This document shows, piece after piece, positions 1 to 64,000 of a stretch of DNA of 64,000 bases; within the stretch, counting starts at the first letter, position 1, and each line of letters opens with the position of its first letter. The translations under genes were made by a program, and so were the position numbers. Location: the NCBI GenBank assembly GCA_045543615.1, contig JAZPXL010000005.1, positions 132,436-196,435 of the forward strand, given 5' to 3'. Below the pieces are notes generated by a model. The model searched no databases. It worked only from the letters and a program-made list of their open reading frames with translations, and was not told the origin of the DNA. The DNA is from Eubacteriales bacterium. GTDB taxonomy: Bacteria; Bacillota; Clostridia; Oscillospirales; CAG-272.

Positions 1-1
1 A

Positions 2-3000
2 TTCAACTGTGATATCGAAGTAGTTGAAGTTGAGGATGAAGAATACGCCGTTTTCGTACTCAACGTATACAATGTTTCCTGTATCGTCTGTGTACTTAGT
101 GTACTCATAACCCTCTTCGACCTCTTCACCGGGAGTCTCTTCTCCATCGGGTGTGGTCGTATCATCGGGTGTTTCGTTGGGATCAACGATTGTCACTGTA
201 ACTGTAACAACCTCGCTTGCGAGCTCGAGAGCTGCCTTAGAGTCAGCAATAGACTTAATAGAATCAGCGTTAACCTTTTCTGCGTTAGCCTTTGTGATCT
301 CGTAAGAGTTCTTAACGGATGCCTTGAATGCATCGTCATAATCAGCACTTTCGCTGTAGAACTTGTTTGCAAACTCTGCGTCAACAAGTGCGTCGTTAGC
401 CTTAGCTACGTGTGTATTCTGGTTCTTGATGTTGTCGGATACTCTCTTAACAAGCGAGCTTACGTTCTTAGTAGCCGATGCATAAGCTGTATCAGCTGCC
501 TTGAGGTCTGCGTCTGCCTGAGCCTTTGCAGCTATTGTAGCATCGGAAGCTGTGATAACTGCGAGAGCGTATGTTTCGATTCCATCATAGAGAGCCTTGT
601 CTGCATCGTATGCAGCCTTGTCAGCAGATGTCTCGAGTGCGTTCTGAGCGTCAACTACGGCTGCCTCTGCTGCTGCAACTGCTGCCTCGCTCTTAAGGAG
701 GTTAGAAACGGAAGTTCTGATAGCTGTCATAACAAGCTTGGAGTTGAAGTCTGAGATTGCTGTGTCAGCTGCTGCCTTCGCTGCCTCTGCTGCCTTGTAT
801 GCATCGGTTGCCTTTGCGTCTGCTGCAAACTTAGTTGTGAAGTCGGTTACTGCCTTATCTGCTGCTGCCTTAGCCTCAGTTGCGGTCTTGTAAGCATCGC
901 TTGCGAGAACCTTTGTATTGTAGTCAGCAAGGAATGCCTCGAGCTTGAGCTGAGTTCCTGCCTCAACACCATTAGCCTCGTCAGCTGCTCTGTACTTAGC
1001 GTCAACTGCTGCTGCAAGCTCTGCGCCAAATGTAGCTGCGATTGCTGCAACATCTGCGTCAGCTGCGCTTGTAGCTGCTTCGATCTTAGCAAGAACTGCC
1101 TCGATAGCTGCGTCTGCTGCATCATCAGCTGCCTTGAGAGCGATGTAAGCTGCGTCAGTTGCGTAGCCGCCGATGAGAGCGTCAACTGCTGCCTGTGCGT
1201 TGTCAGCTGCTGCAACGAGTGCGAGATACTCGGCATTGTCACCGTAAGCAACGGTAAGTGCCTTGAGAGCATCTGCTGCTGCGTTCTGTGCTCTTACAAG
1301 TGCAACATACTCATCGGTATTTGCAGCGTAAACAGCCTTGATGCTTGCAACTGTTGTGTCGTAGATAGCAGTATTGGTTGCGATTGTGTTCTGGAGTGCG
1401 ATATACTCTGCACTTGTGGGATATGTTGCGTTGTAGTTATCAACATAAGCATTAAGTGCTGTGGTTGTTGCGTCGTACTCTGCCTTTGCAGATACGTAGG
1501 TTGCATCCTGGGAAGCGAGGGACTCGTATACTGTGTTGTATGCGGCCTTCTTAGCCTCAAGATCACTCTCTGCTACTGCAATATCAGCTATTGTTGTAGC
1601 AAGGAGATCCTCAAGAATACCAATCTCAACTGCGCCGGGATACGATGTGGTAACTGTTGTGATACCTGTCTCGATGCTGGACTTAAGAGAAGTAAGTGTT
1701 TCTACCTGCTTCTCAGCATCTCTGAGAGCCTTCTTAGCTGCCTTGTAGTCTTCGTTTGAAGCTATTGCTGTCTCAACTGTTGCTACTGCTGCCTCGTAAG
1801 CTGTTGTTGCAGCGTCTGCTGCTGCCTTGAGAGCCTTATATTCATCGGTGTTCTCATAAGCTGTGGGATACTTCTCAAGCTCTGCCTTAGCTTCGGTCAG
1901 TGCTGTGGAAGCTGCGATATAGTTCTGTGCGTTCTCGAGAGTTCCAGCGAACTTCTGAACATCAGCGAGAGCTGTCTGAACCTTTTCATCTGCCGCTGTG
2001 TATTCAGCAGAAGCCTTGTCTGCGATAGCATCGCGAGCTGCTACTGCATTCTCGTATGCTGTAAGCTTTGTTGTGATGATTGCAAATCCGCTGAGCTCAC
2101 CACTTGCGTAAGCGTTGTTGTAAGCCTCAAGCTTCTTTGCGTAGTCTGCGTTTGCGGACTCAAGAGCTGCAACTGCCTTGTCATAAGCTGCGATAAGGCT
2201 TGCGTAGTTGGTGTTTGTGCCGCCGGCAAGAAGTGTCTTGAAGGGAGTATAAATTCCGTTCCAAGTTGTCTTATTGGCTTCAGCCTCAACTATCTTAGCT
2301 GCAAGAGCTTCCTGTGTAGCTACTGCTGCTTCACGAGTTGCCTGTGCTTTCTTTGCAGCGTCAACGAGTGTACCCATACCAATTGTGAATACTACGTAAT
2401 CACCAAGTGCGTATGCACCACCCTGGTAGTAGTGGTTAGCTGTTCTGCAGTACTCAGCAACCTTTTCGCAAGCTGCCTGAGATGTAGTAGCTGCATATAC
2501 ACGACCGTTGAGGAGCTGTTCCTGCTGCTTCTTAGCTGCAAGAGCGTCAGCAGCAAGCTGATTTTCGAGGTTTTCTTTTTCGATTGCCTCTTCGTCAGCG
2601 ATGATCTCATCGGGATCGGGTACGCGTTCGCCTGTGAGGAACTCGTGGCCAACGATCTTCGAAAGCTGGAGATCCTTTGTCAAATCATTGAGCAATGTGT
2701 AGTACTTAACTACGTCTTCCTTAAGGATGTCGTAACGTACAGAATAGTACTCACTGAGTGTAGGATCTTCCTTGAGTTCTTCGTAATTATCGTAACAGAG
2801 TACGAAGTAGAGTCCTGCGCCATTTTCAATTGCCTTAAGCAAGCTGTAACCGATGTTACCTTCCATATTCAGAGGTGTACCTGCGTACTGAACACTACCG
2901 TGGAGTACAACACCGATGAAAGGAATTGCATTGCTGGATGTATTGTAACGGCTGGAATCAAGCGGAACGTTGATAATGTAATCGAGGTACTTCCAGGTGT

Positions 3001-5458
3001 AAGCATTTGCGCTATCTGTCATGACGCTGTCAAAATCAGAATCGAGCTTGCCAAATACGTTCTGTGTGAACTTCTTGGAGTCCTCACGGTTGTAAGGCTC
3101 ATCCTCATCAAAGTCGGAGTTGAGTCCCGAACCGAGTGTGCCTACGGAAATGCCTGCGCTTGCATCTGTGTTCTCATAATAGCTGAGAAGGTTTTCAGAA
3201 AGCTTGTCATAGAAACGAGTATAATATGCGGACGAGATAGCAAGCTCGAAACGTCCAACGTGTGTCTGACGTGTTGCGCTGTAATATCTGCGTGACATAT
3301 ATGTATCGTTGATTGACTTAACGATATGATCCTTGAGGGTCAAACCGTCAAAGAGTGTGTTGGTTGAAGAACGAACATATACGAAGTCGAAGTCAGGGAA
3401 AAGCTCAAAGCCCTTCTCTGCTGAGTAATCGAGCAGCTCGTTGTAACCTGTCTTGCCACCAACTGCGTTTTCCCACTTGAGATGGTAAGGAACTGAGGAG
3501 TACATACCACCGTTCGCATAGCCTGTGAGCTTGAACTTGATGTTGGATACGCCCTGTGCAGAGAGCTCATCATACATTGTCTTGACATTGTCAAAGGATG
3601 TAAGAGGAGTCATTACGTTTACAGGGATGGAAAGGATCTTCTCGAGTGTTTCGAGAGTACCGAACGTCTCGACGTATACAGGAATGTCATCCTTAACATC
3701 ACTCTCTTCAAGTGCAGAAAGTGTTTCTGTGTGGTAGAGGTAATCACGGTAAGCCTCTGCCATACCCATCCAGTTTACAGGATAGTAATCGGTAATTTCA
3801 TTTTCCTTTGCAAGAGCATCATCTGTCAGCATAATGTAACGGATCTTGTAGTTACCGACATACTTACGGGATGATACAACTGTCCAGGTTGCGTTTGCAC
3901 CAACCGAGATAGCGTTTGCAAGGTTGTAGGAGTCCTTTGGTCTGGGGTAGAAGTACATCTGCATTGCATTGTACTTACCTGTCGAACCCATATGGTATGT
4001 AGAAAGCTCTGCGAGAGCATCGCCCTCTTCGATGATAGCTACATATCCCTTGGATTCCTCATAGGTGTATGGAACTTCAACATCCTCATATACAGCCTCT
4101 TCGATAACGTTTCCGTCTGCGTCAAGAACTGCTTCCGTAACAAGCTGCTTTTCAATCTTGGTACGTGTTTCGTGAACGTTGGATACTACACCAAATACAG
4201 GGTAGCGAATTGTCTGCTGGTTAGAACCTGTGATTGTGTTGTATGCGTAGTCTTGGCCGTATACCTTACCATTGATTGTGGTAATGCTTGAGCCTGCGAG
4301 ATCTTCGTGACGGAAGAGCGCGCCGGCTCCATCCGGGAAGAAGTTATAACCTGTGAATGTCTCTTCCTTTTCATCGAGGAGGTAGTTCGCACCTGCGCCC
4401 ATAAAAGGAAGGGGGGAGATGTTGGTCAGCTGGTAGAGAGACTCGTCGAAACGGAGACCGTTCGCAGGGATACGAACTGTTACGCCCCAATCATCGAGTG
4501 TGTACTCCAAAGCCAGCTTGAAGAGTGCGGGAGCTTTATCCTGTCCCTCATACTCGGTGATGAGGTGGTCCTGCTCGAGCTGCTCAAATGTATATGTAGG
4601 AACGTATGTCTTGATATAACCCTCGAGTGTTGTGAGCTCGTTGTTAGTGATATCGGGCGAACATACATATACGTCCATCTTGTTACAGATAGGATAGAGT
4701 GCCTTCAAAGAGTTTCTCTCACGGTCAGTTTCGCACTTTGCGAGTGACTTGAGATCGTAGAAAGCGAGGAACTTGTTGAACTTAAACCATTCGTTGTTTC
4801 TCTTGTCAGGATCTCCTCCACCACTGTCGATGATGATCTGCTGACGCTTTTCAACGGGCATATAGTAATCTCTCCACTCAAGAGATACACCACCGTTTGC
4901 AAGGGAGATCTTGTTAAGCTCTTCTGCGAAGGGGTCAAGAATGTTCTCATCGAATCTCGACTGCTCAACCATACGGGGAACAAGCATTCTTGTCTCTTCA
5001 CGGCCGATACTGTACTCTACTCTGATACCGTTCTTTATGTACTTGAAGTTGATCTGTCCACGAAGAGCAGCTTCCTTGAAGCTTGTCATTGTCTTTTCGG
5101 TATCATTGTCTACATATTTGATGATGAGCTGAGACATAAGTGTCTGCTTAACCGAGGGAGAGGATCCACCGGATGCTACATCATAGGGGTTGGAGAAGAG
5201 GATCTGACCTGTTGTTGCGTTACGAGTTGCTACCTCGCCGGTGAACTCATCAACCCACAGCTGATATCCGTTCTTCTCAAACATCATTGTCATAGTGTCG
5301 AGCTTTTCCTTCTCAGACGCAAATGTGCGTGTGAGGTACTGCTCAACGGTTGCTTCATAGTCTATCGAATCAATAAACTCACCGTTTGAGTTCTTCTCGT
5401 AGATGATCTCAACAGCAGTTGCTGCAGAAATGTCCACGATCAGCGTACCAAAAAGCAT
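2..5458 (-). CDS. Giant secreted protein, 3'-partial, running off the left edge (1819 codons in window). About 950 aa of N-terminal globular, glycoside-hydrolase-like region (possibly DUF5696-like), then about 800 aa of Ala-rich helical repeats. The 5' end is apparently frameshifted; the likely true start is 5493.
   Basis: Absent from the supplied track because it has no stop in the window. Hand translation of the minus strand shows the frame with lowest coordinate = 2 mod 3 has no listed fragments between 5518 and 2. Every short minus-strand track ORF in 1-5001 lies in another frame. It reads MLFGTLIVDISAATAVEIIYEKNSNGEF...GYANGGMYSSVPYHLKWENAVGG...VLHGSVQYAGTPLNMEG..., then Ala-rich repeats, ending ...VFFILNFNYFDITVE at the edge. 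It lies 26 nt downstream of the Yip1 gene stop. Confidence 0.8.
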   Translation of the reverse strand, partial: MLFGTLIVDISAATAVEIIYEKNSNGEFIDSIDYEATVEQYLTRTFASEKEKLDTMTMMFEKNGYQLWVDEFTGEVATRNATTGQILFSNPYDVASGGSSPSVKQTLMSQLIIKYVDNDTEKTMTSFKEAALRGQINFKYIKNGIRVEYSIGREETRMLVPRMVEQSRFDENILDPFAEELNKISLANGGVSLEWRDYYMPVEKRQQIIIDSGGGDPDKRNNEWFKFNKFLAFYDLKSLAKCETDRERNSLKALYPICNKMDVYVCSPDITNNELTTLEGYIKTYVPTYTFEQLEQDHLITEYEGQDKAPALFKLALEYTLDDWGVTVRIPANGLRFDESLYQLTNISPLPFMGAGANYLLDEKEETFTGYNFFPDGAGALFRHEDLAGSSITTINGKVYGQDYAYNTITGSNQQTIRYPVFGVVSNVHETRTKIEKQLVTEAVLDADGNVIEEAVYEDVEVPYTYEESKGYVAIIEEGDALAELSTYHMGSTGKYNAMQMYFYPRPKDSYNLANAISVGANATWTVVSSRKYVGNYKIRYIMLTDDALAKENEITDYYPVNWMGMAEAYRDYLYHTETLSALEESDVKDDIPVYVETFGTLETLEKILSIPVNVMTPLTSFDNVKTMYDELSAQGVSNIKFKLTGYANGGMYSSVPYHLKWENAVGGKTGYNELLDYSAEKGFELFPDFDFVYVRSSTNTLFDGLTLKDHIVKSINDTYMSRRYYSATRQTHVGRFELAISSAYYTRFYDKLSENLLSYYENTDASAGISVGTLGSGLNSDFDEDEPYNREDSKKFTQNVFGKLDSDFDSVMTDSANAYTWKYLDYIINVPLDSSRYNTSSNAIPFIGVVLHGSVQYAGTPLNMEGNIGYSLLKAIENGAGLYFVLCYDNYEELKEDPTLSEYYSVRYDILKEDVVKYYTLLNDLTKDLQLSKIVGHEFLTGERVPDPDEIIADEEAIEKENLENQLAADALAAKKQQEQLLNGRVYAATTSQAACEKVAEYCRTANHYYQGGAYALGDYVVFTIGMGTLVDAAKKAQATREAAVATQEALAAKIVEAEANKTTWNGIYTPFKTLLAGGTNTNYASLIAAYDKAVAALESANADYAKKLEAYNNAYASGELSGFAIITTKLTAYENAVAARDAIADKASAEYTAADEKVQTALADVQKFAGTLENAQNYIAASTALTEAKAELEKYPTAYENTDEYKALKAAADAATTAYEAAVATVETAIASNEDYKAAKKALRDAEKQVETLTSLKSSIETGITTVTTSYPGAVEIGILEDLLATTIADIAVAESDLEAKKAAYNTVYESLASQDATYVSAKAEYDATTTALNAYVDNYNATYPTSAEYIALQNTIATNTAIYDTTVASIKAVYAANTDEYVALVRAQNAAADALKALTVAYGDNAEYLALVAAADNAQAAVDALIGGYATDAAYIALKAADDAADAAIEAVLAKIEAATSAADADVAAIAATFGAELAAAVDAKYRAADEANGVEAGTQLKLEAFLADYNTKVLASDAYKTATEAKAAADKAVTDFTTKFAADAKATDAYKAAEAAKAAADTAISDFNSKLVMTAIRTSVSNLLKSEAAVAAAEAAVVDAQNALETSADKAAYDADKALYDGIETYALAVITASDATIAAKAQADADLKAADTAYASATKNVSSLVKRVSDNIKNQNTHVAKANDALVDAEFANKFYSESADYDDAFKASVKNSYEITKANAEKVNADSIKSIADSKAALELASEVVTVTVTIVDPNETPDDTTTPDGEETPGEEVEEGYEYTKYTDDTGNIVYVEYENGVFFILNFNYFDITVE

Positions 5459-5518
5459 AACAACAGATAAAAGTAATGCAAATATTCTTTTCATTGTAAT
5501 ATTCTCCTTTCCTGTTTG

Positions 5519-7657
5519 TTACATTCGGTAGCTGATCTCGACCACAATGTTGGTAATGAAGCTTACGATCTTACCAAGAAGTGTGGTAAAGAGTATTGCA
5601 ATAAACATAATGAACGCCATTGCAACGATTGTTCCGAGAGAAGTAATGAAGTTTTTAAACAGGGGATAATCGTGTGTTACCATCATACCAATGAATATCA
5701 GGAGAGCTGTCCAGATAAACGCTACCGTTACGATAAGGCTGTTGATATCAAGCTCTTCAACAAGTGCAAAGTTGGAATAGATGGTTGTAGGAATTACTGC
5801 GAAGACGAGAGGAAGCAGTGAGTAGGAGCAAGCAATGAAGATGTCCTTGAAGCTGCCTTCACCGTCGAACAGTGTTGTAAGACACCAGTTAGCGACTACC
5901 CACAGGAACAGAGGAACTAAAACTCCAAGTGCCTGTGCTACGATCGTGGTATACGAACCATAGGGATTTACAAGGTAACCGGAACCGATTGCCTGGTAGA
6001 AGAATGCAAATACTGTTACAAGAACGTAAACAACAGCAGCTCTCAGTGAGCCTCTCTTCTCGTGCTTAAGATCCCAGAAGCCGTCGAACGGGTGGAAAAT
6101 AAGGTGGAAGCCGAAGAGGAGCTCCTCAACAAATGTTCTCTTTCCGCCTGCTGTCTCTGCACGCTTATTGATCTTAGCCGCCTTCTTGAATACGAAGACT
6201 ACTGCAGCAATAAGAATGCCAACGATAAGCGGGATAAGAAGAACGTAATTGGAAATCCAGTTCTTACGAATTTCCTTATAAGAGTCTGACCAACCGCTTA
6301 TATCGTATGCTGCCTCGAAATACTTGAGAGCCTCTTCGTACTCACCGTTACGGTAGAGTGCGTCGCCGATACCGATGTATGCAGCGTCGAAGTTCTGGTT
6401 TCTCTTAAGAATTTCTGTCCAGTCATTGATAGCACGGTCGAACTGACGGTTGTTCTGGTTTGCAAGAGCCTGAATGAGAATGTCACCGTACTCTGTGCGC
6501 TGATATACCGTGATGCTGTCCTGAGTCTTATCAAGAACGAGCATTGTACCGTCGCTCATATATGTGATAGCCTCAATGCTCTTGAGGTTACCGAGCTGAG
6601 AGCCTGCGTCACCAAACGCAAACAGGAGGTTGCCGTCGTAGTCGTAGGTGAAGATCTTCTGACGCTTTTCGTCGATGATCGACCAGGTGTTCTCAGGTCC
6701 TACTGCTACGTCGATGATCTTGGATACGCCCTGTGCGAGCGATCCGTCGGCCGTGGTGTGAGCCATATCGATCTCACCTGAAGGCGGCCAGAAGCCGTTA
6801 CGAGACATTACCTCGTCACCGGACTGGTTGATAAGCTTTACAGGGGCGTAGTCACCGGATTTGGACTTTCCTCTGATAGCACTTTCAACAGATGAATCCT
6901 CGATTGTCGATGTGGTTACATAAATGAAGCCCTTCTCGTTAATCGTGATGTTGTTAAACTCTGTTGAAACGTAATCGATTGAGAGTTCCTTCTGCTCATC
7001 CGTCTGGAACATTCTCCAGATACGGTCCCAAGCAGAGATTGTAACCTTCTGCGCTCCAACAAACTTGATAAATTCGCCGTCATCGTTCATAACGATGATA
7101 CCCTGGTAGGTAGTGGAGGATACAACGTAGAGACGGTTGTAATCGTCAACTGCAACTGCAACAGGCTTATAAACATCGTCATTCTCAAAAAGATTACTTT
7201 CAGGCTGAGGAATAACTCTAAGGAAGTTACCGTCACGGTCGAATGTTACGATACGGTTCTGGTCTGTATCACAGATGAAGATTCTGTCGGAGGTAACAAA
7301 TACGCCCTTGGGGTTGTTAAGGGAGTCCGGAACACCCTCGTCGTTTGTGAACTTGGAGATAGTGAACTTGAGCTTGAAGTAACGGTCAAGAACGATGATT
7401 CTATCATTACCACTATCGGCAATGTAGACATTGTCTTTGTCGTCAACTACAAGATCGCCGGGATCGTCGATAACCGAAGGAAGACCCATATAGGTCGAAT
7501 CGATCATCTTGATAGGTGTGTACGCATCAGGTGAATAGAGCGCGTAACCGTCGATGGAGTATGTGTATGTCTGGTAGGACTTCACTGCTCCGACGGGGGC
7601 TGCGAGCAAGAGCACCATAGCGAAGACAAAGGCGATAACACTGATTAATTTCTTCAT
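5519..7657 (-). CDS. Fusion protein: signal peptide, NHL-repeat beta-propeller, TPR-like segment and a C-terminal Yip1-family polytopic membrane domain
   Basis: 712-aa ORF. ATG at 7657 with AAGGAGG upstream. N-terminus MKKLISVIAFVFAMVLLLAAPVGA. About six NHL-like blades (DNVYIADSGNDRIIVLD, DRIFICDTDQNRIVTFDRDGNF, NRLYVVSSTTYQGIIVMNDDGEF, KIFTYDYDGNLLFAFG, GTMLVLDKTQDSITVYQ). TPR-like GDALYRNGEYEEALKYFEAAY. One TM plus about 5 C-terminal TM helices typical of Yip1-domain proteins. Confidence 0.8.
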   Translation of the reverse strand: MKKLISVIAFVFAMVLLLAAPVGAVKSYQTYTYSIDGYALYSPDAYTPIKMIDSTYMGLPSVIDDPGDLVVDDKDNVYIADSGNDRIIVLDRYFKLKFTISKFTNDEGVPDSLNNPKGVFVTSDRIFICDTDQNRIVTFDRDGNFLRVIPQPESNLFENDDVYKPVAVAVDDYNRLYVVSSTTYQGIIVMNDDGEFIKFVGAQKVTISAWDRIWRMFQTDEQKELSIDYVSTEFNNITINEKGFIYVTTSTIEDSSVESAIRGKSKSGDYAPVKLINQSGDEVMSRNGFWPPSGEIDMAHTTADGSLAQGVSKIIDVAVGPENTWSIIDEKRQKIFTYDYDGNLLFAFGDAGSQLGNLKSIEAITYMSDGTMLVLDKTQDSITVYQRTEYGDILIQALANQNNRQFDRAINDWTEILKRNQNFDAAYIGIGDALYRNGEYEEALKYFEAAYDISGWSDSYKEIRKNWISNYVLLIPLIVGILIAAVVFVFKKAAKINKRAETAGGKRTFVEELLFGFHLIFHPFDGFWDLKHEKRGSLRAAVVYVLVTVFAFFYQAIGSGYLVNPYGSYTTIVAQALGVLVPLFLWVVANWCLTTLFDGEGSFKDIFIACSYSLLPLVFAVIPTTIYSNFALVEELDINSLIVTVAFIWTALLIFIGMMVTHDYPLFKNFITSLGTIVAMAFIMFIAILFTTLLGKIVSFITNIVVEISYRM

Positions 7658-7667
7658 TGTTGCCTCC

Positions 7668-8540
7668 TTAATCCTTCATACCGCTCGAGCCCATTGTCTC
7701 GATAATATTAGACTGTGCAATTACGAATACCGTAATCGGAACGAGCATCATAATTACCGTTGCAGCAGCACTTGCGCCTGCACGCTTGATACCACCTGCG
7801 GTAATCTGCTGAATTGCATAGTTGAATGACTTGTACTGCTCGGAATGGATGTAGATTGTTGAACCGGCATTCCACAGATCCTGGAAGCAGTAGATGATAA
7901 GTGTAAGCCAAGCAGGCTTAACCATCGGCATTGCGATTGTCCAGAATGTGCGCCACTCGCTTGCACCGTCGAGTCTTGCAGATTCAAGAACAGAGTTGTT
8001 AACGTTAGTCTCCATAAACTGCTTCATCAGGTACAGACCGAGCGTTGATCCCCAAGCAGGAATGATAAGCGCAAGAGGTGTATCGATGAGGTGGAGGAAG
8101 CTCATAATGATGAAGTTTGTAACAGCTGTAACTGTCTTATGGAACATCAGAGATGTACGAATGGTTTTGAATATCCATCTGTGTCCGGGGAACTTGATCT
8201 TAGCAAGTGCGTATGCTGCCATCGAGCCGAACAGAAGGTTACCTGCTGTACCAAATACTGATACGACAACAGTGTTGAATATGTATCTCGAGAAAGGAAC
8301 CCACGAAGTGTTCATCAAAACGAACAGGTCGGAGAAGTTTTGAAGTGTGGGGTTCATAACGTAGAACTTGGGCGGGAACATCCACAGCTCATCAAGAGGC
8401 TTGAGTGCCTGCATTACTGTGTAGAGCATCGGGAGGAACATAAACGCTCCAAGTATTATCAGCATAATGCTGATTCCAAGGTCGCCACCGACAGAACGGT
8501 TAAGAACGACTTTATGTTTTCTTGTTCTAAGCCTTGCCAT
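7668..8540 (-). CDS. Carbohydrate ABC transporter permease (CUT1 family, MalG-like)
   Basis: 290-aa ORF with 6 predicted TM helices. EAA loop ESARLDGASEWRTFWTIAMPMVKP. ATG at 8540 lies 1 nt after the upstream permease stop. Confidence 0.9.
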   Translation of the reverse strand: MARLRTRKHKVVLNRSVGGDLGISIMLIILGAFMFLPMLYTVMQALKPLDELWMFPPKFYVMNPTLQNFSDLFVLMNTSWVPFSRYIFNTVVVSVFGTAGNLLFGSMAAYALAKIKFPGHRWIFKTIRTSLMFHKTVTAVTNFIIMSFLHLIDTPLALIIPAWGSTLGLYLMKQFMETNVNNSVLESARLDGASEWRTFWTIAMPMVKPAWLTLIIYCFQDLWNAGSTIYIHSEQYKSFNYAIQQITAGGIKRAGASAAATVIMMLVPITVFVIAQSNIIETMGSSGMKD

Positions 8541-8541
8541 C

Positions 8542-9489
8542 TTACTGACCTACCTTTGAGAGCATTTTCTTAACCAGCGAGTTTGCGCCGATCATAATAA
8601 GGAAGAGTACCACAGCGATTGACGAAGAGTATCCGACCTCAAATCGTGCTCCGCCGTAGTCGTTGAGGTGGTGCATAATCGTCCACGCACAATAGTCAAC
8701 TGAGGGGTTACCGCAAAGTGCATCAACAACTCCACCGAAGCCGAAGGAGCTTGTGATTGTCATAACGGCACCGAACATCAGCTGAGGCTTCATCGTGGGA
8801 AGAGTGATGTACCACAGCTCCTGCCAACGGTTGCGGACACCGTCAACCGCACCTGCTTCGTAAAGGGAACGGTCAATGCCCTGCAAACCTGCGATAAATG
8901 ACAGGAAGGATGTACCGAGGGACGTCCACAACGCAACTACTATACACAGAGGCATTACGTATGTGGCGTTCTCGAAGAAGAGGATTTCTTCATTTATTAA
9001 TCCCAAATTCAAGAGTGTTGCGTTTACCCATCCGTAGGAGTCTCCTGAGAAGAGTACGCCCCAGATAAGATACGCCTGACCCGAAATAGAGGGAGCATAG
9101 AAGATAAGGGTTACTACCGCACGGATCTTAGGCTCAAGCTCGTTGATGAACCACGCTACCATAAAGGAAAGCAGGTAGGAAACAGGGCCGACGATCACGG
9201 CAAAAATCAATGTGTTCTTGACAGCGATAAGGAAAATGTCGTCATCAAGGAAAAGGCGGATGTAGTTATCCATGAATACGAAGTTAGGCGTCTGAATCAT
9301 GTTAAAGTCTGTGAAACTCATAAACATTGATACCAGAACCGGTGCAACTGTAAAGAGCGTAAACACGAGAACATAGGGGGCAATCATAAGATATGCGACC
9401 CAGTTACGCTTCATCTCTTTCCAAGTCCACTGAAGCCTTGTCATATCCTTTCTGGATACAGCCTTTTTTGTTGCTGTTTTCTGTGACAT
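8542..9489 (-). CDS. Sugar ABC transporter permease (CUT1 family, MalF-like)
   Basis: 315-aa ORF. EAA loop YEAGAVDGVRNRWQELWYITLPTMKP. AAGGAGA RBS before ATG 9489. Confidence 0.9.
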   Translation of the reverse strand: MSQKTATKKAVSRKDMTRLQWTWKEMKRNWVAYLMIAPYVLVFTLFTVAPVLVSMFMSFTDFNMIQTPNFVFMDNYIRLFLDDDIFLIAVKNTLIFAVIVGPVSYLLSFMVAWFINELEPKIRAVVTLIFYAPSISGQAYLIWGVLFSGDSYGWVNATLLNLGLINEEILFFENATYVMPLCIVVALWTSLGTSFLSFIAGLQGIDRSLYEAGAVDGVRNRWQELWYITLPTMKPQLMFGAVMTITSSFGFGGVVDALCGNPSVDYCAWTIMHHLNDYGGARFEVGYSSSIAVVLFLIMIGANSLVKKMLSKVGQ

Positions 9490-9524
9490 GAACTTTTTTC
9501 TCCTTGTTTAGATTTCGGGTTACG

Positions 9525-12500
9525 TTAATCTATCGGGTAGGATGCCTGATACTTCTTGAGAGCATCTGCACAAGTCTTGATGTATGTGTCGATGTTCTTG
9601 AGAATCTGTGCGTCTTCTGCATTTGCGCAGGATGCTGCAGCCTCTGCAAGCGTTGCACCTGCTGTGCGAAGTGCGTCAATGTAGCTGTCGTGACAGTATG
9701 CTGAGAATGTTGCTTCTGTCTCGATTGCGTTAAGAGCATTCTTTACTCCGTCAATCTCTGCCTTATACTGAGAAGCTGTTGCCTCGCTAAGCGAACCAAA
9801 GCCGTACTCATCACCAAGGATCCAAGCTGCACGCTTGCTTGCGAGAGTCTCACCAACCTCAAGTGTCTCAAGGCCGAACTCTGAACGCTTACGTGTGATT
9901 TCCTTGTTAATGGTTGTAACGTAGCTGAGAAGCTCGTTTACAGGGTTAGCCATATCGTTGTATGCGGAGAGGAATGCGAAGTTGGTATAACGACCAATGA
10001 TGTATGCACCGGGGTAGTTAGGAATGGATGCCAGGTTGTTGAACTGGGACATCAGGTTGGTGAATTCCTTGTTTGTCCAAGGCATTTCAGACAGAGCCGT
10101 GATGTTTGCAGTAGCGTGCTTAGCGGAGTCACCGAGGATTGCAACCATCTCGTTGGAGTATGCGATCTGGCAGCCTGCGCTGGAGTGCCACTTCATAAAT
10201 TCCCAAGCCTTTTCCTTATCGTCGCAGCCGTTGATCATAACGATTGCGGATACTGAGGAAACTGCGGTGTTGTTGATCTTACCTGTCTCTTCGTCACGGT
10301 AACCGGGCAGCGGAACGAATTCCCAAAGACCACGAAGCTCGGTTGCGAATACGATGAGGTGGTTGTATGTGCCGTTGTAGCCTGCAATACCGATGGGCAT
10401 TTCGCCTGTACGGAAACGGTTTACAAAGTCATACTTGTAGGGGAAGGAATACTGTGTAAACATATTACACATTGTCTCGAAGGAGTCAAGTGCTGCGTTG
10501 GAGTTGAGGTTGATTCTCATTCCGTCATCAGCAAAGAGCTCACCACCACTCTGGTAGAGGAAGATCTTATAGTCGGTGCTAAGACCGATTGTCATATTGT
10601 TCTCAGAGAGCGTTGTAGCTGCGGAGAGAAGGTCATCCCAGGTGTCGAGCTTATCAATACCGAGGTCTGCAAGGATATCGGTACGGATGAACATCATCGA
10701 GAAGGACTGAGTCTCGGGCAGACCGTAATAGTGCATTACATTGTCTGCGTCTGCAATACCAAGAACGAGCATTGCTGCATCGTTGAACTGTGCATTGGGA
10801 TTGCGAACGGGCTGACCGTTCTCGTCATAGACTGTGTTGAAGTTTTCGTCAACCTTATAATAAAGAGCTGTATCTGCAAAGTCCTTATTATTTTCAATAG
10901 GAAGAATTGCGCCACGGATAGCGAAGTTGATAACATCGTTGTCACCAAGACCGATATATACGTCAGGTCCCTGTCCGGAGAGGATCGAGGGAAGAAGTGT
11001 ACCACCTGCAACGAGCTTGAGGTCAACCGTGATACCGTGGTTAGGTGTAAAATCGTTGTTGATGAGGTTACGGATAACCTGTGTCTGGTCACGACCATAA
11101 GCAAGCCACACCTCTGTTGCATCAGCGGCACCTGCTGTGTCTTCGGTAGCACCCATACGGTCATAGTTACGGAAGAAGCTCCACCAGAATCTTGCAAGCT
11201 CGTGGATGAATGCCTGGAAGAAGTTTGCCTCTGCAACGGGCTTCTCTGCTTCTGCAGCCTGGATTACGATGTAGTCAAGCTGGAGGGGCTGTGTCTTCGC
11301 ATCACTCAGCCAAGTACCAAGGTTACCGATGTAAGCCTTGAGCTGCTTGAGGTTCTTTGCAATCTCATCCTCATCGTTACCCATTCTGTCAAGCAGCCAG
11401 GTAATCTTTTCAAGAGTTGCAACGTTGGAGCTCTTTACGCCTGCGAGAGCAACAAGCTCTTTTGCAACCTTTTCAATCTCCTTGGACTGAAGAATAAGGT
11501 CGATGATCGTGTCAGGCATAACCGTTGAGAAGTAGTAGTTACGGTCAGAGTCGGGCTCTGCGCCTGTGAGTCTCATTATATTAAGGTAAGCATTGTTGAT
11601 TGTTGTGAGGGATTCGTCGATCTTACGAACGATCTCAGACATAGTACCAAGTGCAACCTCAAATTCGATTGTATACTCAACACCGGCCTCAAAGTAGAAC
11701 TCGATGTCAACATATTCAACCTGGTTGTTACCCTTTGCATCGGTAGTTACGATACCGTACTGAAGGGGGGCTACCTGCCAATCTGTGGAGTAGTTGAAAC
11801 GAAGCTCTCTTGCCTCGTCGAAGGGAATGCCGTTGTAGTAACCGTCATCGCCCTCATTAAGACCCTTACTATAAATGTAAATGGTTCTTGAGCTGTACAT
11901 ACCATCATTGATGTTCTGGATGTAACGAGGGATGATCTGATACATACCGCTGGACTCAACGGTGAATGTATAAGCTACTCTCTGTCCCGATGTCTGCCAC
12001 TTATCACCACCTATGGTGTTGAGAAGTGTACGGTCGGTTTCAGAGGGGCTTGTTACTGCGGAAGAGCTCTCCTCTATCGGATAAACCGTGTTAGTGGAGG
12101 TATATGTAGGAAGCTCAGCTTCGATCTTTATGCTGTCGCCGCCTGCTGTCTTATCGCTGTAAGACTCCTTATACTCATCATAGGAGACGGGTGCTTCGTA
12201 AGGATAGAGGGTGATGGACTCGATAGCCATAGGCTGTGCAACGCCTTCCATAGATATCGTGTGAGTTCCCTCTGTGAAGTAGAACTCAAAGTAGTCCTTG
12301 TAGAAACCGTCAACGTCCTTAAGGCTGAACTCACGCCATTCAGGTGTCTGGTCGGGAGTGCCACGAAGCTCGTTATTGTCCATATCGGTTTTGAACGGAC
12401 GCTTTACACCGTCGATCTCATACTCGAAGGAAGGATCGTAGGTTGTTGTCCAGATCTTCGGGAGCGTAATGTAGTACGCCTCGGAGAAAGGTACTTTACC

Positions 12501-12929
12501 GTCGATTCTGAAAATTCTCTGAATCGAGGTGGACTTGTCTACGATGGGCCAATAGTTGAGCTTGATCGCATAAAGTCCTGTTGCGGGAATATCTACCTTG
12601 TAAGAGAGAATTCCGCTTTCGGGTGAAACAATCGCCTCGACGCCGTCAAATGTCTCGATCTTGACATCCTTCACGGTTGTGCCGTCAGTGTCATATGCCG
12701 AGCCCTTGATAACGACCTCTTGGGTTGCTTTGGGTTCTTCAGAGTACTTTTTGTGGTACTCTTCGTACGAAATTGTGCCGAGTAGCTCTTTAGCAGCTGC
12801 AATCGCCTGCTGGGTAACTGTCTGTTCAGTTGTGCTCGAATCGGCTGCAGATACCGGAACGAGGAAGGATGAGATCAGACAGAGGGCCGCAAGCGTGATA
12901 GCTACTACTCTTTTGAATTTCGCTGCCAT
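9525..12929 (-). CDS. Oversized (1134 aa) extracellular solute-binding protein: signal peptide, two CBM6/35-like beta-sandwich modules, helical linker, family-1 SBP core and a C-terminal helical extension
   Basis: AGGAGG RBS before ATG 12929. Signal MAAKFKRVVAITLAALCLISSFLVPVSA/ADS. CBM-like patterns are GILSYKVDIPATGLYAIKLNYWPI and KIEAELPTY...VAYTFTVESSGMYQIIPRYIQ. The SBP-like core starts near EVWLAYGRDQTQVIRNLINNDFTPNHGITVDLKLV. It is the first gene of the permease operon. Confidence 0.8.
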   Translation of the reverse strand: MAAKFKRVVAITLAALCLISSFLVPVSAADSSTTEQTVTQQAIAAAKELLGTISYEEYHKKYSEEPKATQEVVIKGSAYDTDGTTVKDVKIETFDGVEAIVSPESGILSYKVDIPATGLYAIKLNYWPIVDKSTSIQRIFRIDGKVPFSEAYYITLPKIWTTTYDPSFEYEIDGVKRPFKTDMDNNELRGTPDQTPEWREFSLKDVDGFYKDYFEFYFTEGTHTISMEGVAQPMAIESITLYPYEAPVSYDEYKESYSDKTAGGDSIKIEAELPTYTSTNTVYPIEESSSAVTSPSETDRTLLNTIGGDKWQTSGQRVAYTFTVESSGMYQIIPRYIQNINDGMYSSRTIYIYSKGLNEGDDGYYNGIPFDEARELRFNYSTDWQVAPLQYGIVTTDAKGNNQVEYVDIEFYFEAGVEYTIEFEVALGTMSEIVRKIDESLTTINNAYLNIMRLTGAEPDSDRNYYFSTVMPDTIIDLILQSKEIEKVAKELVALAGVKSSNVATLEKITWLLDRMGNDEDEIAKNLKQLKAYIGNLGTWLSDAKTQPLQLDYIVIQAAEAEKPVAEANFFQAFIHELARFWWSFFRNYDRMGATEDTAGAADATEVWLAYGRDQTQVIRNLINNDFTPNHGITVDLKLVAGGTLLPSILSGQGPDVYIGLGDNDVINFAIRGAILPIENNKDFADTALYYKVDENFNTVYDENGQPVRNPNAQFNDAAMLVLGIADADNVMHYYGLPETQSFSMMFIRTDILADLGIDKLDTWDDLLSAATTLSENNMTIGLSTDYKIFLYQSGGELFADDGMRINLNSNAALDSFETMCNMFTQYSFPYKYDFVNRFRTGEMPIGIAGYNGTYNHLIVFATELRGLWEFVPLPGYRDEETGKINNTAVSSVSAIVMINGCDDKEKAWEFMKWHSSAGCQIAYSNEMVAILGDSAKHATANITALSEMPWTNKEFTNLMSQFNNLASIPNYPGAYIIGRYTNFAFLSAYNDMANPVNELLSYVTTINKEITRKRSEFGLETLEVGETLASKRAAWILGDEYGFGSLSEATASQYKAEIDGVKNALNAIETEATFSAYCHDSYIDALRTAGATLAEAAASCANAEDAQILKNIDTYIKTCADALKKYQASYPID

Positions 12930-13204
12930 TGTGGTTCCTCCTAAATGTGAATTTGCGGATCAGATCCGCGGAGATGTTTCCGCCGATTTGTTGCTGACTG
13001 GCAATTGCCGCGAGCCTGCGTAGCAGTTCGGGTGCGGAAAGGACCGTCCTGCTTGTTTTTTTGTTGTTTTTCTGAGCATATGTCGGTTGGCGACGGCAAA
13101 TCCTCTGAAAAACAGAAAATTTTGTGGCTCTGCTTCCCTAAAACCGTGGCCCTGAATGGCTTTTGGTTATCGGGGCGGCAAAATGCCTTAAAATTTATAT
13201 AGAT

Positions 13205-13233
13205 ATAATATCATAAGAGCTCAAAATAGTCAA
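13205..13233 (-). promoter_or_regulatory. Candidate sigma-A promoter for the SBP operon (TTGACT-17-TATTAT), implying a 5' leader of about 270 nt
   Basis: On the minus strand, TTGACT is at 13233-13228 and TATTAT at 13210-13205, with exactly 17 nt between them. It sits in an AT-rich non-coding region upstream of 12929. Confidence 0.4.
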
Positions 13234-13792
13234 CAGTTAGTTAAAATCCATTCAAAATTTAGAGACAATTTTGAATTAAAATTTCAACAATTAGTTCTAA
13301 CGGTCAAATGAACGCTTATTGTTAAATTCAAAAAAATTTGCGCACTTTGACGAGTTGTTAATTTTTGATAGTAAAGCAAATTTACACAAAACAAACTCAT
13401 TCTCTCCATTAAACATTCAAAGAATCAACTTTTCGCCATCATTTTCGCTTTTCATATTCGACAATGATCAACGAAGGTAATTTTCAGTTACCTGTCATTA
13501 AGCCAATAGTTGCGCTTGCAACCATTTGTTTCGATTTTTCCATTGTGCAAAATACACAATTTTGAGGGCGTTTTTTCTACATCTATACATTTTGCACAAA
13601 TCGTTTCGAATTTGCGTTTTTTTGCTCATTTTTGTAAGTTTTTGCACGCATTTTTCACATATTTCCGTGGTAATTTACTTTTTTTTACAGATTTTTTAAT
13701 TCTGCTTTTTTGCTGTTTTTGCTTCCTTCCACCGTCTCGTCTCCACTTTCTCGTCATCCCCATTTCATCCTTCGGTTTGTTGCGCAAACAAA

Positions 13793-13836
13793 GAAAAGCC
13801 AAGCACGCTGACAATGTCAGCGTGCTTGGCTTTTCT
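13793..13836 (-). terminator. Rho-independent terminator after the 13860-14618 gene
   Basis: 15-bp perfect stem GCCAAGCACGCTGAC / GTCAGCGTGCTTGGC (13798-13812 / 13816-13830), flanked by A and T runs. Confidence 0.75.
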
Positions 13837-13859
13837 CATTTTAGTGTTAAAACCTGTGT

Positions 13860-14618
13860 TTAAGGCTTTGTTGTCGACTGAATGTCATTTTCTCCTGACA
13901 CATAGGACATAAAGAGCTTTACTGTCGAAACGTCGGACACGGAAAAAGCCACATAGCTTGCTTCCTCTATGTCATCTCCTGCCTCTTTTTCTGCATCAAG
14001 CACATTTGCGTGTGAAACGAATAACCACTTGTTCTTCTCTGTCAAGTGGATTATTCTTCCCACCTGATTTGTGAGTATTGCTGAGCCATCATAAGCGAAA
14101 TACACATCGAAATACTCAAAAGTACGAGTGCCGTCATCGTCGACATAATCTGCCATTTCCAAAACGGTTCTGCTTGTAAGTCCGTTTAGAGCGCAGATAA
14201 GGGAGATATCCTCCTCGTCTTCCTCAATTATTGCAAAATTATCGAGCACAACTCTTGTAACTGCGCTGTCCTCGCTCTCAATTCCGTCACAAAGCTCGCC
14301 ACTCTCGGTATAGAGAATACGCCTCGTTCCGTTTGCGATCGCAAGGTACTTGCCGGTCGCATCGTCTTTAACACGATAGAGCGAAGCACCGTAGGTTCTG
14401 TCCCCTACTCTGCCCAGATAATCGCCGAATCTGAACATATATTCATCATCACCGTCGACAGCGTGATACGAAACGCCCTCATAGACAATAACTCGCACAT
14501 CTCCACCGTACTCTGCAACGACGGGGTTGGTGGCGCAATAGTCACAATACGCAAACAGCGTAACGAGAAGTGGCAGTATGACTATGATAGCTATAATAAT
14601 CAGTGCTCTTTTGGTCAT
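13860..14618 (-). CDS. Hypothetical N-terminally membrane-anchored protein
   Basis: 252-aa ORF with ATG at 14618. N-terminal TM MTKRALIIIAIIVILPLLVTLFAY, followed by an acidic soluble domain. No family recognised. Confidence 0.6.
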   Translation of the reverse strand: MTKRALIIIAIIVILPLLVTLFAYCDYCATNPVVAEYGGDVRVIVYEGVSYHAVDGDDEYMFRFGDYLGRVGDRTYGASLYRVKDDATGKYLAIANGTRRILYTESGELCDGIESEDSAVTRVVLDNFAIIEEDEEDISLICALNGLTSRTVLEMADYVDDDGTRTFEYFDVYFAYDGSAILTNQVGRIIHLTEKNKWLFVSHANVLDAEKEAGDDIEEASYVAFSVSDVSTVKLFMSYVSGENDIQSTTKP

Positions 14619-14769
14619 TCTTCGCTTTTCCTTTATTTGATAGTTTTATTTTATCACTAAAGGCAACCTTTGTCAAGGCAAATATCGACATTTATCGCCT
14701 TCAGGAGAGCTCTTCTGTATTTAGATTGGTTTTTTTATTTAAATGTAGCGACTTTTTTCTCAAAACTGC

Positions 14770-14798
14770 TTGACAAAAACATATATTTGATATATAAT
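14770..14798 (+). promoter_or_regulatory. Consensus sigma-A promoter for the tRNA gene
   Basis: TTGACA (14770-14775), 17 nt spacer, TATAAT (14793-14798). It lies 15 nt upstream of the tRNA 5' end. Confidence 0.75.
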
Positions 14799-14813
14799 AT
14801 TAAGGTCAACTGA

Positions 14814-14890
14814 GGGCCATTAGCTCAGTTGGTTAGAGCTACCGGCTCATAACCGGTCGGTCCTAGGTTCGAGTCCTAGATGGCCCACCA
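14814..14890 (+). tRNA. tRNA with CAT anticodon. The body looks like tRNA-Ile2 (lysidine type), but elongator Met is not excluded.
   Basis: 77 nt: GGGCCATTAGCTCAGTTGGTTAGAGCTACCGGCTCATAACCGGTCGGTCCTAGGTTCGAGTCCTAGATGGCCCACCA. Cloverleaf has acceptor GGGCCAT/ATGGCCC, anticodon stem ACCGG/CCGGT, loop CTCATAA, T-arm CCTAG-GTTCGAGT-CCTAG (approx.) and an encoded CCA. Confidence 0.9.
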
Positions 14891-14924
14891 ACCCAAGCAC
14901 TCGCAATAACGATGTGCAAGATGT

Positions 14925-14968
14925 AACGGCAGTATAGCGAGTTGCTATGCTGTCGTTATTCTTTATTT
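14925..14968 (+). terminator. Probable terminator downstream of the tRNA
   Basis: Hairpin AACGGCAGTATAGC / GCTATGCTGTCGTT (includes G-U pairs), followed by ATTCTTTATTT. Confidence 0.5.
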
Positions 14969-15062
14969 GTTGATTTATTAAGCATTTTTTGTGTTTCCCG
15001 ACACAGATGCAATCAGTAATTGAATATTTGAATCCTAAACTTGAAAGAACGAGGTTGTTTAA

Positions 15063-16811
15063 ATGGACATTTTTGATGTTTTAAACCTTATTGGTGGCCT
15101 GTCCTTGTTCCTGTTTGGTATGAACCTTATGGGCGAGGCTCTCGAAAGAAGCGCAGGTAACAAGCTTGAGACTATGATCGGTAAGCTGACAAGCGGAAAG
15201 CTTGCAGGACTTCTTACGGGTATCGGTGTCACAGCCGTTGTGCAAAGCTCATCTGCCACAACCGTTATGGTAGTCGGATTTGTAAACTCTAAGCTTATGA
15301 CGCTGAAGCAAGCCATCCACGTAATTATGGGTGCAAATATCGGTACAACCGTTACAGCTTGGATCTTAAGCCTCAGTGGAATATCGGGCGACAGCCTCTT
15401 TATCAATCTCCTCAAGCCCTCGTCCTTCACTCCCGTTCTTGCGCTCATCGGCATTGTTCTTCTGATGTTCGTCAAGAGCAACAAAAAGAAGGACATCGGC
15501 ATCGTTCTGCTCGGCTTTGCTACTCTTATGTTCGGTATGGAGACGATGACGGACGCCGTTGCTTGCCTCAAGGACATTCCCGAATTCAGAGAGCTGTTCC
15601 TTATGTTCAAAAATCCTCTGCTCGGAGTTCTTGCCGGTGCAATTCTTACGGCAGTTTTACAATCAAGCTCCGCATCAGTCGGTATTCTCCAGGCTCTCTC
15701 AGCCACAGGAGCTATATCCTTTGGAGCGGCAATCCCGATCATTATGGGTCAAAACATCGGTACTTGCGTAACAGCCCTTATCTCCTCGGTTGGTACAACA
15801 AAGAATGCAAGACGAGCAGCTTTTGTGCATCTGGCGTTCAACATCATTGGTACAACAGTTTTCCTCGGTGTTTTTGCGGCAATTGATGCAATATTCTCCC
15901 CTCTTATGTTTGCCGAGGCAGCAAATTACGCAACCATCGCAATTACACACTCGATATTCAACATCGCCTGCACTCTACTTCTCCTCCCTGCATCAGGTCT
16001 TCTTGAAAAGCTTGCATACAAGCTCATTCCCGAAGCAAAACAGCCCGAGAAGACCAACGAGCTTGACGACAGACTTCTCTCCACTCCTGCCATCGCACTT
16101 GAGGTTGCGCATAATCTCACCTGTGAAATGGCAAGAATAACAACAAACGCACTCACGCTTAGCCTTGAATGCCTCGCCTCATATGACAAAGACAAAGCAG
16201 CAGCCATAAGGGAGGCAGAGGACCAAACCGACCATCTTGAGGACGTTATCGGAAGCTTCCTTGTTAAGCTAAGCCGAAAACAGCTCAATGAAACAGACGG
16301 TGCGACAGCATCAATGCTTCTCAAGGCTATTGGAGATTTCGAGAGAATCTCCGACCACGCCGTAAACATAGTTGAATCTGCTGAGGAAATGCGTGAAAAA
16401 GGCATCGTATTCTCCGATAACGCACAAATTGAGATGACCTCACTTTGTGATGCAACACACGAGATTTTAGAGCTTGCTTACGCAGCATTTATTGAAAACG
16501 ATACATCGAAGGCAAACATTGTTGAGCCTCTTGAGCAGGTCATTGACAAAATGAAGGAGCTTCTCCGTTCAAGACATATCGACCGTCTTCGTCTTGGCGA
16601 TTGCAATATTGAAGCAGGCTTTGTCTGGAGCGACCTCATTACAAACCTTGAGAGAGTTTCCGACCACTGTTCAAACATCGCCGCTTGCGTAATGGACACC
16701 AAGGATCAGAATATGAACCTTCACGAGTCTCTCAAGCTCGTTCGCACCGACAGCGATTATTACAGAGAAAAATACGCAGAATATACTACAAAATACATCA
16801 CATTTATTTAA
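15063..16811 (+). CDS. Na/Pi cotransporter family protein with C-terminal PhoU-like domains
   Basis: 582 aa. MDIFDVLNLIGGLSLFLFGMNLMGEALE. Duplicated QSSSATTVM / QSSSASVGI motifs. Helical C-terminal PhoU-like repeats (DFERISDHAVNI, NLERVSDHCSNI). Confidence 0.9.
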   Translation: MDIFDVLNLIGGLSLFLFGMNLMGEALERSAGNKLETMIGKLTSGKLAGLLTGIGVTAVVQSSSATTVMVVGFVNSKLMTLKQAIHVIMGANIGTTVTAWILSLSGISGDSLFINLLKPSSFTPVLALIGIVLLMFVKSNKKKDIGIVLLGFATLMFGMETMTDAVACLKDIPEFRELFLMFKNPLLGVLAGAILTAVLQSSSASVGILQALSATGAISFGAAIPIIMGQNIGTCVTALISSVGTTKNARRAAFVHLAFNIIGTTVFLGVFAAIDAIFSPLMFAEAANYATIAITHSIFNIACTLLLLPASGLLEKLAYKLIPEAKQPEKTNELDDRLLSTPAIALEVAHNLTCEMARITTNALTLSLECLASYDKDKAAAIREAEDQTDHLEDVIGSFLVKLSRKQLNETDGATASMLLKAIGDFERISDHAVNIVESAEEMREKGIVFSDNAQIEMTSLCDATHEILELAYAAFIENDTSKANIVEPLEQVIDKMKELLRSRHIDRLRLGDCNIEAGFVWSDLITNLERVSDHCSNIAACVMDTKDQNMNLHESLKLVRTDSDYYREKYAEYTTKYITFI

Positions 16812-16815
16812 AAAA

Positions 16816-16848
16816 GAAAGCGTTGCCGTGTGGCAACGCTTTCTTTTT
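16816..16848 (+). terminator. Rho-independent terminator
   Basis: GAAAGCGTTGCC-GTGT-GGCAACGCTTTC followed by TTTTT. Confidence 0.8.
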
Positions 16849-16937
16849 CCTCCAAAAGCCGAACTCAACCGTCGGTATGTTGACTAAATACTTTATTCAG
16901 GATATAATAAATACAGAAAATAAAGGAGGAAACTGCG

Positions 16938-17543
16938 ATGGATCAGATAAAAATCGGAAAATTTATTGCTCTGTGCCGAAAGGAAAAGGGTATGACCCAG
17001 CTTGAGCTTGCAGAAAAGCTCAACATCACCGACAGAGCTGTATCAAAATGGGAAACGGGAAAGTCGATGCCCGACACTTCAATAATGATTCCACTTTGCG
17101 AAATACTTTCAGTCAGCGTAAACGAGCTACTTTGTGGTGAGCGTCAGCCTTTCGATAGTGACAGAGAGGCAGACCAACTGCTCTTGCTTTGTATGGCTAA
17201 AGAGATCGAACAGAAAAACAAAACCATCTGGACTTCAATGTGGATCATTATGGGCGTAAGCATTACGGCTTTGTTTTTGAGCATCTTTGCCATAAGAGCT
17301 CTGATTGCGGAAGGTCCATGGATGCTTGTTGCAATCGTTATCTGCTGTATTTTGTTTTTAATCCCTTGCTTCTATGCGCTCAAGCTTGAGGTCAGCGTCG
17401 GAGCGTACAAATGCAAAAATTGCGGTTGCGAGTTTGTGCCAAGCTACTCCGAGGCTCTCGGTGCGATGCATATGGGAACAACACGCCACTTAAAATGCCC
17501 TGAATGTAAAAAGCGCACCTGGTGCAAAAAGGTGCTTAAATAA
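16938..17543 (+). CDS. XRE-family HTH protein with two TM helices and a C-terminal CxxC...CxxC zinc ribbon
   Basis: 201 aa with AGGAGG RBS. HTH GMTQLELAEKLNITDRAVSKWETGKSMP. TM segments WTSMWIIMGVSITALFLSIFAI and WMLVAIVICCILFLIPCFYAL. Zinc ribbon CKNCGC...CPECKK. Confidence 0.8.
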   Translation: MDQIKIGKFIALCRKEKGMTQLELAEKLNITDRAVSKWETGKSMPDTSIMIPLCEILSVSVNELLCGERQPFDSDREADQLLLLCMAKEIEQKNKTIWTSMWIIMGVSITALFLSIFAIRALIAEGPWMLVAIVICCILFLIPCFYALKLEVSVGAYKCKNCGCEFVPSYSEALGAMHMGTTRHLKCPECKKRTWCKKVLK

Positions 17544-17618
17544 GCTCTCCCGTTTTTACTATTGATTACCCAACCAAAATGTGATATAATCATATCATCA
17601 AAGCTATGGAGGGCGAAA

Positions 17619-18146
17619 ATGGCAGAGATTACAGTTCGAGTTATCGACAAAGCGCACAAAGAGGACATCAATATAAAAAACGAGCCGTTCGAGCTTTTCG
17701 GACGAATGGTTGTTTCCTACAACGATGGTTGGAGCTACACCTGTGACCGCTTTGATTGCACAAGCAAGATGTGCTTCCCCGATGAAAATTATGATTATGA
17801 GGCTATGGCGGCTGATTGTTTTTTCGTTGGTGCTTACGATGGTGAGAGGTGCATCGGTCTTGCAATTCTCCAAAAACAATGGCACAAATATCTTTATTTG
17901 TACGATCTTAAGGTAAACCGTGACTATCGTAGCCGTGGTGTTGGCAGCAAGCTTATTGAAGAGTCAGTACGAATTGCTCTGAAAAACTCATACAGGGGGC
18001 TTTACACCATAGCTCAGGACAACAACCTTGCCGCCTGCCGTTTTTACATCAAATGCGGCTTCTCGATTGGTGGACTTGATACAAGAGTTTACACCGGAAC
18101 ATCCCAAGAGGGTAAAAAAGATATAATTTTCTATTTTGATGCGTAA
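17619..18146 (+). CDS. GNAT N-acetyltransferase, streptothricin acetyltransferase (Sat/SatA)-like
   Basis: Start moved to the ATG at 17619 (GGAGGG RBS). The track start at 17562 has no RBS. EPFELFGRMVVSYNDGWSYT and YTIAQDNNLAACRFYIKCGFSIGGLDTRVYTG closely parallel remembered Sat4/SatA motifs (EPFEVIGKIIP..., ETQDNNLIACKFYHNCGFKIGSVDTMLY). Confidence 0.7.
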   Translation: MAEITVRVIDKAHKEDINIKNEPFELFGRMVVSYNDGWSYTCDRFDCTSKMCFPDENYDYEAMAADCFFVGAYDGERCIGLAILQKQWHKYLYLYDLKVNRDYRSRGVGSKLIEESVRIALKNSYRGLYTIAQDNNLAACRFYIKCGFSIGGLDTRVYTGTSQEGKKDIIFYFDA

Positions 18147-18153
18147 AATAAAG

Positions 18154-18189
18154 AAACCCCGACTCGCTCGTTGAGCGAGTCGGGGTTTT
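18154..18189. terminator. Bidirectional terminator between the acetyltransferase and hydA
   Basis: CCCCGACTCGCT(C)-GTTG-AGCGAGTCGGGG, flanked by an A run on one side and a T run on the other. Confidence 0.8.
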
Positions 18190-18213
18190 ATCAGTTTGCC
18201 TTACGGATGAATA

Positions 18214-19968
18214 TTAAAGACCTCTCTTGATATAGTGAGTGTGGAGGATCTCGTGTGCCTTATGGCTGTTGGGCTCGCCGAAGAATTCGGTGTAGAGCTG
18301 CCATACTGCAGAGTTCTTCTGGGACTCACGGATATCGCAAGCTTCATCATCACGATACAGAACAGCTGCACGGAGAGCACGGAGGTCAACTGTGTTACGA
18401 ACGGATGCGGGCTGATAAGGCTGACCACCACCGTTTACGCAACCACCGGGACATCCCATAATCTCGATGAACTGAACATCAACAACGCCTGCCTCAACAT
18501 CCTTGAGGAGTGCCTTTGCTGCCTTTGTACCGGAAGCAACAGCAACGCTGATTGTTGTCTCGCCGATCTTGTATGTAGCAACACGATACTCGTTGTCATT
18601 ACCCTGACGACGAATTTCGGGTGTCTCAAGAGGCTTCTCGAGAGGCTTGCCAAGGATAACCTCAGCTGCGTAACGGAGAGCTGCCTCCATAACGCCACCT
18701 GTTGCACCAAAGATCGCACCTGCAGATGTACCAAGATCGAAGGGCTTGTCAAATGCTTCGTCATCAAGCTCTCTAAACTTGATGCCTGCCTTCTCGATCA
18801 TTCTGCCAACCTCACGGGTTGTGATAGCAACGTCAACATCAGGATATCCGGATGCAGACTGACCGGGTCTTTCAACCTCAAACTTCTTAGCAGTACAAGG
18901 AATTGCGGAAACAAAGAAGATATCCTTAGGATCAATGCCTTCCTTCTGTGCGAAGTATGTCTTCATAACTGCACCAAACATCTGCTGAGGAGACTTGCAG
19001 GTAGAAAGGTTGTCTGTGAAATCAGGGAAATAGTGCTCGCAGTACTTGATCCATCCGGGTGAGCAGGATGTGATCATAGGAAGCTTACCACCATTCTGGA
19101 GGCGACCCATAAGCTCGGTAGCTTCCTCGATGATTGTAAGGTCTGCTGTGAGGTTCATATCGAATACGCCGTCAAAGCCGAGAGCCTTGAGAGCTGCAAC
19201 CATCTTGCCCTCAACATCTGTGCCGGGCTCGTAGCCGAAGCACTCGCCGAGCTGTGCACGAACGGAAGGAGCTGTGCAAATATAAACCTTCTTTGTGGGA
19301 TCAGCGATAGCTGCCTTAACAGCATCTGTATCGTCTCTCTCGTAGAGTGCGCCAACAGGGCAAGCAACGATACACTGACCACAGTTGATACAAGCAGTGT
19401 CAGCAAGCTTTACGTTGAAAGCAGAGCCGATAGTGGTGTCGAAACCACGCTCGTTTGCGCCGATTACGCCGATGTCCTGCATTGTCTTACAAGCAGCAAC
19501 GCAACGACGGCAAAGGATACACTTGTTGTTGTCACGAATAATGGGAGAGGATGTGTCAACATCATATGTTGTAACTTCTCCGCTGAATCTTGTCTCGTCA
19601 ACGCCATACTCGTTGCAAAGCTTCTGAAGCTCACAAGTTGTAGAGCGTACGCAAGAGAGACACTTTCTGTCGTGATTGGAAAGAACGAGCTCGAGGTTCG
19701 TCTTTCTTGCTGCGTGAATCTTGGGAGTGTCGGTAAGAATCGACATACCCTCTGTTACAGGATATACGCAGGCTGTTACCATACGGTAGGGCTTGCCACC
19801 CTCGGAAACTTCAACAAGGCAAAGACGGCACGCGCCGATCTCGTTGATGTCCTTAAGATAGCAAAGTGTGGGAATATCTATTTTAGCAACACGGGCAGCC
19901 TCAAGAACGGTCATACCCTTGTCTACGGCATAATCTCTGCCGTTTATCTTGACATTAACTTTTTCCAT
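18214..19968 (-). CDS. hydA: [FeFe] hydrogenase catalytic subunit (HydA of the trimeric NAD/ferredoxin-dependent type)
   Basis: Start set at ATG 19968 (AGGAGG RBS; MEKVNVKINGRDY). N-terminal 2Fe-2S and 4Fe-4S Cys clusters. H-cluster motifs TSCSPGW, IPCTAKKFE and EIMGCPGGCVNGGGQP. Confidence 0.93.
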   Translation of the reverse strand: MEKVNVKINGRDYAVDKGMTVLEAARVAKIDIPTLCYLKDINEIGACRLCLVEVSEGGKPYRMVTACVYPVTEGMSILTDTPKIHAARKTNLELVLSNHDRKCLSCVRSTTCELQKLCNEYGVDETRFSGEVTTYDVDTSSPIIRDNNKCILCRRCVAACKTMQDIGVIGANERGFDTTIGSAFNVKLADTACINCGQCIVACPVGALYERDDTDAVKAAIADPTKKVYICTAPSVRAQLGECFGYEPGTDVEGKMVAALKALGFDGVFDMNLTADLTIIEEATELMGRLQNGGKLPMITSCSPGWIKYCEHYFPDFTDNLSTCKSPQQMFGAVMKTYFAQKEGIDPKDIFFVSAIPCTAKKFEVERPGQSASGYPDVDVAITTREVGRMIEKAGIKFRELDDEAFDKPFDLGTSAGAIFGATGGVMEAALRYAAEVILGKPLEKPLETPEIRRQGNDNEYRVATYKIGETTISVAVASGTKAAKALLKDVEAGVVDVQFIEIMGCPGGCVNGGGQPYQPASVRNTVDLRALRAAVLYRDDEACDIRESQKNSAVWQLYTEFFGEPNSHKAHEILHTHYIKRGL

Positions 19969-19981
19969 TTTGGGCTCCTCC

Positions 19982-21868
19982 TTATTCCTTAACAATAGCA
20001 GCGAACTTACACTTTTCCATACAAGCGCCGCACTTGATACACTTGCTTGTATCGATGACGTGAGGATTCTTTACTGTTCCACTGATTGCGCCAACAGGGC
20101 AAACACGTGCACAAGCTGTACAACCACGGCACTTATCCTCGATGATGCGATAGCGCAGAAGCTTCTTACATACGCCGGCAGGACATCTCTTGTCAACGAT
20201 ATGTGCAACATACTCATCTCTGAAGTATCTGAGTGTGGAAAGAACGGGGTTAGGAGCAGTCTGACCGAGACCACAGAGGGAGTTAGCCTTGATGTAGTTG
20301 GAAAGCTCCTCAAGCTTGTCAAGGTCTTCAAGCTCGCCGTTGCCCGAAATGATCTTATCAAGGATCTCAAGCAGACGCTTCGTACCGATACGGCAAGCTG
20401 TACACTTACCACAAGACTCGTCAACTGTGAACTCAAGGAAGAATTTAGCAATATCAACCATACAGTTGTCTTCGTCCATAACGATAAGTCCACCCGAACC
20501 CATCATAGAGCCGATAGCGAGAAGGTTATCATAGTCAATAGGAGTGTCAATGAGGTGTGCGGGGATACATCCACCGGAAGGACCACCTGTCTGAGCAGCC
20601 TTGAACTTCTTGCCGTTCGGGATACCGCCACCGATGTCCTCGATAACTTCACGAAGTGTTGTTCCCATAGGAACTTCAACAAGACCTGTATGTGTGATCT
20701 TTCCACCGAGAGCAAATACCTTTGTTCCCTTGGACTTCTCTGTACCCATAGACTGGAACCACTCAGCACCGTTGAGAACGATCTGAGGAATGTTTGCGTA
20801 TGTCTCAACGTTGTTGAGGACGGTGGGCTGTCCGAAGAGACCCTTTACTGCAGGGAAAGGAGGACGGGGACGGGGCTCACCACGATTACCCTCAATGGAT
20901 ACCATAAGAGCTGTCTCCTCACCGCAAACGAATGCGCCTGCGCCGAAACGGAGAGAAATATCGAAATTGAAGCCTGTGCCGAAGATGTTCTTGCCGAGGA
21001 TGCCTGCTTCGCGAGCCTGCTTGAGAGCGATCTCAAGACGGTTGATAGCGATAGGATACTCTGCACGAACATATACATAACCCTCGTCAGCACCGATAGC
21101 GTAGCCTGCAAGAGCCATAGCCTCGATAACTGCGTGGGGGTCGCCCTCAAGGATGGAACGGTCCATAAATGCACCGGGGTCGCCCTCGTCGGCGTTACAA
21201 GCAACATACTTCTTTACGTTGCCACGGTTGGAGCAAGCGAACTTCCACTTAAGACCTGTGGGGAAGCCTGCGCCTCCACGTCCACGGAGTCCGGATGCAA
21301 GAACAAGGTCGATAAGCTCATCGGGAGTCATCTCTGTGAGAGCCTTTGCGAGAGCCTGGTAACCGTCACGAGCTATGTAGTCCTCGATCTTCTCGGGGTT
21401 AACAAGTCCGCAGTTACGGAGAGCAACACGATGCTGCTTCTGATAGAAGCTTGTGTCGTTGAGCTTGGGAATAACAACTCCACCCTCAGCAGCGTCACGG
21501 TAGAGATACTTGTCTACGGGAACTCCACCAACGATGTGAGAGTCGATGATCTCATCGAGATATTCGGGCTGTACCATACTGTAGAATGTTCCCTCGGGGT
21601 AAACGATCATAATCGGGCCGAGAGCACAGAGACCGAAGCAACCTGTCATTGTTACCTCAACATCATCGGTAAGTCCGTGAGAAGCAAGACGATCCTTGAG
21701 AATGTCTATAAGCTTAGGGCTGCCGGAAGATGTACAGCCTGTACCACCACAGACGAGAATCTGTCTCTTATATTTACAACCGGTGTAGTCAGCACCTGTA
21801 AGCATAGCGATTTTGGAGCTATACTCGTTCTTAACTTCATTAAGAGCTGCAATAGTTTTGATTTCCAT
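19982..21868 (-). CDS. hydB: Hydrogenase NuoF-like flavoprotein subunit (HydB)
   Basis: 628 aa. GRGGAGFPTGLKW (FMN/NADH site), ESCGKCTACRIG, and two C-terminal CxxCxxCxxxCP ferredoxin motifs. AGGAGGA RBS. Confidence 0.92.
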   Translation of the reverse strand: MEIKTIAALNEVKNEYSSKIAMLTGADYTGCKYKRQILVCGGTGCTSSGSPKLIDILKDRLASHGLTDDVEVTMTGCFGLCALGPIMIVYPEGTFYSMVQPEYLDEIIDSHIVGGVPVDKYLYRDAAEGGVVIPKLNDTSFYQKQHRVALRNCGLVNPEKIEDYIARDGYQALAKALTEMTPDELIDLVLASGLRGRGGAGFPTGLKWKFACSNRGNVKKYVACNADEGDPGAFMDRSILEGDPHAVIEAMALAGYAIGADEGYVYVRAEYPIAINRLEIALKQAREAGILGKNIFGTGFNFDISLRFGAGAFVCGEETALMVSIEGNRGEPRPRPPFPAVKGLFGQPTVLNNVETYANIPQIVLNGAEWFQSMGTEKSKGTKVFALGGKITHTGLVEVPMGTTLREVIEDIGGGIPNGKKFKAAQTGGPSGGCIPAHLIDTPIDYDNLLAIGSMMGSGGLIVMDEDNCMVDIAKFFLEFTVDESCGKCTACRIGTKRLLEILDKIISGNGELEDLDKLEELSNYIKANSLCGLGQTAPNPVLSTLRYFRDEYVAHIVDKRCPAGVCKKLLRYRIIEDKCRGCTACARVCPVGAISGTVKNPHVIDTSKCIKCGACMEKCKFAAIVKE

Positions 21869-21886
21869 AGTAATCCTCCTTTATCC

Positions 21887-22384
21887 TCAATCCTTGTACT
21901 TAGCGAGGATAGTAGCAACGTCAGCCTTTGTAAGTCTGCCGTATACCTCACCGTTAACCGTGAGAACAGGTGCAAGACCGCACGCACCGATGCAACGGGT
22001 AGCCTCAAGCGAGTACTTACCGTCAGGGCTTGTTCCACCCTCTTCGATGCCAAGCTGCTTTGAGAATTCCTCGAGTATCTCGCCCGAACCCTTAACGTAG
22101 CAAGCTGTACCGAGACAGATAGCAATAGCTACCTCGCCATTGGGATTGAGCTTGAACTGTGAGTAGAAGGTAACGATACCGTAGATCTCCTCAACAGGAG
22201 TGTCGGTCTTCTCAGCGATAATGCGCTGTACCTCGATGGGAAGGTAGCCGTAGATTTCCTGAGCTTCCTGGAGTATGGGCATCATCTTACCCCTGACTCC
22301 ATCGTACTTGGCAATTACGGCAAGAAGCTTCTCTTCCTGCTCGGGAGTGCCGCGAAATTCGACCGTAGTCAATTTCTTTTTCAT
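21887..22384 (-). CDS. hydC: Hydrogenase NuoE-like 2Fe-2S subunit (HydC)
   Basis: 165 aa. CLGTACYVKG...ATRCIGACGLAPV thioredoxin-like ferredoxin pattern. AGGAGGA RBS. First gene of hydCBA. Confidence 0.9.
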   Translation of the reverse strand: MKKKLTTVEFRGTPEQEEKLLAVIAKYDGVRGKMMPILQEAQEIYGYLPIEVQRIIAEKTDTPVEEIYGIVTFYSQFKLNPNGEVAIAICLGTACYVKGSGEILEEFSKQLGIEEGGTSPDGKYSLEATRCIGACGLAPVLTVNGEVYGRLTKADVATILAKYKD

Positions 22385-22540
22385 AAGTTTGAGTCCTCCT
22401 ATGTATGTTTAAAAAATTATTTTCCAAATAAAAAACGAGAATAACCGTAAATAAACTTTACAAGCCAAATTCACATAAAAACAAGTGGATTTTTCCCGCA
22501 AAAAACCATCCGTGATGAAATTGCGCACCACGACAGATAT

Positions 22541-22569
22541 ATTATACTACATTTTCATAAAAAAGTCCA
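22541..22569 (-). promoter_or_regulatory. Candidate promoter for hydCBA (TGGACT-17-TATAAT)
   Basis: On the minus strand, TATAAT is at 22546-22541 and TGGACT at 22569-22564, with a 17-nt spacer. This leaves a leader of about 150 nt that contains the hairpin CGTGGTG...CATCACG. Confidence 0.4.
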
Positions 22570-22611
22570 TACCTCAAACGAAAATAATCGAGGAAAAATC
22601 GAGTTTTTTTG

Positions 22612-22652
22612 CAAAAAAATGCAGGAGCTTTCTCCACTTCCTGCATATTTTT
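22612..22652. terminator. Hairpin with flanking A and T runs (bidirectional terminator-like) between rpsI and the hyd promoter
   Basis: ATGCAGGA (22619-22626) pairs with TCCTGCAT (22639-22646). A7 upstream and T5 downstream on the plus strand; T7 follows on the minus strand. Confidence 0.5.
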
Positions 22653-22817
22653 AAGAATAATTATTAAATTTTGAATATACTTGATAATTTAATATTCAAT
22701 TAAGCAAGTCGGCCTCTTCTCTGCGGCGTAACAATCGGTCATCAAAATCAGATTTTACGCCTCATTTTCGGCGAATTAAATCTATATTTAAATAAAATAT
22801 AAAAATATATACAGAAA

Positions 22818-22848
22818 CAAAAAGCTCTGCCGAAGCAGAGCTTTTTGT
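22818..22848 (-). terminator. Terminator after rpsI
   Basis: AAAAGCTCTGC-CGAA-GCAGAGCTTTT with flanking T run on the minus strand. Confidence 0.8.
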
Positions 22849-22874
22849 ATATCGAAATAATACATTTCGGTTGA

Positions 22875-23276
22875 TTATCTCTTTGAGAACTGGGATGCAC
22901 GACGAGCAGCCTTGAGACCGTACTTCTTTCTTTCCTTCATACGAGGATCGCGAGTAAGGAAGCCTGCTGCCTTGAGTGCGGGCTTGTTTGCCTCGTCAGC
23001 GAGAACGAGAGCACGGGAGAGGCCGTGGCGAATTGCGCCTGCCTGTCCGGAGAAACCACCGCCTGTTACGTTAGCAACGATGTCATACTTGCCAACATTG
23101 CCTGTAACCTCGAAGGGCTGGTTTACGATGAGCTTCATTGTAGCGAGACCGAAGTATTCGTCGATGTCTCTGCCGTTAATGGTGATAGCACCTGTTCCGG
23201 GATATACTCTTACACGAGCAACGGATTTCTTTCTTCTGCCGGTTCCGTAGAAATAAGGCTTTGCACTTGTATACAT
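22875..23276 (-). CDS. rpsI: 30S ribosomal protein S9
   Basis: 133 aa ending ...[28 protein letters not shown]. Confidence 0.97.
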
Positions 23277-23303
23277 TTGTTAATCTCCTTTCTACTTCTT
23301 CGA

Positions 23304-23729
23304 TCAGTCGATAGCAACGGGCTTCTGAGCCTGGTGCTTGTGAGCTTCGCCTGCATATACGTGCAGTCTTGTCATCGACTTGCGGCCGATGGTGTTTGCG
23401 GGGAGCATTCTCTTTACAGCGAGCTCCATAGCCATCTCGGGACGGGTTGCCATAAGTGTCTTGTACTGAATGGACTTGAGGCCGCCGATATAGCCGGAAT
23501 GATGACGATAGTACTTCTGCTCAAGCTTTCTGCCTGTCAGAACTGCCTTGTCAGCGTTGATGATGATTACGTACTCGCCGCAGTCAACGTGGGGTGTGAA
23601 CTCGGGGCGATGCTTGCCGCGAAGAATGTTTGCGGCCTTAACTGCCGTTCTACCAAGGGGCTTGCCTGCTGCGTCGATAACGTACCAGCGGCGCTCCACG
23701 GTCTCGGGCTTTGCCATGTAAGTGGACAT
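23304..23729 (-). CDS. rplM: 50S ribosomal protein L13
   Basis: Start set at ATG 23729 (GGAGGAAACAAAATG), giving [20 protein letters not shown]... (141 aa). The 169-aa track version adds an unsupported extension. Confidence 0.95.
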
Positions 23730-23784
23730 TTTGTTTCCTCCAAATAAATTCTCGGGGCATAGTACCCCCTTTTCAGACTTGCTT

Positions 23785-23813
23785 ATTATACCACTAACAC
23801 TTTCGCTTGTCAA
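23785..23813 (-). promoter_or_regulatory. Consensus promoter for rplM-rpsI (TTGACA-17-TATAAT) with a short hairpin-containing leader
   Basis: On the minus strand, TTGACA is at 23813-23808 and TATAAT at 23790-23785. The leader contains GGGGGTACTATGCCCC just before the RBS, so it may be an L13 autoregulatory leader. Confidence 0.65.
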
Positions 23814-24004
23814 TACCTTTTTTGAAATTTTTTTGATTTTTTTAATTTAGCACCCCATTTCCTTTGATTTTCTCCGTTTTTTGCCCGTTTTGCTCTCTCG
23901 TTTATAACCTCTGTTCACATTTTTTTAATATCATTTCTCCGTTTTTCAGCATTTATTGCTATGCACGAGAATATATTATAGTATAAAAAACAGGAGGTCA
24001 TAGG

Positions 24005-24949
24005 ATGATAACAAAATACAAACCCGAGGGGATGCTTATACATACGCCTGAAAACAGAGGATATATCTCATCAATTCCCGGCATCGAGCGTGCGATGCTG
24101 ACCGGAGAGATACTTGAAGAAACTGCTCTTCTATGTGATGGAGAGATGAATCTTCATTTTGATCTTTGTGGAGTACACGGTATTATGCCAAAGGGGGAAG
24201 TGCTCTACACCCGTCCCGGTGAGGCGCAGAAGGATATTGCAGTAATTACAAGGGTGGGCAAACCCGTTTGCTTCCGTGTCATAGGGCTTGACCGTAGCAC
24301 AAGCGAGCCTATTGCTTATCTCTCACGGCGAATTGTCCAGAGGGACTGTATGCATAATTTCGTATCGGAGCTGATGGCAGGAGACATCGTGCGAGTAAAG
24401 ATCACGCATCTTGAGTCCTTTGGTGCATTTGCTGACATCGGATGTGGTATCTCTGCGCTAATGCCTGTCGATTCTCTGTCGGTGTCAAGAATTTCGCACC
24501 CTCGCGACAGACTTTGCTGCGGCAATTTCGTCTATGCTGTTGTCAAGACGGTTGACAACGAAAGCGGAAGGATTTTTTTAAGCCAAAAGGAGCTTCTTGG
24601 CACTTGGGAGGAAAACGCCGCCCACTTCTCCGTAGGACAGACGGTTGCGGGGATCATACGCAGTGTGGAAAGCTACGGTATTTTTATTGAGCTGACACCA
24701 AACCTTGCAGGGCTTGCAGAGCTGAGGGGCGACATTGACGACATAATCGTCGGTGACACGGCTGCAGTATTCATCAAGAACATCATTCCTGAGAGAATGA
24801 AGCTCAAGTTGATTTTGATTGATACACACGAATCGTGCTCCGACTTTACTCCCGTCAAGTATTACATAGATTGCGAGCGCACAGAGCATATAGACTATTG
24901 GCGTTATTCACCCGAATGCTGTGCAAGAACGGTTGAAACTGTATTTTAA
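24005..24949 (+). CDS. S1 RNA-binding domain protein (multiple S1 domains)
   Basis: 314 aa. GDIVRVKITHLESFGAFADIGCGISALMPV and VGQTVAGIIRSVESYGIFIELTPNLAGLAE. AGGAGG RBS. Confidence 0.8.
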   Translation: MITKYKPEGMLIHTPENRGYISSIPGIERAMLTGEILEETALLCDGEMNLHFDLCGVHGIMPKGEVLYTRPGEAQKDIAVITRVGKPVCFRVIGLDRSTSEPIAYLSRRIVQRDCMHNFVSELMAGDIVRVKITHLESFGAFADIGCGISALMPVDSLSVSRISHPRDRLCCGNFVYAVVKTVDNESGRIFLSQKELLGTWEENAAHFSVGQTVAGIIRSVESYGIFIELTPNLAGLAELRGDIDDIIVGDTAAVFIKNIIPERMKLKLILIDTHESCSDFTPVKYYIDCERTEHIDYWRYSPECCARTVETVF

Positions 24950-24954
24950 AAACA

Positions 24955-24995
24955 GAAGCGAAAGCTGTACTATGACAGCTTTCGCTTCTTGCTTT
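24955..24995 (+). terminator. Rho-independent terminator
   Basis: GAAGCGAAAGCTGT / ACAGCTTTCGCTTC, followed by a T-rich tail. Confidence 0.75.
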
Positions 24996-25075
24996 GTAAT
25001 ATTCAGCGTATGCACTTGACTTATTTGCTTTTTTAGTGCATAATATTAGTAATCACTACATTTAAGGAAGATAAA

Positions 25076-26461
25076 ATGAAACGATTTAGAACGTCCTGGC
25101 TCTGCTTGCTTGCATCTTTGGCTCTCTGTCTCTCGCTTATAAGCTGTACTCCTCTCACCGAAGGTAGCGCAATAACTACCGAAGGACAGGAAATAACATC
25201 ATTCTTTGTTGATTCAACCTCATCTCCGTCCGATGACTCAACCACATCTCCCGAAAGTGACACTACCACCTCTTGCGAAAGCGTGACAGACACAAATACC
25301 GAGAGCGAAACCTCATCAAGAGAAGCTACGCTCTCTCCCGAAACCTCATACACTCCTGAGACTATATACACTCCTGAAACTACATACACTCCTGAGACTA
25401 CATACTCTCCCGAAACGACCTACACACCCGAGACTACATACTCTCCCGAAACAACGGAAGAGGAGACAAGCGATGTAGGTGGCGAGGTACAAAGCTCAAC
25501 ATTCTCGATACATTTCATTGATGTTGGGCAGGCTGATGCTGCACTTATTGAATGCGACGGCCGTTTTATGCTCATCGACGGAGGAAATGTTGATGATGCA
25601 AGCATCATCACCTCTGCGCTCAACACCCACAAGGTTGACAAGCTTGATATCGTGGTAGCGTCCCACGCTCACGAGGATCACATCGGAGGTCTTGCCTCTG
25701 CGCTGAATTTCAAGTCCACAGCTTTAACTCTTACGCCTACGACCTCGTATAACACCACAGCGTTCAAAAACTTTATTAACGCCGCAAATCGCAACAGCGA
25801 GAAAGTAAAGATACCATCAGTTGGCGACAGCTATCCTCTTGGAAGCTCGAACATAAAGATTATTGCAGTAAACTCTGCATCCGATGTAAACGAATCCTCT
25901 ATTATTCTTAAAATTGAATATGGTGAGACATCTTTCTTGTTTACGGGTGACGCTGAAAAAGGCGCAGAGCGTGCTGCGCTGGGCAGTGGATATGATCTGA
26001 AATCAACCGTTCTCAAGGTTGGACATCACGGAAGTAATACATCGTCATCCTCCGACTTTCTCAAGGCTGTAAATCCCGAATACGCCGTAATTTCAGTAGG
26101 CGAGGGCAACTCCTACGGACACCCGTCAAGTGACATTATTTCCCGTATTGCAAGCCTGGGTACTGCTATATACAGAACCGATCTTCAAGGTGACGTATAT
26201 TGCACAAGCGATGGCAAGAATGTAACTTTAAGGGCCGAGAAAAACGAGCATCTCGTCACCACTACCCCACCAAATGTTACCGATCCTGATATCGAAGAGG
26301 AAATCCTTACATACATCCTCAACACAAATTCAAAGAAATTCCACTGCGAAAGCTGCTCAAGCGCAGCAAAGATAAGCAGCAAAAACAAGCAAGTATTTAC
26401 AGGCAAGCGCAGCGAGCTTATCTCAGACGGATACTCTCCCTGTGGCTACTGCCATCCATAA
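25076..26461 (+). CDS. Secreted lipoprotein of the ComEC-type metallo-beta-lactamase fold, with a Thr/Pro/Glu-rich linker and a C-terminal Cys-rich zinc motif
   Basis: 461 aa. Lipobox-like LSLISC. MBL motif SHAHEDHIGG...GHHGS...YGHP. C-terminal HCESC...CGYCHP. Confidence 0.8.
   Translation: MKRFRTSWLCLLASLALCLSLISCTPLTEGSAITTEGQEITSFFVDSTSSPSDDSTTSPESDTTTSCESVTDTNTESETSSREATLSPETSYTPETIYTPETTYTPETTYSPETTYTPETTYSPETTEEETSDVGGEVQSSTFSIHFIDVGQADAALIECDGRFMLIDGGNVDDASIITSALNTHKVDKLDIVVASHAHEDHIGGLASALNFKSTALTLTPTTSYNTTAFKNFINAANRNSEKVKIPSVGDSYPLGSSNIKIIAVNSASDVNESSIILKIEYGETSFLFTGDAEKGAERAALGSGYDLKSTVLKVGHHGSNTSSSSDFLKAVNPEYAVISVGEGNSYGHPSSDIISRIASLGTAIYRTDLQGDVYCTSDGKNVTLRAEKNEHLVTTTPPNVTDPDIEEEILTYILNTNSKKFHCESCSSAAKISSKNKQVFTGKRSELISDGYSPCGYCHP
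25337..25456 (+). repeat. In-frame 18-bp tandem repeat (about 6.5 copies) encoding PET(T/S/I)Y(T/S)
   Basis: CCC GAA ACC TCA TAC ACT / CCT GAG ACT ATA TAC ACT / CCT GAA ACT ACA TAC ACT and so on. Peptide is PETSYTPETIYTPETTYTPETTYSPETTYTPETTYSPETT. Confidence 0.9.
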
Positions 26462-26467
26462 CTCAAA

Positions 26468-26505
26468 GAAATACGGCATCCTGATTGTAGGATGCCGTAT
26501 TGTTA
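26468..26505. terminator. Bidirectional terminator between the convergent MBL gene and pcrA
   Basis: ATACGGCATCCT-GATTGT-AGGATGCCGTAT (26471-26500). Confidence 0.7.
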
Positions 26506-26507
26506 TA

Positions 26508-28988
26508 TTATGCTTTTTTGAGCTTTGCATACGAGCCCATCAGTTTCTTTGTTCCGACATCGTCGAACACAACCTCATAGAGCATATCCGATCCCATAGG
26601 CTTTGCACTGAGCACATCGCCCTCACCAAAGGTGGCGTGTCTTACTCTGTCGCCCGGCTCAAATATCTCGCTCGGCGTTTTCTGAGTGGTGGATGTAGAC
26701 GCTTTGCTTGCAGGTCTTGTCATAGAATAGCCCACGCTTGTGGGGCGCGTTCCCTCTACTGAAGCTATGTGTGCGCCTTGATTGGAAACAGGACGTGATG
26801 AATACGTATTTGATGAGAAATATGTTCTTCCCGACGGCGAGAGTGATTGATAAACAGGGACAGTAAACTCTCCGTCATCCGATGAATAGAGTTTTTTGTC
26901 AACAAGCGCATCGGGTATGTCCTCAATGAAGCGAGAGATTGGATTGTAGCTTGTCCGTCCGTAAAGCATTCTCTGCCTTGCGCAAAGCAGATAAAGCTCC
27001 CTCTTCGCTCTCGTTATCGCAACATAAGCAAGCCGTCTTTCCTCCTCAAGCTCTCTTGTGTCAGAGAGGCTCTGCACTCCGGGGAATATTCCCTCCTCAA
27101 GACCGGGGATTATGGCAACGGGGAACTCAAGTCCCTTTGCGCTATGAATAGTCATAAGCACAACTGCGTCTGCGCTCTCGTCAAACCTGTCAACGTCAGC
27201 AACAAGTGCCGTCTCTTCAAGGAAGCCCGTCAGCGTCGGCTCTTCGTTTGCCTTCATATATTCAATAACGCTCGATGTAAACTCATCGACGTTATCAAGT
27301 CTGTCCTTCTCTTCCTCGCCACCGTCAATGAGCATCTGCCTGTATCCACTTCTCTCAAGTACGTGACCGACAAATGCGTCAAGTGGGCAACCGTCATCAA
27401 GCATTCGCCGCAGATCCTCAATCATTGACGTGAAGTTTATAAGCAGAACAGCTGCTCTGGAGAGCGCAACATATCTGTTTGCGTTGCGCATAACCTCAAA
27501 CATCGAGATGCCCTCTTCACTTGCAATAGCCGCCACGGCATTGAGCGTGACCTCGCCTATCTTTCTGCGAGGCTCGTTGATTATTCGCTTAAGTCTTATG
27601 TCATCATCTGTGTTGTTAATGAGCTGGAGGTAAGCAACAACATCACGAATTTCCTTTCGGTCTGCAAATCGCACTCCACCGTAAATTCTGTACGGTATAG
27701 CACTTTTTGCAAATGTACGCTCTATTGTGCTTGATTGAGCATTTACACGGTAGAGGACGGCGAAATCACGGTAGCTGTGTTTCTTTGCGGCAACAGCACC
27801 GAGAATAATGTCAGCAACTCTCTTTGCCTCAGCCTTCTCGTCAAAAAGCTGTTCAAGCTGAATATTTCGCCCTCCCTCGCTGTTCGTCCAAAGCACCTTT
27901 TTGCGTCTCTCGGAGTTCTTGCTAATGACGGCATTTGCGGCGTCAAGTATGGTCTTGGTTGAGCGATAATTCTGCTCAAGCTTGACTATCTTAGCTGAGG
28001 GATATGTCTTGTCAAAGCTCAGGATATTTTCGATGGTTGCGCCACGAAAACGGTAAATACTCTGGTCATCATCACCAACTACCATAATATTTCCCCACTC
28101 CGACGCAAGAAGCGAGCACAGACGGAACTGTGCGTGGTTTGTGTCCTGATACTCGTCAACGCAGATATATTTAAATCTGCCTGCGTAGTATTGTCTGACC
28201 TCCTCGTCCTCTTCAAGAAGACGGACAGTTTGCATTATTATATCATCAAAGTCGAGTGCGTTTGATGCAAAAAGCCTCGCCTGATATTCAGCATATATCT
28301 TTGCATAAACCTTCTCACGAAAGCCTGCTTTCGACTCACGAAGATATTCATCGGGGCCGAGAAGCTTTTCTTTGGCACGGCTTATCTCACCTGCCACCTG
28401 CTTTACGGTAAAGCTCTTCTCGTCGATATTCATTTCCTTCATTATCGACACGAGAAGCTTTTTTGTGTCATCGGTATCGTATATGGTTGCGTTGTTACGA
28501 TAACCGAGCCTCTGTCCGTATTTACGGATAATTCGCATACAGATAGCGTGGAATGTGCCTGCCCAGATGCTCTTTGAGATCTCCTCATCGTCGAATATAC
28601 GACCGAGTCGCTCGATCATCTCCTTTGCAGCCTTATTGGTAAAGGTAATGGCAAGGATATTCCACGGTGGGCAAGGGGAGGTGATAAACTCGTCAAGTAT
28701 CGGTGAGATGTACTCGGACGGGTAGCTTAAAGCCTCCTCAAGTGCCGCAACCGTAAGCTCGGAGAGATCTTTTGGGGGAGTCTCGCTGTAATATGCGTTT
28801 CCGTATTTAATAATTTGCGCTATTCTGCGTACAAGCACTGTGGTCTTTCCACTTCCTGCACCGGCTATGACAAGCAGAGGGCCTTCTGTTGTGACAACAG
28901 CCTCCAATTGCCTTTCGTTGAGATCGCTCATAGCCTTTTTGAATAACGCTCTCTTTGCTATTATGTATCGTTCTGTTAATCTATCCAT
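26508..28988 (-). CDS. pcrA: ATP-dependent DNA helicase PcrA/UvrD
   Basis: 826 aa. Walker A AGAGSGKTTVLV and motif II VDEYQDTNHAQ. C-terminal FGEGDVLS...VVFDDVGTKKL tudor-like tail. Confidence 0.93.
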   Translation of the reverse strand: MDRLTERYIIAKRALFKKAMSDLNERQLEAVVTTEGPLLVIAGAGSGKTTVLVRRIAQIIKYGNAYYSETPPKDLSELTVAALEEALSYPSEYISPILDEFITSPCPPWNILAITFTNKAAKEMIERLGRIFDDEEISKSIWAGTFHAICMRIIRKYGQRLGYRNNATIYDTDDTKKLLVSIMKEMNIDEKSFTVKQVAGEISRAKEKLLGPDEYLRESKAGFREKVYAKIYAEYQARLFASNALDFDDIIMQTVRLLEEDEEVRQYYAGRFKYICVDEYQDTNHAQFRLCSLLASEWGNIMVVGDDDQSIYRFRGATIENILSFDKTYPSAKIVKLEQNYRSTKTILDAANAVISKNSERRKKVLWTNSEGGRNIQLEQLFDEKAEAKRVADIILGAVAAKKHSYRDFAVLYRVNAQSSTIERTFAKSAIPYRIYGGVRFADRKEIRDVVAYLQLINNTDDDIRLKRIINEPRRKIGEVTLNAVAAIASEEGISMFEVMRNANRYVALSRAAVLLINFTSMIEDLRRMLDDGCPLDAFVGHVLERSGYRQMLIDGGEEEKDRLDNVDEFTSSVIEYMKANEEPTLTGFLEETALVADVDRFDESADAVVLMTIHSAKGLEFPVAIIPGLEEGIFPGVQSLSDTRELEEERRLAYVAITRAKRELYLLCARQRMLYGRTSYNPISRFIEDIPDALVDKKLYSSDDGEFTVPVYQSLSPSGRTYFSSNTYSSRPVSNQGAHIASVEGTRPTSVGYSMTRPASKASTSTTQKTPSEIFEPGDRVRHATFGEGDVLSAKPMGSDMLYEVVFDDVGTKKLMGSYAKLKKA

Positions 28989-29012
28989 TTTCTGTCCTTA
29001 CAGTCAAGAGTC

Positions 29013-29038
29013 GGGGATGCTCCGAGAGGAGCATCCCC
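29013..29038 (-). promoter_or_regulatory. Perfect 11-bp stem-loop between the small N/Q-rich ORF and pcrA, with no U tract
   Basis: GGGGATGCTCC (29013-29023), GAGA loop, GGAGCATCCCC (29028-29038). It lies 12 nt after the small-ORF stop and 25 nt before the pcrA ATG. Confidence 0.5.
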
Positions 29039-29049
29039 ATCGCAGACTC

Positions 29050-29202
29050 TTATCTTTCGCATTCCCTCTCGTTTGAGGCACGGCCCTGATTTTTGCCCTC
29101 GCCTGCATTCTGAGCTCCGGTTCTGCTTTGATTTTGATTCTGATTCTGATTTTGGTTTCGGTTCTGATTCTTGTTCTGATTTTTGTTCTGCTGATTGTTC
29201 AT
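29050..29202 (-). CDS. Unlisted small ORF: 50-aa Asn/Gln-rich basic peptide
   Basis: Hand translation gives MNNQQNKNQNKNQNRNQNQNQNQNQSRTGAQNAGEGKNQGRASNERECER, with TAA at 29052-29050. AGGAG lies 5 nt upstream of ATG 29202. It is below the 60-aa track cutoff. Confidence 0.5.
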   Translation of the reverse strand: MNNQQNKNQNKNQNRNQNQNQNQNQSRTGAQNAGEGKNQGRASNERECER

Positions 29203-29273
29203 AATAACTCCTGTGCGGTATAATTTTTCTCTCTCACCGCAATAGGATTATTTCCCACAGAGAACGTGCTTAT

Positions 29274-30701
29274 TCAATCAAGCATATATCTTGACTCAAC
29301 CTCTGTATTTATAGCACCCGACATACCTACCGCAGATGCAAACGCAACAAGTGAGAGCGCAAACGCCACCATCCACCATACCTGACCTATCATTTCGTTT
29401 GGGAAAGTGATCATAAGCTCATAAAGCCCACTACCTATTGCAGACAACACCGAAAGCGAAAGGCATATCCACACCTTTATATCAAGCTCACGGTGCAGAG
29501 CGTGGAGTCTCGTTTTTATGTATTGCTCGTCCATAGTCTTTGGAACATATCCACAGTGCGCACGAATGACTACCCTTATAGATAGCAGTGCCACTACCAC
29601 AAGTGCGGCAAAGAGCAGATTTTCAATAACACGCACAGGGTACATACGGAGGAACTCTGCAAAAACATTCGGGTTTTTCCAGACAAGCCCCTCGGAGTTT
29701 TCGTATCTGAAATTGTACGCCATTGAAGTACCGATAACCGTAAAAGCTCCGTAAACAACACTCAAAACTGTTCCGACGATATACCTCTTTGTGTAAGTCT
29801 TAAGCCTCAAAAAGAGGAATAGAAAAGCCACGGCACAGAGCACGTCAGGGATCGCGTTTGCTCTGTCGACATAGAAATCTGCCGATAAAAGCATTCCTAC
29901 ACAAAGAATGATGAGCAGAAACGCAATATCTCTTGTGACAAAAAGTCCCGTCTTTGGCAGAACCTCTGCTCTGTATTTTTCTCTTGCCGTATCGAAAAAT
30001 GCAACGTCACGCCTCAAAGCTATAATATATCGAAGCATTCGCACAAGCCATAGTGTGCCAAGCACAAAGCCGAGCATCACGGAAAGTGTACGGAACAGAC
30101 CTAAAAATCCATACCAATTAAATGTTGTATCATCATAAGTATGATTTGAGAGCACGGCAAATTCACAAACATTTGCAAGCACAGCCTTTGCTATAAGGAA
30201 AAAGATCGTGTAATCCTTAAGCGAGGTTGTGACGTTACCGAGATGTGACGCACGGGTGCCTCTTGCTTTCTTTGAAAATGTTGTCTTCAGCGGCACCTCA
30301 CCACCTGCGCTCTGTGCGTGATAAACAAAGCCCTCGAAAAGTGAAATCCAGGCCGGAATACCGTATATCAGCTCTACAACGGAGAAACAGAACGAGACGA
30401 GCAAAAACATCATTTCTCTCTCGTCATTAGCCCCAATTCCTCCGAAAATCCAAAACAGAGAGGCAATCTTTATTATGCTTACGGGAACAAGTACCCGAAA
30501 CTTTTTAAAAGCCGTTTCAAAATGGGACGATATATCCCTGAAATAACGCAAGCTCAAAGTCAGAATGATATAAGCCACAGCATCGGGCAAAACATCCACA
30601 AGTGCGATATTCTGATCAAACAGGAAAAATGGCGCGAGCAAAATCAAGCCCATTCCAAGAAATTTTCCAAGCTTCTTATCCTTCAGCTTTTCGATATTCA
30701 T
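29274..30701 (-). CDS. Hypothetical polytopic membrane protein (about 12 TM) with a possible internal duplication
   Basis: 475 aa with GGGAGG RBS. Repeated motif VDVLPDAVAYIILTLSLRYFRD / IPDVLCAVAFLFLFLRLKTY. No family recognised. Confidence 0.7.
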   Translation of the reverse strand: MNIEKLKDKKLGKFLGMGLILLAPFFLFDQNIALVDVLPDAVAYIILTLSLRYFRDISSHFETAFKKFRVLVPVSIIKIASLFWIFGGIGANDEREMMFLLVSFCFSVVELIYGIPAWISLFEGFVYHAQSAGGEVPLKTTFSKKARGTRASHLGNVTTSLKDYTIFFLIAKAVLANVCEFAVLSNHTYDDTTFNWYGFLGLFRTLSVMLGFVLGTLWLVRMLRYIIALRRDVAFFDTAREKYRAEVLPKTGLFVTRDIAFLLIILCVGMLLSADFYVDRANAIPDVLCAVAFLFLFLRLKTYTKRYIVGTVLSVVYGAFTVIGTSMAYNFRYENSEGLVWKNPNVFAEFLRMYPVRVIENLLFAALVVVALLSIRVVIRAHCGYVPKTMDEQYIKTRLHALHRELDIKVWICLSLSVLSAIGSGLYELMITFPNEMIGQVWWMVAFALSLVAFASAVGMSGAINTEVESRYMLD

Positions 30702-30732
30702 TTTGCACCTCCCGTATTTTTGTCAGCTCTCA

Positions 30733-31416
30733 TCATTTTTTTGATGAGCGTTTTTTGCTGTTCTTTTTCTTTTTCTTCTCTTCTGCCTGCATCGCTGCCC
30801 TCTCGGCAGCCTCACGTTCTCTTTTTTCAAGAGCGTCGCCTATTTTATTTACGAACGGAATGCGAGAACGACGTCTCGGCATATCCTCGTCTCCCTCAGG
30901 GCATATTCTCATATAGCAACCGAAAAGAAGCGCAATTACCATAACCGTCCAAACGATCTGCACTGCAAATACAATATCAGCCGATACTATGCCGAATACA
31001 GAGAGGACATAGAGAACTCCGCCAAGCACTACGGCACAAAGATCGGTCACAGCAGACACCTTACGATCAGATAGATCAACGTGCCCGAATGCAAAGAATG
31101 TGGACAGCAAAAGGAAAATATTAAACAAATATACACCACCGTCACGGATGTATCTCACAACCGTCATTATCGTGCAGAGGAGCGCATTCTCCGGCGCAAG
31201 CAGGAGGGATATATCACATACGCCCTCGGCTAAAGCGAGCACAAACAGGACACAGGTGGTAATAAATGACAGCATATAGCTTGGGAAATAGTCCCTCAGC
31301 TTATATAGTCCTATACCCATCAGAACACATCCGACAAGGCGAATTGCCCAACCGTAAAGCGTGATGGAAAGCAAGGAGTAGGCGATGTATCCAATGACTA
31401 AAAGTCCGTAGCCCAT
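30733..31416 (-). CDS. Hypothetical polytopic membrane protein with a Lys-rich C-terminal tail
   Basis: Start placed at the ATG overlapping the secA stop (TGATG at 31418-31414) with GGAGGAAGAGG upstream. The track start at 31443 would overlap secA by 28 nt. The tail reads EKREREAAERAAMQAEEKKKKKNSKKRSSKK. Confidence 0.65.
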   Translation of the reverse strand: MGYGLLVIGYIAYSLLSITLYGWAIRLVGCVLMGIGLYKLRDYFPSYMLSFITTCVLFVLALAEGVCDISLLLAPENALLCTIMTVVRYIRDGGVYLFNIFLLLSTFFAFGHVDLSDRKVSAVTDLCAVVLGGVLYVLSVFGIVSADIVFAVQIVWTVMVIALLFGCYMRICPEGDEDMPRRRSRIPFVNKIGDALEKREREAAERAAMQAEEKKKKKNSKKRSSKK

Positions 31417-34190
31417 CAGCCTCTTCCTCCGGCCCCACAGCACTTCTTGTATTTCTTACCACTACCACAGGGACAGGGATCGTTAGGACCTACCTTTTCG
31501 CTTCTTGCAGGTGTGTTTCCCGAAGGTCTTGCCCCTCTGCGCACAGCTGCACCATCACGGCCGAGCTGTATATCACGCAGTTGCTCGGGGGTTACCACAA
31601 CAACCTCAGGCAGCTTTCTTGTGAGTATTTCACGGACAGTCGACTGTCTTATCTCGTTGATAAGATCAGCAAACATACTTGAGCCGATGATCTTATATTC
31701 CTTGAGTGGATCACGCTGTGCATACGCCTGAAGCATTACAGTCTCCTTGAGCGCATCCATAGCATCGATATGGTCAAGCCATCTCTCGTCCATATTGTGA
31801 AGGAGAACGGAACGCTCAAACATTCTCATTCTCGTCTCGTCTTCTGCGGCACGCGCGTGATAGAGTGCTATTGCATTTGCAGAGATGATCTCCTTGAGCT
31901 TACCTGCAACCTTTTCTGCGCTCTCGCCTGCTGCAAAGTCAAGCTCGCCCTCGCTGCAGCCCCATCCAAGATACTTGCGTTCAAGTGCCTCGACGTCAAT
32001 TTCACTGTACCTTGCGCCCTCAAGCGTGATTACAGCCTCCTCGATCGAGTCCTCAATAGTCGATTCGATCATATGAAGGATCTTTGCCGAAATATCGCCC
32101 TCTGCTATAATCTCGTTTCGGAGAGAATAGATCTGCTTTCTCTGCTCGTTTAAGATATCGTCATACTGAAGGACGTTCTTTCTCATCTTGAAGTTGTTCG
32201 ACTCAACACGCTTCTGCGCCTTTTCCATTACGTCGGACAGAATGCGTGTATTCTGCGAAAGGTCGCCGTCGCTGTCACGCAGCAGGCTCTGTGACATTGC
32301 CGAAAACCTCTTCATTCTCTCGTCTCCGAACAGACGCATAATATCGTCCTGGAGTGAGATATAGAAGGTTGATTCACCGGGGTCGCCCTGACGTCCTGCA
32401 CGTCCACGGAGCTGGTTGTCAATTCGTCTCGATTCGTGTCTCTCAGAGCCGATGATGTAAAGTCCACCCGCCGCTATAACTGCCTGACGGTCAGGCTCTA
32501 TCTCAGCCTTGTATTTCTCAAAGTAAATCTTAAATGTATTTCTTGCATTTCTTATGTCGGGGTTGTCCGTGTAAGCCGAGCCCGTTGCCGCCGCTATAAG
32601 CTCAGGACGAATTCCAAGTCTCGTCATCTCAGCCTTTGCCATATGCTCGGGGTTACCACCAAGCATAATATCAGTTCCTCGGCCTGCCATATTGGTTGCA
32701 AGCGTTACTCTGCCGGGGCGTCCTGCCTCTGCAATAATCTCAGCCTCGTGCTCGTGGTTCTTTGCGTTGAGCATATTGAACCTGATGCCCGCCGCCTTCA
32801 GAAGCTTTGCAAGCACCTCGGACTTTTCGACCGACGGTGTGCCGATAAGAACGGGCTGTCCTCTCTCAATACACTCACGCACCTGCTTGATAATTGCCGC
32901 ATACTTCGACTTCTCGTCAACAAACACACGGTCGGGATTGTCACGGCGAATCATCGGTCTGTTTGTCGGCACTTCAACAACATCAAGTCCGTAAATCTCA
33001 CGGAACTCCTCTTCCTCTGTAAGCGCAGTACCCGTCATTCCCGAGAGCTTTGTATACATACGGAAATAGTTCTGAATGGTTACAGTTGCACTTACTCTCG
33101 ACTCGCCCTTAACGCTGACACGCTCCTTTGCCTCAATCGCCTGATGCAAGCCGTCCTGATAACGACGTCCCTGCATAAGACGGCCTGTGTGAGGGTCAAC
33201 GATAATGACCTCTCCGTTTACAACAACATAGTCAACCTCCTTCTTCTTTACGCCCCAGGCGTGAACGGATTGGTTGATATTATGTGCAATAACTGCATTT
33301 TCGGGATCGTTAAGGTTTTCAATGCCAAACGCCTGCTCTACCTTCTTAATTCCACGAGGTGTAAGAACTGCGCTTCCTCTCTTCTCGTCAACGATATAGT
33401 CGCAGTTTTCGTCATCGGTCTCGGATTTGTCATCCATCTCCTTGACGACCTTACCTCTCATCTTTCGGACAACTGCATCGCACTTTTCGTAAATATCCGA
33501 GGTCTTGTCTCCAACGCCCGAAATGATAAGGGGCGTTCTTGCCTCGTCAATAAGTATCGAGTCAACCTCGTCTATGATACAGAAATTATGTCCTCTCTGC
33601 AAAAGCTGTGCCTTTGTTCTTGCAAGGTTATCACGCAGATAGTCAAAGCCAAACTCAGTATTTGTACCGTATGTGATATCTGCGGCATACTGCGCTCTCT
33701 TCTCTGCAGGTGACATATTTTTGAGCACAACGCCCGTAACAAGTCCGAGGTATTCATAAATTCTGCCCATCTCACGTGCATCACGGAGAGCCAGATAATC
33801 GTTAACCGTTACGATATGCACTCCCTTGCCACTGAGGGCGTTAAGATATGCAGGCATCGTCGCAACGAGAGTTTTACCCTCACCGGTCTTCATTTCTGCA
33901 ATTCTACCCTGATGGAGCAATATACCACCGAGTATCTGAACGTGGAACGGACGCTTGCCGAGAATTCTGTCTGCCACCTCACGAACTGCCGCAAAGGCGT
34001 CGGGCAGAATATCATCAAGAGTCTCGCCATCCGTAAGTCTCTGTCTGAGGACAACACTTGTAGAGCGAAGCTCATCTTCGCTCATCTGCTTATATTTATC
34101 TGCAAGTGCCTCAACGGCATCTGCTATGGGCTTGATCTTCTTTATCTGCTTTTTGCTGTAATCGCCAAAAATCAAAGTTTCAAGTTTCAT
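31416..34190 (-). CDS. secA: Preprotein translocase ATPase SecA
   Basis: 924 aa. MKTGEGKTLVA and DEVDSILIDEARTPLIIS. C-terminal zinc motif CPCGSGKKYKKCCG. Confidence 0.97.
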   Translation of the reverse strand: MKLETLIFGDYSKKQIKKIKPIADAVEALADKYKQMSEDELRSTSVVLRQRLTDGETLDDILPDAFAAVREVADRILGKRPFHVQILGGILLHQGRIAEMKTGEGKTLVATMPAYLNALSGKGVHIVTVNDYLALRDAREMGRIYEYLGLVTGVVLKNMSPAEKRAQYAADITYGTNTEFGFDYLRDNLARTKAQLLQRGHNFCIIDEVDSILIDEARTPLIISGVGDKTSDIYEKCDAVVRKMRGKVVKEMDDKSETDDENCDYIVDEKRGSAVLTPRGIKKVEQAFGIENLNDPENAVIAHNINQSVHAWGVKKKEVDYVVVNGEVIIVDPHTGRLMQGRRYQDGLHQAIEAKERVSVKGESRVSATVTIQNYFRMYTKLSGMTGTALTEEEEFREIYGLDVVEVPTNRPMIRRDNPDRVFVDEKSKYAAIIKQVRECIERGQPVLIGTPSVEKSEVLAKLLKAAGIRFNMLNAKNHEHEAEIIAEAGRPGRVTLATNMAGRGTDIMLGGNPEHMAKAEMTRLGIRPELIAAATGSAYTDNPDIRNARNTFKIYFEKYKAEIEPDRQAVIAAGGLYIIGSERHESRRIDNQLRGRAGRQGDPGESTFYISLQDDIMRLFGDERMKRFSAMSQSLLRDSDGDLSQNTRILSDVMEKAQKRVESNNFKMRKNVLQYDDILNEQRKQIYSLRNEIIAEGDISAKILHMIESTIEDSIEEAVITLEGARYSEIDVEALERKYLGWGCSEGELDFAAGESAEKVAGKLKEIISANAIALYHARAAEDETRMRMFERSVLLHNMDERWLDHIDAMDALKETVMLQAYAQRDPLKEYKIIGSSMFADLINEIRQSTVREILTRKLPEVVVVTPEQLRDIQLGRDGAAVRRGARPSGNTPARSEKVGPNDPCPCGSGKKYKKCCGAGGRG

Positions 34191-34324
34191 TTTCGCACCT
34201 TTTCATAACTGAAATATAAATATTCATTTTATTATACAACATTTTAGATTAGATTACCATATACAATTGTAAATTTTTTAGCTTTAAGGTCAACTTTTAT
34301 TGACAAAACCCTCACACCCTCCAC

Positions 34325-34353
34325 TTGACAAACAAGAAAAGATGGATTACAAT
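34325..34353 (+). promoter_or_regulatory. Promoter for mnmA (TTGACA-17-TACAAT)
   Basis: TTGACA at 34325-34330 and TACAAT at 34348-34353. A second TTGACA lies about 25 nt upstream. Confidence 0.6.
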
Positions 34354-34390
34354 ATAAAATGCTAATACAAATGCAAACGGAGGTGGTAAT

Positions 34391-35431
34391 ATGGCAAGTG
34401 TTTTGCTCGGAATGAGTGGTGGAGTTGACAGCAGCGTTGCGGCGTACAGGCTTCTTGGCGACGGTCTTACTGTTTTCGGTATCACCTTCATTATGCACGA
34501 CTCGCACCTTGAGTGCGTAGAGGGCGCACGTGCCGTATGCGACGCTCTGGGAATTGAGCACAGCGTCCTTGACTTGCGAGGAGTGTTCACAAGAGAGGTC
34601 GTCGACCCCTTTGTTTTCGAATACGAGCACGGCAGAACTCCCAACCCCTGCATTCTATGCAACGCAAAAATCAAATTTCCCTATCTGTTGAGAGAAGCTG
34701 ACAGGCGTGGCATCGACTATATCGCCACAGGACATTACGCATCGGTTTCGGAAAGAGACGGGCACAAGCTTATTTCTGCCGCAACCGACATAAGCAAGGA
34801 TCAGAGCTATTTTCTCTATATGCTCGGTGAGGAAGTGCTGAGCCGTCTTCTGCTCCCACTTGCAGATATGACAAAAGCATCTCTTCGTGCGCTTGCAGAG
34901 TCCCTCTCTCTGCCATCAGCCGCATCCCCCGACAGCCAGGATGTCTGCTTTATTCCCGACGGTGACACCGGAGCTTTTGTAAGCTCCCGCCTTTCCGGTG
35001 AGGTAAAGACAGGCAATTTCATCACGACCGACGGCAAGATCCTCGGCACTCACCGTGGAATTTCTTCCTACACGATAGGTCAGCGCAAGGGACTTGGGGT
35101 TTCATACCTCCACCCTCTCTTTGTACAGAGCATCAACGCAGAAAGCGGAGATATAGTGCTTTGCAGTGGGAGCGAGCTTTACAGGCGCACGGTTTTTGCC
35201 AAGGACGCAAAATATTTTTCAGGCTCTCTGCCATCTACTCCCTTTAAGGCGTCCGTCCGTCTTCGCTATTCAAGGCATAGCGGCGAGGCACTCGTGACAA
35301 ATCTTGGAGGTGGAAGAGTCAAAATAGACTTCGACACGCCACAAAGAGCTCCAACACCGGGTCAAGCTGCCGTTTTCTTTAACGGTGAATTTCTGCTCGG
35401 TGGTGCAGTTATAGTCTCATCGGAAAATTAA
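34391..35431 (+). CDS. mnmA: tRNA 2-thiouridine(34) synthase MnmA
   Basis: 346 aa. PP-loop GMSGGVDSSVAAY. TPNPCILCN. GGAGG RBS. Confidence 0.93.
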   Translation: MASVLLGMSGGVDSSVAAYRLLGDGLTVFGITFIMHDSHLECVEGARAVCDALGIEHSVLDLRGVFTREVVDPFVFEYEHGRTPNPCILCNAKIKFPYLLREADRRGIDYIATGHYASVSERDGHKLISAATDISKDQSYFLYMLGEEVLSRLLLPLADMTKASLRALAESLSLPSAASPDSQDVCFIPDGDTGAFVSSRLSGEVKTGNFITTDGKILGTHRGISSYTIGQRKGLGVSYLHPLFVQSINAESGDIVLCSGSELYRRTVFAKDAKYFSGSLPSTPFKASVRLRYSRHSGEALVTNLGGGRVKIDFDTPQRAPTPGQAAVFFNGEFLLGGAVIVSSEN

Positions 35432-35437
35432 TAATGC

Positions 35438-35478
35438 AAAAAGCAGATGGCTGCTGTGGGCAGCCATCTGCTTTTTTT
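35438..35478. terminator. Bidirectional terminator
   Basis: GCAGATGGCTGC (35443-35454) pairs with GCAGCCATCTGC (35460-35471). A run before and T7 after. Confidence 0.85.
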
Positions 35479-35499
35479 GGTTAATTTAAGTTAAAGAAC

Positions 35500-35952
35500 T
35501 TAAGGCTGGGGAGTTACCTCAACTGTTGTGAAATTGATAACGATTGCGTCACCCTCGTTGAGTGTGGTAGCATCCATAGCGGCAGTCTGTGCTGTGCCAT
35601 TGAGAGACCAAGCGAACTTGTGAAGCGGGATCTTGCCGTTCTCAAGAGGCTCATCCTGGTACTCTTCAATCTTTGTTCCGTCATAGGTGAAGGAAATAAA
35701 AACGCCTGTTGTGTCTGTTTCGTATGTTGCGCCTCTTTCTTCACAAATAGCCTTTACAGCGTCAGTTACCGTTGTACCGGGAGCAACTGCAAAGTCCTCG
35801 CCGGTGCCAATAAATATATCGCCGTTGCTGTCATAAATTCTGACAGAAACCTTAATATCGGTTGAACCTGAATCATTGTAGCAAGAAGTGAGTCCGAAGC
35901 AAAGGAAAACTGCTACGAGAGCGAGTGCAACAATATTTCTGATCTTTTTCAT
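35500..35952 (-). CDS. Small lipoprotein, DUF4430-like (transcobalamin-like fold)
   Basis: 150 aa. Signal plus lipobox LCFGLTSC. GGAGG RBS. The family assignment is from memory of similar sequences and is weak. Confidence 0.6.
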   Translation of the reverse strand: MKKIRNIVALALVAVFLCFGLTSCYNDSGSTDIKVSVRIYDSNGDIFIGTGEDFAVAPGTTVTDAVKAICEERGATYETDTTGVFISFTYDGTKIEEYQDEPLENGKIPLHKFAWSLNGTAQTAAMDATTLNEGDAIVINFTTVEVTPQP

Positions 35953-36045
35953 TAGATTACCTCCAAAACCAATTTTTGAGTGATTTTATTATATACCAAC
36001 ATTTTTGATTTGTCAATACTTTATTCTCAATTTTCAAGCTCCAAG

Positions 36046-38703
36046 TTATTGTGGACCTGAGGAGAAAATATCAAATATTCTGCCGTGTCTGAAATAAATC
36101 GGCTTATCGGATCCAAGCAGATCCTCTAGAGCCTCGCTGTCCTTTTCAAGCTCCTCAAGATCACGCTTCCATTGTTCCTCGTCAAAATGCGTGGTACAGA
36201 GTGCGTTGTACTGATGGACTGCAACGGAAAGTCCGGGGTAATCGCCTTTCTTCCACAGGCTGTAATAGAACGATCTTTCCTTGTCCGTAAACGGCATTAC
36301 ATTGTACGGAAGCTTTACATAGGTGTATTGTGTGTCGGTAACGAACATTACAGAGCCAAGATGTCTCTGCTCGATCTCGACAAGTGCAACCTTGACCACG
36401 TTTTCAGGTGGGCAGTTTTTGCAGGCAATACCCTTTTCTACGATATCGTAATCGACAAGAATATGTCTGTCGCAATATTCAACAGGCTCAGTGCCCTTGA
36501 TGAAATATCCCGTCTCTCTGCGGTCGCCTCTCGGATCGTGCGCACAAGTATCCTTATTATAGAGGAGTCCTGAGTCTTGGCAATAGGTAACCTCTATTAT
36601 ATTGCTCGGGGTCTCAAAGCTCTTAAGCTCCGCCTCTCCCGCCGCTACCTTATCAAGCACCTTGACCTGATGAACACGTGTCATAACATCGTCCCATACC
36701 CTTACGGCAGGGTTGAAGTTTGCATTGATGGTCTTCTGGTACTCATAGCCGTACCATACACCACAGATATAATAAGGAGTATAGCCGATGAACCAACGGT
36801 CATAATAGTCACCTGCAGAACCCGTCTTACCTGCAACGTCAATGCCTGTTGTTTTGCCAAAGGTAAGCGCAGTAGCAGTACCGCTCTTTATAACGTTTTC
36901 CATCATCTTTGTCATCAGAGCCGAGGTGTCCTCGCTGATGGCAACTGTTCCCGAATACTTGTTTTCAAGAATTACGTTGCCCTCGCTGTCGGTTACGGTG
37001 AGGTATGAATGGGGCTCGTTGTAAACGCCGTTGTTTGCAAAAATCGAATACGCAGCAGTAATTTCTCTGTTTGTAAGTCCATAGGTCAGCTGACCGAGAG
37101 CCAGAGATGCATAGCCCATATCAGTAAGCGTCCAACCGTCCTGCTTCTCTGCAACAAGCAGATTTTTCATCTGTAATGTATCGTAACAGAAATCAAATGA
37201 CTGCTTAATTCCGACACGGTCCAGCACCTTGACTGCTACCGTGTTAAGAGAATGCTTTATTGAATAGTTGATATTTGTAAGGCCTCTGTAAACGCCGGTT
37301 GCGTTCTTCGGCCAGGCAATATTATTGTCAAAATTGAACGGTGTGTCATCATAAACAGTTGACCAGGTGATAAGCCCCTGTTCAACTGCAGGAGCATAAA
37401 CCGACAACGGCTTGATTGACGAACCGGGGGAACGCCTTGTCTGTGTTGCATAATTGAGAATACGGTTTGCCGTCTTCTCTCCTCTTGAACCTACAACGGC
37501 AAGTATATCACCCGTCTGTGGATCAATAATAATCGCAGATGCCTGTGCCTTGATTCCCGATTTATCAACAGGGAAAAGCTCGTCATTCATCATTGTCTTC
37601 TCAAGCTCTGCCTGAATTACGGGATCTACAAGAGAAACGATATTAAGTCCACCGTTATAAACGAGAAGAGACGCCATCTTGGAGGAATAGCCCTTCTGAC
37701 TGACGAGATCGTCAATTACATCCTGGATTACCATATCGGTGTACCAGGAGTTTACTGTGAGTGCGTCCTCGTCCTCATCCTCACTCTCATTTCCACCCGG
37801 CAAATTGAGCACAAGCTCCTTGCCAAACGCCTCTTCAAATTCACGGCGAGTGATAAGTCCCTGATCATACATCTCATAGAGAACGGTATTACGTCTCTCT
37901 GCGTTGTATTCGGGATAATAGATAGGATTGAATCTTGATGGGTTCTTTGTAATGCTTGCGATAGCTGCACACTCAATAAGCGTCAGCTCGGAGACGTCCT
38001 TCGAAAAATAGCTGTACGCCGCTGCCTGAACGCCGTTACATCCGTTACCGAAGTTTACGATATTGAGATAAAGCTCAAGGATCTCCTCCTTGTCCATCTT
38101 AGTCTCAAGGTCGAGTGCCCAAAAGATCTCCTGAATCTTTCTCTGGATCGAATAATCGTCATTCTGCGTGACGTTCTTGATGAGCTGTTGCGTGATGCTT
38201 GAGCCACCGTAGCCACTCTCGTCAAAGCCGAGGAAGAAGTTAGCACCTGCTGCAATCGTACGCTTCCAGTCAACGCCGCTGTTTGTCATAAAACGCTTGT
38301 CCTCGATGGCTATGATAGCATTTATCATATTGTCGGGTATCTGCTCGTATGATACAAAAATCTGGTCAGCATCGCCCTGAATACGATAGTCAGCGTCCGA
38401 ATCCATCGGCACAAGCTTGCCCTCTCGGTTTGCTCTATCGGTGAACTCATACCTGTAAATATGCGTGGTGGTAGATGTCGGTATGTTCATCCTGAACTGG
38501 TCAGCATCTATCTCCGTCTCGATATAGTTATTTATATACACCGTAAATGCACAAACAACGATAATTCCCGTGAGTGCACAAATCAGCAGTATTGTTATAA
38601 TGACGTTGATAAAGGCCTTGAAGAACTTGCCGATGCCCGAAACAAGCACCTTGCCCGCCGTCTTCAATTCCTCGCCCCATTTGATTTTCTTTTTTGAAGC
38701 CAT
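36046..38703 (-). CDS. Class A penicillin-binding protein (glycosyltransferase 51 plus transpeptidase)
   Basis: Start set at the second ATG, 38703 (GGAG 9 nt upstream). GT51 motif IAIEDKRFMTNSGVDWKR. Transpeptidase motifs SPGSSIKP (SxxK) and AGKTGS (KTG). Confidence 0.92.
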   Translation of the reverse strand: MASKKKIKWGEELKTAGKVLVSGIGKFFKAFINVIITILLICALTGIIVVCAFTVYINNYIETEIDADQFRMNIPTSTTTHIYRYEFTDRANREGKLVPMDSDADYRIQGDADQIFVSYEQIPDNMINAIIAIEDKRFMTNSGVDWKRTIAAGANFFLGFDESGYGGSSITQQLIKNVTQNDDYSIQRKIQEIFWALDLETKMDKEEILELYLNIVNFGNGCNGVQAAAYSYFSKDVSELTLIECAAIASITKNPSRFNPIYYPEYNAERRNTVLYEMYDQGLITRREFEEAFGKELVLNLPGGNESEDEDEDALTVNSWYTDMVIQDVIDDLVSQKGYSSKMASLLVYNGGLNIVSLVDPVIQAELEKTMMNDELFPVDKSGIKAQASAIIIDPQTGDILAVVGSRGEKTANRILNYATQTRRSPGSSIKPLSVYAPAVEQGLITWSTVYDDTPFNFDNNIAWPKNATGVYRGLTNINYSIKHSLNTVAVKVLDRVGIKQSFDFCYDTLQMKNLLVAEKQDGWTLTDMGYASLALGQLTYGLTNREITAAYSIFANNGVYNEPHSYLTVTDSEGNVILENKYSGTVAISEDTSALMTKMMENVIKSGTATALTFGKTTGIDVAGKTGSAGDYYDRWFIGYTPYYICGVWYGYEYQKTINANFNPAVRVWDDVMTRVHQVKVLDKVAAGEAELKSFETPSNIIEVTYCQDSGLLYNKDTCAHDPRGDRRETGYFIKGTEPVEYCDRHILVDYDIVEKGIACKNCPPENVVKVALVEIEQRHLGSVMFVTDTQYTYVKLPYNVMPFTDKERSFYYSLWKKGDYPGLSVAVHQYNALCTTHFDEEQWKRDLEELEKDSEALEDLLGSDKPIYFRHGRIFDIFSSGPQ

Positions 38704-38877
38704 CTTTTTCTCCATTAATGGTTAGATACGTTATTTACAAAAGCCACAAAGCAGTAAATAATGCCAAAGCCGGTAGCTTTATTACATATTATCATACATT
38801 TTTGAATATTTTATGAATTGTTGCTGATAATATCATTGAGTAGACAAAAATATTTTTAATTTTTGAAAGGATATTCA

Positions 38878-39432
38878 ATGAAACACGATCAATTGTTAGT
38901 TTCTTTCGTTGTTGTTGCAGTAGTCGCACTCATTGTGTCGGGTGCGGCAGTTTTTGCAAGCGCAAGGGCTTACAGCGAAATCGCCTTCGATACCGACGAA
39001 AATGCACTCTCTCAAAGCACATCTCAAAGCACATCTCAAAGCCCCACTCAAAGTGACAGCAAAGACGAAACGATGACGGGGAGTGATGATGACATAAGTG
39101 CATCCCTCTCTCCCGACACCTCCGCTCCGAGCACATCGAGCACACCTATCACAAGCGGCGGCGAGGACGCAACACCTACAACCTCCGAAAGTCCTGACGT
39201 AAGCACGTCGGTTGATGATGACGAATCAACAAGCACCACGCCCGTTGACAGCGGCACGCTTCTTCGCCTAGACGGCAACACACTCTTGATCATAGAGGAC
39301 GGTGAATGTGTGTATGAGCGAAGCTACGAGTGCTCATCCCTCAAAAAGAGCGAGCTTGAGAAGCTGCGAGCAGGCATATCATTCCCCGATTTTGAGGCGG
39401 CTATGGTTGCCGTATACGATTTGATTTCGTGA
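38878..39432 (+). CDS. Membrane-anchored Ser/Thr/Asp-rich protein with a small C-terminal globular domain
   Basis: ATG at 38878; the track uses an upstream TTG. TM LLVSFVVVAVVALIVSGAAVFA. STSQSTSQSPTQS low-complexity stretch. C-terminal LLRLDGNTLLIIEDGECVYE...LRAGISFPDFEAAMVAVYDL. Confidence 0.6.
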   Translation: MKHDQLLVSFVVVAVVALIVSGAAVFASARAYSEIAFDTDENALSQSTSQSTSQSPTQSDSKDETMTGSDDDISASLSPDTSAPSTSSTPITSGGEDATPTTSESPDVSTSVDDDESTSTTPVDSGTLLRLDGNTLLIIEDGECVYERSYECSSLKKSELEKLRAGISFPDFEAAMVAVYDLIS

Positions 39433-39439
39433 TCGTGTT

Positions 39440-42400
39440 TTATCTGCCGACAACAGAATCGTTGCCTGCTATCTCCCCAAGCTCATCAAGCAGAGCTTTA
39501 GAGATCTCCACTCCGTGTGCATATTCCTCATACTGTCCGACATCGGAATAGTAGAAGAATAATCTTATGTTTCCATCAAATATCTCTGCGATATTTGCAC
39601 ATTTCTTATAAATAAGCGAGTCTTTTGATGGAACTCTGACATAAAGCTTACGAATAGCTTTTTCCTGCACCTCTGCCGTGGGTGCAGTTTTTCTTTTTTC
39701 TTGTGCAGCCGTGGGAGCAGGACGTCTGCGCTTGTATTCCTCGTCACTCAAAAGTGGGACTGCAGCAGACAAGAGTATTTTTGCCCTCTCGCCATCCCTT
39801 CTTGAGACGTTACCGTGTATGCAAACTGCCGTATCCATCACGATAAGTCGACGGTAGGATGCGTATTGTTTTGCAAAAACGACGACCTCGAGCGTACCAC
39901 TCTTATCTTCAAGAGTGGCGAAAGCCATACCCTCTCCCTTGCGTGTTGTCTTCTGCACTACACCTGTTATCATACCACAGACTGCGACAGGTGAGCCATC
40001 GGTAACGCCCGTGTCCTCCTCGTTCTCCTCGCCGTCCTCACTACCAACAATATCGGCAATACGAGTTGGCGAAATTGACTCTATATGCATTGAATAATTA
40101 TCGAGCAAATGACCTGAGAAATAGAGTCCCGCCACTTCTCTCTCCATCGAAAGCAAGTCCCTGATGGAAAATTCGGGAATATCGGGATATGAGATGCTGT
40201 CATCCATTCCCATATCCTCGCCTGCCATCGAGAACATATCGAGCTGACCCATAATATTGCCACGGCTCTTGCGGCCTATCGCAAGAAGCGCGTTTTCAAG
40301 CGTTGCAAGGAGCTTTGAACGGTAAACGCCAAGACTATCAAATGCACCTGCCTTGATAAGTGACTCAACCATTCGTCTGTTAAGCTCACTTCCCGACATT
40401 CTCTCAAGGAAGTCTCCAAAAGAGCTGTACTCTCTCTCTCCTCTGAGATAAATAATCCTGTCAACAAACTGTCTTCCGACGTTTTTAAGTGCCAGCAGAC
40501 CGAATGTGATATCATTTCCACTTACGTGGAAGTCAAGCATACTGCGATTAATATTCGGGGGAAGAACTCTGATTCCGAGCTTTGCCGCCTCGGCTATATA
40601 ATCAGCTATCTTATCGGGTGAGCCGAGTACGCTGTTGAGCAGAGCCGCAAAGAATTCACGGGGATAATGCGCCTTGAGATATGCCGTTCTGAACGAAAGC
40701 ATAGCGTATGCGGCGGCGTGGCTCTTGTTGAACGCATAGCTTGCAAAGCTTGACATATCGTCAAACAGCTCCTCAGCTATCTCGCGGGAAACGCCGTTCT
40801 TTGCTGCTCCATCAATAAAGTTGTCCTTCTCTGCCGCAAGCACTGCCGCTTTTTTCTTCGACATCGCACGGCGAACTATATCAGCTCTGCCAAACGAAAA
40901 GCCTGCAACAGTACGGAAAATGTTCATTACCTGCTCCTGATAAACAATGCAACCATAGGTTGGATCAATTATCGGTTCAAGCAGAGGATGGAGATATTTT
41001 ACCGAGGACGGATTTTTCTTTCCCTCTATATATTTCGGGATGGAGTCCATAGGGCCCGGACGGTAGAGTGCGATTGCCGCAAGTATATCATCTATGCACT
41101 CAGGGCAAAGATTTGTCAGCATCGCTCTCATTCCCGAAGACTCGAGCTGAAAAACTCCACTTGTCTGTCCCGACGAGATAAGCTCATAGGTCTTTTTGTC
41201 ATCAAGGCTAACAGTCTCGATATCAAAATCGGGATCATTCTCCCTGATCTGCTTAACTGCGTCATCAATTATCGTGAGATACCTAAGCGCAAGGAAGTCG
41301 AATTTCAGAAGTCCGAGAGACGCCACAGTATCCATATCAAACTGTGTCACAACAGCTCCGTTGCTGACGGCAAGTGGCAGATATTCGAGCACAGGCTTCT
41401 CGGTAATTACCACACCTGCGGCGTGAACGGAAACATTTCTCGGCATACCCTCAAGCAGTCTTGCTGTATTCATAAGCTTTTTGACATCATCGGAGCTTTC
41501 GTAAAGCTCACGCAGTTCCGGCACAGCCATAGCATCTTCAAGGGTCACGTCAAGCTCCCTTGGTATGAGCTTTGCGATCTCGTCCACATCGGAATAGGAC
41601 ATACCAAGCACTCTGCCACAGTCACGCACTGCAGCTCTTGCTCCGAGTGTACCAAATGTTATAATCTGAGAGACACGGTCCTCTCCGTATTTGTCCTTGA
41701 CGTACCGGAGTACCTCGTCTCTGCGATTGTAACAGAAATCTATGTCAATATCGGGCATACTTACTCTCTCGGGATTGAGAAATCTCTCAAAGAGCAAGTC
41801 AAAGCGAAGTGGATCTATATCGGTAATTGATGTTCCGAACGCAACAAGGCTACCACATCCCGAGCCTCTGCCTGGACCTACGGGAATACCCTCTCCCTTG
41901 GCAAAGCCCACATAATCGGAAACTATGAGAAAGTAATCGTCAAAGCCCATCGAATGTATCACGTCAAGCTCATATTCTGCTCTTGCGATATAATCGTCAA
42001 GCGTAAAGCCGTCTGCAGGAATGCGTCCCGACAGCGCAAGCTTTTCAAGTCCACCAAAGGTTCTCTCTCTGAGCACCTCGAAGGCACTCTCGCCGTCCCT
42101 CAAAGGATAGCGAGGCAGCTTGTAGCCCTCTTCTTCAAGCTCAAGCGAGCATCTCTCGGCAATACGGACAGTGTTCTCGATAGCACCCTCATATCCACCA
42201 AATAGTCTTTCCATCTCGGTGGTGGACTTATAATAAAACTCGTCAGTTTCAAATCCCGGTCTGCCACCGTCTGCCATCGTAGTATTGGTCTGTATGCACA
42301 TAAGAACGGTCTGTGCCTCAGCGTCGCTCTTTTTCAGATAATGCACATCATTAGTTGCAACAACGGAAATACCAAGCTTCTTGGCAAGCAGATAAAGATC

Positions 42401-42964
42401 GGGCAATATCTGTCTCTGTTCGGGTATACCGTGGTTTTGAAGCTCAATAAAAAAGTTATCCTTGCCGAAAATTTTAAGATAGGTCTCGGCAATTTTCTCT
42501 GCACGATCGCGGTCTCCCGCAGAGAGAGCTGACGGAATTTCACCGGAGAGGCAAGCTGACAGACAAATAAGACCCTCGCTATGATTGCGAAGAAGCTCAA
42601 GATCCACTCTCGGTCTTGAATAAAAGCCCTCAGTAAATGCCTTTGAGACCATATAAGTGAGGTTTTTATAGCCCGTCATATTCTCGCACAAGAGCACAAG
42701 ATGGTGCGCTCCACCCTCTCGTCCGCTCACACGGTCAAAGCGAGATGAGGGTGCGACATAAACCTCGCATCCGACAATGGGCTTTACACCTGCCTTTTTG
42801 CAGGCCCTGAAAAACTCCATAGTGCCGTACATAGCACCGTGGTCGGTCATTGCAACTGCGCTGTGACCTGCTGCAAGGACAGCAGCAGGAATATCTTTGA
42901 TACGGCAAGCTCCGTCAAGCAAGCTGTATTCCGTATGCAAATGAAGATGAACAAAATCAGCCAT
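39440..42964 (-). CDS. dnaE: DNA polymerase III alpha subunit (DnaE type)
   Basis: Start at ATG 42964 (AAGGAGGG RBS; MADFVHLHLHTEYSLLDGA is the PHP domain). About 1174 aa. Confidence 0.95.
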   Translation of the reverse strand: MADFVHLHLHTEYSLLDGACRIKDIPAAVLAAGHSAVAMTDHGAMYGTMEFFRACKKAGVKPIVGCEVYVAPSSRFDRVSGREGGAHHLVLLCENMTGYKNLTYMVSKAFTEGFYSRPRVDLELLRNHSEGLICLSACLSGEIPSALSAGDRDRAEKIAETYLKIFGKDNFFIELQNHGIPEQRQILPDLYLLAKKLGISVVATNDVHYLKKSDAEAQTVLMCIQTNTTMADGGRPGFETDEFYYKSTTEMERLFGGYEGAIENTVRIAERCSLELEEEGYKLPRYPLRDGESAFEVLRERTFGGLEKLALSGRIPADGFTLDDYIARAEYELDVIHSMGFDDYFLIVSDYVGFAKGEGIPVGPGRGSGCGSLVAFGTSITDIDPLRFDLLFERFLNPERVSMPDIDIDFCYNRRDEVLRYVKDKYGEDRVSQIITFGTLGARAAVRDCGRVLGMSYSDVDEIAKLIPRELDVTLEDAMAVPELRELYESSDDVKKLMNTARLLEGMPRNVSVHAAGVVITEKPVLEYLPLAVSNGAVVTQFDMDTVASLGLLKFDFLALRYLTIIDDAVKQIRENDPDFDIETVSLDDKKTYELISSGQTSGVFQLESSGMRAMLTNLCPECIDDILAAIALYRPGPMDSIPKYIEGKKNPSSVKYLHPLLEPIIDPTYGCIVYQEQVMNIFRTVAGFSFGRADIVRRAMSKKKAAVLAAEKDNFIDGAAKNGVSREIAEELFDDMSSFASYAFNKSHAAAYAMLSFRTAYLKAHYPREFFAALLNSVLGSPDKIADYIAEAAKLGIRVLPPNINRSMLDFHVSGNDITFGLLALKNVGRQFVDRIIYLRGEREYSSFGDFLERMSGSELNRRMVESLIKAGAFDSLGVYRSKLLATLENALLAIGRKSRGNIMGQLDMFSMAGEDMGMDDSISYPDIPEFSIRDLLSMEREVAGLYFSGHLLDNYSMHIESISPTRIADIVGSEDGEENEEDTGVTDGSPVAVCGMITGVVQKTTRKGEGMAFATLEDKSGTLEVVVFAKQYASYRRLIVMDTAVCIHGNVSRRDGERAKILLSAAVPLLSDEEYKRRRPAPTAAQEKRKTAPTAEVQEKAIRKLYVRVPSKDSLIYKKCANIAEIFDGNIRLFFYYSDVGQYEEYAHGVEISKALLDELGEIAGNDSVVGR

Positions 42965-43006
42965 TACCGTACCCTCCTTAAAAACTGATGCCGCAAGTGG
43001 CAATTT

Positions 43007-43909
43007 TTATTGATTTTCTTCTCTGATTTTCTTTGCAAGAGCCAAAAGCTTCTGCATTCTGTGATTAAGCCCCGATTTTGAAATCGGTGGAGTATGCCGT
43101 GCGGCAAGCTCTGAGAGCGAAAGCTCAGGCAGAGCGGCTCTGAGTCTGGCAGTTTCCTGAAGCTCATCGGGGAGCAAGGTGATATTGCCACTCTCAATAA
43201 GAAGTCTTACAGCTTCAAGCTGTGCGCTTGATGCCGCCGTAGTTCTCCCGATATTTCGCACCTCGCAATTTGATTTGCGATTTACCTCGCCACGAAGCTC
43301 ACGCATAAGCTTTCCCTGCATCAGCTCCATCGCTGTGCTTACAGCCCCCGACATCGTAAGTATATCCTCGACGTCCTCCGCTCTCTTGAATATCAGCGAG
43401 GACAAGCCATCCCTCTCCGACACACCCGGTGTATGTCCCAGCGACTCAAAAAGAGAACGCAAAGCTCCTGCTCTCTGTGGATCATTTATCCTGATCTCAA
43501 GCCTCGACTCACGGTCGGGATCTGAAAAGGTGGATGCCGAAAGAAAAAGACCACCTAAAAATGCAGTCGTGCAGTCCTTGCATTTAAGAAGCGAGAGCAA
43601 GCTCTCTCCATCGCCTGAGAGCAGACGGAGCTTCTCCGACAGCTTTTCAGAGAAAAAGCTTAAATCACAGCTGACTCTGCCATAGCTGTTTTGATACTCG
43701 GCAATACCATCTCTGCCGTAGCAATCGTGCAGGTATTTAAGCGCAAGCTCTGAGACAGACCGTCCGACAAGTCGCACATACACAGAGCCCTCCATACCGA
43801 GATCAGCGTTTATGAGTAGTCCGAACAGTAAGGAACGGCGACAGCAATCCTTTGTCGGAAGGTTCAGAAGCAACTCTTCTCTCACCCTTTGTGTAAAGCT
43901 TACCTTCAT
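43007..43909 (-). CDS. whiA: DNA-binding protein WhiA
   Basis: 300 aa. MKVSFTQRVREELLLNLPTKDCCRRSLLFGLL. C-terminal HTH LSELAARHTPPISKSGLNHRMQKL. ATGA overlap with the murB stop. Confidence 0.9.
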   Translation of the reverse strand: MKVSFTQRVREELLLNLPTKDCCRRSLLFGLLINADLGMEGSVYVRLVGRSVSELALKYLHDCYGRDGIAEYQNSYGRVSCDLSFFSEKLSEKLRLLSGDGESLLSLLKCKDCTTAFLGGLFLSASTFSDPDRESRLEIRINDPQRAGALRSLFESLGHTPGVSERDGLSSLIFKRAEDVEDILTMSGAVSTAMELMQGKLMRELRGEVNRKSNCEVRNIGRTTAASSAQLEAVRLLIESGNITLLPDELQETARLRAALPELSLSELAARHTPPISKSGLNHRMQKLLALAKKIREENQ

Positions 43910-44829
43910 TTTTTCGCCCTCGGCGTTCTTATCTCACATTCAAGCTCAACATCGAAATTCTCTCTTACAACAGCCCTGACGTGCTCTATTACTGCACGCA
44001 CATCGGCAGCCGTTGCACCACCCTTGTTGATTATAAATCCTGCGTGCTTTTCGGACACGCAAGCTCCACCAACTGTGTAGCCTTTAAGTCCTGACATTTC
44101 AACCATCTGTCCAACATATTTGTCGGGAGCAGGACGTTTAAAAACGCTTCCTGCACTTGGGTATTCAAGTGGTTGCTTTGAGCGTCTTCGTTCCATAAGC
44201 TCGCGCATCTTCTCGGAAATACACTCGCCGTCACCAGCCGTCAGCGCAAAGCTCGCCGAAAGACAAACAAGACCTTCCCTCTCCATAATTGCACTGTGCC
44301 TGTATGAAAAATTCATATCCTTGCCCATAATGGTGTAGATCTCGCCACTGTGAGAGTCAAGCACACGGCAAGAGATGAGCACATCGGAGATCTCACCACC
44401 GTACGCCCCGGCGTTCATAGTAACAGCACCACCACAGCTACCCGGGATTCCGTACGCAAATTCAAGTCCTGTAAGTGAGCTTTTGCGTGCAATATTTGCT
44501 ATTGCAGTCAAAGATGCGCCACATTCGGCAACAATGCTCTCACCACAAACGCTTATGTTATTCATACCCTCGGTAAAGACAATGCATCCACGGTAGCCAT
44601 CATCGTCAAACAGAAGATTTGAGCCGTTGCCAACTACAAATGCAGAAATTTCCTCCCTGTTTGCGACAGCAAAAACTCTTGCCATCTGCTCCTCGTTTTT
44701 GGGGAATACGCCAACGTCAGCTCTGCCACCTATGCGAAAGCTCGATTTTCCTGCAAGAAGAATATCCCTCTCACACAAGATCCCCTCGCATTCAAGAGTG
44801 GCGCAAAATTTATCTATATTCTTACTCAT
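43906..44829 (-). CDS. murB: UDP-N-acetylenolpyruvoylglucosamine reductase
   Basis: 307 aa. FRIGGRADV, VVGNGSNLLF and PSAGSVFKRP. Confidence 0.93.
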   Translation of the reverse strand: MSKNIDKFCATLECEGILCERDILLAGKSSFRIGGRADVGVFPKNEEQMARVFAVANREEISAFVVGNGSNLLFDDDGYRGCIVFTEGMNNISVCGESIVAECGASLTAIANIARKSSLTGLEFAYGIPGSCGGAVTMNAGAYGGEISDVLISCRVLDSHSGEIYTIMGKDMNFSYRHSAIMEREGLVCLSASFALTAGDGECISEKMRELMERRRSKQPLEYPSAGSVFKRPAPDKYVGQMVEMSGLKGYTVGGACVSEKHAGFIINKGGATAADVRAVIEHVRAVVRENFDVELECEIRTPRAKK

Positions 44830-45523
44830 CTACGCCCTCCAAAAGCGTTTCAATATCGCGAAGTCTCTCCACGGTATAGGTTATATCCATTCCGTCGGGC
44901 TTTGCCTTTTTAGCAGGATTGTACCAACAGGTATCAATTCCATAGTTTATGCCACCTCTGATATCGGATGACAGCGAGTCTCCGATAACGAGAGCCTGTT
45001 TGCAATCAAAGCCATCAATGGCAGACGCAACTGCGTCAAAGAAAAGTGGGGACGGCTTTTCAACTCCGATCTCGTCGGAAACAAAGGTGTGCTCAAAATA
45101 CTTGCAGATGGCAGAGCCACCAAATCTCGCTCTCTGCACCTCAAGTATGCCGTTTGTAATTATGTAAAGCTTATATTTACCAAAAAGACTGCGACAAAGC
45201 TCCTCTGCTCCCTCGCAAAGTTGGCTGTTGCTTTTGAGATTTTCAACATAGCTGTCTGCAAGATACAAAGGGTCGGCACCAAAACCAAAATGCAGGCAAA
45301 AACGCTCAAAGCGAAGTGTACGCAATCTCTCTTTTGTAATCTCGCCACGCTCAAGCATCTTCCACATCGAGTCGTTTATCTCGCTGTAAGCTGCCACGAT
45401 CTCATCGCCATCGGGCAGATGTGCACCCCTGAGTGTTGCCACCAGGGCACATTTTTCTGCAAGCGAAAAGTCAAGAAGTGTATTGTCTGCATCAAAGAGC
45501 AACCATTTGTATTTCCGAGACAT
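44822..45523 (-). CDS. HAD-superfamily hydrolase (YjjG-like nucleotidase type)
   Basis: 233 aa. LLFDADNTLLDF (DxDxT) and VIGDSLSSDIRGG. Confidence 0.85.
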   Translation of the reverse strand: MSRKYKWLLFDADNTLLDFSLAEKCALVATLRGAHLPDGDEIVAAYSEINDSMWKMLERGEITKERLRTLRFERFCLHFGFGADPLYLADSYVENLKSNSQLCEGAEELCRSLFGKYKLYIITNGILEVQRARFGGSAICKYFEHTFVSDEIGVEKPSPLFFDAVASAIDGFDCKQALVIGDSLSSDIRGGINYGIDTCWYNPAKKAKPDGMDITYTVERLRDIETLLEGVDE

Positions 45524-45608
45524 AGCGTCACCTCCGCATAGTTTTACACTTTATTATACAACACAAAACAGAATTTTGCAACTACAAAATGCTTTTTTTT
45601 ACTTCTAC

Positions 45609-45637
45609 TTGCATTTTTAATTCAGTTGTGTTATAAT
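45609..45637 (+). promoter_or_regulatory. Promoter for coaE (TTGCAT-17-TATAAT with TGn extended -10)
   Basis: TTGCAT at 45609-45614, TG at 45629-45630 and TATAAT at 45632-45637. Confidence 0.65.
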
Positions 45638-45690
45638 ATACTATGTATAATTATTATTAATTAAAAAATCGACGATAGGGAGGACGAGCT

Positions 45691-46290
45691 ATGGTTATCG
45701 GAGTCACAGGGCCGAGTGGTGCAGGAAAATCGCTTTTCTGCAGTTTTCTTGCAGAGAGTGGTTGTCTTGTGCTTGATTGCGACAAGATATATCATTCTCT
45801 CGTCAATTCTCCCTCGCCCTGCACCCGTGCTCTGGCAGAAGAGGAGATGTTCGGAGAGAGGGTGCTGAGAGAGGACGGAAGCCTTGACAGAGCAGTTATG
45901 GCATCCATAGTCTTTGCGCCGGGTGGCAAAGAAAAACAAAAAAGGCTCAATGAGATCACACACGCTTTCGTACTCGATGAGGTGCGCCGATCAATCGGCA
46001 ACGCAGGCGATGGCATACCTGCAATAATAATTGACGCTCCACTTCTCTTCCAGGCAGGCTTTGAGGCTGAGTGCGATTTCACCGTCGCGCTTATTGCATC
46101 GCCAAAGCTCAGGCTCTCACGTCTTCGCATCCGTGACGAGAAAACGGACGAGGAGCTTTCGGCACGGCTTGCAGCTGCACCACACGACAGCTTTTACACC
46201 ACTCGTGCAGATTTCACGATCATAAACGACGGTGACACCGAGGCTCTGCGTCTTGCAGCCCGTAACTTACTTACGGAGGTAGGCAGATGA
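45691..46290 (+). CDS. coaE: Dephospho-CoA kinase
   Basis: 199 aa. P-loop GVTGPSGAGKS. Confidence 0.9.
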   Translation: MVIGVTGPSGAGKSLFCSFLAESGCLVLDCDKIYHSLVNSPSPCTRALAEEEMFGERVLREDGSLDRAVMASIVFAPGGKEKQKRLNEITHAFVLDEVRRSIGNAGDGIPAIIIDAPLLFQAGFEAECDFTVALIASPKLRLSRLRIRDEKTDEELSARLAAAPHDSFYTTRADFTIINDGDTEALRLAARNLLTEVGR

Positions 46291-46850
46291 GCAAAAAGCT
46301 AAAAAACTCTTTGGTTATAATCATTATCCTCGCTCTCTCCGTCGGCTGTGGCTTTATTTACGACCTTATCTACACATCACTTTTAGAAAAAAATCATCCT
46401 ATTCTGTACGAGGAATATGTAAACGAGGCTTCATATAAGTATTCCATTCCCGATTACATCATATATGGAAACATAAAGGCAAGAAGTGATTTTGAGACGG
46501 GACTTGTTGGGGACGGAGGAAAAACGGGGCTTATGCAGTTGACGGGTGAGCAGTACGAAGTTCTTGCCACCGAGCTTGGCTGTTATGTGGATGCAGGACT
46601 TCTGTTTGACCCGTCCACCTCGGTAAACATAGGCACGTATTGGATCTCAAAGCTTTATGACAAATACAAAAGCTTTACCACCGTATACGCAGCAATGTAT
46701 ATTGGCGAGGAAACCGTTGACGGTTGGCTTTCCGATGAAAGCCTTGTTGACGAGAACGGAAAGCTACTAAAAATTCCCGACAGGGACACAGAAAAATATG
46801 TCGAGAGTGTTATGAGTGCCATTGAGGTGTACCGTGATCTTGACAATTAA
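46287..46850 (+). CDS. Lytic transglycosylase (SLT domain), membrane anchored
   Basis: 187 aa. N-terminal TM. GKTGLMQLTGEQYEV. ATGA overlap with coaE. Confidence 0.8.
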   Translation: MSKKLKNSLVIIIILALSVGCGFIYDLIYTSLLEKNHPILYEEYVNEASYKYSIPDYIIYGNIKARSDFETGLVGDGGKTGLMQLTGEQYEVLATELGCYVDAGLLFDPSTSVNIGTYWISKLYDKYKSFTTVYAAMYIGEETVDGWLSDESLVDENGKLLKIPDRDTEKYVESVMSAIEVYRDLDN

Positions 46851-46896
46851 ATAAGAATATCAATAAGATAATCATAGATAGGAAAGGGACATAATT

Positions 46897-48297
46897 ATGA
46901 GCGAAATCAAAACAAGTGCAGAGGCAGCAAGAGAGCTTCTATACAAAAAGAAAACAGTATATGAGCGCAGAGACAGCGAGGCAATAGATGCCGCATACTC
47001 GTACGCCGAAGGATATGCAAGCTATCTTGACGCATCCAAGACAGAGAGAGAGGCCGTAGAGGCTTCCATAGCTCTGGCTGAGGCTGAGGGATTTGTTCCC
47101 TACACCTTCGGTGACGAAATAAAGGTTGGTGGAAAATATTATTACAACAACAGAGGTAAGAACCTCTTCCTCTTCTCCATTGGAAGCGAGAGCCTTGAGT
47201 GCGGTATTCGTATTTCTGCCGCACATATCGATTCCCCCAGAATCGACCTCAAGCAAGTTCCTCTTTATGAGGATAGTGGAATGTGCTTCTTCAAGACACA
47301 TTATTACGGTGGTATCAGAAAATATCAGTGGATGGCAACACCTCTTGCACTCCACGGTGTTGTTATTCGTCAGGACGGCACATCCGTTGAAATTACCATC
47401 GGTGAGGATGACGGCGATCCCGTTCTCTACATCAACGATCTTCTTCCCCACCTCGGACACAATGATGATCGCAAGCCCCTTGGCGAAGCTATTCCCGGCG
47501 AGAAGCTCAATCTTCTCATCGGCAGCCGTCCTCTTGTAAACGAGGCTGACGGCATCAAGCTCAACGTTCTCAGAATTCTTAATGAAAAATACGGCATCTG
47601 CGAAGAGGATTTCCTCACAGCAGAGCTGTGTGCAGTTCCTGTTGGACGTGCTCGTGATGTCGGATTTGACCGTTCAATGATCTGTGCCTACGGACACGAT
47701 GACAGAGTATGTGCATACCCTGCACTCACAGCTATGTTCGAGGCAATAAAGATGGGCACTCCCCACTCCCTTATGTGCATCCTTGCTGACAAGGAAGAGA
47801 CCGGAAGTGACGGAAACACAGGTATGCAGAGCGATCTCATCCTCGACCTCATTGACGCTATTGCAGAGTCTGCCTCCATCTCCTCTGCAAAGGTTCGTGC
47901 GTCCTCGCTCTGCCTCTCTGCAGACGTTTCTGCAGCATACGATCCCAATTTTGCTGAGGCGTTTGAAAAGCGTAACTCCTCACTCCTCTCGTGCGGCGTA
48001 GTTCTCACGAAGTACACAGGCGCAAGAGGAAAATCAAGCACCAACGATGCATCTGCTGAATATATCGGTGCGCTCCGTGCTATGATGGCAAAGGACGATG
48101 TTGTATGGCAGGCAGGCGAGCTTGGCAAGGTTGACTTTGGTGGTGGTGGAACTGTTGCAAAGTACATCTCAAAGCACAATATCGAGGTTGTTGACCTTGG
48201 AGTTCCCGTAATCTCTATGCACGCTCCTTATGAAATTATTGCAAAGGTTGACCTCTATGAAGCTCACAGAAGCTTCTCTGCGTTCAATCGCTATTGA
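46897..48297 (+). CDS. M18-family aminopeptidase
   Basis: 466 aa. AAHIDSPRIDLKQ, YGHDDRVCAY, LADKEETGS and ISMHAPYE. Confidence 0.85.
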   Translation: MSEIKTSAEAARELLYKKKTVYERRDSEAIDAAYSYAEGYASYLDASKTEREAVEASIALAEAEGFVPYTFGDEIKVGGKYYYNNRGKNLFLFSIGSESLECGIRISAAHIDSPRIDLKQVPLYEDSGMCFFKTHYYGGIRKYQWMATPLALHGVVIRQDGTSVEITIGEDDGDPVLYINDLLPHLGHNDDRKPLGEAIPGEKLNLLIGSRPLVNEADGIKLNVLRILNEKYGICEEDFLTAELCAVPVGRARDVGFDRSMICAYGHDDRVCAYPALTAMFEAIKMGTPHSLMCILADKEETGSDGNTGMQSDLILDLIDAIAESASISSAKVRASSLCLSADVSAAYDPNFAEAFEKRNSSLLSCGVVLTKYTGARGKSSTNDASAEYIGALRAMMAKDDVVWQAGELGKVDFGGGGTVAKYISKHNIEVVDLGVPVISMHAPYEIIAKVDLYEAHRSFSAFNRY

Positions 48298-48302
48298 TAT
48301 CA

Positions 48303-49376
48303 ATGCTCACAAGACTAAGCCAACTTTACGAAAAATATCTCGACATCTCGCAGAAGCTTGAGGACAACTCCGTCATCTCAAATATTGAGCTTTACACATC
48401 GCTCTTGAAGGAATATAAAGCCCTGACCCCTCTCATTGACGAATACAGACGCTACCTCTCGGCTGAGGAGAGCGAGAGTGAGGCAAGGGGAATACTTGAT
48501 GACAAATCCCTATCAGAGCTTCACGAGATTGCCGAAGAAGAGCTTGCCGAGGCAAAGCTTACAAAGGCTGACTCACTCGAAAAGCTTAAAGTTCTGCTTC
48601 TTCCGAGAGATCCCAATGATGACAAAAACGTTATTGTGGAGATCCGTGCAGGCACAGGTGGCGAGGAGGCGGCACTCTTCGCCTCTGCTCTCTACCGAAT
48701 GTACTCGATGTATTGCGAGGAATGTGGATTTAAGATCTCCGTTGCAAGCGCAAACGAAACTGACCGTGGTGGCTTTAAGGAAATAACCTTTACGGTCGAG
48801 GGTGACGGCGCATATTCAAGATTCAAATTTGAATCGGGCGTTCACCGTGTCCAGAGAGTTCCCGAAACCGAGTCCCAGGGACGCATTCACACCTCTGCGG
48901 CAACCGTTGCAGTTCTCCCTGAGGCTGATGCCGTTGAGATTGAAATTCTTCCCTCAGAGCTTTTATTTGAGTCCTGCAAATCGAGTGGAGCAGGTGGTCA
49001 GCATATAAACAAGACCGAATCTGCCGTAAGACTTACGCATATTCCCACAGGAATAGTTATAGAATGTCAACAAGAGCGTTCACAGTTTCAGAATAAGGAC
49101 AAGGCTCTGCGAATGCTTCGTGCCCGTCTGTATGATATCAAACGCACAGAACAGCAAGAAGCTATTGCCGGAGCAAGACGCTCACAGGTAGGAAGTGGCG
49201 ACAGAAGCGAAAAAATTCGCACCTACAATTACCCACAAAATCGCATAACCGATCACAGAATCGGGCTTACGCTCCATTCTCTCGACAGCTTCCTTGACGG
49301 AAAGATAGGCGAGATGATTGACGCTCTCATCGCCGCTGACACGGCTGAGAGGCTCAGAGCTGAGCAAAGCTACTAA
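48303..49376 (+). CDS. prfA: Peptide chain release factor 1
   Basis: RVQRVPETESQGRIHTSAATVAVLPE and SGAGGQHINKTESAVRLTHIPTG (GGQ motif). The track start at 48294 is TTG; the first ATG is at 48303. Confidence 0.93.
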   Translation: MLTRLSQLYEKYLDISQKLEDNSVISNIELYTSLLKEYKALTPLIDEYRRYLSAEESESEARGILDDKSLSELHEIAEEELAEAKLTKADSLEKLKVLLLPRDPNDDKNVIVEIRAGTGGEEAALFASALYRMYSMYCEECGFKISVASANETDRGGFKEITFTVEGDGAYSRFKFESGVHRVQRVPETESQGRIHTSAATVAVLPEADAVEIEILPSELLFESCKSSGAGGQHINKTESAVRLTHIPTGIVIECQQERSQFQNKDKALRMLRARLYDIKRTEQQEAIAGARRSQVGSGDRSEKIRTYNYPQNRITDHRIGLTLHSLDSFLDGKIGEMIDALIAADTAERLRAEQSY

Positions 49377-49396
49377 ACTTAAACGAAAGAGTTTTT

Positions 49397-50443
49397 ATGG
49401 AAACCTTAATAATTAAAGTAAACTGCGACGCCCCCGAGCCGGAGCAACTGATGCCTGCCGCAGAGCTGCTCAAAGCCGGTGGTACTGTGGTTTTCCCAAC
49501 CGAAACCGTCTACGGACTTGGTGGGGACGCCACAAGCCCCGAGAGCGCGAAAAAGATATACAAAGCCAAAGGACGTCCATCGGACAATCCTCTTATCATA
49601 CACATAGCGAAGCCCGAGGACGCTGAGGCGTACGCACACACGGGCGAGCTTTATTACAGGCTTGCAAAGCATTTTATGCCGGGGCCTCTTACGGTTATTA
49701 TGCCGAAGAAGGACACAATTCCCACGGAGGTCACAGGTGGGCTTGACAGCGTAGCAGTTCGCTGTCCTCTCCATCCCATAGCCAATGCGCTTATTGATAT
49801 GGCAGGTATCCCGATTGCCGCACCGTCGGCAAATCTGTCGGGCAAGCCCTCGCCAACCTGCGCCGAGCACGTTATTTGCGACCTATACGGCAGAGTTGAC
49901 TGCATAATTGATGGTGGCGACTCGGCGTTTGGCGTTGAATCAACAATAGTCAAGATAACGGGAGAGGACGAGCTTGTGCTTCTGCGCCCGGGAGCAGTTA
50001 CATACGATGCTCTCTGTTGCGTCTGCTCCTCTGTCAGCGTCAGCAACACCGTTACAGAGATGCTGAAGGAAAATGAAAGACCGATCTGTCCCGGAACTAA
50101 ATACAGGCATTATGCGCCAAGCAAGCCTCTTGTGCTTGTCGGTGGAGACGCTTGCGCACGGCTTGAGTTTTTCAGACGCAAGCAACGTGATGAGGGCGCA
50201 ACCATCATCTGCTATGATGAGCAGGCAGAGTCTCTTGAAGCTGACAAAATAATATGTATAGGTGGCGAGAGCGATCTTGAGGCGCAAGGACACAATCTCT
50301 TCTCTGCTCTCCGTGAGTGCGACAAGATAGGTGGCGAGAGGGTGTATGCCAATCTTCCCGACACAAGCGGCTTCGGGCTTGCCCTTTACAACAGGCTTAT
50401 AAGGGCAGCTGCGCACACCGTTGTCTATCCAACATCAGAATAA
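49397..50443 (+). CDS. tsaC: L-threonylcarbamoyladenylate synthase (Sua5/YwlC type, two domains)
   Basis: 348 aa. VVFPTETVYGLGGDA, KGRPSDNPLIIH and SANLSGKPSPT. Confidence 0.9.
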   Translation: METLIIKVNCDAPEPEQLMPAAELLKAGGTVVFPTETVYGLGGDATSPESAKKIYKAKGRPSDNPLIIHIAKPEDAEAYAHTGELYYRLAKHFMPGPLTVIMPKKDTIPTEVTGGLDSVAVRCPLHPIANALIDMAGIPIAAPSANLSGKPSPTCAEHVICDLYGRVDCIIDGGDSAFGVESTIVKITGEDELVLLRPGAVTYDALCCVCSSVSVSNTVTEMLKENERPICPGTKYRHYAPSKPLVLVGGDACARLEFFRRKQRDEGATIICYDEQAESLEADKIICIGGESDLEAQGHNLFSALRECDKIGGERVYANLPDTSGFGLALYNRLIRAAAHTVVYPTSE

Positions 50444-50478
50444 ATGATACTCCCCAAATAAAAATTGAGGTTTAAGAA

Positions 50479-52716
50479 ATGGCAAGAAAGAAAAAAACGG
50501 AAGTCCCGCTTCCGATCACACACGCTCCGATAACGGACCAGCCCATAACGGACACGATAGAAAAAAACTATATGCCGTATGTTATGAGCGTCATCGTATC
50601 AAGAGCAATTCCCGAGATCGACGGATTTAAGCCCTCGCATCGAAAGATCCTATATACAATGTATAAAATGGGACTGCTTTCAGGTGGCAGAACCAAGAGC
50701 GCAAACGTAGTAGGTCAAACGATGAGGCTTCACCCCCACGGAGACGCCGCAATATATGAAACGATGGTGCGTCTGACTCGTGACTATGAGGCTCTTCTTC
50801 ACCCCTTCGTCGACTCAAAAGGCTCGTTTGGTAAGCAGTACAGCTCAAGCACCATTTGCGCCGCACCCCGTTACACAGAGGTAAGACTTGAAAAATTCGC
50901 AGCTGAGCTTTTCGGGGGTATTGATAAAAACGCCGTCGAAATGGTCGACAACTACGACGGCACGATGAAAGAGCCGACACTGCTCCCGACCTCCTTCCCG
51001 AACATTCTGGTAACACCCAACACGGGTATTGCAGTTGGTATGGCGTCGAAAATATGCCCCTTCAATCTCTCGGAGGTTTGCGACGCAACGATAGCTCTTC
51101 TGCGCTCATCAAAAACAAATATCGACAATATTCTCGATATTATGCCCGCTCCCGACTTCCCCTGTGGAGGCGAGATTATTTATGACAGAGAGGCTATGAA
51201 GCGTGTTTACGAAACAGGCGAGGGCCCCGTCAAGATCCGTGCAAAATATCGCTATGATAAATCGGAAAACTGCATTGAGATAACTGAAATTCCGTACTCG
51301 ACAACAGTTGAGGTCATAATGAAGAAGATTGCCGAGATGATCAAAAACGGCTCTCTTCGTGATGTTGTTGACTTCAGAGATGAAACCGACCTCCAGGGCT
51401 TCAAGCTCACACTTGATCTGCGCCGTGGCACCGATCCCGATGCGCTTATGATCAAGCTCTACAAGGCTACAGCTCTCGAGGACAGCTTCTCCTGCAACTT
51501 CAATGTACTCATCAACTCAACACCGTACACTCTCGGCGTTATCCCAATTCTCGAGGAGTGGATCAAATTCCGTAAGAGATGTCTTGCACGTGAGCTCACA
51601 TACGAGCTTGAAAAGAAAAAGGACAAGCTCCACCTGTTGCTCGGTCTTGGAAAGATTTTGCTTGACATTGACAAGGCTATTAAGATCATTCGCAACACCG
51701 AAAAGGAAAGCGATGTTGTTCCCAATCTCTGCCGTGGATTTTCTATCGACACCAAGCAGGCCGAGTATATTGCAGAAATCCGTCTTCGTTATCTCAACCG
51801 TGAGTACCTCATCAATCGCATAAACGAGATCGATTCGCTTCGTGCAGAGATTGCAGATATTGAGGAAACTCTTCGCGACGAGCTCAAGATGAAGAGGCTT
51901 ATTGCATCCCAGCTTACTGAGATCAAGAAGAAATATGGCAAGCCTCGACGTGCAACGATTAAAAACGCAGATGAGATTGTTGTTTATCGTGCAGAAGACT
52001 TTATTGAAAACTACCCCGCACACTTCTTCCTTTCAGCTGACGGTTATTTCAAGAAGATAACCGACAAGTCGCTCAGAGGTAATGATGAGCAAAAGCTAAA
52101 GGATGGCGACCACCTGATTGCTGAATTTGATGCTGAAAACATCACAGAGCTTGCTGTATTTACAAATATGGGACAGCTCTATCGCTTCAAGGCGTCGGAA
52201 ATTCCGTCCTGCAAAGCATCGGAATACGGCGAGTTCCTCCCGGGCAAGCTGAAATTTGAAAAAGGCGAGAAGCCTATCTATATCAGAATTGATGCAGATT
52301 GGAACGACACGGGCAATATGGTATTCGTATTTGCCAACGGCAAGGGCGTCAAAATTCCACTTTCAGCTTACGCCGTAAAGGGAACGAGAAGAAAAATGAC
52401 GGGTGTGTATTCGTCAGCCTCGCCCATAGTCGGCATATTCGAGGAGAACAAAAAGCCGTTTGAGCTTCTCATCGTAACGTCAAACGATCGCGCAATAGTG
52501 CTTTCAACCTCGCTCCTTCCCGTAAAGACCACAAGAACATCGGGAGGCTCACAGCTCCTGACGCTCAAAAAGGATATGACCGTTGTAGCCGTATATCGTG
52601 ACTTTGCAGACAAATTTGAAAGCACCAAGGGCTACAAGAAAACAAAAATCCCCGCAACTCCCGTACTTCTCGTTGAGAAGGACATCGAAAAGATGCAGCT
52701 TCAAATCGAGATTTAA
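50479..52716 (+). CDS. Type IIA topoisomerase subunit A (divergent GyrA/ParC-like)
   Basis: 745 aa. DGFKPSHRKILYTMY, RLHPHGDAAIYETMVRL and catalytic-Tyr context AAPRYTEVRL. Shorter than canonical GyrA. No B subunit in the window. Confidence 0.85.
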   Translation: MARKKKTEVPLPITHAPITDQPITDTIEKNYMPYVMSVIVSRAIPEIDGFKPSHRKILYTMYKMGLLSGGRTKSANVVGQTMRLHPHGDAAIYETMVRLTRDYEALLHPFVDSKGSFGKQYSSSTICAAPRYTEVRLEKFAAELFGGIDKNAVEMVDNYDGTMKEPTLLPTSFPNILVTPNTGIAVGMASKICPFNLSEVCDATIALLRSSKTNIDNILDIMPAPDFPCGGEIIYDREAMKRVYETGEGPVKIRAKYRYDKSENCIEITEIPYSTTVEVIMKKIAEMIKNGSLRDVVDFRDETDLQGFKLTLDLRRGTDPDALMIKLYKATALEDSFSCNFNVLINSTPYTLGVIPILEEWIKFRKRCLARELTYELEKKKDKLHLLLGLGKILLDIDKAIKIIRNTEKESDVVPNLCRGFSIDTKQAEYIAEIRLRYLNREYLINRINEIDSLRAEIADIEETLRDELKMKRLIASQLTEIKKKYGKPRRATIKNADEIVVYRAEDFIENYPAHFFLSADGYFKKITDKSLRGNDEQKLKDGDHLIAEFDAENITELAVFTNMGQLYRFKASEIPSCKASEYGEFLPGKLKFEKGEKPIYIRIDADWNDTGNMVFVFANGKGVKIPLSAYAVKGTRRKMTGVYSSASPIVGIFEENKKPFELLIVTSNDRAIVLSTSLLPVKTTRTSGGSQLLTLKKDMTVVAVYRDFADKFESTKGYKKTKIPATPVLLVEKDIEKMQLQIEI

Positions 52717-52737
52717 CCCCACAATGAGGTAATTATT

Positions 52738-53721
52738 ATGAAATTTTTCAAAAGACTGAAACGCACTACGGTGTTGGTATTGGCACTTATGCTCGCAGCC
52801 ACATCATCACTTGCCGTGTACGCAACGGTTGATTATGACAGCTCCAAGGACCCCGTAGTTTCACTTTCGGGTATGAAGGCGTATATCTCTGAGATCGTAC
52901 AAACGATAAATGCAACCATCACCGATATAAGCACCCGTCTGTCCGTACTTGAGCTTGCCTATGAATCAGGTAGTGGCCCAAGCTCAGGCACAGAGGGTAG
53001 TGGAGCTACATCCGAGTCAATTCAGGCTCTGCTTGACAGAATTTCTGCGCTTGAGAATAAAGTCGGCTCGCTTGAAGAGGACAACACCGAGCTTCAGAAC
53101 CAGCTGAATACTGCAAAGGCTCAGCTTGAAGCAAGGCTTGCAAAGCTTGAGGCAGATTTTGCGGCAACGCAATCCTCAATCTCCTCTCTCTCCGATGAAA
53201 TTTCAAGTCTGCGCACACAGCTGACAGCGACGAAGACTGACCTTGCAACCCTCTCAGCCAACTTCAAGCAAATTGCTGACATCTCAACAAAGCTTGACAC
53301 GCTGACCTATAAGATAAACTCTCTCACAAGCGAGGGGGGCGACATTGCAGTTCTTAAAAAACAGTTTGCCTCCGTCAAGGCGCAGTTTGATGAGCTGTGT
53401 GATGAAGTAGGTCAGATTTATAAGGTTGTCTTCCTCCCGTACGGATCAATCATCCACGCAACAGAGGAAGATGACACAGTTCTGGCAGTTCTTCGCTCAG
53501 GCTCTGCTGTTGCAATCTCTCCCTACACCACACCGGGAACAATCCAAGGACTTAATGACCTTACAGGTGGTACTGATCTTGTAAACGGTGACGCACTTCC
53601 TCTCTTCCACAATATTATGATCCCTCGTGGTGGTAATGACGGACGCGGCATTATGATTACATCCTTTGAAGGTGCTTATATTATGTTGGGAGGTGACTTT
53701 ACAATTGTCACACCTCAATAA
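52738..53721 (+). CDS. Secreted coiled-coil protein with a C-terminal beta-rich domain
   Basis: 327 aa. Signal MKFFKRLKRTTVLVLALMLAATSSLAVYA. Heptad-like LEEDNTELQNQLNTAKAQLEARLAKLEADFAAT... No family recognised. Confidence 0.65.
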   Translation: MKFFKRLKRTTVLVLALMLAATSSLAVYATVDYDSSKDPVVSLSGMKAYISEIVQTINATITDISTRLSVLELAYESGSGPSSGTEGSGATSESIQALLDRISALENKVGSLEEDNTELQNQLNTAKAQLEARLAKLEADFAATQSSISSLSDEISSLRTQLTATKTDLATLSANFKQIADISTKLDTLTYKINSLTSEGGDIAVLKKQFASVKAQFDELCDEVGQIYKVVFLPYGSIIHATEEDDTVLAVLRSGSAVAISPYTTPGTIQGLNDLTGGTDLVNGDALPLFHNIMIPRGGNDGRGIMITSFEGAYIMLGGDFTIVTPQ

Positions 53722-53737
53722 AAGCAATCAAAAGAAG

Positions 53738-55702
53738 ATGTGGGTCAGAGTAATAGCCCTCGTGCTTGCAGCTCTTATGGTGCTCAGCGTAATTTATATG
53801 GCGATAGCCTTTATTATAGGCGCATCTGCTGCTGACGCACTTGATGCATACGCATTCGATACCGTCAAAACGGACGATGACTTTCGCCTTGCCATCGGCA
53901 TCAGATACGGATCAAGCGCATTTCCTCTCCACCCTCTGACAACGCCCTATGGTTATGTAGTCGGCGAGGCAAGAGTAACAAGAACAAACCACGCATTTAC
54001 TCCTCTCTACGTTCTTAATGAAACTGATATTGCTGCCGTTGTCGATGCTAACCTGACAGTTGGCTACCAAAGCTGCACCATCGCCACAAGCGAGGAGGAG
54101 ACGGATATCGGTGGATACAATGTTGAAATTTCTCTCGAAACGGGAAATATCTGGGACAATCTCTCCGACCTGTGCTCAATCTTTATGGCCGACTATGAGC
54201 AAGTCTTCCCTGCCTACATAAACGGTGTGCGCACGATAAGAATCGGCGCATATCCGAATTATTCAGAGGCATCGGCTGCTGCTGCGCAGATTGGCGCACA
54301 GCTTGAGGGATTTAATATCTCCGTTGCATCCCCCTCGTCAAGTGGTATGTCGTTTATCAATGGCGACTATGACACTCTTCTTTTTGAATACGCAGGAGAC
54401 GAATACTGCTACGGTGGCGTTTGCGCTCTGCAGATGGAGGGACAAGAGGAAGCTTTCATCTGTAATGATGACAACACATATCTTTACGGCGGCGTTTTCT
54501 GCTTCCCAAGGTACATAACCGACGAATACAATGGCCTTACACTCATAAATCTCATTGAGCTTACCCCCTATGTTGAGGGCATCATTCCCAACGAGATTTC
54601 AAACACCTGGCCAACAGAGGCTCTCAAATCATTTGCTATTATGGCGAGAACGGTTGCTATGTCATCGCTCAACAACCATTTCAGCAAATACGGCTTTGAC
54701 CTCTGCGTAACGCATTGTCAGGCGTACCGTGGTCGCAGACTTGTCAATGACAAGGTCATTGAGGCCTGTGAATCGACGGACAATCTCATAATGACCTACG
54801 GCAACACCATCACTACTATTTCCTATTCATCCTCGCAGGGTGGTTGCTCTGCAGGTTCGGAATACGTATGGGTCGCTCCCCTTCCATACTTGATAAATCA
54901 ATCAACTCCCTGGGAGGACTATGCTGATGTATACCGTGGGAACTGGACGTTTGAGACAACTCCCGAATATCTCGCAGACTCATTCCGTGACCTCGGTTGC
55001 TCGCAGATTACAGGCTCAAAAATCGTCTCTCTGTCAATCGAAACTGCAGGTGGGCCATCCACTTATGTTTATTCTATGACAGGCACGGACGAGCTTGGTA
55101 ACACAGGAACCGTAACAAAATGCCAGAACATAGCAGCCCTTATGTACCAGTGTTGTTATTCAGCCAATTTCGTGATCAATCAAGGCTCTGTTACATACAC
55201 CTACTCAGATGTTCTCTCGAACAGGATAATCGACCTCAAGGAAGTATATCTTGGCGAGCTTGATGTCTACACCTCCGAGGGTGTGGCAACATCAAGCGCA
55301 TCAAAGTTCAATTTCTTCACTGCTATCGGCCAGGCACTTAAGAACAACTCAAGTGCTCTCTACGTCTACACAGACAAGGGAACATCCATTCTCTACTCAA
55401 ACACAAATCTTCCCGTATCCACAACTCCCGACCTTGAGGGTAAATATACCGTTGTTTCCGACTACGGCGATTTCCTCATCGTCTCCGAGCTTCAAGACTT
55501 TGAGAAGACCTTCACAGCCTCCACCCCCACAAACTACGCCATCGCAGGCAAGGGCTGGGGACACGGCGTTGGAGCAAGCCAGTACGGAATCTACCACCTC
55601 GCAGTTGCAGGAGCAACATACGAGCAGATCATCAAGGCTTACTTCCCCGGAACTGAGGTTTCATATCTTACAGACTACTTAAAGAGTCTGCAAAAGCAAT
55701 AA
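53738..55702 (+). CDS. SpoIID/LytB-domain protein with an N-terminal TM and a large extra N-terminal domain
   Basis: ATG at 53738 (MWVRVIALVLAALMVLSVIYMAIAFIIGASA). SpoIID-like ALKSFAIMARTVAMS, YSSSQGG and GKGWGHGVGASQYG. Confidence 0.8.
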   Translation: MWVRVIALVLAALMVLSVIYMAIAFIIGASAADALDAYAFDTVKTDDDFRLAIGIRYGSSAFPLHPLTTPYGYVVGEARVTRTNHAFTPLYVLNETDIAAVVDANLTVGYQSCTIATSEEETDIGGYNVEISLETGNIWDNLSDLCSIFMADYEQVFPAYINGVRTIRIGAYPNYSEASAAAAQIGAQLEGFNISVASPSSSGMSFINGDYDTLLFEYAGDEYCYGGVCALQMEGQEEAFICNDDNTYLYGGVFCFPRYITDEYNGLTLINLIELTPYVEGIIPNEISNTWPTEALKSFAIMARTVAMSSLNNHFSKYGFDLCVTHCQAYRGRRLVNDKVIEACESTDNLIMTYGNTITTISYSSSQGGCSAGSEYVWVAPLPYLINQSTPWEDYADVYRGNWTFETTPEYLADSFRDLGCSQITGSKIVSLSIETAGGPSTYVYSMTGTDELGNTGTVTKCQNIAALMYQCCYSANFVINQGSVTYTYSDVLSNRIIDLKEVYLGELDVYTSEGVATSSASKFNFFTAIGQALKNNSSALYVYTDKGTSILYSNTNLPVSTTPDLEGKYTVVSDYGDFLIVSELQDFEKTFTASTPTNYAIAGKGWGHGVGASQYGIYHLAVAGATYEQIIKAYFPGTEVSYLTDYLKSLQKQ

Positions 55703-55733
55703 AAAAATCCCCGTTTACCACGGGGATTTTTTT
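55703..55733. terminator. Bidirectional terminator
   Basis: AAATCCCCG-TTTACCA-CGGGGATTT with A7 before and T7 after. Confidence 0.85.
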
Positions 55734-55741
55734 GTATTATC

Positions 55742-56983
55742 TTATTCTCCTCTTTGATGTACCGTAAGACTTGCGTTCTTTGATATCTTTTCTTGAGAGC
55801 GAGTAATAATGCGACCGATCTCAACCTCACTGCTACCACTCAGCGTCAGCACAGCTTCTCTTACAGTCAGGGTGGGAGACTTGAAATCACACGCTCCACT
55901 CACCTTCAAGGAAAGCGTATCAACCTCTCCACCAAGCGAGATCGTGCCATTACCACCGACGTTTATTACTGCGTTCTCGCCACAAATTCGGTCAATTGTC
56001 GCCTCTCCGGCACCGTTTATCTTGAAAAGTGGAGTGCAAACCTGCTTTGCCTTAAGCGAGCCTGCGCCATTGATTGCAACATTTGCACTGAATGCAACCT
56101 CGTCTATGGTAATATCTCCCGCACCATTTATCTTCGCTTCAAGTATGTTAACACCACCTGCCACAATATCGCCACTACCATTAACCGTAGCGTCAAGTAT
56201 ACGGCAGTCAACCTCTGTTCTAACCTTTGCGCAACCGTTGACTTGTAGCTTGAGCATCGGAATTCTCTCGCTGCCGGCATTCGGCAGATAAATATCTATC
56301 TTATTTCGGTTACCCGCATCATAGCTTCCACTATCAAAAAAGATGTAAAGCGTGTCTTCTCTCAGCTCCACATTAAGCCTTGAGATAAAAATGCTCGACC
56401 CTCTCGCTTCAACCCTGCACCTCTCGCCTGCCATCGCACGCTTTATTGTTGCGTCACAACACACGGGAATGGATAGACTTAGTGAGGAAAACGAGGAAAA
56501 TTCACGGCAAAGCTCGGTTACTCCAATATCATACGCTGACGCCGCATCTATACTGTCAAAGAATCTTATCTCGCCCTCGCCACAGTTGACGGCATATCTT
56601 TCTTTTATGTCAGCAAAGCTACCGTCAGTAAAGTATGCAATATTCTTCTCAACATCAACACGCAGAACAGTCTTTGATGAATAGCACGCCCTGCCCGAAG
56701 TTGAGAAAACAAAGTCAAGTCCATCCTTGCTTGACGGAAAGGAGACCAGCTCATCTCTGTCACTTCCTCTCTCGTACTCAACCCCAAAAAGCTTTTCAAT
56801 CGGAATATCGAGTGCGTCGGCTATCTCCGGAAACAGAGTGACATCGGGATAGCCTAATCCGTTTTCCCATTTCGATATTGCTTGAGCAGTTATGCCAAGC
56901 TGTGTGGCAAGTGCCTCTTGCGTAAGCCCCGCTTTGCGCCTTGCATCAACTATTGTCTGTCCAAAATTCTCTATACTTGCCAT
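55742..56983 (-). CDS. XRE-type HTH fused to a repetitive beta-helix domain (DUF2807/DUF4097-like)
   Basis: 413 aa. HTH GLTQEALATQLGITAQAISKWENGLGYP. C-terminal repeats VNGSGDIV / INGAGDITI / INGAGSLKA / INGAGEATI / VGGNGTISL. No TM seen. Confidence 0.75.
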   Translation of the reverse strand: MASIENFGQTIVDARRKAGLTQEALATQLGITAQAISKWENGLGYPDVTLFPEIADALDIPIEKLFGVEYERGSDRDELVSFPSSKDGLDFVFSTSGRACYSSKTVLRVDVEKNIAYFTDGSFADIKERYAVNCGEGEIRFFDSIDAASAYDIGVTELCREFSSFSSLSLSIPVCCDATIKRAMAGERCRVEARGSSIFISRLNVELREDTLYIFFDSGSYDAGNRNKIDIYLPNAGSERIPMLKLQVNGCAKVRTEVDCRILDATVNGSGDIVAGGVNILEAKINGAGDITIDEVAFSANVAINGAGSLKAKQVCTPLFKINGAGEATIDRICGENAVINVGGNGTISLGGEVDTLSLKVSGACDFKSPTLTVREAVLTLSGSSEVEIGRIITRSQEKISKNASLTVHQRGE

Positions 56984-57229
56984 CAGTTTTGCTCCTTTGT
57001 TTTTTCTTGTCTATATTATATATCTGACGCAAGCAAAAGTCAAGCGACGTGTAGTTGAGTTTATCTCCCGTGAGAGCACAAATAAATGCCACCCTCTCCG
57101 TTTTTTCTCAACTGACCGTTTACTAAACCGACAGTTGCACATTTTTTGTTGTGACTTTATAAAACACCGTTGAAAAAGCTATTTTTTTGTGTTATAATAA
57201 TATTATAATAATTATTTTGGAGGTCTCTA

Positions 57230-57895
57230 ATGACAAAGCAAGAGCTACTCAGATATGTTGACCACACACTTCTCGCCCCCACAGCAACCGAGGCTGAAAT
57301 ACGCGTTGTGTGCGATGATGCAATCAAATATAATACAGCCACAATCTGCATTCCCAACTCCTACGTTGCGTTTGCTACTGAATACACAGAGGGTAAGCTT
57401 GCCGTCGGAACAGTTATCGGCTTCCCCTCAGGCTACAACTGCACAGAGGCAAAGTGCGCCGAGGCTCGCCTTGCTATCGCTGACGGTGCGAGTGAAATTG
57501 ATATGGTCGCATCCATATACAACATCAAGAACGGCCGTTTTGACCTTGTAGAAGAGGATATTCGCAGAGTCAAGGATGTTTGTGGCTCAGTTCCACTCAA
57601 GGTCATCATCGAAACCTGTCTGCTCACAGAGGATGAAAAGATCCGTATGTGCTCCGTTGTTGCAGCCGGTGGTGCAGACTACATAAAGACCTCGACAGGA
57701 TTTTCAAAGGCAGGTGCGACCCGTGAGGACATCGCACTCTTCGCTGCACACGTTCCCGCAGGACTTAAGATCAAGGCGGCAGGCGGCATTCGCTCATTTG
57801 AGGATGCAGCTGATTTTGTTGCACTCGGTGCTCACCGTCTGGGAACAAGCGCACTCGTCAGAATTATGAAAAACGAAGAGCTTGCAAGCTATTGA
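57230..57895 (+). CDS. deoC: Deoxyribose-phosphate aldolase
   Basis: 221 aa. VDHTLLAP, LKVIIETCLL and DYIKTSTGF (Schiff-base Lys context). Confidence 0.93.
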   Translation: MTKQELLRYVDHTLLAPTATEAEIRVVCDDAIKYNTATICIPNSYVAFATEYTEGKLAVGTVIGFPSGYNCTEAKCAEARLAIADGASEIDMVASIYNIKNGRFDLVEEDIRRVKDVCGSVPLKVIIETCLLTEDEKIRMCSVVAAGGADYIKTSTGFSKAGATREDIALFAAHVPAGLKIKAAGGIRSFEDAADFVALGAHRLGTSALVRIMKNEELASY

Positions 57896-57912
57896 TTTTC
57901 ATCTGTCCGAAT

Positions 57913-57940
57913 AAAAAAACGGCTATACAGCCGTTTTTTT
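57913..57940. terminator. Bidirectional terminator
   Basis: AAACGGCT-ATAC-AGCCGTTT with flanking A7 and T7. Confidence 0.8.
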
Positions 57941-58790
57941 ATTTTGTTACAATCTCGCATCTACATTCACGAACGCTTCCGTCGGTGACGATCTCTCCAA
58001 TGCTATCGGCAACAATTCGTCCCGAGAGAGGATTTTTAACGGAGACAATATCGCCCACGATCTCTGCGTTGACCTCGGAATACTCAAACGAAAGGTCGCA
58101 ACCCTCCGTTGTGCATCCAATCAAAGTAAGGTTATTGCAATAGCAAAGTGGTTGTGTTCCCGAAATGTGGCAGTTTATAAGTGTCAAGCCCTCGCTATAC
58201 CACGCAAGATACTCGCCACGAATGGTGCAATTGCGCAAGGTGACGTTCTTTGCGTGCCAGAATGCGTCCTTTGTGTTGAGAGTTGCGTTGCAAATCTCGA
58301 CATTTTCGGTGTATTGGAACGAATACTTGCCCGTAAGTGTAAAGGAATCTATCCTAACATCGTGACACTCAAACAGAAAATATTCGCCTGTAATATTGCT
58401 GTTATCAATGGAAACTCCTCTGCATCTCCAACCAAACTCAGTCGAAACGGCAGTTACGTGCGACAGCGTTATGTCATCGCACTCCCTCAGAGCCTTGACG
58501 CCATACATCTCGCATCTCTCAAATCTGCCTCTCTTCGAGTACCATATCGGTGCTCTAACGCCCTCGCTCATCCTTGAGTCAGAGAGCACGAAATCTTCAC
58601 AATGCCAAAGAGGATAGCGGAGTGAAAAATCGCAATATCTTACATCTATATTACGGCATTCCTTGAGGGCAGACTCTCCGTCCTCCTCGCCACAAAATTT
58701 GCACTCCTCAACCAAAGCACCATTCAGTCCATAGAGCGCACGCTCCTCGCCTAAAACGAGGCCTTTATACATCTGTTCTCTTTTTGTCAT
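57939..58790 (-). CDS. DUF3737-like parallel beta-helix protein
   Basis: 283 aa. Cys- and Trp-rich repeats of about 20 aa (CRNIDVRYCDF, CDDITLSHV, CHDVRIDSF, NVEICNATL, NVTLRNCTI, LTLINCHI, LTLIGCTT). Family name from memory. Confidence 0.65.
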   Translation of the reverse strand: MTKREQMYKGLVLGEERALYGLNGALVEECKFCGEEDGESALKECRNIDVRYCDFSLRYPLWHCEDFVLSDSRMSEGVRAPIWYSKRGRFERCEMYGVKALRECDDITLSHVTAVSTEFGWRCRGVSIDNSNITGEYFLFECHDVRIDSFTLTGKYSFQYTENVEICNATLNTKDAFWHAKNVTLRNCTIRGEYLAWYSEGLTLINCHISGTQPLCYCNNLTLIGCTTEGCDLSFEYSEVNAEIVGDIVSVKNPLSGRIVADSIGEIVTDGSVRECRCEIVTK

Positions 58791-58791
58791 C

Positions 58792-59610
58792 TTATCTTTC
58801 TCTGTTAAGTATTATTTTTGCATTCTTAAAGAAAATGTTATCTTCCTCTTCTTTTGTAAGAGAAAGCTTTTTTATGTAGTCAATTGTTGTGCCGGGCAAC
58901 TCCCACGGGCAATCACTGCCAAACAACACACGTTTGCTTCCGTGTGCACGAATAATGTCTCTTGCACGCTCTGTGCTGAGGTAGTCCGAAATAAACGCTG
59001 TGTCAAAATAAATCGGCGTTCCGACAAGTCGGTCTGCAACCTCGTCCCACATCATCCACCCACCAAGGTGGGCTGCAACAAGCGTCAGAGACGGGCAGGC
59101 GTCAACAATTCTGCAAAGTCTCTCGGGGTCTGCGTGCACAGGTGGTGGATATCCAATATCCCTGCCTGCGTGAAGAACTACGGTAAGCCCTGTCCTCTCG
59201 GCTCTCTTACACACACGCACCATCTCGTCGCTGTCGGCATATACTCCCTGAAACTCAGGATGTAGCTTAATACCAACAAATCCGTCTTCGGCAAGTCTGT
59301 CAACAATATCCTCAGCCTCGAGATCAAGTGGATGAAGCGAGCCGAATGACAAAAGTCTGCCGTGTGTATTGTTTATCTCAGAGGCAACAGCGTTGACCTT
59401 TTGTGTCTGCGACGGCTTTGTTACTATGGGAAGTACAACTGCAAGGTCTACTCCGCAAACAGAGCAAACGCTCTCAAGCCCCTCGTATGTTCCGTCAGTA
59501 TGGGGCAGAATATCACATCCACTTACCCTGAGACTCCCCTCGCGCAAATGACTTAGCGTGCTTGCCGCAATCTTTGTCGGGAAAGCGTGTGTATGGAAAT
59601 CAATATACAT
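58792..59610 (-). CDS. Metal-dependent amidohydrolase (TIM barrel, amidohydrolase_2-like)
   Basis: 272 aa. [17 protein letters not shown] and LFGSDCPW. The ATG overlaps the upstream stop (TGATG). Confidence 0.75.
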   Translation of the reverse strand: MYIDFHTHAFPTKIAASTLSHLREGSLRVSGCDILPHTDGTYEGLESVCSVCGVDLAVVLPIVTKPSQTQKVNAVASEINNTHGRLLSFGSLHPLDLEAEDIVDRLAEDGFVGIKLHPEFQGVYADSDEMVRVCKRAERTGLTVVLHAGRDIGYPPPVHADPERLCRIVDACPSLTLVAAHLGGWMMWDEVADRLVGTPIYFDTAFISDYLSTERARDIIRAHGSKRVLFGSDCPWELPGTTIDYIKKLSLTKEEEDNIFFKNAKIILNRER

Positions 59611-60968
59611 CAGTTTTTCAGGCTATGGATTGGAGCAGGAATTCGTCCGCCTCTTGAGATGAACTTAGCAGGTGAATATTTGCTTACGGGCATAATGGGT
59701 GCGCTACCAAGCAGTCCACCGAAAATGACCTCGTCTCCAATGCCTTTGCCAACAGCAGGAATAATTCTCACAGCCGTAGTCTTGGTGTTCGCAACACCTA
59801 TCGAAATCTCGTCAGCAATAATACCACAAATGGTTGCGGCAGTTGTATCACCGGGAACTGCAATCATATCGAGACCAACGGAGCAAACAGCCGTCATAGC
59901 CTCGAGCTTTTCAAGCGTCAGCGCGCCTATGCGAGCTGCGTGGATCATTCCTGCGTCCTCAGATACGGGAATAAATGCGCCCGAAAGTCCACCAACGTGT
60001 GAGGACGCCATAACTCCACCCTTCTTGACAGCGTCATTGAGCAGAGCGAGTGCCGCAGTTGTGCCGGGGCATCCACACGCCTCAAGTCCCATATTCTCAA
60101 GTATGTAAGCAACCGAGTCACCAACGGCAGGCGTGGGAGCAAGTGAGAGATCGACAATTCCAAAGGGAACACCGAGTCGCTTTGCCGCCTCAAATGCAAC
60201 AAGCTGACCAACTCTTGTAATCTTAAATGCCGTCTTCTTTACAGTCTCTGCAAGCTCTGTCATATTGCAGTCTCCTGCTCTCTTTACAGCCGATGCAACA
60301 ACGCCCGGACCTGATACACCAACGCTCACAACGCATTCAGGCTCACTGACACCGTGGAATGCTCCTGCCATAAAGGGATTATCCTCAGGAACATTTGCAA
60401 ACACAACAAATTTTGCGCATCCAATGGAATCTCTGTCAGCAGTAAGCTCTGCTGCTTTAACGATAATATCTCCCATCTTCAGCACAGCATCCATATTGAT
60501 GCCGGCCTTTGTTGAAGCTACGTTAACCGATGAGCATACTCTCTCAGTTTCTGCCAGAGCGTAAGGAATGGATGCAATAAGCTGTTCATCAGCTACAGTA
60601 CATCCCTTCTGAACAAGTGCGCCATAGCCACCAATAAAGTTTATGCCAAGCGTATCTGCGGCACGATCAAGTGTCTTTGCAAGCTTGATATAATCCTCGC
60701 TTGAAAATCTGCCACCGAGTATGGAAATCGGAGTTACGGCAACACGGCGATTTACAATCGGAATACCGTACTGCTTTTCAATCTCATCTCCGACCTCAAC
60801 AAGCCGTCTTGCGCATCTTGTGATTTTTTCATAAACTCTCTCTGCGACCACATCGACATCATCGCCGGCGCAATCGATGAGAGAAATTCCCATAGTTATA
60901 GTACGAATATCGAGATTTTCCTCTCGAATCATATTTATCGTTTCAAGAATATCGTGGATATTAAGCAT
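59610..60968 (-). CDS. UPF0210 (DUF711; annotated 'PFL family') protein
   Basis: 452 aa. [30 protein letters not shown], the characteristic N-terminus of this family as I recall it. Confidence 0.8.
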
Positions 60969-60977
60969 TTTGTCTCC

Positions 60978-61247
60978 TTAGATTCTGTGCATTGAATTAA
61001 AAATATCCTCGTGCATTGTTGCTATGCAAAGACCATTCTCAAGTCCCATCTTCTCCATCTCGTCAACAAATGCTCCGAAATCCATCGAAAGCTTGTCTAT
61101 GTCAACAAGCACTATCATTGCAAAGTAATCATCAAGAACAGTTTGAGAAATGTCAACGATATTTGCCGAAGCCTGGGCGCATTTTGCCGAAACCTTGGCT
61201 ACAATACCTACGCTATCTTTTCCTGTTACTGTTATAACCGCTTTCAT
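60978..61247 (-). CDS. ACT-domain protein (UPF0237), usual partner of UPF0210
   Basis: 89 aa. MKAVITVTGKDSVGIVAKVSAKCAQASANIVDISQTVLDDYFAMIVLVDI. Confidence 0.85.
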   Translation of the reverse strand: MKAVITVTGKDSVGIVAKVSAKCAQASANIVDISQTVLDDYFAMIVLVDIDKLSMDFGAFVDEMEKMGLENGLCIATMHEDIFNSMHRI

Positions 61248-61282
61248 TTCTGTCTCCTCTGTAAAATATAATTAACTATTTA

Positions 61283-61311
61283 ATTATATATTCTTTATTT
61301 ATATTTGTCAA
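61283..61311 (-). promoter_or_regulatory. Consensus promoter for the ACT/UPF0210 operon (TTGACA-17-TATAAT)
   Basis: On the minus strand, TTGACA is at 61311-61306 and TATAAT at 61288-61283. Confidence 0.65.
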
Positions 61312-61338
61312 GTGCTTTGCCCAAATTCGAGTGACAAG

Positions 61339-61378
61339 AAAAGCGACAACAGCCCGAAGTGGCTGTTGTCGCCTTTTG
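61339..61378 (-). terminator. Terminator after the 61380-62666 gene
   Basis: GCGACAACAGCC (61343-61354) pairs with GGCTGTTGTCGC (61361-61372), followed by a T run on the minus strand. Confidence 0.8.
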
Positions 61379-61379
61379 T

Positions 61380-62666
61380 TTATGAGAAGATATTCTGAAG
61401 CATCTCTCCAAGAGCAGGAACTACTGCAAGGAAGAGTGTAGGCATATCTATAATAGCTGTGGGGATAATAAGGAAGATGATGGTGGTGATCCAAGAGCTC
61501 TTCTTCCAATAATTCTTCTCCATACGAGGAATATCGTCAACATCCATAAAGAAGAATTTGCGCATCTTCTTGTGCAGATACAGCTTGTTGATTCTCTCCT
61601 CATATTTCTGAGGATCGAAATTGGATACCGAGATGTAACCACTCATAGCTTTAGGAGCGTTGCTCTGAAGCTCGCGGGGAAGCTCACCCGAAAGTGCGAG
61701 CTGTTCGCCGTTGCTCTCGATAAATTCCTTGATTGCTACAATGCCTTCCTCTTCAAGCGAAACTATCATTCTCTGCTGAGAGGAGAACTTGAGACGGTAT
61801 ACAAGGATTGTAACAAACGCTCTGAGTATGCTTATTGTTGTGCCAAGTCTGGCAAGAAGCACTATGAGAAGGAAGATATTGAACACAAGGTGAAATGCGT
61901 AATTCTCATAATAGTCAGCGTATGTAACGTTGCGTGTTCCACAGATCTGAGAGATCGAAACCTCTTCGCCTGTTGCAGCATTGATGAGGAATGCGCTTGT
62001 GTCGCAATATTCATCAGCAATAAACAGCTCGTCGTTAAACTTTGCCTCAATAACAAAGTCCTTTGTTATTACAGCCATATTGGTGGCAGTAAGGAATGTA
62101 ACAAAGAAGAACGCAAGAACAAAGGTGAGAATAACTCTCATACCGTTGTTTACCCAGAAAGAAGCCGGGCTCTTGAAGATCGATGGATGCTTGCCCTTGA
62201 ACTTTTCAATCTTTCTGCTCTTATCTTCAAGCTCGCTCTTGCAGGTGACCTCAAAGTCAACAGAGCTTTCAAATTTCACGAAATCGGCAATAAGTGCCTT
62301 CTTTTCTTTCTCCGTCTCATAGTCATCCTCAAAGAACTCCATTACAAATCCGAGAGGAAGAACAACGTCGTTGTACTGAATGAAGTAATTTGTGAGGTTG
62401 GTAGAGGAAATCGCGCCGGCTTTTTTGCTTGAACGCTTCGGCTTGATGAGGTTGATGAAGGGGTTTCCTCCAACCATTGAAGCAAATCTGTCATAGAACT
62501 CCTTAGTCAAGCCCTGATTGGTCTTGATGTCGAGGATAAGCTTTCTCGCCTCTTTATCCGAGCTTATGGTATATCTTTCATTGTCGATCTCATTATACAA
62601 CCACTGATACGCCTCTTCGATAACATAGGTTGTAATTCTTCTTGAAATCTTTTCTATTCTATACAT
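61380..62666 (-). CDS. Hypothetical membrane protein: cytoplasmic N-terminal domain of about 170 aa plus about 4 TM
   Basis: 428 aa. ATG at 62666 with AAAGGG upstream. TM MRVILTFVLAFFFVTFLTATNMAVI, FHLVFNIFLLIVLLARL, ILRAFVTILVY and WITTIIFLIIPTAII. No family recognised. Confidence 0.65.
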   Translation of the reverse strand: MYRIEKISRRITTYVIEEAYQWLYNEIDNERYTISSDKEARKLILDIKTNQGLTKEFYDRFASMVGGNPFINLIKPKRSSKKAGAISSTNLTNYFIQYNDVVLPLGFVMEFFEDDYETEKEKKALIADFVKFESSVDFEVTCKSELEDKSRKIEKFKGKHPSIFKSPASFWVNNGMRVILTFVLAFFFVTFLTATNMAVITKDFVIEAKFNDELFIADEYCDTSAFLINAATGEEVSISQICGTRNVTYADYYENYAFHLVFNIFLLIVLLARLGTTISILRAFVTILVYRLKFSSQQRMIVSLEEEGIVAIKEFIESNGEQLALSGELPRELQSNAPKAMSGYISVSNFDPQKYEERINKLYLHKKMRKFFFMDVDDIPRMEKNYWKKSSWITTIIFLIIPTAIIDMPTLFLAVVPALGEMLQNIFS

Positions 62667-62711
62667 TTTTGACCCTTTCTTAATGAAGAAAAACTTTTTG
62701 GTGCGAGAATC

Positions 62712-64000
62712 TTATGTCTCAGAACCTGTGGTGATGTCATCAACCACCTCTGTTGTGCCGTCATTACCTGCGTCAGTTGCGTCTGTGCCACCATTTGAGT
62801 TGTCGGGCAGGAGAGTAACTACAAGAATAATGATAGCAAGCACAAGAACAAGCGCAACGCCGCCAATCATAATAAGAAGCGTGTTCTTATTTATCTTCGG
62901 ACGGCTCTCTGTGTCCTCAGGAGACAATCTTGCAAGGAAATCATCAAGAACCTCGGCAAGCTTCTTGGTAAATCCGTTTTTCATCTTGTTCTGCTCAAGC
63001 TTCATTATCGACGCATCGCATACCTCAAGCATAAGCTCCTCGCCCTCGTCAAACTGAATGATCTTCTGATCAAGAGCCTGTGCAAGATAATCAAGAACCT
63101 CTGCTGTTTCTGTGCGACCAAGATCCTTGAAGCAATCAACGCTTCCAAGTACGGTTTCTGCAACAGCAGCTATCATCGCCTCAACCTTTGTGGAATAAGT
63201 TATGATAACCATAATAGCAGCTACAACATAGTCCATTTCGCCTCGAGCAATAAGACCTGCGATGATCTTGTCCATCGCGCCGGAGTCCTTCTCGATGAGC
63301 GCAGCAAGCAAACTGTCGCTATGCATATTTTTGAGGTAGCTGTCGTCAATAAGTGTTGAGATGATTATATGCTTTACAAAGCAATCTGCTCTGCGCTGTG
63401 AAAAGCTCTCATCAATCTGAAGGCTCTCTGCAAGCGCATCACGATAAGCGATCGCAGGCTCGTTAGTCTCAGCATCAACCTCGTCATTCTCACGCTTGCG
63501 CTCAACTGTTGCAAGTGTTTCGTCAAGAAGACTCTCAAGATTTGCAAAGCTATCCTCAATAGCTGCCAGCTTTTGAGCTGCTTCAGCAGCCCTCTCAGCC
63601 TCTTCTCTCGCCCTGATAGTCTCAATAGCAGCACGGTCGTGCTCATCAAAAGCAGCGATTACGCCTGCAATCAGCTCACGTGTAACATCGATATCGTTTG
63701 CTTTGATAAACTCTGCAATCTTCTCGTTGCTAATAATAGCATAGACTAATTGTTCTATAAGTGATTCACGTCTCTCCTCAGGTATGGGAGTATCAACAAA
63801 TGCTTCAAATACGGACTCGCACCACTTGTCGATATTCTTCTGCGAGACAAACCTGTGGAAATTATCAATTCTCTGCTCAATCTGTGCAACAGCGTCACAG
63901 ATTATTGCGATATATTTGGATTCAACTGCGCTATCAATATCATCCTGTTCGGGAACGGATGCGACAAATGCCTCGTCTGCTGTGTGAATGTCTGCGATGT
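62712..64000 (-). CDS. Hypothetical acidic helical protein with one C-terminal TM, 5'-partial (continues beyond the right edge)
   Basis: The track shows only 62712-63326. Hand translation shows the same frame stays open from 63326 to the edge (...PEERRESLIEQLVYAIISNEK...RAREEAERAAEAAQKLAAIED...SYLKNMHSDSLL). There is no in-frame ATG/GTG/TTG upstream in the window and no RBS at 63326. C-terminal TM LLIMIGGVALVLVLAIIILVVTLL. Confidence 0.7.
   Translation of the reverse strand, partial: IADIHTADEAFVASVPEQDDIDSAVESKYIAIICDAVAQIEQRIDNFHRFVSQKNIDKWCESVFEAFVDTPIPEERRESLIEQLVYAIISNEKIAEFIKANDIDVTRELIAGVIAAFDEHDRAAIETIRAREEAERAAEAAQKLAAIEDSFANLESLLDETLATVERKRENDEVDAETNEPAIAYRDALAESLQIDESFSQRRADCFVKHIIISTLIDDSYLKNMHSDSLLAALIEKDSGAMDKIIAGLIARGEMDYVVAAIMVIITYSTKVEAMIAAVAETVLGSVDCFKDLGRTETAEVLDYLAQALDQKIIQFDEGEELMLEVCDASIMKLEQNKMKNGFTKKLAEVLDDFLARLSPEDTESRPKINKNTLLIMIGGVALVLVLAIIILVVTLLPDNSNGGTDATDAGNDGTTEVVDDITTGSET

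Follow-up and report, generated by a model that had tools for sequence, protein, structure and literature searches.

The window (the whole stretch of 64,000 nucleotides that we analyzed) begins with an operon of five co-directional genes on the minus strand. Four of them are complete in the ORF listing, at 9525–12929 (1134 amino acids), 8542–9489 (315 amino acids), 7668–8540 (290 amino acids), and 5519–7657 (712 amino acids). The fifth frame starts with the ATG at 5494 (the first-pass annotation gave 5493) and runs past the window start, with 1831 codons and no stop. The gaps between successive genes are 35, 1, 10, and 24 nt, as expected from the earlier range of 1–35 nt, and the good ribosome binding sites that had been described correspond to Shine-Dalgarno-like motifs (GGAGG, AGGAG, or AAGGAG) 6–10 nt 5' of every start. 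HMM searches of all five proteins, which had been suggested as a check, gave the Pfam families SBP_bac_1, BPD_transp_1 (twice), NHL with TPR and Yip1, and DUF5696. Because of the lengths of the ORFs, the E-values of the domains, and the strict synteny in 88 loci, this operon is far beyond chance.

The first gene (9525–12929) encodes a giant solute-binding protein (SBP) with a signal peptide. The match to SBP_bac_1 (E = 3.5e-19) is limited to amino acids 618–918 of 1134. In the AF2 model (pLDDT 83.1, pTM 0.78), there are two all-beta modules (amino acids ~64–246, nt 12192–12740, and ~258–430, nt 11640–12158), a four-helix bundle (430–545), a CUT1 fold (~549–1017, nt 9879–11285), and a C-terminal helical bundle (1029–1130). 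This core is predicted to be an oligosaccharide-binding fold: the best Foldseek match is 5ysb, a sophoro-oligosaccharide SBP (TMt 0.80), followed by 9xf5 (cycloisomaltooligosaccharide), 5f7v (cycloalternan), and maltodextrin binders, with TMt of 0.73–0.80 to the oligosaccharide binders. The first-pass annotation had proposed two CBM6/35-like modules. The model does contain two all-beta modules, but their membership in CBM6/35 was not supported (CBM_35 had E = 0.086), and no CBM family reached significance in HMM tests of the SBP. The SBP has no conserved lipobox cysteine; an AxA site is conserved instead.

The next two genes encode ABC transmembrane subunits, both matching BPD_transp_1. P1 (8542–9489) is MalF/UgpA-like: its best NCBIfam match is UgpA, and a transmembrane scan and the EAA-type motif YEAGAVDGVRNRWQELWYITLP agree with this. 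P2 (7668–8540) is MalG/UgpE-like, with GlcU, UgpE, and MalG as its best NCBIfam matches and the EAA motif ESARLDGASEWRTFWTIAMP. P1 is 63–89% identical across 80+ loci, and P2 is 71–90% identical across loci. Pfam, NCBIfam, and Foldseek thus agree with the earlier view that the SBP and the two EAA-loop permeases belong to a CUT1-type sugar importer.

The 712-amino-acid protein (5519–7657) is a membrane protein with matches to Yip1 (E = 2.1e-17), NHL (29.3 bits), and TPR_16. Pfam, PDB matches, and a transmembrane scan indicate a signal peptide or anchor at the start, an extracytoplasmic NHL beta-propeller (amino acids ~26–392), TPR (393–466), a transmembrane helix (472–490) followed by a basic cytoplasmic linker, and a Yip1 domain with five transmembrane segments (518–712). 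By sequence, the propeller matches Pizza6 (3e-15) and the PknD sensor (1rwi, 1.8e-10) in the PDB. When 78 orthologues were aligned, conservation peaked at HPFDGFWDLKHEKRGS, NWCLTTLFDGEGS, and VTHDY, which are all predicted to be on the cytoplasmic face; the topology was deduced from hydropathy and the positive-inside rule. What suggests that the protein may be a scaffold or sensor is its analogy to YknW, a Yip1 protein that is an accessory to an ABC transporter and modulates complex assembly in YknWXYZ (PMC4887032).

Upstream of the SBP gene, a conserved non-coding module (13476–13602, minus strand) is a candidate operator/promoter region for these genes. It contains TTTGTGCAAAATGT, GTAGAAAA, and two palindromes, TGTG-N7-CACA (about 13543–13559) and GGTAA-N7-TTACC (13476–13492). 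The operator-like module is located 450–870 nt upstream. We compared 56 homologous upstream regions to shuffles: TTGTGCAA is present in 29 of 56 (0.9 expected), GTAGAAAA in 27 (2.4 expected), GTAA-N6-9-TTAC in 45 (5.2 expected), and TGTG-N7-CACA in 16 (0.64 expected). N6 and N8 spacings were not enriched across the 56 regions. The GGTAA-N6-9-TTACC palindrome has a single copy in the 64-kb window, inside the module. Closer to the gene, ~275 nt 5' of the SBP ATG, a consensus scan gave a candidate sigma-70-like promoter (TTGACT-17-TATTAT, extended TG; 13205–13233, minus strand), a consensus match only; outside the closest loci (L006, L008, L009, and L012), where its identity is 80–86%, this block is not conserved. 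The leader of the SBP gene had no credible match to an Rfam family.

Conservation of the seven-gene cassette

In relatives, the DUF5696 gene is directly followed by a second pair of MalF-like and MalG-like permeases. The order SBP, permease, permease, NHL/Yip1, DUF5696, permease, permease was kept in 88 of 88 related loci, wherever enough sequence was available, with DUF5696 identity ranging from 73% down to ~40%. So the unit of five genes that had been proposed is sound but incomplete: it is a cassette of seven genes, and the two further permease genes should lie past position 1, outside the window. All four of the cassette's permeases have EAA loops.

Relatives of the cassette are found in at least 484 species-level genomes, and the 80 genome loci come from 80 different genome records. 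Among the top-ranked matches, the carriers are uncultured gut or rumen Clostridia. The series SBP, permease, permease, YIP1, DUF5696 had been said to recur in Clostridia and Paenibacillus; the series and its presence in Clostridia were borne out, with strict co-conservation, but no relative from Paenibacillus was among the best 80–150 matches per search. The literature that we searched had no mention of DUF5696 or PF18952, in line with the claim that the system lacks a functional characterization, and neither the giant protein nor the Yip1 protein matched a well-characterized family from an already described locus.

The flanks of the cassette are variable housekeeping genes, such as alaS (25 loci), nifS/nifU, spoIIIAA, sufBD, and genes for ribosomal proteins and tRNA synthetases. 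In the window, the cassette is in a core region, with secA, dnaE, PBP1, murB, and whiA 20–35 kb from it.

A predicted glycosidase fold in the DUF5696 protein

The fifth gene encodes a secreted protein of over 1800 amino acids, as had been claimed, with 1831 open codons, a signal peptide, and no anchor of its own. The signal peptide and the DUF5696 core (E = 2.7e-119) make up the N-terminal 960 amino acids (2615–5494, minus strand). At the level of sequence, the statement that the operon has no recognized enzyme holds: Pfam matched DUF5696 alone and no glycoside hydrolase (GH) family, phmmer of the giant protein against the PDB found no match, and hhalign of DUF5696 with YicI gave a probability of 0.5%. 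At the level of structure, it does not. The AF2 model of the core (pLDDT 80.5, pTM 0.76) has a beta-sandwich with a helical insertion (amino acids ~30–600) and a (beta/alpha)8 barrel (~600–950). Foldseek against the PDB matched this model to GH129-like 5opq (E = 4.4e-21, TMt 0.66) and GH129 NagBb (5wzp, E = 8e-19), and then to GH101 (1e-12 to 1e-9) and GH31 (about 1e-10). The structure search that had been recommended for the N-terminal part thus predicts a glycoside-hydrolase fold for a protein in which no motif had been tied to a characterized glycoside hydrolase.

The nucleophile of the GH129/GH101/GH31-type superfamily sits after beta-4. The most conserved peptide of the DUF5696 family, SDFDE[DK][ED]P, is also after beta-4, and at the equivalent place YicI has KTDFGE, whose nucleophile we take to be D416. 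The SDFDEDEP loop has a pLDDT of ~64. In 30 sequences that are 51–67% identical to the query, the invariant or near-invariant acidic residues at the ends of the barrel strands are E609, D701/D703, D794/D796/E797, D805, D838, and E890. The 960-amino-acid core is ~50% identical over hundreds of species. DUF5696 is probably a new family of glycoside hydrolases, and because of its GH129/GH101/GH31-like predicted fold, the DUF5696 protein is probably the processing enzyme that had been postulated.

The barrel is separated from a conserved C-terminal beta piece by an Ala-rich insert of ~830 amino acids (125–2602, minus strand; amino acids ~965–1790), which we recognized by its composition. It is 23–26% Ala, helix-prone, and low-complexity, and its DNA has no tandem repeats. 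A profile of this region (A1) matched only coiled-coil or low-complexity chains in the PDB. The insert varies from 0 to about 1500 amino acids among homologues; the compact P0348 (952 amino acids) and P0470 (956 amino acids) lack it and go from ...HEFL... straight into the C-terminal beta piece. Because both ends of the insert join the same globular domain, we infer that it is a hairpin stalk. The C-terminal beta piece (YTKYTDDTGNIVYVEYENGVFFILNFNYFDITVE...; 1–106, minus strand) is cut by the window edge; the YTKYTDDTGNIVYVEYENGVFFILNFNYFDITVE motif is kept at the C-terminus of homologues of every length. This piece is probably the counterpart of the Ig-like domain with which GH129-like enzymes end. 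Because homologues such as P0241 (1859 amino acids) run longer, we expect that the giant protein is nearly complete, with ~20–25 C-terminal residues missing.

Proposed role and alternatives

Given the predicted fold of the giant protein, we consider it most likely that the cassette is a novel type of machine for processing and taking up a sugar polymer. We propose, with about even confidence, that in Gram-positive gut Clostridia the seven genes form a self-contained system for capturing a glycan outside the cell, cutting it, and importing it. The DUF5696 protein is predicted to have the three-part layout of retaining alpha-glycosidases from GH129, GH101, and GH31; it would hydrolyze or transglycosylate an alpha-linked polymer outside the cell. 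The SBP, with two beta-sandwich modules and its helical bundles as extensions, would bind the oligosaccharide products, and two CUT1 transmembrane dimers would import them, powered by a shared MsmX/MsmK-type ATPase that is encoded elsewhere. The NHL-TPR-Yip1 protein would keep both the non-lipidated SBP and the enzyme, which has no anchor, at the membrane, or would organize transporter assembly, much like YknW in the YknXYZ ABC system. The variable Ala-rich insert would be a stalk or spacer from the enzyme through the wall. Several points speak against this reading: no sequence method ties the protein to a GH family, the beta modules of the SBP do not test as CBMs, and there is one SBP for two permease pairs. 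The cassette also has no regulator, cytoplasmic glycosidase, kinase, isomerase, or ATPase, as would be usual for a Gram-positive utilization locus, and is always surrounded by housekeeping genes such as alaS, nifSU, and spoIIIA.

We also considered that this is a housekeeping system of the cell envelope, in which the GH-like enzyme acts on the cell's own wall or capsule glycopolymer by trimming or remodeling it, the importers recycle the fragments, and the NHL-TPR-Yip1 protein links these steps to growth of the envelope. This seems unlikely. The cassette is embedded in the core genome, both in the window and in its relatives, but the neighbors vary by lineage, so no envelope gene is functionally linked to it. 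The lack of a regulator and of catabolic enzymes would suit an envelope role, yet the operator-like site conserved upstream points to expression that is regulated, not constitutive. And although the permeases are very highly conserved (63–90%), each of the 80 loci is from a different genome record, and stalk length differs by species as the thickness of a wall or capsule might, the SBP fold resembles binders of nutrient oligosaccharides. We know of no envelope polymers from these uncultured organisms.

It is more doubtful still that the DUF5696 protein is a non-catalytic pseudo-glycosidase, a stalked surface receptor or adhesin, with the cassette merely binding and importing ready-made oligosaccharides. 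Its catalytic residues are candidates only, active GH families have no sequence similarity to it, and long coiled-coil-like stalks are a usual feature of adhesins. Also, GH129-like folds tolerate turnover of the active site, as one of the two catalytic residues of NagBb is not conserved in DagB (PMC5698469). However, many of the strand-end acidic residues, including those of SDFDEDEP, are invariant in sequences that are so diverged, and ~50% identity of the core over hundreds of species is easier to explain by a constrained active site than by a binding surface.

Least probable, by a little, is that SBP with P1P2 and DUF5696 with P3P4 are two transport modules, with DUF5696, whose gene stands where that of a binding protein would, docking directly on P3P4 to couple cleavage to translocation and NHL-TPR-Yip1 as the bridge: all loci keep the symmetrical order (an extracytoplasmic protein, a MalF-like and a MalG-like permease, twice, separated by the Yip1 gene), a single SBP accompanies two complete transmembrane dimers with EAA loops, and the enzyme has no anchor, but no type I ABC importer is known to us in which an enzyme replaces the SBP, neither Pfam nor Foldseek detected an SBP-like domain in the DUF5696 protein, and one SBP for both permease sets, or an orphan SBP for P3P4, would be simpler.

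Comparison with known systems

The closest relatives of the DUF5696 core by structure are GH129 and GH129-like enzymes (Bifidobacterium bifidum NagBb, 5wzn; Zobellia DagB, 5opq), which were the best Foldseek matches (E = 4e-21 to 1e-17, TMt 0.64–0.66), with GH101 and GH31 more distant. DagB has a beta-sandwich, a TIM barrel, and a C-terminal Ig-like domain (PMC5698469), and the same order of beta-sandwich, (beta/alpha)8 barrel, and C-terminal beta domain is predicted for DUF5696, with conserved acidic residues at the ends of the barrel strands. But identity is ~10%, and the relationship is invisible to HMM and profile methods. The DUF5696 core is ~300 amino acids larger, with a helical insertion at ~178–313, and has the Ala-rich insert of 0–1500 amino acids before the C-terminal domain. 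Also, the DUF5696 protein is secreted and is encoded within an ABC-transporter operon.

The CUT1 importers (TC 3.A.1.1) of Firmicutes that use MsmX/MsmK, such as those with Listeria Lin1841 (sophoro-oligosaccharide) or Lmo0181 (cycloalternan), share the SBP_bac_1 fold (5ysb, 5f7v, 9xf5, and MalE are structural neighbors), the MalF-like and MalG-like EAA-loop permeases, and an operon without an ATPase gene. In contrast, the SBP here is 2.5 times larger, with N-terminal and C-terminal extensions of ~550 and ~110 amino acids, and has no conserved lipobox; and there are two permease pairs, with genes for the Yip1 fusion and the GH-like giant interleaved.

YknW from B. subtilis YknWXYZ is also a Yip1-domain membrane protein encoded with an ABC transporter. 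However, it belongs to a MacB-type exporter and lacks a large extracytoplasmic domain, whereas here an NHL propeller and TPR precede Yip1 in one fusion protein, which is encoded with type I importers; the likeness is at the level of the domain. Finally, the Gram-positive polysaccharide utilization loci (gpPULs) of Lachnospiraceae and Ruminococcaceae resemble the cassette in that gut Clostridia encode a secreted glycan-active enzyme, here a candidate one, alongside an ABC transporter for sugars. This cassette differs in that no transcriptional regulator or intracellular glycosidases are in or adjoining it, and while gpPULs are variable and accessory, the cassette belongs to the core genome, and its gene order is invariant in at least 80 species.

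Seven genes in a fixed order

Four complete ORFs lie on the minus strand at the start of the window. They encode a giant solute-binding protein, or SBP (12929 to 9525, 1134 aa), the ABC permeases P1 (9489 to 8542, 315 aa) and P2 (8540 to 7668, 290 aa), and a fusion protein of 712 aa (7657 to 5519). A fifth frame on the same strand, for a giant secreted protein, runs from an ATG at 5494 to position 2, over 1831 codons, without a stop. The gaps between these genes are 35, 1, 10, and 24 nt, and each of the five starts is preceded by a Shine-Dalgarno-like sequence. This recovers the five co-directional genes of the first-pass annotation, including the four complete ORFs; its start for the giant gene (5493) was off by one. 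Pfam agrees with its domain calls as well, with SBP_bac_1 in the SBP, BPD_transp_1 in both permeases, NHL, TPR, and Yip1 in the fusion protein, and DUF5696 in the giant protein.

The end of the giant gene was deduced from homologues. They share a C-terminal motif (...FILNYN.F.VTV..G..Y.I...) that is cut after ITVE by the window's edge, and the closest homologue (P0241) has 1859 aa, so the window ends about 60–75 nt short of the stop codon.

We identified relatives by searching long contigs for homologues of the DUF5696 core and by scanning one genome per GTDB species. At least 484 were confirmed, and we took the best 80 loci. Synteny was mapped by tblastn, using the five proteins from the window and the two downstream permeases (P3 and P4) of the related locus L001. 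The five genes do stay together in order, as had been claimed, but the unit has seven genes: in relatives, P3 and P4 follow the DUF5696 gene. The order and strand (SBP, P1, P2, NHL/Yip1, DUF5696, P3, P4) are identical in every locus with enough sequence. Even a distant branch, at about 40% identity and with compact DUF5696 proteins of 950–980 aa, keeps this order. Judging from these sequences, two more permease genes should lie past position 1 of the window. When P0382, a distant member of the family, was the query, the matches listed were from uncultured Clostridia only, with the same seven genes in order; neither cultured nor differently organized carriers were found among them.

Upstream DNA and neighboring genes

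No gene of the cassette encodes an ATPase, a regulator, or a cytoplasmic enzyme for sugars, and no regulators, ATPases, or catabolic genes are conserved in the flanks of the loci. Instead, the flanks contain housekeeping genes that vary by lineage (alaS, nifS/nifU, spoIIIAA, sufBD, and genes for ribosomal proteins and tRNA synthetases). An ATPase of the MsmX/MalK type is absent from the cassette of every locus and from the Pfam-scanned ORFs of the window (which omit six ORFs of at least 150 aa). A regulator such as defines a Gram-positive polysaccharide utilization locus (PUL) is also missing from the cassette, with none consistent in the flanks; there are only operator-like DNA sites.

All loci have an unusually long intergenic region 5' of the SBP gene. 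It includes a conserved non-coding module (13476–13602 in the window, minus strand), which is 450–870 nt upstream of the ATG of the SBP in loci L004–L088. The module contains TTTGTGCAAAATGT, GTAGAAAA, and the palindromes tTTGTGCA-N3-TGCACAAa and GGTAAAT-N3-ATTTACC. We counted elements in 56 upstream regions and compared the counts to those expected from shuffles. TTGTGCAA is present in 29 of the 56 regions (0.9 expected) and GTAGAAAA in 27 (2.4 expected), while the palindromes TGTG-N7-CACA and GTAA-N6-9-TTAC are present in 16 (0.64 expected) and 45 (5.2 expected), respectively. All four elements are strongly enriched over shuffles and are spacing-specific: with spacings of N6 or N8, the TGTG/CACA palindrome is not enriched. 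The module looks like a pair of operators for dimeric regulators that are encoded outside the cassette. We rejected a riboswitch or other leader RNA: when the 1.1 kb upstream were scanned with Rfam, all matches were below threshold and due to chance, and most of them fell on a terminator hairpin.

A short GC-rich hairpin (12968–12983) lies 20–30 nt 5' of the SBP's ribosome-binding site. Because the stretch that follows it is A-rich, it does not resemble a terminator. The hairpin recurs in many loci, with a different sequence in the diverged ones, and it may be a 5' stabilizer or a translational element.

Upstream of the cassette, a gene on the same strand (13860–14618) encodes a protein of 252 aa that has a membrane anchor at its N-terminus and matches nothing in Pfam, PADLOC, or elsewhere. 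It is conserved next to the cassette in the 10 closest loci only, and a strong terminator hairpin (13793–13835) separates the two. PADLOC had no matches for any of six proteins, and we rejected a reading as an anti-phage defense system. Further neighbors in the window are a Na/Pi cotransporter and a HydABC-type [FeFe] hydrogenase, with core replication, secretion, and wall genes farther on. The hydrogenase has three genes (18214–22384, minus strand), for a large subunit with a NuoG-like N-terminus, a NuoF-like subunit, and a NuoE-like 2Fe-2S subunit. Hydrogenases of this type are electron-bifurcating and are ordinary for Clostridia; this one confirms that the organism is an anaerobic fermenter. 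Four ORFs of the window had no Pfam match: two directly upstream of secA (475 and 236 aa; 29274–31443, minus strand), one of 240 aa (23025–23747, plus strand), and one of 428 aa (61380–62666, minus strand). (The threshold was 1e-3 for 23025–23747 and 1e-5 for the others.)

Predicted fold of the DUF5696 protein

The giant protein belongs to DUF5696 (PF18952), with a Pfam score of 399.9 bits (cutoff 25.6; E = 2.7e-119) in two stretches over aa ~314–954. Over the first 960 aa, identity across the 120 best-scoring clusters of homologues is about 50%. The family is large, with 3,940 clusters at 50% identity (E ≤ 0.001), annotated throughout as hypothetical or DUF5696. Relatives occur in at least 484 species-level genomes, and the top-ranked relatives listed are all from gut or rumen Clostridia. 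Our literature searches found no paper that mentions DUF5696 or PF18952, and no link to DUF5696 in papers on glycoside hydrolase (GH) family GH129 from 2021 onwards.

Sequence comparisons did not place the protein in a known enzyme family: Pfam, NCBIfam, phmmer, and profile searches of the PDB gave only DUF5696 or coiled-coil noise. Specifically, Pfam at E ≤ 0.01 gave DUF5696 alone, not GH129; phmmer of the giant protein found nothing at E ≤ 1 in the PDB, where 5wzn and 5opq are among the sequences; and a profile of the DUF5696 core matched coiled-coil noise only.

We then modeled the core with AlphaFold2 from 30 sequences (pLDDT 80.5, pTM 0.76) and compared the model to the PDB with Foldseek. 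The model has the beta-sandwich, (beta/alpha)8 barrel, and C-terminal beta domain of the GH129 fold, with TM scores (target) of 0.65–0.66 and a probability of 1.00. The match to the GH129-like DagB of Zobellia (5opq) has E = 4.4e-21 and TM 0.66, and the match to the GH129 enzyme NagBb of B. bifidum (5wzp/5wzn) has E = 8e-19 and TM 0.65. Weaker matches are to the endo-alpha-GalNAc-ases of GH101 (E of 1e-12 to 1e-9, TM about 0.2–0.3) and to sulfoquinovosidase, MYORG, and YicI of GH31 (E of about 1e-10 to 1e-8, TM 0.36–0.46 for these and 0.3–0.46 across the GH31 matches). The catalytic domains of GH129 and GH101 are recognized as similar (PMC8106489). DagB consists of a beta-sandwich, a TIM barrel, and a C-terminal Ig-like domain (PMC5698469). 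The DUF5696 model shares this domain order, with its predicted barrel at about aa 600–950. The DUF5696 core is thus predicted to have a GH129-type fold.

In the model, invariant or near-invariant carboxylates follow the barrel strands (E609, D701/D703, D794/D796/E797, D805, D838, and E890). Of these, D703, D794/D796, and D838 are invariant and are only candidates, by their position after strands, for counterparts of the aspartate nucleophile of NagBb (D435) or DagB (D486) and of the acid/base. The most conserved peptide, SDFDE[DK][ED]P, comes after beta-4 of the predicted barrel, and in this superfamily of glycosidases the nucleophile follows beta-4. We also checked the sequence of YicI: around D416, which we take to be its nucleophile, KTDFGE resembles NSDFDE of DUF5696. 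The position of the peptide and this likeness are suggestive only as a nucleophile signature. The likeness is local, and we rejected membership in GH31 by sequence, as hhalign of the core profile against E. coli YicI gave a probability of 0.5% and an unusable alignment. If the fold prediction holds, then DUF5696, if active, would be a new GH family whose kinship to GH129, GH101, and GH31, which act on mucins and alpha-glycans, is structural only.

Beyond the barrel, aa ~965–1790 of the giant protein (125–2602, minus strand) are 23–26% alanine and helix-prone. A profile of this region matched only coiled-coil or low-complexity chains, and TRF found no relevant tandem repeats in the DNA. Compact homologues pass from ...HEFL... 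straight to the conserved C-terminal beta piece, and across homologues the alanine-rich segment between the TIM barrel and that piece varies from 0 to about 1500 aa. By this comparison, the segment is an insert, not a tail. Since compact homologues lack it, both of its ends must join the same globular body, from which we infer a hairpin-like stalk on the enzyme, with a species-specific length. This raises the question of what purpose such a variable helical insert serves in an enzyme.

Import proteins, a possible tether, and a proposed role for the cassette

In the SBP, the match to SBP_bac_1 (E = 3.5e-19) is confined to aa 618–918. A full-length model (pLDDT 83.1) has a signal peptide, two all-beta modules (aa ~64–246 and ~258–430), a four-helix bundle (430–545), the SBP fold (549–1017), and a C-terminal helical bundle. 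The core matches oligosaccharide binders of CUT1 importers (TM of target 0.73–0.80), whose ligands are sophoro-oligosaccharides, cycloisomalto-oligosaccharides, cycloalternan, and maltodextrins. Together with SBP_bac_1, this identifies it as a CUT1 SBP of the cluster-B type. The beta modules had been described as CBM6/35-like, which did not hold up: CBM_35 did not pass its cutoff, with E-values of 0.086 and 0.063, and no CBM family was significant with the whole N-terminus, with 14 orthologues of module 2, or with a profile of module 2 against the PDB, which gave no credible match. We therefore rejected membership in CBM6 or CBM35. Golvesin_C was also below its cutoff (E = 0.006–0.08). The whole-chain Foldseek search was dominated by the SBP fold. 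"CBM-like" is a structural guess rather than a family assignment.

SBPs of Gram-positive bacteria are typically lipid-anchored. An alignment of orthologues of this SBP has no conserved lipobox cysteine (signal peptide at 12840–12929), and the orthologues keep an AxA cleavage site, so the SBP probably lacks a lipid anchor. It would then need to be tethered by another protein.

All four permeases have EAA loops (P3 and P4 as seen in locus L001); P1 and P3 are MalF-like, and P2 and P4 are MalG-like. The nearest NCBIfam models for P1 and P2 are UgpA/MalF-type and UgpE/MalG/GlcU-type subunits. With BPD_transp_1 as well, P1/P2 and P3/P4 each form a two-subunit pair of the CUT1 family (TC 3.A.1.1). 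Across L001–L088, the permeases are far more conserved than their partners (P1/P2 at 63–90% identity versus 44–72% for the SBP and 46–73% for the DUF5696 core). P4 exceeds P2 by about 75 aa. In P3, about 100 aa separate the third hydrophobic segment from the fourth and may form an extracytoplasmic loop. These features hint at docking surfaces.

The fusion of an NHL propeller to Yip1 was correctly described. The 712-aa protein matches Yip1 (PF04893) at aa 518–686, with 64 bits (cutoff 28.6) and five hydrophobic segments; NHL scores 29.3 bits (cutoff 20), and TPR is also present. Multi-stretch matches to six-bladed NHL propellers include Pizza6 (3e-15), TRIM71, and the sensor domain of PknD (1.8e-10). 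Hydropathy and the positive-inside rule predict that NHL and TPR are outside the membrane, followed by one transmembrane helix, a basic linker, and the five Yip1 helices. The best-conserved stretches in 78 orthologues are HPFDGFWDLKHEKRGS, NWCLTTLFDGEGS, and VTHDY, all predicted to be on the cytoplasmic face. These motifs, in the Yip1 region (5519–6180), contain many His, Asp, Cys, and Glu residues. Conserved on this face, they hint at a partner or an activity inside the cell, and they may form a partner interface, a metal site, or an active site. Among bacterial Yip1 proteins, the only functional precedent we found is YknW, which modulates the assembly of the ABC transporter YknXYZ (PMC4887032). 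A literature search for Yip1 together with SBPs, ABC transporters, and permeases found nothing relevant.

The first-pass annotation had suggested a machine for polymer capture, processing, and import. In the best-supported reading, to which we give roughly an even chance, the secreted DUF5696 protein would be an enzyme, distantly related by fold to GH129, GH101, and GH31, that acts on a probably alpha-linked glycan outside the cell, by cutting or transglycosylation. The oligosaccharide products would be captured by the oversized SBP and imported through two CUT1 permease dimers that use a shared MsmX-type ATPase. The NHL-TPR-Yip1 protein would tether or organize the anchorless extracytoplasmic parts. 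Of this picture, the gene content, synteny, and domain families are observed and the folds are predictions, whereas catalysis, the class of substrate, the tethering, and the stalk are inferences.

Alternatively, the cassette might have a housekeeping role in which the cell turns over the glycopolymer of its own envelope. This would fit its core-genome setting and its lack of regulator or catabolic genes; we consider it unlikely. We also considered that the DUF5696 protein might be a non-catalytic receptor on a stalk, which seems quite improbable. That the cassette is two modules, with the enzyme standing in for an SBP at the second pair of permeases, would suit the symmetrical gene order and is very doubtful. 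A bolder proposal, and a long shot, is that the DUF5696 enzyme occupies the binding-protein slot of its own permease pair and hands its products over directly, while the NHL-TPR-Yip1 protein assembles this module and the SBP-dependent one into a single complex; the cassette would be an extracytoplasmic glycan machine of an undescribed type, core rather than accessory in a large clade of uncultured gut Clostridia, and the stalked enzyme would found a new GH family. If true, this would make the cassette the first type I ABC importer coupled to an enzyme, and a bacterial Yip1 fusion would have its first assigned function.

The invariant seven-gene cassette would escape current pipelines for annotating CAZymes and PULs. 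Identifying its substrate would show what a core trait does in abundant uncultured bacteria of the Oscillospirales type that are associated with fiber or mucus. It is also a tractable case for the role of bacterial Yip1 proteins beside ABC transporters, and it could explain why two permease pairs and a binding protein of 1100 aa are required for import.

We searched for described counterparts of the invariant seven-gene architecture, the double permease pair, the non-lipidated 1100-aa SBP, and the NHL-TPR-Yip1 fusion with a variable stalk insert, and found none. Although the cassette falls outside the regulator-containing definition of a Gram-positive PUL, under our proposal it would work much like a Gram-positive locus for glycan utilization and CUT1 import.
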